Below are positions 1 to 29,694 of a stretch of DNA of 29,694 nucleotides, one piece after another (the stretch's first letter is position 1; each line of letters opens with the position of its first letter). The notes under the pieces were generated by a model. It ran no database searches. It saw nothing but the letters and a program-made list of their open reading frames with translations, and was not told where the DNA came from. This DNA is from an uncultured Clostridia bacterium (GTDB taxonomy: Bacteria > Bacillota > Clostridia > Oscillospirales > Ruminococcaceae), in the NCBI GenBank assembly GCA_947177695.1, contig CAMWVO010000001.1:1-29694 (forward strand), read 5' to 3'. A program made the translations under genes and the position numbers.

Positions 1-2
1 TT

Positions 3-101
3 TTAGAGGGTCTTGGCACGGTCATTCTCAGCTACTACAGAAAGCCAAACAATCCCCTTACCACGGACGTTCAGCTGTTCACTCCCCAGGATATCAGATA
101 G
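3..101 (+). CDS. 3' end of an upstream gene (partial, product unknown)
   Basis: Frame from nt 3 reads LEGLGTVILSYYRKPNNPLTTDVQLFTPQDIR* with host-like codons (TAC, AAC, GAC, TTC). An alternative open frame 2..190 cannot be excluded. Confidence 0.35.
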   Translation, partial: LEGLGTVILSYYRKPNNPLTTDVQLFTPQDIR

Positions 102-213
102 CGGGACATTTTTCCATCGGTCGGGACGAGGACGCCCGCGGCGCAGAACCCAAAAGTGAAGCCGCGGTACAGAGTGCGGAAAGTCAGTGACCCTATACGC
201 GAAAGGAGTACAT

Positions 214-1368
214 ATGGCAAAGTTCAGATACGATAAAAAAAAGAAAAGACCTCTTGTAAAAAGAATACTGATACTAATTATTGCGGTGGCTATTTTTCTG
301 TGTATAATTATAAGGGCAATCCCAACAAGAGCGGAGTGCTACACCTAAAACCTTACGGTGCAGTCCTTTGAGACGGGAAAGCTTTCGGACGCTATCAGCA
401 AAGCCGCAGACGGAACGGACTACAATTTCATAAAGAATATCGCGGTGCTGTCCGGTACGCTAAACGAGGCGGACTACAGCGCGCTTACAGCTATCCCCAA
501 TCTGGAGATAATCGAGCTTGCGGGTACGGAGACCGAGGGCGGGATAATTCCCGAAAACGCTCTGCCCTCCCGCAATCAGCTTACGGTGCTGACCCTGCCG
601 AAAAATACTGTGGAGATCGGCAAAAACGCTTTTTCGGGAAACAGAAAGCTTGTCAAGGTCTTGATGCCGGCAACCGTTACAAAAATTGACGACTACGCCT
701 TTGCCGCCTGTGAGGCGCTGGAGGAAGTCCCCGTGTCGGCGGCTGTGACCTATATCGGTGAGGGCGCGTTTCAGGACTGCAAGGCTATAACCGAATTTGT
801 TATCCCCGCAGGGATATCGGAGCTGTACCCCAACACCTTCAGCAAATGCGGCTTTGAGAGCATTTCGATAGGTCCCGACGTGAAAAAGATAGGCGGCAGC
901 GTTTTTGCCGACTGCAATAATCTTAAAGATATCTACGCTTACGGCGAGGAGGCTCCCGCTCTGGACAGCGACGTTTTCCGCAACGTGAGCGCGGCGGTGC
1001 ACTGCTATGAGGATTCCGCCGAAAGCTACGAAAGCTGGAAGCAGAACAACATCACCATTTCAGCCGACCTTACGGGGGAGTACTCCCTCAAGGCGGAGGT
1101 ATCCGCAGAGAACAGCGAGACATATGAAACGGCTGCCGCAGAAACAGAAAAAACCGAGAATGACGAACCTCAGGCGGAAGCTTCCGAAGAGGAGGCTGTT
1201 CCCGCTCAGGGGCAAGCCGATACGCAGCCGGTACAGTCTCAGTCCGCACAAACTGCGCAGTCGGGCGGTCTCAGCGTGGGCGTTGTGATAGTTATTGTGA
1301 TAATGGCTATGATCATTGCGGTTCTTGCGACTGTTCTGGTCATGATGAAAAAAGGCGGTAAAAGCTGA
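214..1368 (+). pseudogene. BspA-type leucine-rich-repeat surface protein with signal peptide and C-terminal TM anchor, interrupted by in-frame TAA at 346-348
   Basis: SD GAAAGGAG then ATG 214 encodes MAKFRYDKKKKRPLVKRILILIIAVAIFLCIIIRAIPTRAECYT*, in frame with ORF 358..1368. That ORF has about 5 repeats of the type LTLPKNTVEIGKNAFSGN / VLMPATVTKIDDYAFAAC, an E/A/Q-rich stalk, and a TM segment followed by KKGGKS. GTG 358 has no SD. Confidence 0.75.
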
Positions 1369-3662
1369 TGGAGGACGCGGCGGGAAAAATTCTCCGCATA
1401 CTGAAAAAGCATGGCGAGATTTTCCTTTTATGGCTGCTGTGCATTGTTTCGGTCTCGGCGTCGCTGTATATCTATACGGAAAACGTCATAGATGTTTATA
1501 CCTTAGTCGGCGCTGCCGCGGCTGCGGTACTGATAAAATTTTATGACTTCCTGCGCAGCAAAAAGCTTGGGGGACTTATATACTTCGGCACGCTGATCAT
1601 TTTGGGCATAGCCGTTCCGTCTGTGTTTATCGGCGGATCGTGGGAGGACAGATTTGCGTTTGTAAGATGGTTTTTTTCCGGCGCGCAGGCAGAGGAGACC
1701 CGCGTCGGCTTTATGCTTACCCTTATGCCGATGATGACCTTTTTTCTTGTGTCGGCGTACTATTATTTTACAAGGATAATCTACCGTTCCTCGATGCTTG
1801 CGCTGGTATCACTGATACCATTTGCGCTGGCTGTAAAGGCGGCGGCTGTTCTGCCGTTTGCGTATGCGGCGTCCATATCGTCGGCAAATCTGATCTTCTT
1901 TATTATCGACGGACGCAAAAGGCTGCTTAAAGGATCGTCCGAAAAAAGTCAGACAGGCTCGGCGGCGACTGTCTATACGGATTTTGCCATTGCGGCTGTA
2001 CTGCTTGCTCTGATCGCTCCCAAGCCCTCGGAGACCCCCTATTATGAAAAATTCGAGGCTGCGGTAAGTATGTTCAGCTTCGGCGGCACCGGCGAGAACG
2101 AGTATCAGGGCGAGTACAAGCAGGCTTCGGGACGCATCGACGAGCTTTTAAGAGGCGAGAGCGTACTGCTGTATATTATCAGCTCGCCTGAGACAGCATA
2201 TATGAAAACACAGGTTTTCAACGACTACGACAGCGAAACGGGACTTTGGACAAATCCCGACGATACCGTATACGGCAGCAAATCGTGGCAGGAGGACGCG
2301 CAGCTTCTAAGCTTTGAAAAGCTTTCCTCGGCTGTAAAGCTGGCGGACGAAATGATAAGGGAAGAGGCTGAGGAATACGGCTACCTTGATGAAGAGGATA
2401 TGCTGTTCAGCGAGTACCCTTGGGCGGAGCGTCTTACGGAGCTTGCGGACTATCAGAGCTACAGCATTGTTTACGCCCAGAACTTTCCCGCGGTGTATGT
2501 TCCCGCTCCGCTGAGAACCACCGAGGTCAGCATAGCCGACAGCAGAGTCTCATGGATCGCCCGTTCCGACGCGGGTGAGATCTTCACAAATTTGCCGCTG
2601 CTTGCTCCTAACGCGAACTATACGGTAAGGTACTACAGCGAAAAAGGTATGAGCGGCATTATAGACAGCGGTCTGTGCGATATAAGCACGGAGGAATGGG
2701 ACGACTTCCTTTGGGACGCTATGTGGTATATAGACGGCGATTCAGAGGAATATTCCGTTCTGAGCAAATTAAGAAAGGAAAGCGCTCTTGCGGAACAGTA
2801 CCGCGAGGACTATGCAACGGAGGTATCGGCGGAAATACAGGCTCTTGCCGACGAGCTTACGGAGGGACTGGAGTACGACCGCCAAAAGGCAAAGGCTATC
2901 GAAAATTATTTTACGGGCGGCGGCTTCCGGTACGATCTTAACTTCGAGCCGCCCGAGGGAATGGATACTCCCGAATATTTCCTGTTTGAAAGCAAGACGG
3001 GAATATGCTCCGATTATGCGAGGGCTTATGTTCTGCTTGCAAGAGCGGCAGGTCTTACGGTAAGATACGCGGAGGGATTTGTTCCGCAGATGTCAGGCGA
3101 AACGGAGGGAACCTATTTCATTTACAGCGATAACGCTCACGCCTACCCTGAGGTCTATATCCCTGTCGTGGGCTGGACAAGGTTTGAGCCTACTCCCGCA
3201 GGCTATATAGGTTCGGGAGGAAACGGCGGCTCCGAGGACGAGGACAGCGACTATACGGCGCTTATCCTTACGGCGGCAGTTTTTGTGGCAGGCTTCGGAA
3301 TATTTATTGTTCTTGTACTGTTCTTTCCAAAAATAGCGGAGGGCGTGTTCAGGCTCAGAGCGAAGCGTGCAGGCAGCGGAAAAGGCGTTATCATGCTGTA
3401 CAACAGGCATCTTAAAAATGCGGAAAACCTGTTCGGCGAAAGCTTCAGAGCGTTTACTCCGGAGCAGATGGAGCGTTTGGCAAACGAAACTACGGGAGAA
3501 AGCCTTGACCCGCTGACAGATCCGTTCACCGCGGTCTGCTACGGAGGCGGAGATATAGACAGGGACGCATTTGAAAAAGCGTTCGAGTGCTACAAGGCTC
3601 AGGCAAAGGCAATGAAAAAAGCGAGGAAAAACAGAAAACGGCAAAGCACAGAAAAAAATTAA
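1368..3662 (+). CDS. TgpA-like membrane protein with transglutaminase-like (Transglut_core) domain
   Basis: Multiple N-terminal TM helices; GICSDYARAYVLLARAAGLTVRYAEGF...AHAYPEVYIPVVGWTRFEPTP (Cys, His, acidic residue); C-terminal TM plus DUF4129-like tail; TGATG overlap with the LRR stop. Confidence 0.88.
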   Translation: MEDAAGKILRILKKHGEIFLLWLLCIVSVSASLYIYTENVIDVYTLVGAAAAAVLIKFYDFLRSKKLGGLIYFGTLIILGIAVPSVFIGGSWEDRFAFVRWFFSGAQAEETRVGFMLTLMPMMTFFLVSAYYYFTRIIYRSSMLALVSLIPFALAVKAAAVLPFAYAASISSANLIFFIIDGRKRLLKGSSEKSQTGSAATVYTDFAIAAVLLALIAPKPSETPYYEKFEAAVSMFSFGGTGENEYQGEYKQASGRIDELLRGESVLLYIISSPETAYMKTQVFNDYDSETGLWTNPDDTVYGSKSWQEDAQLLSFEKLSSAVKLADEMIREEAEEYGYLDEEDMLFSEYPWAERLTELADYQSYSIVYAQNFPAVYVPAPLRTTEVSIADSRVSWIARSDAGEIFTNLPLLAPNANYTVRYYSEKGMSGIIDSGLCDISTEEWDDFLWDAMWYIDGDSEEYSVLSKLRKESALAEQYREDYATEVSAEIQALADELTEGLEYDRQKAKAIENYFTGGGFRYDLNFEPPEGMDTPEYFLFESKTGICSDYARAYVLLARAAGLTVRYAEGFVPQMSGETEGTYFIYSDNAHAYPEVYIPVVGWTRFEPTPAGYIGSGGNGGSEDEDSDYTALILTAAVFVAGFGIFIVLVLFFPKIAEGVFRLRAKRAGSGKGVIMLYNRHLKNAENLFGESFRAFTPEQMERLANETTGESLDPLTDPFTAVCYGGGDIDRDAFEKAFECYKAQAKAMKKARKNRKRQSTEKN

Positions 3663-3676
3663 ACGGAGGTCTGACA

Positions 3677-4429
3677 ATGACTGCATTGATAACAGGAGCA
3701 AGCTCCGGAATAGGCAGAGACATTGCACGAAAGCTGGGCAAAATGGGTATACGGCTCATAATTTCGGGAAGAGACAAGGAGCGGCTGGAGGCTCTCAGAC
3801 AGGAGATCGGCGCAAGACAGGTAAAGGTCATTGCCGCTGATATTTCCCACCGCGGGGAATGTCTGAGGCTCTATAGGGAGGCGTCCGCTTACGGAGTGGC
3901 TATCCTTGTGAACAACGCGGGCTTCGGACTTTACGGAAAATTCAGTGTCACCGAGCTTGAGCGGGAGCTTGACATGATAGACGTCAATATCGGAGCGGTA
4001 CACATTCTTACCAAGCTTTTCCTGCGGGACTTTTCCGCGCGGGACAAGGGCTATATCCTTAACGTAGCTTCGATAGCGGGATTTATGCCCGGACCGCTTA
4101 TGGCTACCTATTATGCGTCAAAGAACTATGTGATAAGGCTTACAGAGGCGATACATGAGGAGCTTCGCTTCCAGCACAGCAAGGTTTATATAGGGGCGTT
4201 CTGTCCCGGACCTGTGGATACCCGGTTCAACGATACGGCGGGAGTAAAATTTGCGCTCAGGGGGATTTCAAGCGAGTATGCGGCGGAATGCGCTGTCAAG
4301 GGTATGTTTGCCCGCAAAATGCTGATAACGCCTACGCTGTCCGTCAAGGCGGCAATAATCGCTTCAAGATTTCTTCCCGACGCTGCCGTTGCGTTTGCGG
4401 CGCGTCTTGTACAGTCGCAAAAGGGATAA
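3677..4429 (+). CDS. Short-chain dehydrogenase/reductase (classical SDR)
   Basis: TGASSGIG, NNAG and YYASK motifs. SD GGAGG before ATG 3677, so the ORF-track start at 3587 is too long. Confidence 0.93.
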   Translation: MTALITGASSGIGRDIARKLGKMGIRLIISGRDKERLEALRQEIGARQVKVIAADISHRGECLRLYREASAYGVAILVNNAGFGLYGKFSVTELERELDMIDVNIGAVHILTKLFLRDFSARDKGYILNVASIAGFMPGPLMATYYASKNYVIRLTEAIHEELRFQHSKVYIGAFCPGPVDTRFNDTAGVKFALRGISSEYAAECAVKGMFARKMLITPTLSVKAAIIASRFLPDAAVAFAARLVQSQKG

Positions 4430-4522
4430 AAGGCTGAGCCTTTACCCTTGCCGCCGTCTGTAGAAAAGGCTGTATGATTTTGCTTCCGAGACAGAAATTT
4501 GGCTTTGGCAAAAAGCTTGTAC

Positions 4523-4566
4523 AAAAGCGTCCTTTCCGAAACGGTTTCGGAAAGGACGCTTTTTGT
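4523..4566. terminator. Bidirectional intrinsic terminator between the SDR and the lipoprotein array
   Basis: Perfect 19-bp inverted repeat AAAAGCGTCCTTTCCGAAA-cgg-TTTCGGAAAGGACGCTTTT with A/T tails, directly after the stop at 4567. Confidence 0.9.
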
Positions 4567-5772
4567 TTAGCTGTAATTGATTATAAAGGTAAGTATGCGG
4601 TACTGTCCGTAGTAGTCAGTCCAGCTGAGACCGATATTTTCCTTGCACTCGGCGTTCACGCGCTCTATTACCGGAGTAAAAAGCTCCTCATTGTCCAAGT
4701 CCGCTAAAGAGGTCAGGTAAAGGTCGGTAGTGGAAAATTTCACCATTGCGCTGGTCTTGCGGTTTTTTACCGCGTCCATAATGGCGTTTTCCGCAGCGAT
4801 AAGAAGCTCTCCGTCCTTGGTGACGTCCGCGCCCTCGCGCACGAAATAGTTTTCCTCCGTGCCGTAAGCCTTCGGCGGCTCAACAGGGTAATCGACGATG
4901 GTGTGATTGTTTTTTATCACGGAGTCGGTAACCATAAAGTACTGATACAGAATAACGTCGGGATATTTCTTGTGCAGCTCGTCGTCGGGCTTGTCCCATG
5001 TTACGTCAACGTGATACCAGTTGCCGTTGAGCTTTACCATGTTCCACATATGGGGGACGTTGGTTTTTCCTGTAACGATCACGTTTTCGATGCCCGCAAG
5101 GTTGCACAGATAGGAGAACGCCTTTGTGTAGCCCTCGCACAGTGCTTTTTTACGCACAAGCGCGCCGTAAACGGTGTCCGAATATTCGTCCTCGGGATCA
5201 GTCGCGCAGTTAAGAACAAGGTAGTCGTGAAAAAATTTCAGCTTTTCGTAATCGTCCATGCTGGGCGTGAGCTGAGCTATAATGTCCTTTGCGGCTCTTT
5301 CCGAGGCGATGTTCATGCTGCTTATCTCATCGGCTGTAAGGCGGTAGGTGAAGATCACATCGAAGCCTTGCTTTGCGGCGGAATATTCTCCCAGCTTCCA
5401 GGTAGAATTATTGTTGAACGAAAGCTGTTCTATCCGTATCATTTCAAGTATTTTTCCGTACACCGCGGAATCCGTGGGAAGGGTGACGGTTTCTTTAAGC
5501 CGTCCGAGATTTTTCACGGTATCGTAGTATATCTCGCGTTCGCTGTCGGTAAGCGAATAGGTTCTGTAGTAATCCGTCTCCATTCCGTCTGGAATATAAA
5601 AATCAGCGTAGCTGTTTTTGGTGTTGTCGGGAGGAACGACAATTCCCGAGTCGAGGAGTGATCCTCCCGAATAAACATGGTATTCAACATTTTGTCGGTC
5701 GTTCCGATCCGAGCAGCCTGCCATAAAAACGCAAAGCATAAGCGCGGCTGCCGAATATTTGATTTTACGCAA
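4567..5772 (-). CDS. Transglutaminase-like/papain-fold lipoprotein, paralog 5
   Basis: TTG start with GGGAGG SD; lipobox MAGC; ALCEGYTKAFSYLC...HMWNMVKLNGNWYHVDVTWD (Cys-His-Asp). Confidence 0.88.
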   Translation of the reverse strand: MRKIKYSAAALMLCVFMAGCSDRNDRQNVEYHVYSGGSLLDSGIVVPPDNTKNSYADFYIPDGMETDYYRTYSLTDSEREIYYDTVKNLGRLKETVTLPTDSAVYGKILEMIRIEQLSFNNNSTWKLGEYSAAKQGFDVIFTYRLTADEISSMNIASERAAKDIIAQLTPSMDDYEKLKFFHDYLVLNCATDPEDEYSDTVYGALVRKKALCEGYTKAFSYLCNLAGIENVIVTGKTNVPHMWNMVKLNGNWYHVDVTWDKPDDELHKKYPDVILYQYFMVTDSVIKNNHTIVDYPVEPPKAYGTEENYFVREGADVTKDGELLIAAENAIMDAVKNRKTSAMVKFSTTDLYLTSLADLDNEELFTPVIERVNAECKENIGLSWTDYYGQYRILTFIINYS

Positions 5773-5887
5773 ATGCTATGCCTCCCGGTCGATCGGCGGA
5801 CGGCAGTTTGGTGTCATCTGTCATATCCGTCCGCTGACTGTAAGTATTGACAAGCGTCATCTACGCTGTAGATCAGCTATGCTGAAA

Positions 5888-7468
5888 TCAGTTGTATTCC
5901 GGAAACAGCTTAATGACCAGCGAGGTGCCGTCATAGCTGAAGTTCACAACCGAGGTGTTGAATTTGTTTTTCGCAGACTCGTATGCTTCCTCGTAGATAT
6001 CCAGAGCCTGCTTGCTTGAGCTGTCAAACAGATTAAAGACCGCCTCGTCGTAAACCGTCTTGTCGGAGCATTTTACCTGAACGGGAGACGTCTTATTCCT
6101 TGACGATTCAATCAGTCCGTCGCGGAGCAGTATGCGTGCTTCCGCCCAGCTTTCGGCAACGAGATTGTTTTTCACGAAATAATTGCAGTCGTCGGAATTT
6201 GCCGCGGGGTACTTGTAGTTCTGGTCGTAGACGGTACGGCTTGCGGTCAGCATTTCGTCCGTTACGCAGAAATAATCGTATCTAATGTAAGGCTCGCTTT
6301 CCGAACCCGACACGGCGTAGGTTATGTCTATATTGTACCATTTTCCGTCGATCTTGACCTTGTTCCACATATGCGGAGTACCGTCCGCATCGCCTGTGAC
6401 GGTGACCGTCTCGATACCCGCCTTGCTGCAAAGGTAGGAGAACGCCTTTGAAAATCCGCCGCAGATAGCTTTTTTATCCACAAATACTCCGTAAATGTCG
6501 CGGCAGTTGCCTGCGTTTTCGTCGTACACAACAGTTGACGCAAGAACATCGTGGAAAAGCTTTACCTTGTCGTATTCGGTCATATCCGAGGTTATCGACG
6601 CAAATATCTTATCCACCTCCGCGTCGATCTCTTTCTGCATTTTGTCGATCGCTGCATCGCCGTATCTGTAGAACATTTTTGAATTGGCAAGCTTTCCCGT
6701 AGAGGAGTTGATGGCGTACTGCATTTTCTTGTCGATAAAGAACATCGACGGTTCGTCGTCGTATATGATCTGGTATACGGCGCAGTAATCCTCGGAGGTA
6801 ACGCCTTTATCGTCAGAAAATACAATAGAGCTGCTGCGGTTTTCCGCCGCGTTTATTATTTCGTCGTAAATATACTTGTACTTTTCGTCAAGGAAACGGT
6901 AGCTGTAGGGTCTGCTCAGGTCGGAAGCCGAGGTATCCGCCGTGCTTGTTTTTTCGTCCAGATAGCCTGTGGTTTCCGTAACGGAGCTTGACGAGGCGGA
7001 GGACGCTGTCGTATCGGCAGGTATGGAAGTCGTCGGGGAAGTCTGCGCGGAATTTGCCGATGAAAGAGCCGCCGCTGATGATGACGCGGCTTCCGCAATA
7101 TTTACAGGAGTAGTGCTTGTAAATTCGGATATGGGAACGTTCGGAACGCCCGAAACGGTTCGCGCGTTCCCGTTGTCGTCATCGTCCGAGCTTTCCTCGG
7201 ACTTTGTAGTGGTGGCAAGCTCGGGACCCGATTCCGAAAATGCTGTGCGCTTTGTGGATTCCGAAGTCTGAAAGGTTATCGGCTCGCTGCTTTCGGAGGT
7301 GTCCTCGGTAAGGTACTGTACCGTAGGGCGGGATTCCTCGGTTGCCGCAATGGGCAGAGTATCGTCCCAGTCTGCGGTGCTGCCGCTGTAGCAGGCTGAC
7401 ATCAGCGAAGCGCAGAGCGCAGCCGCGCCTATTAAAGAAATAAATGCCTTACATTTGGATTCCCGCAT
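5888..7468 (-). CDS. Transglutaminase-like/papain-fold lipoprotein with long S/T-rich linker, paralog 4
   Basis: SD AAGGAG; lipobox MSAC; AICGGFSKAFSYLC...HMWNKVKIDGKWYNIDITY. Confidence 0.88.
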   Translation of the reverse strand: MRESKCKAFISLIGAAALCASLMSACYSGSTADWDDTLPIAATEESRPTVQYLTEDTSESSEPITFQTSESTKRTAFSESGPELATTTKSEESSDDDDNGNARTVSGVPNVPISEFTSTTPVNIAEAASSSAAALSSANSAQTSPTTSIPADTTASSASSSSVTETTGYLDEKTSTADTSASDLSRPYSYRFLDEKYKYIYDEIINAAENRSSSIVFSDDKGVTSEDYCAVYQIIYDDEPSMFFIDKKMQYAINSSTGKLANSKMFYRYGDAAIDKMQKEIDAEVDKIFASITSDMTEYDKVKLFHDVLASTVVYDENAGNCRDIYGVFVDKKAICGGFSKAFSYLCSKAGIETVTVTGDADGTPHMWNKVKIDGKWYNIDITYAVSGSESEPYIRYDYFCVTDEMLTASRTVYDQNYKYPAANSDDCNYFVKNNLVAESWAEARILLRDGLIESSRNKTSPVQVKCSDKTVYDEAVFNLFDSSSKQALDIYEEAYESAKNKFNTSVVNFSYDGTSLVIKLFPEYN

Positions 7469-7495
7469 CGGATGTACACTCCTTCAGTGGTAAAA

Positions 7496-8665
7496 TTATT
7501 CGTTAGGATCGGGATCGGATTCGTATATAAGCGACACATGAACGATATGCATATCGTCGTTGTTGTGTTTATAGGCGGAACGTATGTGGGTCCCGTAATT
7601 TCCGTTTATGTCCTCGATAATGCTTTTAAGCTCTCTGCTGTCGAAAAGTCTCGCCATAGCGGTAAAGTATGCGCTCTCGTCGGAAAACCGTATCTCGGCT
7701 TCTCTTTTTCCCGCAATACCCGCAGTTTTTATTTGTTCCGTCAATGCCTTGACGCCGTCCGCAGCGGAATAGAATATCAGGTTTTTTCCCGCGAAGTAGT
7801 TCAGTTTATCGCTTTCGCAGGGAACAAGACCGGCGCAAAGCTCGTCGGGGAAATGAGTATTCCCCTCGATCTCGCTGTCCTTTACCAAAAGATAGTCATG
7901 GCGGACAAAATCGGGATCGCCGCGTTTTATTGTAGGATCGTCCCATGTGCAGTCCACGTTGTACCAGTTTCCGTCCAGCAGTACTTTGTTCCACGCGTGG
8001 GTTATACCGTCCTTTGTTTTTCCGAAAGCAACATAGCAGGGTATCCGCGCTTTTTCGCAGAGAGCCGACATTGCGGCGGCGTAGCCCTCGCACTGACCCT
8101 CGCCTGTTACGAGAACTCCGTAAGCCGAATGGACGTGCTCCGACGTATCGCTGAAGGAGCAGTTCGTCACTATTTTGTCATGGAAATACACGATCTTATC
8201 GAAATCCGACGCGCCGTCGGGAAGTTCCCCGACTATAGTCGAAGCGGCAAGATCAAGTTCGCCGCGCTTGACCTCCGCGTCCTCACGTTCGTAAAGGTAG
8301 TGGAGCTTCAGCACGGATATCTCGCTGGACGGCGCATAAAACAGATTGCTGAGCCAGAAGTATTTGCGCTCCTGAGAATAGACCAGCTTATAGATCTTAT
8401 GAGCCGTATCCTTTGAGATCGGCGGATCGAAGGATACCGTATCCTTAAAATTTGAAACGGCGGTTTTAATTTTGTCGTAGATCGCCTTTTCTTCTTCTGA
8501 AAGGGACTCGTACACAGGCGAAATAAATTCGCCGTTTGCAGTGTACTCATAGCTGTTATCCGTGCCTGCCGAATTTCCCGCAGGCTCTTCCGAGACTCTC
8601 CGGCAGGAGCCTGTCATCAAAGTCAGAGCCGTGCAGAGAACGGCGGCGGCAATTTGTTTTTTCAT
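7496..8665 (-). CDS. Transglutaminase-like/papain-fold probable lipoprotein, paralog 3
   Basis: Signal peptide ending TGSC (non-canonical lipobox); GQCEGYAAAMSALC...HAWNKVLLDGNWYNVDCTWDDP. Confidence 0.88.
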   Translation of the reverse strand: MKKQIAAAVLCTALTLMTGSCRRVSEEPAGNSAGTDNSYEYTANGEFISPVYESLSEEEKAIYDKIKTAVSNFKDTVSFDPPISKDTAHKIYKLVYSQERKYFWLSNLFYAPSSEISVLKLHYLYEREDAEVKRGELDLAASTIVGELPDGASDFDKIVYFHDKIVTNCSFSDTSEHVHSAYGVLVTGEGQCEGYAAAMSALCEKARIPCYVAFGKTKDGITHAWNKVLLDGNWYNVDCTWDDPTIKRGDPDFVRHDYLLVKDSEIEGNTHFPDELCAGLVPCESDKLNYFAGKNLIFYSAADGVKALTEQIKTAGIAGKREAEIRFSDESAYFTAMARLFDSRELKSIIEDINGNYGTHIRSAYKHNNDDMHIVHVSLIYESDPDPNE

Positions 8666-8679
8666 AAAGTACCGAAATA

Positions 8680-10041
8680 TCAGTTGTAGATAACGTCAAA
8701 TTCGATCAGCAGCAGGTTTTCGTTGCACTCATCGTTGACGCCCTTAACGCCGGAAAAGCCCTTTGCAAGATTATTGTAGTCCATTTTTGCGTTGTAGACC
8801 TTATCGTAGACATCCTTGGAGCTTACAACGATCTGCGCTGTTCTTGTGCCGTCCTTGGAGGCTCTTTCGATCTCGGCTCTGATCGCCTTGTCCGCCGAAT
8901 CGAAATCGCTGTAGACCTTTCCGTTCTTCACGAAATAGTTCTGGTCGTTGTCAACGCAGGCGGGAGGCGTGAAGTATGTAACGTAGCTGCCGTTTGAAAG
9001 CTTCTTCTGACCAACGTGCATATGGGTGAGGTTATGGATGCCTTTGTCGGGTACAAGGAAGAAGTTATAGCGGATATTCTTGTAGTTGGGGGTCTGGAGG
9101 AGCGGGTCGTCCCATGTTGTGTCCAGATTATACCATTTTCCGTTGATATCCACCACGTTCCATGCGTGGGACTGACCGGCGTTTGTTTCACCTGTTACTA
9201 CCATGCTGACGATACCCGCCTTGTCGCAGAGATACTGCATAGCCTTTGCATAGCCCGCGCACTGGATATTTCCCTGAGCCTCTCCGCTTCCGAAAGCGTT
9301 GTAGATCGAAGAATTGTACTCGGTGATCTCGCTTTTGAGCTGGAATGTGGAATTGTACACAAGATAATCATGGAAAACCTGAAGCTTGTCAAAGGTTGTG
9401 GATTTTCCGTTTGCTTCCGTCACAAGCTTGTCGGCAACGGCGTCGATGGACTTCTGCATTTGGTTTATGGTAGCCGCGTCCTTTGTGAGATAGAACAGCT
9501 TGCCCACCTTGATCTTGGAGCTCATATAGAAAAGGCGGGGCTCCTGCATATAGACCATGCCGTATACCTTTGCCCATTCATCAAGGGAATAGGCGTCCTC
9601 CTCGCATATTTTGTAGCGGAGATTCTCGACGCCCGCAACGATATCGTCATAGAGCTTTTTTTCATCGGCTGTAAGAGTTGAATAGCCGTATCTTTCGGTA
9701 TTGGTTCTGGGGATATCCAGCTGCGGAGCGGCAGTTGTAGCCGACATTGCGTTGAGTACGTCTTCGTCGCTCAAGGTATCCGCAGGAGCGGGCTCTGTAG
9801 TGTCAGGTTCGGTAAGAACGTTTCCGCCCACGCCGGTAGCCGCGTTGCCCTCTTCGTCGGTAACAATGACTGCGCCGTCGGGAGCCGTCATGGTCACCGA
9901 ATTTTCGGGTCCGCCTATAACGTTGACCGAAGCGGAGCCCTCGGCGCTGTCGCTTTCGCCGCTGCTGCTGCATCCTGCGGCGATCATTGCAAACGCTGCA
10001 ACAAGCGCAGCTGCAGATAAGATTTTACTGTTTTTTACCAT
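8680..10041 (-). CDS. Transglutaminase-like/papain-fold lipoprotein, paralog 2
   Basis: Start reassigned to ATG 10041 (SD GAAAGGA); lipobox AAGC; IQCAGYAKAMQYLC...HAWNVVDINGKWYNLDTTWDDP. Confidence 0.88.
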   Translation of the reverse strand: MVKNSKILSAAALVAAFAMIAAGCSSSGESDSAEGSASVNVIGGPENSVTMTAPDGAVIVTDEEGNAATGVGGNVLTEPDTTEPAPADTLSDEDVLNAMSATTAAPQLDIPRTNTERYGYSTLTADEKKLYDDIVAGVENLRYKICEEDAYSLDEWAKVYGMVYMQEPRLFYMSSKIKVGKLFYLTKDAATINQMQKSIDAVADKLVTEANGKSTTFDKLQVFHDYLVYNSTFQLKSEITEYNSSIYNAFGSGEAQGNIQCAGYAKAMQYLCDKAGIVSMVVTGETNAGQSHAWNVVDINGKWYNLDTTWDDPLLQTPNYKNIRYNFFLVPDKGIHNLTHMHVGQKKLSNGSYVTYFTPPACVDNDQNYFVKNGKVYSDFDSADKAIRAEIERASKDGTRTAQIVVSSKDVYDKVYNAKMDYNNLAKGFSGVKGVNDECNENLLLIEFDVIYN

Positions 10042-10165
10042 AAGAATAGTTTCCTTTCCAATTTGCTCTTTGTCTGCGAACGCAGCTTTGTTTAAAAATG
10101 CTTTCACGAACGCAGGGGCAGGGGGAAAAAAGCTTACCCAAAAGCCTGTTCCCCCGCCCCGTTTT

Positions 10166-11830
10166 TTAGTTGTTATATGCTATATCGTACTCTACAACGA
10201 GGGTATCCTCGGTAAGATATGTCTGGAGTACGAGATTTTTTACATTGCTGTCCTTGCTCTTTGCGTATTTCTGGAATTCCTTCCACTGATCGGTATCGCG
10301 GAGAGCCTCCCATACGTCGCGGGACGTAACCCTGATATGAGCAACGTTCTTGCCTGCTGCGATAGCTGCGTCAAGCTCGTCGTACATACCCTGCTTAGCG
10401 GACGCAAGGTCGCTGAATTCCTTATTGTAAGCCTTGAAGTAGTAGCACGCCGTTTTGGTGCAGGCGGGAGGATTGTAGATCTTAACGCGGCTTCCGTTTT
10501 TCCTTGTTACGGTGCTGACGTTAAGGTGAGTATTCTTGATCATATCGTCATTTGCAAGGAAGAACAGGTAACGGATGTAGCTGCTCTTGCCGTAGGACGA
10601 AGTGGGGTCGCCCCATGTGGAGTCGAGGATATAGTATCCGTTGTCGCAGTAAACAACGTTCCATGCGTGGGTGCTTCCCTCGATGTTGTTTCCTGTAACT
10701 ACCATGCAGTCGATGCCTGCGATGTCGCAGAGGTAAAGAACGGTTTTTGCATAGCCCTGGCACTGGAGTTCGCCTCCGTCTGTCAGACCGTTGTAGATAC
10801 CGCAGGTCTTGTAGTTGCCCTGGAGGCTGAAGGTGTTGTTTAAAATTACCCAGTCGTAAATTACTTTAAGTTTGCTTACAGTGCTTGTATAGCCGTTGAC
10901 CTTGCTCATGATCTCGCTTACCGTCGCGTCGATCTCTTTCTGGGTCGCAGCAGCCTGGTCGGGTGTAAGATCGTACTGGAGGTTTATCATTCCGCCCAGC
11001 GAAACGGGAACAACGTTGGACATCCAGAAAAGCTGAGGTTCCTGATTGTACACGAGAGAGTAAACTCTTACGATATCGTCCGCGCCCATCGACGAGGGAA
11101 CGTCCACCTGAGTGTCAAAGTTTTCGGCAGCCTCAACTATATCCGCATAGAATGCCTGCTCGGTCTTGCTGAGCTGCTGATAGGGATATCTGTCCTTGTA
11201 GTTCTTGGAGTAGGCTGTTTTAACAGGGTTTGTTTTAGACGGCTTCTTTGTGGTCTCTTCCTCGATGATCTCGGTCTTTTTGGGAGCTGTGGTCGTCGCC
11301 TGAGTAGCCTCTGCGGGCTTCTGGTCGGTAACGTAGTCGGAGTGGATGAATGTGCCGTCCGCAAGCTTGTAGTAGCCTGTATCTGTTGCGGCAACTATGT
11401 TGATCTTCTGACCCACGTCGTATTTCTTAACGGATTCCGAGCCGACTATCGCCTGAGTTCTGGAGTAGCAGGAGGTCTTTATGTAAAGTGTCTCGCTGAT
11501 CTCGGTCTCGTTCCAGGCTTTTGCGGCTGCTGCGGAAGCGGTCGCCGCCGTAGCTTCGGTGGAAGCGGCGGTAGTTGTCTCCGTTGCGCTTGTTTCCGTT
11601 TCGCTTTCGGTAGTGGTATCCTCCGTAGTGGTCTCCTCAGGGACTGTGGTGGTTTCAGCGGTAGTTTCCGACTCCGTCTCGGACTCTGTAGTCATCTGAG
11701 TGAGCGACATGGACGAGGTGTCATCGCCCACATCGGGAAGTCCCGCCGATTCCTCGTCGGTTTTCTTACAGCCGGCGAGCATTGACGCCGCCATTAAGAA
11801 CGCAAGGATCAGACTAATTTTTTTCTTCAT
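10166..11830 (-). CDS. Transglutaminase-like/papain-fold lipoprotein with T/E-rich linker and SH3b-like domain, paralog 1
   Basis: SD AAGGAG; lipobox LAGC; SH3b-like segment at aa ~106-170; LQCQGYAKTVLYLC...HAWNVVYCDNGYYILDSTWGDP. Confidence 0.88.
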   Translation of the reverse strand: MKKKISLILAFLMAASMLAGCKKTDEESAGLPDVGDDTSSMSLTQMTTESETESETTAETTTVPEETTTEDTTTESETETSATETTTAASTEATAATASAAAAKAWNETEISETLYIKTSCYSRTQAIVGSESVKKYDVGQKINIVAATDTGYYKLADGTFIHSDYVTDQKPAEATQATTTAPKKTEIIEEETTKKPSKTNPVKTAYSKNYKDRYPYQQLSKTEQAFYADIVEAAENFDTQVDVPSSMGADDIVRVYSLVYNQEPQLFWMSNVVPVSLGGMINLQYDLTPDQAAATQKEIDATVSEIMSKVNGYTSTVSKLKVIYDWVILNNTFSLQGNYKTCGIYNGLTDGGELQCQGYAKTVLYLCDIAGIDCMVVTGNNIEGSTHAWNVVYCDNGYYILDSTWGDPTSSYGKSSYIRYLFFLANDDMIKNTHLNVSTVTRKNGSRVKIYNPPACTKTACYYFKAYNKEFSDLASAKQGMYDELDAAIAAGKNVAHIRVTSRDVWEALRDTDQWKEFQKYAKSKDSNVKNLVLQTYLTEDTLVVEYDIAYNN

Positions 11831-13193
11831 TTTGCATACTCTCCTTTTCTTCGCTTGTTACAGTATCCTTGATAATTTTTGCCTTGATCTTGGTAATACA
11901 CCGGTCCTCGGTAAGCAGGACGGTGAAAAGCACTCCGCCGTATTCGGCAGAGGGATTTTCGTTTTCTTCGGGGATACGTCCCAGAAGTTCGGCTATAAAG
12001 CCGTTCATTGTGTCAAAGCCGTTTTCCTCGGGAAGCTCTATCCCGAAAACTGGAAGTATCTCCTCGGGGTCGGCATTGCCCGCGATAACGTAGGTGTCCT
12101 CGGAAATCTCGGTAAGCGCGGCTTCTTCCTCGTCGTACTCGTCCTGGATATTTCCGACTATCCTTTCCACGATATCCTCCATCGTTACCAGTCCCGCCGT
12201 TCCTCCGTACTCGTCAACAACGGCAGCCATCTGCATTTTCTCGGAGGTGAGCCGCTTAAAGGCTTCTCCGCATGGGACGGATTCGGGAAGATATATGATA
12301 TCCCGCATAAAGCTTTTTGCCTCGGTATCCTCCGCGGATTCGGAGCCTACCAGACAGAGCAGGTCTTTAACGCAGATCATTCCCGCGATATGGTCGATGG
12401 TCTCCTCGTAGACGGGTATCCGTGAAAAGCCGCTTCCTATGGCGGCGTTCACAACCTCCGATACCCTTGCGGACATTTCCACCGCCGTAATGTCGGTACG
12501 GTGGGTCATTATATCCGAAACGGTAAGGTCGTCAAACTGGAAAACGTTGTTTATCATTTCCCTCTGGGACTCCTCTATAACGCCTGTTTCGTTGCCCGCG
12601 TCCACCATCATGAGGATATCCTCCTCTGTAACGATATCGGGCTCGCTGCCGGTTTTGGCTCCGAAAAGCGGAGCAAGCAGCCTTGTGAGCATGGAGGAAA
12701 GCGCGGTAAGCGGCGTAAGGACCGTCATCAAAAGCTTTACAAAGGGTGCGCAGAAAACCGCAAATTTCTCGCTTTTTGCCGCGGGCAGTCTTTTCGGTAT
12801 GCCCTCGCAGAAAGAAGTAAAGATCACCACCGTGCCTGTCATTATCAGGAGCGCGGCAATAATCTCCGCAAGGGGGTCGCCGTAAGCTGTTCCCTCGGCG
12901 GCTTCGCCGTTTACAAGACGGAACACAAGTCCCGACAAAGGCGCGAGAAAAAATATCATTGCCAGATAAGCGGCTGCAATGCCCGTAAGCGTTCTGTTCA
13001 CGGAAAACGCCGTCATAAGACGCGCGGGCTTTTCCGTCATATCGGCAAGCAGCTGTTTCCGTTTTGAACCGTCGGAATTTTTGAGCTTCCGCCAGTCGGT
13101 CTCGGTCACAGCCGATTCGCATACGGTGCAGAAACCTTTATAAAGTATGACTGCAAGAATAATAAGACTTCGGGGGTACCCGTCGGAATCCAT
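11814..13193 (-). CDS. CNNM/DUF21-CBS-CorC/HlyC 'hemolysin family' protein (putative Mg2+/Co2+ transport)
   Basis: N-terminal TM region (EGIPK), VTEEDILMMV, tandem CBS (DIMTHRTDI, GFSRIPVYEETIDHIAG, VVDEYGGTAGLVTMEDIVERIVGNIQDEYD), CorC-like C-terminus. SD GAAAGGA before ATG 13193. Confidence 0.93.
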   Translation of the reverse strand: MDSDGYPRSLIILAVILYKGFCTVCESAVTETDWRKLKNSDGSKRKQLLADMTEKPARLMTAFSVNRTLTGIAAAYLAMIFFLAPLSGLVFRLVNGEAAEGTAYGDPLAEIIAALLIMTGTVVIFTSFCEGIPKRLPAAKSEKFAVFCAPFVKLLMTVLTPLTALSSMLTRLLAPLFGAKTGSEPDIVTEEDILMMVDAGNETGVIEESQREMINNVFQFDDLTVSDIMTHRTDITAVEMSARVSEVVNAAIGSGFSRIPVYEETIDHIAGMICVKDLLCLVGSESAEDTEAKSFMRDIIYLPESVPCGEAFKRLTSEKMQMAAVVDEYGGTAGLVTMEDIVERIVGNIQDEYDEEEAALTEISEDTYVIAGNADPEEILPVFGIELPEENGFDTMNGFIAELLGRIPEENENPSAEYGGVLFTVLLTEDRCITKIKAKIIKDTVTSEEKESMQNEEKN

Positions 13194-13258
13194 AATCAAC
13201 TTCCTTTCGGACGATCGTTTTGTGTACAGTTCAGAAAGCGCAAACTGACACATTAAAA

Positions 13259-13287
13259 ATTATACAACAAACCGACAAAAAAGTCAA
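13259..13287 (-). promoter_or_regulatory. sigma-A-type promoter for the CNNM + lipoprotein operon
   Basis: TTGACT (13287-13282), 17-nt spacer, TATAAT (13264-13259). Confidence 0.8.
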
Positions 13288-13444
13288 GGAGATTACTACA
13301 GCCAATTATTATGAAAAATGACCGTAAAATCCGCTGATTTTTGGTGTGTTTGCGACATTTCTGCGCTATACATATATATCTGTAACCGAAGTTTAAAAAA
13401 TGTAAACGCTTTGTAACCGATTTTGCCGCAGTTCTGCCGCCGCG

Positions 13445-14902
13445 TCATTGATGAACGGAGGCGCCGCCGCTTTCGCTTCCAAAAAATTCCTCGGCTTTTT
13501 TTACATCTATCCCGCATATGCGGTGCTTGGAGGCGTGTTCGCCGCGGCTGTAGACCCATACGTCGCAGGTGCCGTTAAAGCGCTGGAATATCGTGCGGGA
13601 CAGTCTCACATAGGCTATCCTGCTTTTCGGCACTATGACCGTGTGGAACTGGGAAAACGTGCAGTACTTTAGTGTAATGGTATCGCTTCCGAAGCCGATA
13701 CCCGTGGTAAATTTTGCCGTTATTTTTACCGCGATAAGGTACAGCGAGGGTATCTCTCCCATTATCAGCAGGAACTTCACAATGCCGCTCCATGCGGGGA
13801 AAAACCGAGCTGCGGCAACCGCTCCCACAGGCAGCAGGACTGCGGAAAGAAGCGGTCCCCAGAGAAACGGCAGTATATAGAACGGCTTGGGCTTCAGGGA
13901 AATATTACTCAGAGTAAAGCTTGGCAGCATCATCTGCATGGTACTCATAACACGCTTTTTGGTAGTTATGGGTACAAAGACAGGTATCTCGTTCTTGGAC
14001 TTTCCGTAGCCGGTGCAGCTGACGTGAACGGACATCACGCGGCATATTTTCATAAGCAGGTTCTGGCGCAGGTCGGCGCAGTTCACTTTGGAAATATTCA
14101 CATAATATCTCCATTTTGAAAAGAAACCGTTCCGCACCGTAATATCGTTTCCGCACCGCTGTATGCGGAAGTTGATGTGTCTCAGAAGATTGGATACAAA
14201 GGAAAATCCCCAGCCCAGCGCAAATATCAGCGTCAGCGCGACTGCGGCGGGGGTAACTCCCGAAATTATCCTCTGCATAAATTCCGTAACGTCGCTGACT
14301 GCGTTCAGGAACTGCTCCTCAAGCTGATCTCCCACGATACGGCTTCCCTGAATGAAAAGCGTGCCGAGGAAGATAATTCCCGAAAGTGTGGAGGAAAATA
14401 CCAGCGAAAAGAAAACCAGATCGGCTTTAGAGGCTCGGTAGGAGAACTTTGCGTTTGCGGACGAATTTGGGATATTGTTGTATATCTTTGTATAATCGGT
14501 TAGTTTCATGATAAGCTCCGCATCGGCTTTTTTTCCCTGTCCCAGAGTGGAGTGGGAGTCCGAATCGAGAGCCACCGTTACCGCGCGTATGGGACGAAGC
14601 CATATGGAGCGCGCGGCGGAAGCGCAGGCTACCGCCGAATAGGGTATGGTAAATTCGTTCCTCAGAAACATACCGTGGGAAATGGAAATACCGTTTTCCC
14701 CCACCTCAAAGCGTATAAAATACCACCTTAAAACCGCAAAGCCTATCATAAGCAAAATTACGATCAGATCCCAGTACGCGCCCTGAAGCCAGTGGTAAAG
14801 ATCGAAGTTCATAGCCGCAAGTCCGCGCACCAGCGGTATCAGGAGCATCCAGAAGTTTTTTGTGGTATATTTCAGAATGGCGATCTTATGCTGCCGCGAC
14901 AT
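13445..14902 (-). CDS. YdbT-like membrane protein with bacterial PH (bPH_2) domains
   Basis: About 485 aa with alternating TM pairs and soluble segments (GISISHGMFLRNEFTIPYS...SIWLRPI; TIFQRFNGTCDV). ATG overlaps the upstream TGA. Confidence 0.8.
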   Translation of the reverse strand: MSRQHKIAILKYTTKNFWMLLIPLVRGLAAMNFDLYHWLQGAYWDLIVILLMIGFAVLRWYFIRFEVGENGISISHGMFLRNEFTIPYSAVACASAARSIWLRPIRAVTVALDSDSHSTLGQGKKADAELIMKLTDYTKIYNNIPNSSANAKFSYRASKADLVFFSLVFSSTLSGIIFLGTLFIQGSRIVGDQLEEQFLNAVSDVTEFMQRIISGVTPAAVALTLIFALGWGFSFVSNLLRHINFRIQRCGNDITVRNGFFSKWRYYVNISKVNCADLRQNLLMKICRVMSVHVSCTGYGKSKNEIPVFVPITTKKRVMSTMQMMLPSFTLSNISLKPKPFYILPFLWGPLLSAVLLPVGAVAAARFFPAWSGIVKFLLIMGEIPSLYLIAVKITAKFTTGIGFGSDTITLKYCTFSQFHTVIVPKSRIAYVRLSRTIFQRFNGTCDVWVYSRGEHASKHRICGIDVKKAEEFFGSESGGASVHQ

Positions 14903-15399
14903 CAAAGCCCTCCTCTGCTGCTGAGATACTGCCGTATCTTTTTGTCTATTTCTTCCATATCGGAATGGGATAAAAACATCATTATCAGCCGTCCGCCGTA
15001 AGCGTTTATTAACAAAAAATTAAAACTTGTGTAGCGGGAAAGGGGCATGGAGACCGTTGTTGTATACTGCACCGAGGACATTTTCACATAGATGGTATTG
15101 TTGAAAAATACTCCCGAGCGTATAATTATTTCGTCCGCTGAAAGGGTGTAGCTTACCGAGCGGTACCACAGCGGCAGAATAATCATCAGAAATATCACAT
15201 ATGCTGTTACAAGCAGTCCTATGAATATCCAGATGATTATTTCGGGAACGGTGACCTTTGCCAGCGCAAAATAGTCGGGGTAGCGCGCTTCGAGAAAATA
15301 CAGCAGGTACTTCAGCGCGATGATGATGCAGATTATCAGCAGGAATGTGAATATCCTAAGGAATTTCAAGCTCTTTCTATCCGCGTAGTATTTTTTCAT
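14902..15399 (-). CDS. YdbS-like PH-domain membrane protein
   Basis: 165 aa, two TM segments then YTLSADEIIIRSGVFFNNTIYVKMSSVQY. Coupled to the ydbT-like gene. Start reassigned to ATG 15399. Confidence 0.8.
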   Translation of the reverse strand: MKKYYADRKSLKFLRIFTFLLIICIIIALKYLLYFLEARYPDYFALAKVTVPEIIIWIFIGLLVTAYVIFLMIILPLWYRSVSYTLSADEIIIRSGVFFNNTIYVKMSSVQYTTTVSMPLSRYTSFNFLLINAYGGRLIMMFLSHSDMEEIDKKIRQYLSSRGGL

Positions 15400-15467
15400 A
15401 GCGATCAAAAACCTCGTTTGTCCTGTAATTAATGTGGGAGACGCGATCGTCCCGCGGGTCTGCAATA

Positions 15468-15482
15468 TGTTATAGTATATCA
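15468..15482. promoter_or_regulatory. Overlapping divergent extended -10 elements
   Basis: + strand TGtTATAGT (15468-15476); - strand TGaTATACT (15482-15474). No consensus -35 on either strand. Confidence 0.5.
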
Positions 15483-15556
15483 CGTTTCAGCCGCAAAAAA
15501 GCGTTTGCGGAATTTTTTCAGCGGGAGTGATCAGGGTGTACGGAATATTCTATGAT

Positions 15557-16894
15557 ATGATTTGCAATATTATCAGCAAACTCAATAATTTCCTGTGGGG
15601 AACGGGAACTGTCGCCCTTGTTTTCGGTGCGGGCATCTTCTTTACCCTGCGCTTCAAGGGTTTTAACATTATACATATAGTATATATTTTTAAATCCACG
15701 CTTTTTGAAAAAAAGAAAAACGGCAGCGCCCCAAAAGGAAAAATATCCCGTTTTCAGGCATTGTCAACCGCTCTTGCGGCTTCTATGGGGACAGGCAATA
15801 TTATAGGAGTAGCCGCCGCGATTTCCGTGGGCGGAGCGGGAGCAATTTTCTGGATGTGGGTCGTGGCGCTTTTCGGGACGGCTACGGGCATGGCGGAAAA
15901 TATTCTCGGAACAAAATATCAAGCCAAGGGGGACAGTCCCATGTCCTACGTGTCGCGGGCGACAGGGTCGGGGAAGCTTGCAGTACTGTACGCGGCTGCC
16001 TGCGCGGCGGCTTCCTTCGGTATCGGGAACATGACCCAGACCAACGCGCTGTCGGCGGCGATGTTCGAGTTCAGAGTTCCGACCGTTGTTTCGGGACTTG
16101 CCGCGGCTTTGTTCTGCGGGGCGGTAATATTCGGCGGAGGAAAAAAAGTCGCCGCAGCGGCAGAAAAAATGATCCCCGCCGTGTCCCTTTTTTACATAGC
16201 GGGAGCCGTTATTGTAATGGTGTTATTCGGTAAAAATATCATAGAAGTATTAAAGCTTATCCTTGGATCTGCAATGGGTTATTCACAAATTGCGGGAGGC
16301 TTCTGCGGCGCCGCGCTGAAAAAAGCCGTCGCCGTAGGACTGCGCCGCGGTGTCTTTTCCAACGAGGCGGGCATGGGAAGCTCTGTACTGGTACACACTG
16401 AAACAGGCTGTACCGAACCTCTGCAAATGGGAATGTGGGCAGCCGCGGAAATTGTTATCGACACGCTGATATGCTGTACTGCGACTGCCTTTGTTATCCT
16501 GCTCACGGGCGCGGACGCTTCGGGAGCGGAGGGTCTTGCCATGGTGACCGAGGGCTTCAGGCGCGGACTTGGAAATTACGCCGCGGTTTTTGCCTCCGTC
16601 TCAACGGTGATATTTGCGGTCTGCACTCTTCTTGGCTGGTATTTTTACGGAGAAAAATGCGTCCGCTATATATTCAAAGCCAAAAGCTCCGAAGCTGTTT
16701 TCGTCTATAGGATACTCTACACTGCCGCGGCTTTTCTCGGAGCCGTTACAGAGCTTTCCCTGGTCTGGGGCGCAGCCGATCTGCTCAACTGGTTCATGCT
16801 GGCGATAAATCTGTCATCGGTGCTGCTTCTCGGCGGAGAGGCTGCGGAGTGCGTAAATAATTATACTAAAAGTATATTCAGTAAAAAGAAGTAG
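15557..16894 (+). CDS. Alanine/glycine:cation symporter (AGCS family)
   Basis: ALSTALAASMGTGNIIGVA, GAIFWMW, GLRRGVFSNEAGMGS, CTLLGWYFYGE. Start uncertain (15527 GTG or 15557 ATG). Confidence 0.92.
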   Translation: MICNIISKLNNFLWGTGTVALVFGAGIFFTLRFKGFNIIHIVYIFKSTLFEKKKNGSAPKGKISRFQALSTALAASMGTGNIIGVAAAISVGGAGAIFWMWVVALFGTATGMAENILGTKYQAKGDSPMSYVSRATGSGKLAVLYAAACAAASFGIGNMTQTNALSAAMFEFRVPTVVSGLAAALFCGAVIFGGGKKVAAAAEKMIPAVSLFYIAGAVIVMVLFGKNIIEVLKLILGSAMGYSQIAGGFCGAALKKAVAVGLRRGVFSNEAGMGSSVLVHTETGCTEPLQMGMWAAAEIVIDTLICCTATAFVILLTGADASGAEGLAMVTEGFRRGLGNYAAVFASVSTVIFAVCTLLGWYFYGEKCVRYIFKAKSSEAVFVYRILYTAAAFLGAVTELSLVWGAADLLNWFMLAINLSSVLLLGGEAAECVNNYTKSIFSKKK

Positions 16895-16902
16895 CCGGAC
16901 TT

Positions 16903-17634
16903 TTATCTGTACCGCTTTCTTTTGGGCTTGTATTTGTCCCTTATACGCTTGGGGTGCTTTACGCCCTTGGCTATCTCCATCATTTCACGGCGGAAGCGTT
17001 CGCGGCGCAGATCCCGTTCGCGTATCTTGTTGGCGCAGTGGTCGATATGCCGCGCTATGCGGTCGCCGTAGGTGTAGAAATCCGTTACCTCCACGGTGCT
17101 GACGATCCTGCCGCCGTTTACGTCGTACCACCAGCGGTCAAAGGAAATGCCGTCCTCCGTTTCGGAGTAGCCCAGCCAGCGTGCGTCCTCGTTGAAATAT
17201 CTTGCTTCGGCGTTTATGGTAAGGTGATCGCGTATGCACTCCACGTTCGTCACGTCGGCAAGCTTTATCACCCACATTTTTTTGTAGTGTACCCATTTGC
17301 CGTCGTGACAGACCGCTCTGGTGTGCTGGGAGACCACCATTACCGAACCCGAAATGTGGATATAGGTATGCTCGCGGTGGGCGCGGATAAGTATCTCCGC
17401 GGCGGCAGAGCCGACAAGACAGACAACAAAGCCGTATGCGCAGGCGGCATAGGCAGCATAAAAGATGGTCCTGTACATTTCCTGGGGCAGTTCCTTGTCA
17501 AGCCCCGTCACAAAAAGCAGAACGACCACCAGAAGAGAAACGAGCATACTTACCGCGGGGAGAGCGGCGAGGAATATACGCCTGTTGTATTTTGCGGTCA
17601 GACGCTTTTCGTTGACCCTTATCATCTTGCGCAC
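16903..17634 (-). CDS. Hypothetical membrane protein (2 TM, basic C-terminus)
   Basis: SD GGAGGAGG 6 nt before GTG 17634; two hydrophobic helices; 18 nt downstream of the preceding gene. Confidence 0.75.
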   Translation of the reverse strand: MRKMIRVNEKRLTAKYNRRIFLAALPAVSMLVSLLVVVLLFVTGLDKELPQEMYRTIFYAAYAACAYGFVVCLVGSAAAEILIRAHREHTYIHISGSVMVVSQHTRAVCHDGKWVHYKKMWVIKLADVTNVECIRDHLTINAEARYFNEDARWLGYSETEDGISFDRWWYDVNGGRIVSTVEVTDFYTYGDRIARHIDHCANKIRERDLRRERFRREMMEIAKGVKHPKRIRDKYKPKRKRYR

Positions 17635-17652
17635 AGTTATCCTCCTCCGGGA

Positions 17653-18243
17653 TCAAGCCGTTTCGGTGCCGTAAAGCGGGACTGTCCCGCTGTTCTTTTC
17701 CGTTATGTAGTCCCTGTATTTTTTCAGATCGCCGCGGTAGACAAGCTCCGCGCCCTCGATGCTGCGGAAATCCTCCGGCTCTATAAGGGACGGCTGCTTG
17801 TCTATGTTGTGCTTGACCCCGCTTTTTCCCAGCACAAAGCCGACCCAGACCGAACATACAAAGCGGTTCCTGAGCTTGTAGGGGATATGCAGAGCCATAG
17901 GCAGCAGCGCTCCCACGTCGTAGGAATACGAGCCGCGGTTGAGTATAAAGTGGCGTATCACATCGTTGTAGCGTTCAAGCTGCTCGTCGGTAACGGGCAG
18001 GCGGTAAACCTCTCCGGGGATGGTCTTGCAGGCTCCGAAGACCTCGGTGAAAAGGTCCTCGCGGTTGAAGCCCGCGGGCAGCGGCTTTTCTTTTTTGTCG
18101 CGGCAGAAGCTGTACATTTCTGTGAGCATTTCGTCGGAGGCTATTGAAACGTGGGTGTATCTTTTGCCTGTCACAAAGCCTATGAGCTTTGACGGAAAAG
18201 TTCCCGTTCTTGTGAGGACGAGGTACAGATAACGTTTTTTCAT
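17653..18243 (-). CDS. Permuted papain-like (YiiX/YebB-type NlpC/P60) protein
   Basis: SD AAGGAG before ATG 18243. His comes early (YTHVSIA) and Cys late (YSYDVGALL...FVCSVWV), the order seen in circularly permuted NlpC/P60 enzymes. Confidence 0.7.
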   Translation of the reverse strand: MKKRYLYLVLTRTGTFPSKLIGFVTGKRYTHVSIASDEMLTEMYSFCRDKKEKPLPAGFNREDLFTEVFGACKTIPGEVYRLPVTDEQLERYNDVIRHFILNRGSYSYDVGALLPMALHIPYKLRNRFVCSVWVGFVLGKSGVKHNIDKQPSLIEPEDFRSIEGAELVYRGDLKKYRDYITEKNSGTVPLYGTETA

Positions 18244-18336
18244 GGTACTCCTTTTCGGCGTATCGGTTCGCAAGGCTTGCTGGCGGGAGCAAAGCTTCCG
18301 TTTTTTTCTGCCGTAATTTTAAATAATATTTAATTT

Positions 18337-18365
18337 ATTATAACATTTTTATTTGCCTTTGTATA
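18337..18365 (-). promoter_or_regulatory. Promoter for the 18243/17634 gene pair
   Basis: TATACA, 17-nt spacer, TGtTATAAT (extended -10) on the minus strand. Confidence 0.6.
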
Positions 18366-18454
18366 TAGTGCGGAGAAATTTTATTGTATTTTACACAAAA
18401 AAAGCCCCCAATATTTTAGATATTTAATAAATTTTATAAGATGAAAAAATTCTA

Positions 18455-18483
18455 TTGCAAAATTCATTTTTTTTTTGTATAAT
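18455..18483 (+). promoter_or_regulatory. sigma-A-type promoter of the PilZ-ParA-ComFB operon, with T10 tract in the spacer
   Basis: TTGCAA (18455-18460), 17-nt spacer containing T10 (18467-18476), TATAAT (18478-18483). Confidence 0.8.
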
Positions 18484-18524
18484 TAATAGTGATTGAAAAT
18501 ATACGGCTAAGGGGATACCTTCAT

Positions 18525-19190
18525 ATGATAAACAAGGATAAAATAAACAGAGTTCTGGTCTATAATCAGCGGGGAAGAATGCTGCTGTCTGCAAAGTCGG
18601 TTTCTTTCCCAAAGGACTTCTTCAAGATCAAGGGCATGGATCTCGTCATGCTTAAGGGAACGGATTTCCCTCTTATTTCCAAGGGAGAGCCTGTGGAAGC
18701 TATTTTTGAGTACCTGAACGGCGACCGCATAAAGTACAATACGGTTATCGACATCTGCACGGAATACCAGATAAACTTCCATGTGGGCGAGGGCGAGGTG
18801 CTGAAGGAGCGCAGAAGAAGCTTCAAGGTAATGGTGGATATGAGCGGCATTTCTCCCTTCTACATAAGGGGCGAGGAAATGTTCGCATTTGACGACCCCA
18901 TTGAGCTGCACATCATCAACCTGAATCTGGGCGGAGTTTTCTTTTCGTCAAATTCGGGATTTGAGGTGGGCGACCAGGTAATGCTCAATTTCCTTGACGG
19001 CGAAATGAAGCTGCTGACCGAGATACTCAGGATACAGCGGAACGATAACGGCGAAATAGAGGGCTATGGCTGCCGTTTCCTTGACGTGAACCAGTCTCAG
19101 GAGGAACGTCTGGCAAGGTTCATATTTGACTGTCAGGTTCTGGAAAGAGACCGCAGGCGCGCACTTGAGGCAAAGGCGAAAAAAGTGTAG
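18525..19190 (+). CDS. PilZ-domain protein (N-terminal domain + C-terminal PilZ)
   Basis: ERRRSFKV...INLNLGGVFF...VGDQVMLNF...EILRIQ...YGCRFLDVNQSQEERLARFIFDCQ. SD AAGGGG before ATG 18525. Confidence 0.88.
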   Translation: MINKDKINRVLVYNQRGRMLLSAKSVSFPKDFFKIKGMDLVMLKGTDFPLISKGEPVEAIFEYLNGDRIKYNTVIDICTEYQINFHVGEGEVLKERRRSFKVMVDMSGISPFYIRGEEMFAFDDPIELHIINLNLGGVFFSSNSGFEVGDQVMLNFLDGEMKLLTEILRIQRNDNGEIEGYGCRFLDVNQSQEERLARFIFDCQVLERDRRRALEAKAKKV

Positions 19191-19203
19191 AAAGCGGATA
19201 ATT

Positions 19204-19998
19204 ATGGCTACTGTTATTGTTGTTACAAATCAAAAGGGCGGAGTGGGAAAAACTACTACCTGCGCCGCTCTGGCGGGCATTTTCCGCAGCGAGGACAAGC
19301 GCGTTCTCTGCATTGATATGGATCCGCAGGGAAATCTTTCCTTTTCCCTGGGAGCGGAAGATGACGGCTATACCATACACGACGTTATGACGGGCGCGTG
19401 CGATATAAGGGAGGCTGTAAAGACCACCCACATATGCGACGTTATAACGTCAAATATTCTGCTTTCGGGAAGCGAGCTGGAGCTTACCTCCGAGCGCAGG
19501 GAGTTCATCTTAAAGGACATTCTGAAAATAATCAGATACAGCTACGACTATATTATCATAGACACTCCCCCCGCGCTGTCCATACTGACGATAAACGCCT
19601 ATACCGCGGCGGACGACCTTATTATCCCCATGACCCCCGAGATACTGTCGCTTCAGGGTATCGCCCAGCTTAAAGAGACTATCACTGCGGTAAAGAAGTA
19701 CTACAACAAGCGGCTTAATGTCCGCGGGATACTGCTGACGAAATACGTCAAGAAGCAGACCCTTGCCGAAGAGGTTGCGGAAATGGTGGAGATAGTAGCC
19801 GAGCAGCTTAAAACTCAGGTGCTGGACGTGAAGATCTCCGTTTCGGTGGCGGCGGCTGAGGCTCCCGCACATCAGGAGGTACTGACCACATATTCCCCCG
19901 GCTGCAAGGCGGCTAAGGACTACATCAAACTAGCGAAGCTTCTGTATCCCGAAGCTTTCGACGAGGAACGAACGGTAATTGGTTTTAAAAGAAAATAA
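19204..19998 (+). CDS. Orphan ParA/Soj-family ATPase
   Basis: Deviant Walker A NQKGGVGKTTT, DMDPQGN, YDYIIIDTPP, EAP; 264 aa; no adjacent parB. Start taken as ATG 19204. Confidence 0.93.
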   Translation: MATVIVVTNQKGGVGKTTTCAALAGIFRSEDKRVLCIDMDPQGNLSFSLGAEDDGYTIHDVMTGACDIREAVKTTHICDVITSNILLSGSELELTSERREFILKDILKIIRYSYDYIIIDTPPALSILTINAYTAADDLIIPMTPEILSLQGIAQLKETITAVKKYYNKRLNVRGILLTKYVKKQTLAEEVAEMVEIVAEQLKTQVLDVKISVSVAAAEAPAHQEVLTTYSPGCKAAKDYIKLAKLLYPEAFDEERTVIGFKRK

Positions 19999-20023
19999 AA
20001 CTGAATTGAAAGGATCCTGAAAT

Positions 20024-20557
20024 ATGGCGGGAAAGTCTGCAAGGACTGCAAAAAATACAAAAGCCGAAAAAGACGAAAAGGTCGAAGCCGAGAACACGGA
20101 AAAGACCGAAAGACCTAAAAAAACCGCTAAGACGGGCAAAGCGTCCGGGAATGCGAGATCCAATAAGACGGACGCGGTAATGCGGCTGCTGACCGGCGGC
20201 AAAAAGACCGCTCCCAACCCTATTCTGGACAGCAGTTTCAAGGTGGAAAGGATCACGTCGAAAAGCGTCCGCAAGGGCGCGAACGGCGCGGAGATAGACA
20301 TTACGGGCGAGCTTGTGACCGAGCTTCTGCCGCAGGTGCTGGAAAGGTTCAACTGCTGCCGCTGCGCGGTGTGCTACGCCGAAGCTATGGCGGACGCTGT
20401 GGACGCCGTTCCCACGCTGAAAATAAGGGTCAACGGCAAGGACGACCTGAGACGCGCCGACAGAATGAAAATGCAGAGCCGCCGCGAAGTACTCTGCACG
20501 CTGATAAGGCTTGCGATACAGCGGAGGCGTTTTCCCAGACACAATGTCGGCAACTGA
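20024..20557 (+). CDS. ComFB-domain protein with K/E-rich disordered N-terminus
   Basis: C-terminal ~85 aa ELVTELLPQVLERFNCCRCAVCYAEAMADAVDAVP...FPRH carries the CxCxxC and terminal PRH pattern of ComFB/CdgR. SD GAAAGGA. Confidence 0.75.
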   Translation: MAGKSARTAKNTKAEKDEKVEAENTEKTERPKKTAKTGKASGNARSNKTDAVMRLLTGGKKTAPNPILDSSFKVERITSKSVRKGANGAEIDITGELVTELLPQVLERFNCCRCAVCYAEAMADAVDAVPTLKIRVNGKDDLRRADRMKMQSRREVLCTLIRLAIQRRRFPRHNVGN

Positions 20558-20576
20558 ATATCCGAATACTTAGGGA

Positions 20577-20623
20577 CGGTATCCTGGGGACATGGCGGCA
20601 TATCCCCGGATATCGTTTTGTTT
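20577..20623 (+). terminator. Intrinsic terminator closing the PilZ-ParA-ComFB operon
   Basis: CGGTATCCTGGGGA...TCCCCGGATATCG hairpin followed by TTTTGTTT. Confidence 0.7.
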
Positions 20624-20634
20624 AGGGTGATACT

Positions 20635-21309
20635 GTGAGATACAAGAATATTGCTGAGGGACGGTTTGTTTCCCGTCCAAACAGATTTGTGGCGCACGTT
20701 GAGATCGGCGGAAAGACCGAGGTGTGCCACGTCAAGAACACGGGACGGTGCAGGGAGCTTCTGACAGAGGGCGCGCAGGTCTGGCTGGAAAAGGCGGAGC
20801 CGTCCGCAAAGCGAAAGACCATGTACGACCTTGTTGCCGTCCGAAAAGGGGACAGGCTCATCAACATGGACAGCGGCGCGCCGAACACTGCGGCGGGAGA
20901 GTTCCTGCCGACAATTTTTCCCGGCGGGACGATAAGACCGGAGTACAGCTGCGGGAACTCGCGGTTCGATTTTTATATAGAGCAGGACGGCAGGAAAATT
21001 CTGCTTGAGGTAAAGGGCGTTACCCTTGAAGAGGACGGAATAGTCAGGTTTCCCGACGCTCCCACCGAGCGGGGCGTGAAGCATATAAACGAGCTGTCAA
21101 GGTGTCTTGACGAGGGCTTTGAGACGTATCTGCTGTTCGTGATCCAAATGGCGGACGTGCGGTACTTTACGCCCAACGACGCAACTCACCCGGAGTTCGG
21201 ACAGGCATTAAGGCTTGCGGCTGAGCGTGGAGTAAGGCTGATGGCTTACGACTGTAAGGTAACACCCGACAGCATGAAAATAAGGAATAAGGTGGAGATA
21301 AGGCTATGA
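20635..21309 (+). CDS. sfsA: DNA/RNA nuclease SfsA
   Basis: RPNRFVAHV, HVKNTGRCRELL, SRFDF, EVKGVTL, FPDAPTERGVKHINEL, LFVIQM, PEFGQAL. Confidence 0.95.
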   Translation: MRYKNIAEGRFVSRPNRFVAHVEIGGKTEVCHVKNTGRCRELLTEGAQVWLEKAEPSAKRKTMYDLVAVRKGDRLINMDSGAPNTAAGEFLPTIFPGGTIRPEYSCGNSRFDFYIEQDGRKILLEVKGVTLEEDGIVRFPDAPTERGVKHINELSRCLDEGFETYLLFVIQMADVRYFTPNDATHPEFGQALRLAAERGVRLMAYDCKVTPDSMKIRNKVEIRL

Positions 21310-21479
21310 GCGAATGTGAAAGCTGTGTAAACTATGTTTACGACGAGGACTGGGAGCAGTACGTCTGCGCCGCCGATCTTGACGAGGACGAAATGGGAAG
21401 ATTTCTCAGCGGAGGCAGCAGCGAATGCCACTGGTACCGCCTTGACGACGAGTACGGCGTGGTCAGGAAGCAAATGTGA
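21306..21479 (+). CDS. Small acidic Cys-rich protein, DUF6472-like (57 aa, absent from the ORF track)
   Basis: MSECESCVNYVYDEDWEQYVCAADLDEDEMGRFLSGGSSECHWYRLDDEYGVVRKQM*. ATGA overlap with the sfsA stop; SD GGAG at ~21294. Confidence 0.85.
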   Translation: MSECESCVNYVYDEDWEQYVCAADLDEDEMGRFLSGGSSECHWYRLDDEYGVVRKQM

Positions 21480-21545
21480 TCGGATTTTATACAAAATATT
21501 GATGATCGGTGTGTAAATTTGTGCAAATTTGCCGATATAAATTCC

Positions 21546-21574
21546 TTTACTTTTTTTTGAAAATATGGTATTAT
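21546..21574 (+). promoter_or_regulatory. Promoter of the FN3 gene, T8 run at the -35/spacer junction
   Basis: TTTACT (21546-21551), 17-nt spacer, TGgTATTAT (extended -10, 21566-21574). Confidence 0.6.
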
Positions 21575-21647
21575 TATAACAATGGCTAAGTGTCTTTAAA
21601 AATAACAAGACGGACGGATAACGTCCCGCTATATATGGAGGGTATCT

Positions 21648-24600
21648 ATGCTGGATTTTAATACCAAAAAGGAAATGCTTCGGCGCTTAAAGGCGCGGCG
21701 GAGCAAGAACAAGCTGATGTGGCTCCCGTGTGTGACAGCCGAGATATTTATAAAACTGTGGTACGCTTTCCTGTGCCGCGCAGACCTTGCGCTGTCCGAT
21801 AAAAACGGAAACTTCCTCGGCGTAAAGCAGCCGAGCGAAAAGGTCAGGACCCGCAGACAGGACGATATAGTTTATGTCAAGAGACCGTTCTGGGGCAGGA
21901 TAATGTCCGCTGTTCTGGCTGCTGCCTTTGTGATGATGTTCGTTCCCGAGCTGGGTATAAGCTTCGAGGTCGCGGCGGCTATCACGGCGACTACCACGGT
22001 AGAAGGCGTGGACTACGTTTACGACCCCAATTCGGGCGGCAACGACAATTACTACAGAAAAGACGAGTTTGATTCCGCGTCTGCGCGCGTTATTGACGCG
22101 AGCCTTATAAACTACGACGTGGCATACGGCTCGGTGAGAGTTACCTGGTCTCTCGGTTCTCTCGACCGTGAACTGATCGACACGGTACATATTGAACTTG
22201 TTGATACGGCGTCGGGCCGAGTGCTCAATGAAAACAACGTCAGAAAAGACGCTTCCGAATGGGTATTCACCGATATAGGATCGACGACAGGCGTCAGAGT
22301 GCGTCTTGCACCCACAACGCTTATCGACAGATATAAATATACTCCCAAAGATCCTGACGATCCGGATTCAAGCGCAAGAATTTCTCTGGAGCAAAAGGAC
22401 GGCTTTGCCGTAGACGGTCAGGCGTCCATAAAGGATATAGGCAGGCTTGACGCTACGTTTGACCCGCCAGTGCTGAAGATCGTTAATGAAAACGGTGTGG
22501 AGATCGATGACTGCAGCATTATCGACTGCAACAGCGGAAAGGTAATGCTCACCTGGTCCGAGGTGCTTCAGAAAGGCGGAAATTCAAGCGATCTGAATAC
22601 TCCCGCAGAGGGATATGTGGTTTACAGGTACGATGTGACCAACAAGCGATATGATTCTCCGATGGACGTGGGTCATACGCTTGAATATGCGGTCAACAAC
22701 GTAACGCCCGGTTCGCGCTATCAGTACTTCATAGAGGCGTACAGAAACGTCTGGGGCAATACCGGTTATAACGAAAACAATGTGGGCATTATTTCCAGCA
22801 GTAAGGATCAGATCAAATCCAACAGCGAGACAAAGATGAACGTTATTTACTCCAGAGTGTTCAGAAATCTGTACATTGCTCCCGCTGCGCCCAATCTGGC
22901 TGTTGACGACGGAAATCCGAAAGCAAAATCCATCAAGCTGTCCTGGTCTCCTGCGGTAGGCGATTACGACGGCGTTGAGATATACCGCTCGGTCGGTGAG
23001 ATAGACCCGAAAACAATTCCCGAGGTTGCAAACGGAACAACAACTTTCTCCGACTGGCTCAAAACTCAGTCGGCAAGTCCGGGAGACGCCTATAAGGATT
23101 TCAAGATCACGGGCGTCGGCAAGTCTGACTTTGAAAAGGCAATAAGAAATATTGACGATACGACCAATATCGCCGAGGGCGTTCAGTATTATTACTATGC
23201 GATCGCCTATACGAGAAAAGACAACCAGGCGAAAATCTACAGCACACCTACTATCCGCGCGGCTAAGCTGGAGCTTAAGATCAGCAGAACGGCGCTGGCG
23301 ATCGTCAACAGCGACGGCAGAGTGGACGTTTCATGGACGGCTGTTGAGGGTGCGGACGGCTACCAGCTGGAGATCACTCAGAGATCAAGATACAACCCGA
23401 TTACAAAGAAGGTCGAGACGCTTAATCCGCCGGAGATAATTGACACAAGAGATATCGAAAACGGAACGACTTTCGCTCATACGGAGCTTTACAACGGTGA
23501 GCAGTACACTTACCGCGTAAGACCTTATGTTATGATCGAAACAAGCACAGGCGAAAGACCGTACTACGGCGAATGGTGCGACCCGCGCAACGTAACTGTC
23601 GGTCTGGGACTGGATACGCCAGAAAATGTTGTTGCCGACGGCAGCAAGGACGGTCAGATAACCGTTAAGTGGGACGCTGTTCCCGGTGCGACAGGCTATA
23701 CACTGTACTATAAGAATAAGAACACCGGCGCGTCCGGAACTTTCAAGACAACAAAAACTACCTACACTCAGACAAATCTTGTAAACGAACACGTTCTTGA
23801 ATATTACGTTGTAGCTTACAAAAATGTAAACGTCAACGGCAGCGACGGCGTTCAGGTGATCGAGAGCGACCCCTCGGGCATTGTTACCGTTAAAGTCGGC
23901 AAGGCTCTCACTACGCCGCAGGATCTTAAAGCCGTGACGACCGACGGAACTATCACAGTTACATGGGCTGCCGTAAACGGCGCGGAGGGCTATCTGCTCC
24001 ACTACAAATACATCAAAAAGAACGGAACCTCCACAAACTATACCGATGAGACCGTTTTTGACGTGACAAAGCCCAATTATGTTCATTCGGGACTTAACAA
24101 CGGCGACAGATACACATATTATGTAGAGGCTTATAAGGAAGTAAGCGGCGAAAGAGTGTTCAGCCCGAAATCCGATGAGGCTTGGGCTATTGTCGGCGTG
24201 CCTCTCGATGCTCCCAAGGACTTCTCGGGAACGACCAAGGACGGTATCGTGGATCTTAAGTGGACCGCGGTAAAGGGCGCAGAGGGCTATATCCTTTACT
24301 TCCGCAAAAACGGCGGAGCGTGGGAAGAGGTCGATATAAGCAAGACGAGCTTCCAGCACGCGGGTCTCAATAACGGCGACAGATACGAATACTACGTAGT
24401 GGCTTATAAGACCGTAAACGGTGAAAGAATTTTCAGCTCAGGCGAGTCAAACCACCTTAACTTTACGATAGGCGACGAGCTGGAGTCTCCCAAGGATTTC
24501 AACGCGGTGACAACCGATGGTCAGGTATCCCTGACATGGACAGCCGTTAAGGGCGCGGAGGGTTATATCGTCTACGCTTACGGCGGCGGACGCTCCTATC

Positions 24601-25724
24601 AGTTCGATGTGAGCAAGCCCAATTATGTTCACACGGGTCTTTTAAACGGAGACAGCTGGACATATTACGTTGTTGCCTATAAGACCGTAAACGGCACAAG
24701 AGTTTACAGCAGTCCCACAAGATCGGTGACCGTTACCGCAGGCGTTTCGCTTAATTCGGTAATAGACCTTGTCGCTACAGCGGGCAACCGTCAGATCGAC
24801 CTGAACTGGACAGCCGTCAAGGGCGCGGAGGGATACGTTGTTTATCTCTATAATACCAGAACAATGGAATTTGAACCGATAACCGTTATAAGCGGCACCA
24901 AATTTTCCCATACCGGTCTGAAAAACGGTCAGAAGTATACCTATATGGTAGCTCCCTATAAGACCATAAACGGCGAAAGATTTTACGGCGAGTACTCCAT
25001 GTCGGTTTCGGCAACTCCCTCCACGGGTTCGCTGACCGATATCGACAGCAATCTCAACGTCAAGGGTACAACGCCTTACGGCATTTCTCACAGCGAGTAC
25101 ATTACCGCAAGCGCAAACCACGCCGCTTTTGACGAGTCGGTAGACGTTTACTTCACTACAAACAGAGAGTCCACCGACGCTGTAAAGGACGTGCTCAAGA
25201 ATTACGCAGATGGATTGAACAGCTTTATAATCTATCCCTTTGATATCAGTATCTACAGGGAGGGTACAAAGATCGAGGTCGATCCCAACAGCGGCTTCAG
25301 CGTGACGGTAACAATGCCGATACCCGACAGGCTTATCGCTTACCGCGACTATATCACGGTGGTACATATCGGCGACGGAATGGATGAGACAGAGGAGATC
25401 AGAGCCGATTCCGCAGAGGATTGGATCCGTACTGCGGATACCGCTCTCGAGGTACTGCCCAGCGCAGTTGTGGATATAGACAACGTATGGTGTATCCAGT
25501 TTGTCTGCACAAGCTTTTCGCCTTACGCCTTTGTAATCTACAAGGAGCATATCCTTGACGTTTCCGCGGGCGGAGGAGTTATCAACGGCGACTTTGCGGG
25601 TACCTTTAATTCGGGAGTGCTGCTCTTTACCGCGCTGCCCGACATCATGCCGCACAACAAAAAGCTTAAGATCGTACAGAGCGGCAAAAAAAGATACCGC
25701 ATAAAGAACGTTGAAAAAAGATAA
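21648..25724 (+). CDS. Large secreted fibronectin type III repeat protein (adhesin-like), 1358 aa
   Basis: SD GGAGGG; about 8-9 FN3 units (W.AV.GAEGY...HTGL.NG..Y.YYVVAYK); C-terminal FDISI...VTVTMP...VVHI...TSFSPYAFV domain. Confidence 0.9.
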   Translation: MLDFNTKKEMLRRLKARRSKNKLMWLPCVTAEIFIKLWYAFLCRADLALSDKNGNFLGVKQPSEKVRTRRQDDIVYVKRPFWGRIMSAVLAAAFVMMFVPELGISFEVAAAITATTTVEGVDYVYDPNSGGNDNYYRKDEFDSASARVIDASLINYDVAYGSVRVTWSLGSLDRELIDTVHIELVDTASGRVLNENNVRKDASEWVFTDIGSTTGVRVRLAPTTLIDRYKYTPKDPDDPDSSARISLEQKDGFAVDGQASIKDIGRLDATFDPPVLKIVNENGVEIDDCSIIDCNSGKVMLTWSEVLQKGGNSSDLNTPAEGYVVYRYDVTNKRYDSPMDVGHTLEYAVNNVTPGSRYQYFIEAYRNVWGNTGYNENNVGIISSSKDQIKSNSETKMNVIYSRVFRNLYIAPAAPNLAVDDGNPKAKSIKLSWSPAVGDYDGVEIYRSVGEIDPKTIPEVANGTTTFSDWLKTQSASPGDAYKDFKITGVGKSDFEKAIRNIDDTTNIAEGVQYYYYAIAYTRKDNQAKIYSTPTIRAAKLELKISRTALAIVNSDGRVDVSWTAVEGADGYQLEITQRSRYNPITKKVETLNPPEIIDTRDIENGTTFAHTELYNGEQYTYRVRPYVMIETSTGERPYYGEWCDPRNVTVGLGLDTPENVVADGSKDGQITVKWDAVPGATGYTLYYKNKNTGASGTFKTTKTTYTQTNLVNEHVLEYYVVAYKNVNVNGSDGVQVIESDPSGIVTVKVGKALTTPQDLKAVTTDGTITVTWAAVNGAEGYLLHYKYIKKNGTSTNYTDETVFDVTKPNYVHSGLNNGDRYTYYVEAYKEVSGERVFSPKSDEAWAIVGVPLDAPKDFSGTTKDGIVDLKWTAVKGAEGYILYFRKNGGAWEEVDISKTSFQHAGLNNGDRYEYYVVAYKTVNGERIFSSGESNHLNFTIGDELESPKDFNAVTTDGQVSLTWTAVKGAEGYIVYAYGGGRSYQFDVSKPNYVHTGLLNGDSWTYYVVAYKTVNGTRVYSSPTRSVTVTAGVSLNSVIDLVATAGNRQIDLNWTAVKGAEGYVVYLYNTRTMEFEPITVISGTKFSHTGLKNGQKYTYMVAPYKTINGERFYGEYSMSVSATPSTGSLTDIDSNLNVKGTTPYGISHSEYITASANHAAFDESVDVYFTTNRESTDAVKDVLKNYADGLNSFIIYPFDISIYREGTKIEVDPNSGFSVTVTMPIPDRLIAYRDYITVVHIGDGMDETEEIRADSAEDWIRTADTALEVLPSAVVDIDNVWCIQFVCTSFSPYAFVIYKEHILDVSAGGGVINGDFAGTFNSGVLLFTALPDIMPHNKKLKIVQSGKKRYRIKNVEKR
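23300..25020 (+). repeat. Intragenic FN3 repeats, six consecutive related units
   Basis: Recurring DNA blocks such as AAGGGCGC(A/G)GAGGG, AAGACCGTAAACGG and AAGCCCAATTATGTTCA. Confidence 0.8.
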
Positions 25725-25779
25725 GTCCGCGGCTCGGTGCAAATACTTTTGGGACGCAGACGTCATCAGTTGAATATTC

Positions 25780-25819
25780 AAACAGCCGAAAGCATTTCAT
25801 TGTGCTTTCGGCTGTTTTT
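25780..25819. terminator. Intrinsic terminator between the convergent FN3 and GGDEF genes
   Basis: AAACAGCCGAAAGCA-tttcattg-TGCTTTCGGCTGTTT then TT; 15-bp perfect stem. Confidence 0.85.
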
Positions 25820-25897
25820 ATTGCATAGTTTGACCCCCGGTCATACCGAGGGGTCAAACGCTTAGTTCCCTGCAAAATAAGCTTGGCTTAAAATGAT

Positions 25898-27052
25898 TTA
25901 TCTTACGCTGATAGCGGGATTGCTTTCTTTGATCCTTATTTTATCTTCGTACATACGCTTGTCTGCAAGAGAAATAACATCAAAAACGCTTACAAATTCA
26001 TCATCGTTTACGTCGGCAGCTCCTATTGCAATACTTAACGGTTGTTTTAGATCTGTGTATGTATTGCAGCCGTTCCGCACATCTGCGATCTCTTTTTCAA
26101 CGTTTGATTTATTTTTGTCAATAAATACCGCTACAAATTCATCTCCGCCTATACGGTAAACATTATATGCCGATCTCAGATTTTTGGATAGAACGTCCGC
26201 TGCCGCACGAATAAGCTCGTCTCCCGCAATGTGTCCGTAATTGTCGTTTACCGTTTTTAAACCGTTCAGATCGCATACAACGCATATTATCAAATTGCTG
26301 CCTTTTTCATCTGAAAAATATTTTGCATCAAGCCTTTTCATGTCCTCATTGTAGCAGTTCTTATTTTTGATACCGGTATCCAGATCAATGTACGCACGCT
26401 TCATAAAATGTGCGGCAGGATTTTCGATCGTGAAGAAAAGTCCCATTGTAACGAGAGTTACCGCCGCGCCGGTAAAAAAGAATTCCACGACCGAAAGCTG
26501 TATAAGCATACTTAAAAGCACAAACATATTGCAGGGCAGCAAACCGGTTATAATAGTTTTTTCCGCCCGCCGTATATTTACCAGAAGTATTACCATACCT
26601 GCAATATTGTACAGAGCAACTATGGCAAAGCCGACCAAGGTGCAGCTTCCCGCGCTGTAATCCGTTCCGTTTCCCGGCAGATACACTATTTTAAGGAAAG
26701 GCATTACAACCGCATATAAGAGAACAGGCAGACGCACAAATTTCAAATATTTTTTCAGCGACTCGCTTGAGATCAGATTTTTTAGAATATAGCAAAAAAT
26801 TTCGCAGCCAAAGCAGATGGCGGATAAATACATAAGCATATGCAAAACTTCATTCATAGACGCATCGACTGTCTGACGGTGATTTACGGTATAAACGGTT
26901 ACTCCGTCAAAGATAACGTGCGTAAGTCCAAACAGGCAAACCCTGAAAAATATTTTTTCGGTTTTGCTGCCGTATATCCAATAATATACCAGCAGCAGCA
27001 CCAGAATGATGGCGCATACTATTTCCGAACGCAGAACAAGAAGCATATTCAT
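25898..27052 (-). CDS. Membrane-anchored diguanylate cyclase (multi-TM N-terminus + GGDEF)
   Basis: DLDTGIKNKN, CDLNGLKTVNDNYGHIAGDELI, YRIGGDEF, SIAIG, LADKRMYEDK; about 6-7 hydrophobic helices N-terminally; SD CGGAG. Confidence 0.93.
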   Translation of the reverse strand: MNMLLVLRSEIVCAIILVLLLVYYWIYGSKTEKIFFRVCLFGLTHVIFDGVTVYTVNHRQTVDASMNEVLHMLMYLSAICFGCEIFCYILKNLISSESLKKYLKFVRLPVLLYAVVMPFLKIVYLPGNGTDYSAGSCTLVGFAIVALYNIAGMVILLVNIRRAEKTIITGLLPCNMFVLLSMLIQLSVVEFFFTGAAVTLVTMGLFFTIENPAAHFMKRAYIDLDTGIKNKNCYNEDMKRLDAKYFSDEKGSNLIICVVCDLNGLKTVNDNYGHIAGDELIRAAADVLSKNLRSAYNVYRIGGDEFVAVFIDKNKSNVEKEIADVRNGCNTYTDLKQPLSIAIGAADVNDDEFVSVFDVISLADKRMYEDKIRIKESNPAISVR

Positions 27053-27207
27053 AAAAGCAACTCCGTTTCTGTTTCAATAATTTGAAATCGTTTATTTTTG
27101 TGTTATCTATGAATTAAATAATCTGTTTTTATTAAATTTATGTTTTTATTATACGGCATTTTTGTATGTTTGTCAATAAATTAAGGTAAACAGTCTGCGG
27201 ATATTGC

Positions 27208-27243
27208 AATGTTCCCCGTCAGTATTATCGGACGGGGAACATT
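27208..27243 (-). terminator. Hairpin downstream of feoB (probable terminator)
   Basis: Perfect 13-bp stem AATGTTCCCCGTC / GACGGGGAACATT; weak U-tract. Confidence 0.6.
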
Positions 27244-27271
27244 TAATCGGTATTTTGGTCTGCGGTCAGAA

Positions 27272-29428
27272 CTATACGCCGAAAAGCCGCATAAGATTTG
27301 CCGTAAGCGCGCAGAGGACTATCCCGACCGCAGTGGGAAGCACAAAGGCGGCGGCTGTCCATTTAAGGCTGCCAGTTTCCTTTTTCACGGTAATGCAGGT
27401 GGTGGAGCAGGGAAAATGGAAAAGCATGAAAATAATAGTGCAGACCGCTGTGGTGAGAGTCCAGCCATTGTCCGCAAGAAGCGTTTTAAGCTGACCGAGA
27501 TTTTCGTATTCCACGATCTTTCCTGTGGAAAGATACGCCATGAGCATTATCGGCACGACTATTTCGTTTGCGGGAAAGCCCAAAATAAACGCTAAAAGTA
27601 TAACTCCGTCCAGACCGATAAACCGTGCAAACGGGTCGAGAAAATCGGCGCAGACGGTGAGCAGAGCAGCGTCCCCGATCTTTACCGCGCCGAGAAGCCA
27701 TATTACAAGTCCTGCGGGAGCGGCTACGGCAATGGCTCTGCCGAGGACGAATATCGTCCTGTCAAAAACCGAGCGGACAATGACCTTTCCTATCTGCGGT
27801 CGGCGGTAAGGAGGAAGCTCCAGCGCAAAGGAGGAGGGCACGCCTTTCAGTACCGTACAGGAAAGAAGCCGCGACATAAGCAGGGTGAGAAAAACTCCGA
27901 GAATTACCGCCGCGGTAAGCACCGCGACCGAAGCCAGACTTCCCGCAAAGCCGCCCGCACCCGCCGTTATGAACATGGTTATTATCGCGATAAGGGTGGG
28001 AAATCTTCCGTTGCATGGTACAAAGCTGTTGGTGAGTATGGCTATGAGCCGTTCTCTCGGAGAGTCTATTATGCGGCAGCCCGTTACCCCCGCGGCGTTG
28101 CAGCCGAAGCCCATTGCCATGGTAAGAGCCTGTTTGCCGCAGGCACCCGCTTTTTTGAAGTATCTGTCAAGATTGAAGGCGGCGCGGGGAAGATACCCCA
28201 CGTCCTCAAGCAGGGTGAACAGCGGAAAGAAAATTGCCATCGGCGGGAGCATTACCGACGTTACCCATGCGAGGACGCGGTACACGCCGTCGATGAGCAG
28301 ACCGTGAAGCCACTCGGGTGCGCCCGCGGCTGCAAGCAGGTCGGAAAGCTTATCTCCCAAAGAGAAAAGCGCGCCGAAAAGCAGGTCGGAGGGATAGTTT
28401 GCGCCCTCAATGGTTATCCAGAATATCGCCAGCAGAAGCGCAGCCATGATGGGTACGCCCCATACTTTATGGGTAAGCACCCGGTCTATACGCCTGTCGC
28501 GCTCGTAATAATCTGGACGTTCAAAGGAAACGCACTCGGCGGCGTAACTCTCCGCCTGCCTTACCGCCGAGGTTACAAGCATATCCTTGAGCGCGGCGCG
28601 GTCTATGCCTTTTTCCGCAAGAAGCTCTCCCGCCCTGAATGCGGCGAGGCATATTTCGTCGTCGGCTGAAAGGTCGAAGCCCGCAAATTTATTTATGGAA
28701 CCAAGAAGCTTTTCGTCCCCCTCCAGAATTTTCAAAGCCGTCCAGCGGGGGGACAGCTTTCCGTTAAGCTTCGGTTCAAGCTCGGAGGACAGTATCTCCG
28801 CAGCAGCTTCTATTTCCTCCGAATACAGCAGGCATGGTTTTTCGGGACGCTTTGCGTTTAACGCTTCGGGAAGGCGCGCCATCATCTCGTCTATGCCCTT
28901 TCCGCTTCTTGCCGCCGCGCCGCAGACGGGTACTCCAAGCAGTTTGCTCAGTTTTTCCAGATCGACGGATATCATTTTCTTTTCCGCTTCGTCCAGAAGA
29001 TTTACGCACACAAGGGTGTGTTCGGTTATTTCTATCGTTTGCAGGACAAGATTAAGATTTCGTTCAAGACAGGTCGCGTCGCACACCACGATCACCGCGT
29101 CGGGGACGCCGGTTTCGGGAGAGCCGAAGCATATGAAGTCCCGCGCAACCTCCTCTTCGGCGGAATGTGCAAGCAGGGAATATGTACCCGGAATGTCAGC
29201 CATAACATAGCTGCGTTCGCCCCGCACGCATCTGCCCTGCGCGCTGCAAACGGTTTTGCCCGTCCAGTTTCCCGTGTGCTGCTTCATTCCCGTCAGAGCG
29301 TTAAAGACCGTTGATTTTCCCACATTAGGATTTCCCGCCAGAGCAACGACCTTGTCGCCGTCGCCCCTGCTGACGGAAAAGCTTCCGTCGCAGGCGTTTC
29401 TGCCCACCGATCCGGCAGTCAGACCCAT
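27272..29428 (-). CDS. feoB: Ferrous iron transporter FeoB
   Basis: G1 GNPNVGKS, G2 GNWTGKT, G3 DIPG, G4 NLLD; membrane motifs LEDVGYLPRAAF, MGFGCNA, FPCSTT. SD AAGGAG 8 nt before ATG 29428. Confidence 0.96.
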   Translation of the reverse strand: MGLTAGSVGRNACDGSFSVSRGDGDKVVALAGNPNVGKSTVFNALTGMKQHTGNWTGKTVCSAQGRCVRGERSYVMADIPGTYSLLAHSAEEEVARDFICFGSPETGVPDAVIVVCDATCLERNLNLVLQTIEITEHTLVCVNLLDEAEKKMISVDLEKLSKLLGVPVCGAAARSGKGIDEMMARLPEALNAKRPEKPCLLYSEEIEAAAEILSSELEPKLNGKLSPRWTALKILEGDEKLLGSINKFAGFDLSADDEICLAAFRAGELLAEKGIDRAALKDMLVTSAVRQAESYAAECVSFERPDYYERDRRIDRVLTHKVWGVPIMAALLLAIFWITIEGANYPSDLLFGALFSLGDKLSDLLAAAGAPEWLHGLLIDGVYRVLAWVTSVMLPPMAIFFPLFTLLEDVGYLPRAAFNLDRYFKKAGACGKQALTMAMGFGCNAAGVTGCRIIDSPRERLIAILTNSFVPCNGRFPTLIAIITMFITAGAGGFAGSLASVAVLTAAVILGVFLTLLMSRLLSCTVLKGVPSSFALELPPYRRPQIGKVIVRSVFDRTIFVLGRAIAVAAPAGLVIWLLGAVKIGDAALLTVCADFLDPFARFIGLDGVILLAFILGFPANEIVVPIMLMAYLSTGKIVEYENLGQLKTLLADNGWTLTTAVCTIIFMLFHFPCSTTCITVKKETGSLKWTAAAFVLPTAVGIVLCALTANLMRLFGV

Positions 29429-29480
29429 GCAAATCACTCCTTATAGTATTATCGCCGGACTGCGCTTTTCGGCAGTCCGA

Positions 29481-29501
29481 TCTCGATATTCAATATTGAG
29501 A
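29481..29501. promoter_or_regulatory. 10-1-10 palindrome in the feoB leader, candidate metal-regulator (Fur-family-like) operator
   Basis: TCTCGATATT-C-AATATTGAGA (1 mismatch), just downstream of a putative -10 TATACT at 29516-29511. Confidence 0.5.
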
Positions 29502-29551
29502 CCTCTTTTCAGTATATGCATGGTACAAGCCGAGCGATTATTCGGATATGG

Positions 29552-29585
29552 AAATAAAAAACGGACGCAATTTGACGTCCGTTTT
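29552..29585 (-). terminator. Terminator insulating feoB from upstream transcription
   Basis: Minus strand AAAACGGACG-tcaaattg-CGTCCGTTTT followed by TTATTT. Confidence 0.75.
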
Positions 29586-29694
29586 GGTTTGTCGGTAAAG
29601 GTGATAAATTTTGATTTACACGACTAACTGTCGGAACATTCAGGCGGCGAAGCCGCCGACTAAAGCTGGTCGAGCTGAGCCCAGCTCGCAGAAG

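Follow-up and report, generated by a model that had tools for sequence, protein, structure and literature searches.

Surface proteins with a transglutaminase fold are abundant in gut Clostridia, and almost none has a known substrate. The structure closest to the proteins described here is that of Streptococcus pyogenes TglA (PDB ID: 9CRN), an entry named 'transglutaminase-like domain-containing protein' and released on 2024-08-14. TglA, apparently a single protein, has an N-terminal α/β domain with a Y..L...E...Y helix, a Transglut_core and a C-terminal α/β domain. A literature search found no paper giving a function for TglA/9CRN or for any full-length member of the TglA-like family. The Streptococcus suis enzyme IgdE, also called 'SsTGase' (PDB ID: 4XZ7, Cys302; MEROPS C113), is a secreted or surface enzyme of a Gram-positive bacterium with a Cys-His-Asp core of the Transglut_core type, and it is an IgG-specific cysteine protease (PMC5066943, PMC5612097). 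The IgdE family was defined by an A-x-C motif at the catalytic cysteine, with proteins that match Transglut_core at an E-value of 1e-6 or better excluded (PMC5066943). A review describes the S. suis 4XZ7 protein and P. aeruginosa TgpA as transglutaminases (PMC10318531). The pseudomurein endoisopeptidases PeiW/PeiP (PDB ID: 8Z4F), which act on the cell wall, are likewise transglutaminase/papain-fold cysteine hydrolases. This core, together with regions on either side of it, also occurs in lipoproteins of the Mycoplasma family NF045980 of NCBIfam (MAG6410 family transglutaminase-related lipoprotein), named after a Mycoplasma agalactiae gene; a literature search for MAG6410 found only its listing in a transposon pool.

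The window analyzed here is a DNA stretch of 29,694 nucleotides from a gut bacterium of the Oscillospiraceae. A sequence-only reading of it had pointed to five co-oriented paralogs at 4567-11830, and all five open reading frames were confirmed on the minus strand, where the other features located below also lie. The array positions are referred to as slots 1 to 5 in the direction of transcription. The five genes, which encode paralogous TglA-like lipoproteins, probably form a transcription unit of six genes together with a CNNM/CorC-type transporter gene ahead of them. The transporter gene (11814..13253) matches the CNNM transmembrane domain, the CBS pair and CorC_HlyC of Pfam. Just upstream of its start sits a promoter-like site (13259..13287; TTGACT, 17 nt, TATAAT; 11 of 12 matches, as a match to the consensus only), and its stop overlaps the start of slot 1 by 17 nt. 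The slot 1 protein (10166..11830; 554 aa; lipobox LAGC) has a T/E-rich tether with an SH3b-like module and a TglA-like body. The slot 2 frame runs from a GTG at 10107 (8680-10107; 475 aa), but translation probably begins at the ATG at 10041, preceded by a GGAAAGGAAA ribosome-binding site, which places the lipoprotein gene at 8680..10041 (lipobox AAGC). It is followed by slot 3 (7496..8665; 389 aa; lipobox TGSC) with the shortest tether, slot 4 (5888..7468; 526 aa; lipobox MSAC) with a long S/T/A-rich tether, and slot 5 (4567..5772; 401 aa; lipobox MAGC). Directly after the slot 5 stop, a hairpin followed by UUUUGU (4521..4566; -29.8 kcal/mol, z -8.1, with 0 of 200 shuffles equally stable) is the probable intrinsic terminator of the unit.

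The gene spacing, the promoter-like site and the terminator together argue for co-transcription of the six genes. Two features speak against a single transcript, namely a stable stem-loop between slots 1 and 2 (10114..10160; -32.3 kcal/mol, z -2.8), which is without a U-tract, and a gap of 115 nt before slot 5. Contigs from RNA libraries (90-99% identity) cover the array genes and run across the slot 5/4 and slot 4/3 junctions; DNA in the libraries and related strains are possible sources of these contigs. It is also noted that a Pfam scan found a TgpA-like membrane protein encoded 900 nt away from the array.

The features shared by the five proteins, whose identity to the slot 1 protein is 21-33% in the alignment of the five, are far beyond chance. 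Every one of the cysteine-ending signals fits a lipobox pattern modelled on PROSITE PS51257. The pattern is matched by 32-39 of 40 orthologs per slot, and in most of the others a lipobox is visible or the sequence is truncated. With a lipobox conserved in every slot, we infer that the array proteins are anchored at the surface by lipid. In the same alignment the Y..L...E...Y helix (L220, Y228 in gene 1 numbering) and the block C.G[YF]...LC...GI...H.WN.V...Y..D.T proved to be real, and the catalytic residues C357, H388 and D403 are invariant. The equivalent triad in slot 3 is Cys192, His223 and Asp238. The catalytic cysteine codons lie at 10760-10762 (slot 1, Cys357), 9259-9261 (slot 2), 8090-8092 (slot 3, Cys192), 6461-6463 (slot 4) and 5137-5139 (slot 5). 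The triad is likewise kept in 52 diverse relatives, and Cys, His and Asp with the W-N after the His are found in every one of 197 array proteins taken from 40 arrays; because of this retention, all five enzymes are probably active. The view, already put forward from the letters of this DNA, that the array is a battery of surface enzymes is supported.

Pfam PF01841 (Transglut_core; gathering score 23) is matched by slots 1 to 5 with 29.8, 30.9, 52.6, 42.6 and 42.1 bits, at an E-value of 8e-7 or lower in all five. The residues around the catalytic cysteine are QCQG, QCAG, QCEG, ICGG and LCEG, as had been described. The further claim that these mark sub-functionalised substrate pockets stands in part. 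There is slot-specific sequence near the active site, such as HAWN in slots 1-3 and HMWN in slots 4-5, but the residue after the catalytic cysteine varies within slots 1 and 2. A strict search for columns with 80% or more conservation within each slot but with differences among three or more slots found none; slot motifs are visible only at a looser level.

Structural comparison of the AF2 model of slot 3 (pLDDT 90.2) with 9CRN shows that the whole three-domain body matches, with a VIA Z of 28.5 over 322 aligned residues (model residues 41-381), a Foldseek E-value of 5e-19 and TM scores of 0.65/0.70. A profile comparison gives an E-value of 5e-39 between profile positions 111-435 and 9CRN chain residues 10-358. 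The shared C-terminal α/β domain seen in the sequence-only reading was also found to be real, since residues ~290-381 of the slot 3 model form such a domain that aligns with 9CRN. In contrast to this agreement in architecture, the sequence identity to TglA is 17-18%. When the N- and C-terminal domains and the insert of slot 1 were searched separately against Pfam, no family was returned, only noise at E > 0.1, and relatives are named in the databases only as 'transglutaminase domain-containing protein' or 'hypothetical protein'.

Beyond TglA, similarity is limited to the core. IgdE (4XZ7) is matched with a profile E-value of 2e-9 and a Z of 12.5 over 141 residues; its flanking domains differ and it does not belong to a lipoprotein array. 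As for IgdE family membership, A-x-C occurs in slots 4 and 5 only, and the Transglut_core E-values place all five proteins outside the published definition. LapG comes next after IgdE (Z 10-11). As these nearest relatives with defined activity are proteases, the comparison favors hydrolase chemistry over cross-linking for the array enzymes. The five could instead be genuine transglutaminases, linking Gln to Lys in secreted or surface proteins and thereby building or stabilizing a proteinaceous envelope layer, and the fold and triad are indeed those of transglutaminases, with TG2 and factor XIII matching at Z ~9. The description of the 4XZ7 homologue and TgpA as transglutaminases (PMC10318531) and the gene for a TgpA-like protein near the array point in the same direction. 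However, specific proteolytic activity has been shown for that S. suis protein (PMC5066943), hydrolysis and transamidation cannot be told apart by the triad alone, and no obvious substrate gene is conserved beside the array. Overall, we judge cross-linking to be unlikely.

Five-gene arrays are present in 41 fetched loci, in all 24 genomes sampled from the genus and in about 10 of the 135 sampled genera of the family; cultured Huintestinicola butyrica carries the same array. The tree of the paralogs resolves slots 1, 3, 4 and 5 as separate, supported clades, and slot 2 consists of two groups unresolved against slot 1, with the topology ((s4,s5),(s3,(s2,s1))). Slot labels change 16 times on the tree, compared to 69.6 changes expected under shuffling. 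The supported clades indicate that the duplications are older than a multi-genus Oscillospiraceae subclade to which H. butyrica belongs, so that the array is old and retained, as had been proposed. Copy number and order do not vary randomly among relatives and are stable across about 10 genera. The exceptions are four-gene arrays without slot 2 and one array in which slot 1 is duplicated and slot 4 is lost, and a single copy is what most family genomes having the gene carry. These exceptions and the prevalence of single copies argue against the five proteins being subunits of one obligate hetero-oligomer, which their co-inheritance would otherwise fit; the triad intact in 197 of 197 sequences argues against non-catalytic binding proteins or pseudoenzymes. 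Either version of this alternative is hardly credible.

A CNNM gene lies directly upstream, in the same orientation, at every array locus and at the single-copy loci L055-L059. Among single-copy genomes of other family genera, 10 of 14 show the CNNM pairing. A CNNM gene was nearby in 0 of 7 loci from other families of the order. Linkage to CNNM as a general property of these genes was rejected, in view of that result and of distant singletons that occur in unrelated contexts (MarR, Band_7, NYN). The link, confined to one family, could be inherited synteny without functional meaning.

The array proteins differ in the length of their tethers. The median distance between the lipobox cysteine and the catalytic cysteine is 335, 241, 169, 307 and 187 residues for slots 1 to 5, respectively, and its range is narrow in all slots except slot 4 (192-334). 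Tether length is therefore slot-specific and conserved. The slot 1 tether contains an SH3b-like β module (residues ~105-170; 11321..11518) with 17 invariant columns, which is more conserved in the alignment than the enzyme body. Its AF2 model (pLDDT 88.7) is an all-β fold. Bacterial SH3b domains make up most of the 30 best PDB matches of the module, with TM scores of 0.55-0.67 and weak E-values of 0.06-0.4, and Pfam gives no match.

The SH3b-like module resembles the cell-wall-binding domains of lysostaphin, ALE-1 and endolysins, and it is relevant to the possibility, named first in the sequence-only reading, that the five are dedicated peptidoglycan endo-/isopeptidases or amidases remodeling the wall at different depths. 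The proteins would be positioned between membrane and wall, they share a core fold with PeiP, and in the AlphaFold DB relatives of the TglA-like body occur as fusions with surface or wall-associated modules, one entry bearing the name LytC-like amidase. On the other hand, the module is present in one of the five slots only, and the nearest characterized relative cleaves IgG. The comparison with PeiW/PeiP made from the sequence holds at the superfamily level but no further: PeiP aligns with a Z of 7.6 over 121 residues, which is the level of unrelated core matches, compared to 28.5 for TglA, and Pfam detects no C71 family (the MEROPS class of PeiW/PeiP) at E-values up to 0.01. All five proteins match the Mycoplasma lipoprotein model NF045980 below its threshold, with E-values of 1e-16 to 1e-26 over profile positions ~142-378. 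They are not members of that family, reaching 60-90 bits where the cut-off is 450 on a 622-position profile of differing overall architecture. Mycoplasmas are wall-less, and this similarity implies that the TglA-like body is not intrinsically a peptidoglycan enzyme. We therefore regard a dedicated role in the wall as rather unlikely.

The tethers also bear on a host-directed function. Each slot might be an IgdE-like protease with a different target in the animal gut, for example a mucin, a class of immunoglobulin or some other immune or surface protein of the host. The metagenomes that yielded the organism and its relatives are from animal gut and rumen, the long tethers could carry slots 1 and 4 out past the wall, and substrate specificity in the IgdE family is linked to host species (PMC5066943). 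Against this stand the restriction of the 4XZ7 similarity to the core, the exclusion rule of the IgdE authors, which applies to all five, and the tethers of slots 3 and 5, which are too short to clear the wall. Furthermore, relatives from a wide range of hosts retain this set of five slots, a point against host-specific targets. A battery of host-directed proteases is, on this evidence, very unlikely.

The best explanation, to which we give somewhat more than an even chance, is a CNNM transporter together with five sub-functionalized, depth-graded, active thiol hydrolases that arose by tandem duplication. One CNNM-linked gene would have been duplicated in tandem before the multi-genus subclade diverged, and the copies kept as orthologous slots. 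The five lipoproteins would be anchored on the outer face of the cytoplasmic membrane of a Gram-positive-type Clostridium, each with a slot-typical tether followed by the N-terminal α/β domain, the transglutaminase/papain-fold core and the C-terminal α/β domain. All five are proposed to be thiol hydrolases (protease, isopeptidase or amidase) whose substrates would be peptides or proteins in or around the envelope; peptidoglycan, self proteins and host proteins are all possible substrates. Sub-functionalization would lie in the substrate cleft and in the reach of the head from the membrane. From the tether lengths we infer a depth order in which slots 3 and 5 would work near the membrane, slot 2 at an intermediate distance and slots 1 and 4 far out, with slot 1 docking to the wall via its SH3b-like module.

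A more far-reaching version of the preferred reading would make the CNNM protein and the five enzymes a single envelope-maturation unit, in which a divalent cation supplied or sensed by the transporter controls the depth-graded enzymes. Envelope proteins would then be processed or cross-linked in successive layers, slots 3 and 5 working at the membrane face and slots 1 and 4 at the outer wall. We consider this improbable; if true, it would be a spatially graded, metal-coupled surface-editing system of a kind not known to have been described for Gram-positive bacteria.

The genome studied, which is 77% complete, has 13 open reading frames that match Transglut_core, 12 of them above the cut-off, and at 50% identity the family comprises about 26,000 representative clusters. 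Functions for the five proteins would annotate this large family and would test whether tether length serves as depth placement in the Gram-positive envelope. The locus offers a natural experiment, with five paralogs long kept apart that have invariant catalytic residues and slot-specific clefts and tethers. Compared to known systems, it is a well-documented paralog array and not a new kind of system. Its body is that of TglA, whereas the tethers, the SH3b-like module, the five slots and the CNNM linkage are the array's own. New points of this analysis are the CNNM gene lying upstream, the tethers typical of each slot and the SH3b-like module of slot 1; none of these, nor the existence of a solved full-length homologue, is in the sequence-only reading.

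Five co-oriented minus-strand genes, here called slots 1 to 5 in transcription order, fill positions 4567-11830 in the ORF listing, with intergenic gaps of 14-124 nt. Slot 1 (10166-11830) encodes 554 aa, slot 3 (7496-8665) 389 aa, slot 4 (5888-7468) 526 aa and slot 5 (4567-5772) 401 aa; slot 2 spans 8680-10107 as an ORF, its likely start being the ATG at 10041, preceded by the ribosome-binding site GGAAAGGAAA. All five exceed the Pfam Transglut_core gathering score. In their alignment, with identities to slot 1 of 21-33%, Cys357, His388 and Asp403 are among the invariant residues, along with the other motifs quoted in the sequence-only reading. The ORF listing and alignment thus confirm what that reading had observed, including all five signal-peptide ends (LAGC, AAGC, TGSC, MSAC and MAGC); its interpretation is partly supported, as described below.

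All 197 array proteins keep the catalytic triad (Cys, His, Asp) and the Trp-Asn that follows its His. The intact triad claimed for the five genes therefore holds without exception, and its conservation argues strongly that all five slots are catalytic, as far as sequence can predict; that they are pseudoenzymes is, for the same reason, very unlikely. For each slot, 32-39 of 40 orthologues matched a lipobox, and the remainder mostly look lipobox-like or are truncated. The variable residues around the Cys, proposed to mark specialised pockets, are upheld in part: there are slot-specific motifs (HAWN versus HMWN, and the residues on either side of the Cys), but the residue after the Cys varies within slots 1 and 2.

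Loci related to this one belong to uncultured Oscillospiraceae living in animal guts and rumen, and the cultured Huintestinicola butyrica has the same array. Exactly five family members lie in a row in 41 of the fetched loci, with a common size pattern of about 560, 460, 390, 520 and 405 aa. In a maximum-likelihood tree of 106 proteins, with the topology ((4,5),(3,(2,1))), slots 1, 3, 4 and 5 come out as supported clades; slot 2 splits into two groups unresolved against slot 1. The exceptions to the five-slot order (loci L050 and L045-L049) are informative rather than random: one locus has a second copy of slot 1 and has lost slot 4, and slot 2 is missing from several four-gene arrays. Within the genus, each of the 24 genomes sampled has the array. 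The family was sampled evenly (150 near-complete genomes from 135 genera, threshold E 1e-60): about ten genera have at least four strong matches, tandem arrays included, while 18 genomes have just one strong homologue and the others have none at this threshold. Taken together, the clades, the 41 loci and the occurrence in genus and family indicate that the duplications are old and the five slots retained, as had been proposed; tree and synteny reveal no random variation of copy number and order among relatives. An internal stop codon, one TAG and one TGA, was seen in an array copy of two genomes (G137:C26:95376-96701; G167:C28:13095-14345).

The start of slot 1 shares a 17-nt overlap with a CNNM/CBS/CorC_HlyC transporter gene (11814-13253). 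In every array locus this gene is the immediate upstream neighbour in the same orientation, every other flanking gene being variable, and it has the same position and orientation in the single-copy loci L055-L059. Among 14 single-copy genomes drawn from other genera of the family, 10 show the linkage (CNNM identity 37-46%); it is absent from 7/7 loci of other families of the order and from the distant singletons examined. From this distribution, the ancestral arrangement was a pair of CNNM and one enzyme, with the enzyme gene multiplied afterwards; the link may be either functional or inherited synteny. A promoter-like site upstream of the CNNM gene and, after slot 5, a highly stable hairpin bearing a run of U (-29.8 kcal/mol, z -8.1) fit a predicted six-gene unit. 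Transcriptomic-library contigs, whose source may be DNA or related strains, match the whole set of six genes at 90-99% identity and run across the slot 5/4 and 4/3 junctions. Between slots 1 and 2 is a GC-rich stem-loop without a U-tract (10114-10160, minus strand; -32.3 kcal/mol), which might act in processing or stability or as a partial terminator within the unit. In a transcriptomic library, the ~35-nt hairpin that follows the SDR gene (4429-4463) has a very high summed depth, 1636 against 10-50 elsewhere, and is joined to a wide variety of flanking sequences; related strains have other sequence in place of 4431-4523. The element at 4429-4523 is possibly a small RNA or a terminator-like repeat.

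Other transglutaminase-fold genes are present: in the 77%-complete source genome, 13 ORFs match Transglut_core, 12 above the family cut-off. A 764-aa multi-pass membrane protein (1368-3662, plus strand), TgpA-like, has a C-terminal Transglut_core domain (E 2e-21) and is directly preceded by a BspA-type LRR_5 protein (358-1368, plus strand), the ORFs abutting at 1368. This pair adjoins the array in the closest relatives only (L002-L007). Upstream of the CNNM gene are two adjacent bacterial PH-domain (bPH_2) membrane proteins (13445-15483, minus strand), whose conservation at that place is likewise confined to the closest relatives. A sixth TglA-like paralog (~415 aa; L085 2853-4193, contig C100), unlinked to the array, has a signal peptide without a lipobox Cys; its neighbourhood includes rplM/rpsI and a tyrosine-recombinase-like gene. 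Across the genus, most genomes contain a paralog of comparable length that is likewise unlinked.

Each slot has its own characteristic spacing between lipid Cys and catalytic Cys, with medians of 335, 241, 169, 307 and 187 residues for slots 1-5 and a narrow range in every slot but slot 4 (192-334); the spacing from catalytic Cys to C-terminus is constant (about 191-196). We propose that the slots are active lipid-anchored thiol enzymes, each held at its own distance from the membrane. The slot 1 tether contains a ~62-residue module, more conserved than the enzyme body and modelled as an all-beta domain (pLDDT 88.7), for which bacterial SH3b cell-wall-binding domains make up most of the top structural matches, with weak E-values. 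This module and the location of the enzymes make peptidoglycan a possible substrate. The case for it is weakened by a sub-threshold relation to a family of transglutaminase-related lipoproteins that takes its name from a Mycoplasma agalactiae gene, since mycoplasmas have no cell wall. It is weakened further in that PeiP, from the suggested PeiW/PeiP comparison, shares the core fold with no more than a generic similarity (Z 7.6).

A slot 3 AF2 model, built on 52 relatives (mean pLDDT 90.2), has three domains after a disordered N-terminus. Its best structural match is Streptococcus pyogenes TglA (9CRN; Foldseek E 5e-19, TM 0.65/0.70 over 358 columns; VIA-align Z 28.5 over 322 residues), and the five-gene sequence profile matches 9CRN across all three domains (E 5e-39). 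No publication on TglA itself was found in the literature search, and no Pfam family matched the N- and C-terminal domains. We take the S. suis protein 4XZ7 and IgdE to be one protein, judging by a shared residue number. The 4XZ7 protein, with catalytic Cys302 (PMC5612097), was called a virulence transglutaminase (PMC10318531); IgdE is described as a cysteine protease specific for IgG, its A-x-C motif lying at residues 300-302 (PMC5066943). Considering that the nearest relatives with defined activity, IgdE and LapG, are proteases, the slots most likely hydrolyse peptide or protein substrates; cross-linking chemistry is possible on sequence grounds.

The same body is also fused to Ig-like, dockerin and wall-associated modules in AlphaFold DB, implying a widespread extracellular module of Firmicutes, anchored by lipid in this array and by other devices elsewhere. 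The family comprises 25,963 representative clusters at a threshold of E 1e-3 and 210 at E 1e-30, with uninformative database names. The array is a notably stable, CNNM-linked five-slot set with slot-specific tethers, and provides, via a cultured relative, a tractable entry point to this very large unannotated family. Its members are further TglA-like transglutaminase-fold surface enzymes, a kind already known but functionally uncharacterised. TglA resembles them over the whole three-domain body, whereas the likeness of all other structural matches is limited to the catalytic core, namely 4XZ7 (Z 12.5), LapG (Z 10-11), TG2 and factor XIII (Z about 9), 3ISR, 3KD4 and PeiP.

Follow-up and report, generated by a model that had tools for sequence, protein, structure and literature searches.

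The 29,694-nt window (the whole stretch of DNA analysed) comes from a gut Oscillospiraceae-type bacterium and contains a real, chromosomal three-gene PilZ–ParA–ComFB operon. Its genes are co-directional, separated by gaps of 13 nt (19191–19203) and 25 nt (19999–20023), and lie between a hypothetical gene and sfsA, outside any flagellar locus. An earlier, sequence-only reading had placed three genes between one sigma-A promoter and one terminator, a layout borne out by the coordinates and by hairpin folding. That reading knew of no described system with this composition; we likewise found no paper describing it, nor any describing the ParA–ComFB pair. The features are as follows.

18455–18483, forward strand: sigma-A-like promoter candidate (TTGCAA, 17 nt, TATAAT; 10 of 12 positions match).
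18525–19190, forward strand: two-domain PilZ protein of the MotI/YcgR type, 221 aa (Pfam PilZ, structure model, motifs).
19204–19998, forward strand: ParB-less ParA/Soj-type ATPase, 264 aa (AAA_31, E 6e-53; deviant Walker A KGGVGKT intact).
20024–20557, forward strand: probable ParA partner, 177 aa (variable tail, docking peptide, short linker, ComFB-fold domain).
20024–20155, forward strand: variable K/E-rich N-terminal tail, aa 1–44 (alignments; low model confidence).
20156–20230, forward strand: conserved putative docking peptide, aa 45–69, RSNKTDAVMRLLTGG...NPILD (conservation and predicted ParA contact).
20288–20542, forward strand: ComFB-fold domain, aa 89–173 (Zn-type site C112, C114, C117, H173).
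20574–20623, forward strand: intrinsic-terminator-like hairpin and U-tract (folding: −30.4 kcal/mol, z −3.1).

The spacer of the promoter candidate contains a T10 run; contigs from three related strains have it at equal length. On its own the site is weak evidence, since 11 promoter-like sites were observed in the region against 3.3 expected; inspection by eye found no SigD/FliA-type promoter upstream of the operon. The terminator hairpin (20574–20618) leads into UUUUGUUU. It is missed by a simple terminator scan and found by folding, with only 1 of 200 shuffles of the region folding equally well. An Rfam scan of 17500–21700 returned no riboswitch and no other RNA family; the operon leader thus has no c-di-GMP riboswitch. 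Both gene junctions are bridged by RNA-library contigs, which come from related strains (90–99% alike), have no strand information and may stem from DNA carry-over.

We place the start of the PilZ protein at the ATG at 18525, although the open reading frame itself opens at a GTG at 18489 (233 aa). Its proposed identity is upheld by Pfam PilZ (PF07238), which matches residues 107–213 of the 233-aa frame with 47.4 bits against a cut-off of 22.5 (E 2.6e-12). The structure model (pLDDT 88) has two β-barrels and a C-terminal helix. Its best structural match is B. subtilis MotI (DgrA/YpfA; PDB 5VX6; E 3e-7), after which come PP4397, MrkH, VCA0042 and YcgR, all five at probability 1.00. MotI is also the top PDB match in sequence, at an identity of ~12%, and the window protein equals MotI and E. 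coli YcgR in size and two-barrel architecture. It departs from them in its motifs, R97xxxK101 and NxNxxG (N-L-N-L-G-G) as against RxxxR and D/NxSxxG (NxSxxG in MotI and YcgR), and the window gene, unlike theirs, is co-operonic with a ParA. Both variant motifs are kept in orthologues; a more distant operon PilZ (locus L080) has the canonical DLSAGG.

The ParA starts MATVIVVTNQKGG, so that eight residues precede the Walker A motif and an FlhG-type N-terminal extension is absent. Among solved structures it is nearest to ParA 8RAY (E 1e-44) and Soj 6IUB (E 1e-36), and the catalytic residues K11, G12, G13, G15, K16, T17, D38, D40 and D120 do not vary among 18 ComFB-linked ParA orthologues. Against the NCBIfam partition-ParA equivalog NF041546 it scores 100 bits, under the cut-off of 180, and it likewise stays under the cut-offs of the MinD, RepA and BcsQ equivalogs. 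When the genome's own Soj and MinD were used as outgroups for a ParA tree, Soj fell within the ingroup on a very long branch; this placement is unreliable, and we draw nothing from it about whether the ComFB-linked ParAs form a single clade.

An ATPase whose nearest structures are chromosomal ParA and Soj, with a partner that has a basic N-terminal region, could be read as a type Ib-like partition system, the ComFB protein being the centromere-binding adaptor of a mobile element or the chromosome. We regard this as extremely improbable. The ParA had been called an orphan, and ParB_N indeed occurs in the genome only on another contig (C163), beside a Soj-like ParA, so the genome already has a Soj–ParB system. 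A repeat search around the operon found no iterons or parS-like arrays, which led us to reject the partition reading. ComFB is also no known DNA-binding fold, and the pair is chromosomal and is conserved within or next to flagellar loci in six families.

The third product had been described as a ComFB domain, with CCRCAVC and a terminal PRH, behind ~90 K/E-rich residues. Both motifs (C111–C117 and P171–H173) and the fold stand, but a direct Pfam match does not: ComFB (PF10719) gives E 0.05–0.15, with 12.6 bits over the full length and 14.2 bits when the C-terminal 100 aa are scanned alone, both short of the cut-off of 25, and Pfam and NCBIfam scans of this product at default thresholds returned no match. 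Family profile and fold comparison were therefore needed. A profile of close relatives retrieves 117 cluster representatives, and PF10719 matches 51 of 72 scanned relatives at E≤0.01 (best E 7.2e-21), so that the ComFB assignment holds through the family. The top PDB sequence match is 4WAI (E 0.059). Residues 91–170 of the model have pLDDT 96–98, and Foldseek ranks 1–5 are all chains of 8HJA and 4WAI, the next match having E>2; 4WAI_D is matched at probability 1.00 with a TM of 0.67 on the target and an r.m.s.d. of 2.9 over 91 columns. As modelled, the gene 3 product has the ComFB fold, shared with B. subtilis ComFB (BsComFB; 4WAI) and cyanobacterial CdgR/ComFB (8HJA).

Cys112, Cys114 and Cys117 align to Cys25, Cys27 and Cys30 of 4WAI, so the CxCxxC Zn-type site is shared with BsComFB, to which homology runs via the profile. 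The fourth metal ligand is Cys in BsComFB and His173 in the window protein. These three cysteines and His173 are at least 90% conserved among the 72 relatives, and a published ComFB study reported Cys88, the fourth Zn ligand, as non-conserved in Bacillota. Missing the Pfam cut-off is one way in which the window protein differs from the ComFB family; others are an N-terminal docking peptide and a constant pairing with ParA, which only the window type has.

The region ahead of the ComFB-fold domain proved to have three parts: a K/E-rich tail of ~44 residues, a conserved peptide of 25 residues and a short linker. Tail length differs among close relatives, with a 9-nt indel at 20109–20117 among related strains, and many relatives have no tail. 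A tail so variable and so often absent is not what makes the protein a partner; that role falls to the conserved peptide. Within it, KTDAVMRLLTGG corresponds to residues 48–59, Lys48 is nearly invariant and Thr49 invariant, and the peptide, with the consensus K-T-x-x-V-M/L-x-L-L, is kept in relatives at 23 to 67% identity and across at least 30 loci. The peptide is internal in the window protein; in other loci many ComFB partners have linkers of 100–350 aa.

An extended ComFB of this kind lies directly 3′ of a ParA of this type in 32 genomes from six families, within an order-level sample of 401 genomes. The pair recurs in one further genome from a class-wide sample and in several metagenome contigs, where it is kept at 27–37% ComFB identity between unrelated flanks. 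Adjacency to ParA, which the sequence-only reading had wanted surveyed, was without exception among the extended ComFBs checked; against this stands one relative at 47% identity (P0122, contig of 1.3 kb), in which the upstream gene is not a ParA. Among 46 ComFBs left unpaired by our script, 45 are short, stand-alone proteins without a ParA neighbour, and the 46th (L075), interrupted by withheld bases, is ParA-linked. The class-wide sample (400 Clostridia genomes) holds almost exclusively short stand-alone ComFBs, which is why the order-level sample was needed to reach the pairs.

We modelled two ParA chains with two ATP and two copies of partner residues 40–177, from shallow alignments (18 and 26 rows). 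The interface is predicted to be symmetric and to involve partner residues 45–69 only, with ipSAE of 0.63, 0.59 and 0.63 against 0.02 for the best control; 58 of 80 solved complexes attain the ipSAE mark, as do 2 of 110 mismatched pairs. The peptide–ParA contact thus has the standing of model confidence, and since ParA–peptide complexes have already been solved, the model may score from likeness to them. Taken to its end, this would make ParA and ComFB mere neighbours that form no physical complex, the score being an artefact of that likeness; a pass by such a model can stem from memorised structures, and the input alignments were shallow. We think this very improbable: the N-terminal peptide and a ParA neighbour always co-occur, against a background of varying flanks, linkers and even ComFB signature, and the ParA stop overlaps the ComFB start in several loci. 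Conservation of the pair and the complex model both favour the earlier proposal of the ComFB-fold protein as the partner of ParA, which it very probably is, through the conserved peptide to which that reading had pointed.

This arrangement recalls ParA–ParB (Soj–Spo0J), MinD–MinE, McdA–McdB, PpfA–TlpT, ParC–ParP and PomZ–PomXY, which share a deviant Walker A ATPase with its partner encoded immediately downstream, the partner being built from a short, conserved N-terminal peptide with a near-invariant Lys, then a flexible linker, then a dimeric domain. The predicted position of the peptide on the ParA dimer is in line with these systems. The window system differs from them in the globular domain, a ComFB fold being reported for no ParA partner that we found; in having no centromere; and in its setting, the known systems serving DNA, carboxysomes or division whereas the window type sits in a flagellar and c-di-GMP context.

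Membership of the module in the flagellar system had escaped the sequence-only reading. In other genomes the pair adjoins flgB–fliG operons (L037, L038, L073 and L086), fliD is divergent from it in L071 and L082, and flgM in L074. Adjoining c-di-GMP genes encode GGDEF (L038, L041, L073 and L086), EAL-HDOD (L071) and HD-GYP (L081) proteins, and sister lineages have a sensor diguanylate cyclase inserted between PilZ and ParA. GGDEF, EAL-HDOD, HD-GYP and PilZ neighbours in other lineages therefore back a c-di-GMP link of the pair. The window's own genome has a flgB operon, FliG and flagellin, and a congener carries the module at a distance of 14 kb from the flgB operon.

Chemotaxis operons include the genes for PpfA and ParC, and the N terminus of a partner activates these proteins. 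By that precedent the pair might position other motility cargo, such as chemoreceptor arrays, rather than flagella themselves, and in L075 (flhA–fliA–rod–cheC–cheD–cheV–ParA–x–ComFB–fliD) it comes directly after cheC–cheD–cheV. However, its neighbours are mostly structural flagellar genes (the flgB operon, fliD, flgM) rather than che genes, and the partner has no chemoreceptor or CheW-type domain; we judge chemoreceptor cargo improbable.

FlhG (YlxH/FleN) is a MinD-type ATPase that sets the number and place of flagella. Like the ParA described here, it belongs to the ParA/MinD superfamily and is encoded in or near flagellar clusters, and the position of flhF–flhG in Bacillus matches that of the pair in L075, downstream of flhA–fliA. 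The window ParA nevertheless lacks the N-terminal activator helix of FlhG and an FlhF partner, is nearer to Soj/ParA than to MinD in sequence, and has no FlhG structure among its PDB matches at E≤1e-10. Contigs C2 and C389 of the genome hold further ParA-like genes, which were considered as FlhG and set aside; they look MinD-like and lie beside mreC and PBP genes. Across the order sample of 401 genomes FliG occurs in 85 and FlhF, above cut-off, in 28. The pair is confined to flagellated, FlhF-less genomes of this sample, with FliG in 32 of 32 and FlhF in 0 of 32, a distribution complementary to that of FlhF but confounded by phylogeny, because 22 of the 28 FlhF genomes are of one family. Neither the window's genome (77% complete) nor four further genomes with the pair (99% complete) gave an FlhF above cut-off, the matches in these five being only at the level of Ffh/FtsY.

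ComFB proteins are widespread c-di-GMP/c-di-AMP receptors that bind c-di-GMP and inhibit flagellar motility, slowing it through a target that was not identified and that the authors name as an open question (PMC12448109; 10.1101/2025.07.11.664319). Ties to flagellar genes are shared by the family and the window type. The c-di-GMP contact and dimer signature of BsComFB (D33, A36, L37, N40, R/K41, Y46, V47 and Y55; PMC12448109) reads E, A, D, D, A, K, I and L in the window protein, with five of the eight ligand-contact positions counted as changed. Stand-alone ComFBs keep the D in 45 of 46, the A in 46, the N in 43, Y46 in 46 and Y55 in 31; ParA-linked ComFBs keep the N in 9 of 32 and Y55 in none. 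The ParA-linked L037 protein is one that retains the ALN...YV signature, and the window's genome also has a stand-alone ComFB, on contig C177. Nucleotide binding may therefore have been lost in the ComFB of the window clade; we would expect PilZ to bind and this ComFB to bind weakly at best. With the PilZ motifs also variant, the earlier picture, in which two second-messenger sensors flank the ATPase, is open to doubt for the window copy.

We consider it rather likely that the operon encodes a c-di-GMP-linked, flagellum-associated ParA–partner module controlling flagella. ParA would be an active deviant-Walker-A ATPase that dimerizes upon ATP binding, with the downstream ComFB-fold protein as its dedicated partner. 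Peptide 45–69 is predicted to dock on both ParA protomers, close to where they dimerize, and by analogy with the ParB, MinE and McdB peptides we infer that it probably promotes the hydrolysis of ATP. It would be joined by a flexible linker to a dimeric, Zn-stabilized ComFB-fold domain carrying the output or cargo contact, while the MotI/YcgR-type PilZ would be the likely c-di-GMP input or the effector at the flagellar motor, which would gate the module by c-di-GMP. The target would be flagellar: the module most likely governs how many flagella FlhF-less Clostridia have, where these sit or how active they are.

BsComFB, however, blocks flagellar function without any ParA (10.1101/2025.07.11.664319). 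ParA might accordingly position nothing and instead hold and release ComFB on the nucleoid, the free ComFB domain inhibiting the motor directly, as BsComFB does, and PilZ acting as an independent MotI-like clutch. In keeping with this, many pair loci are without PilZ, some ParA orthologues have basic or AT-hook-like C-terminal tails (GRGRPRK in L041 and L040), and the position of Soj R189, from alignment to 8RAY, is K or R throughout the family, with K in the window ParA and R in most orthologues. Yet the two later DNA-binding arginines of Soj are V and A in the window ParA, and flexible linkers of the lengths found resemble cargo tethers more than parts of an on/off inhibitor. We hold this nucleoid-based scheme to be rather unlikely. 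The flagellar ParA–partner module also has a bolder form, which we put forward tentatively: the pair could be a system for patterning or controlling flagella that has so far gone unrecognised and that replaces FlhF/FlhG in FlhF-less Clostridia. Its ComFB-fold domain would tether the ATP cycle of ParA to the basal body or motor, and c-di-GMP would enter via the co-operonic PilZ and cyclase, not via the degenerate ComFB pocket.

A large ComFB subfamily hard-wired to a dedicated ParA would offer a concrete, directly testable protein partner for ComFB, and the pair would add a new class of cargo or partner to the ParA/MinD family. The window copy is a derived form of the module, off the flagellar locus, with an internal docking peptide and an eroded ComFB ligand signature, and is therefore useful for parting a ParA-docking role from a nucleotide-sensing role. 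Finally, the distribution of the pair suggests a way in which many Clostridia of gut and rumen might control flagellar number, placement or activity without the canonical FlhF/FlhG.

The three genes of the PilZ–ParA–ComFB module are co-directional and separated by short gaps.

Features of the module and its flanks (window coordinates)
17653–18273, minus strand: divergent upstream neighbour gene
18455–18483: candidate promoter TTGCAA-17-TATAAT, 10/12 consensus matches
18525–19190: PilZ gene, co-directional with ParA and the third gene
19204–19998: ParA gene, 13-nt gap after PilZ
20024–20557: third gene, 177-aa ComFB-fold protein, 25-nt gap after ParA
20635–21309: sfsA, downstream of the three-gene set

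The sequence-only reading had placed exactly these three genes between one promoter and one terminator. The gene set stands, and folding supplies a hairpin (20574–20618; −30.4 kcal/mol, z −3.1) running into the U-tract UUUUGUUU, where a consensus terminator scan 3' of the third gene detected none. The promoter is a candidate only, because the AT-rich leader contains many such matches. Its spacer carries a T10 run (18469–18478) of equal length in contigs of three related strains (X1, X3 and X4) despite many other differences, which argues weakly against a phase-variable promoter. Only 17 nt separate the hairpin from sfsA, so read-through is possible. Contigs of related strains in two RNA libraries span each gene junction; because DNA carry-over could also yield them, they are no more than consistent with a single transcript. 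No Rfam family, and hence no c-di-GMP riboswitch, matched within 17500–21700. The operon is followed by sfsA and a DUF6472 gene (20635–21479), as it is in a 67%-identity relative (L001); sfsA also follows it in genome G770 (L085).

The third protein's direct Pfam ComFB score (12.6–14.2 bits) lies below the cut-off of 25, so its assignment to ComFB draws on relatives and on fold. A profile built on close relatives found 117 cluster representatives, and 51 of the 72 scanned matched Pfam ComFB (best E 7e-21). The top PDB sequence match is B. subtilis ComFB (BsComFB, 4WAI), aligned on CxCxxC. The model is confident across residues 91–170 (pLDDT 96–98), and its five best PDB structure matches are chains of cyanobacterial CdgR (8HJA) and BsComFB (4WAI; probability 1.00, TM 0.67), the sixth already having E > 2. 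Cys112, Cys114, Cys117 and His173, conserved at ≥90% in 72 relatives, correspond to the BsComFB zinc site.

Partner architecture emerges from aligning relatives that share as little as 23% identity. Residues 1–44, a K/E-rich tail, are variable and absent in many relatives, whereas residues 45–69 form a conserved peptide, K/R-S/T-x-K-T-x-x-V-M/L-x-L-L-T...N-P-I-x-D, with Thr49 invariant and Lys48 nearly so. Within the tail (20024–20155), two related strains carry a 9-nt deletion (20109–20117); in one RNA-library contig, 116 nt (20042–20159) are missing. Close homologues span 135 to 220 aa.

A profile search covered 401 genomes from the order and 400 from the class, with neighbourhoods read by our own HMMs. 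Every N-terminally extended ComFB lay directly 3' of a ParA of this type, frequently overlapping it, the one exception being on a 1.3-kb contig, where a non-ParA ORF precedes it. The pair occurs in 32 genomes of six families in the order sample and in one genome class-wide; of six independent metagenome lineages checked, five have it, with unrelated flanks. The adjacency is conserved; a rival reading is that ParA and ComFB are mere neighbours. The partner N terminus is always the peptide, in two flavours (K-T-x-x-V-L-x-L-L or K-D-L-M/I-F-x-K-I), followed by a low-complexity linker of 20 to ~350 residues. The script assigned no partner to 46 ComFBs, of which 45 are short proteins that stand alone, without a ParA neighbour; the other (L075) is ParA-linked, masked bases, which cover part of its sequence, having separated it from its ParA. 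A 107-aa ORF without a Pfam match lies between the two in L075 (9567–9887), within a flagellar/chemotaxis operon.

The ParA retains an intact deviant Walker A and the catalytic aspartates. Its closest structures are 8RAY ('ParA family protein', E 1e-44) and Soj; it falls below every NCBIfam equivalog cut-off and, unlike FlhG, has no FlhG-type N-terminal extension. As first noted, it has no parB in its operon: the genome's ParB lies with a Soj-like ParA on a different contig. Two more ParA-like genes, which resemble MinD, adjoin mreC and PBP genes. That the pair is a DNA partition system is countered by a repeat search, which found no iterons around the operon. Among ComFB-linked ParA orthologues, two (L041:264–1088 and L040:3–518) have an AT-hook-like C-terminal tail (GRGRPRK...) and that of L073 has a long basic one, sequence hints of nucleoid binding in some lineages.

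A complex of two ParA, two ATP and two copies of partner residues 40–177 was predicted with ipSAE 0.63, 0.59 and 0.63 (best of three controls, 0.02). In the tool's calibration, 58 of 80 solved complexes attained this mark, as did 2 of 110 mismatched pairs. The score expresses the model's confidence, to which resemblance to solved ParA–peptide complexes may contribute. In the predicted complex, only partner residues 45–69 contact ParA, symmetrically on both protomers. The model thereby favours the earlier proposal that the ComFB protein is the ParA partner through an N-terminal peptide, with docking on the dimer predicted.

The sequence-only reading missed the module's flagellar link, which the related loci add.

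Flagellar and c-di-GMP genes beside the pair
L038, L073, L086: PilZ-(GGDEF)-ParA-ComFB adjoining flgB-flgC-fliE-fliF-fliG
L037: ParA-ComFB, then flgB operon
L075: flhA-fliA-rod-rod-cheC-cheD-cheV-ParA-x-ComFB-fliD
L071, L082: pair divergent from fliD
L074: pair divergent from flgM
L071: EAL-HDOD gene adjoining pair
L081: HD-GYP-type gene immediately upstream
L041: GGDEF immediately upstream

Hence a conserved ParA and peptide-bearing ComFB pair sits within a flagellar/c-di-GMP gene neighbourhood. The window's own genome (77% complete) holds a flgB operon, flagellin, at least 13 GGDEF genes and a second, short stand-alone ComFB (contig C177:1047–1301); no FlhF was found in it. Whereas sister lineages have a GGDEF gene within the operon, the window's lies 5 kb downstream (25898–27052, minus strand; 383 aa, C-terminal GGDEF E 7e-21). 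In a congener (G542, contig C61:46359–60400, against window 4573–18400), a distance of 113 bp lies between the start of the flgB operon and the position matching window 4573, and the module is 14 kb from flgB; a transglutaminase-like gene array therefore separates the two. Window 1–4572 has no counterpart at that locus.

In the order sample, FliG occurs in 85 of 401 genomes, FlhF over its curated cut-off in 28, and some ComFB in 55, 53 of them with FliG. Pair-bearing genomes have FliG in 32/32 and FlhF in 0/32, and families f88 and f97 contain FlhF genomes and pair genomes side by side without overlap. This exclusion is confounded by kinship: a single family accounts for 22 of the 28 FlhF genomes. 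In family f90, nine of ten genomes have FliG with neither FlhF nor a ComFB match; that family may control its flagella in a third way.

ComFB contacts c-di-GMP through D33, A36, L37, N40, R/K41, V47 and Y55, with Y46 placed among its dimer residues (PMC12448109). We counted these positions (BsComFB numbering) from the CxCxxC anchor.

Signature residues kept (stand-alone, n=46; ParA-linked, n=32)
D33: 45/46; 23/32
A36: 46/46; 22/32
N40: 43/46; 9/32
Y46: 46/46; 24/32
Y55: 31/46; 0/32

The window's ComFB has E, A, D, D, A, K, I and L at D33, A36, L37, N40, R/K41, Y46, V47 and Y55. Hence the ligand signature is relaxed across the ParA-linked branch and mostly lost in the window's clade. For PilZ, the other of the two second-messenger sensors once proposed to flank ParA, Pfam confirms the identity (E 2.6e-12), and its model (two β-barrels and a C-terminal helix, pLDDT 88) is nearest, in structure (E 3e-7) and PDB sequence, to MotI/DgrA (5VX6), the B. 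subtilis flagellar clutch, followed structurally by PP4397, MrkH, VCA0042 and YcgR. Its RxxxK and NxNxxG motifs are variant, both being kept in orthologues, so that its c-di-GMP binding is putative. The c-di-GMP input is nevertheless more plausibly PilZ, with the neighbouring cyclases and phosphodiesterases, than the ComFB domain.

That ComFB acts in motility and lies close to flagellar genes has been published (PMC12448109), and a second paper describes its target as unknown (10.1101/2025.07.11.664319); our literature search found no paper connecting ComFB with ParA or FlhG. By analogy with ParB, MinE and McdB peptides, the docked peptide would stimulate ATP hydrolysis by the ParA dimer. The ComFB domain would touch a flagellar component. 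Rival readings make ParA a nucleoid sink regulating a motor-inhibiting ComFB, or have the pair position chemoreceptors. On the flagellar reading, the module would set flagellar number, placement or activity in bacteria without FlhF. The window holds a derived form of it, away from the flagellar locus, with the docking peptide internal behind a hypervariable K/E tail, a short linker and the most eroded ligand signature among those examined; within the same genome, the short ComFB on C177 offers a ready comparison for the copy linked to ParA.
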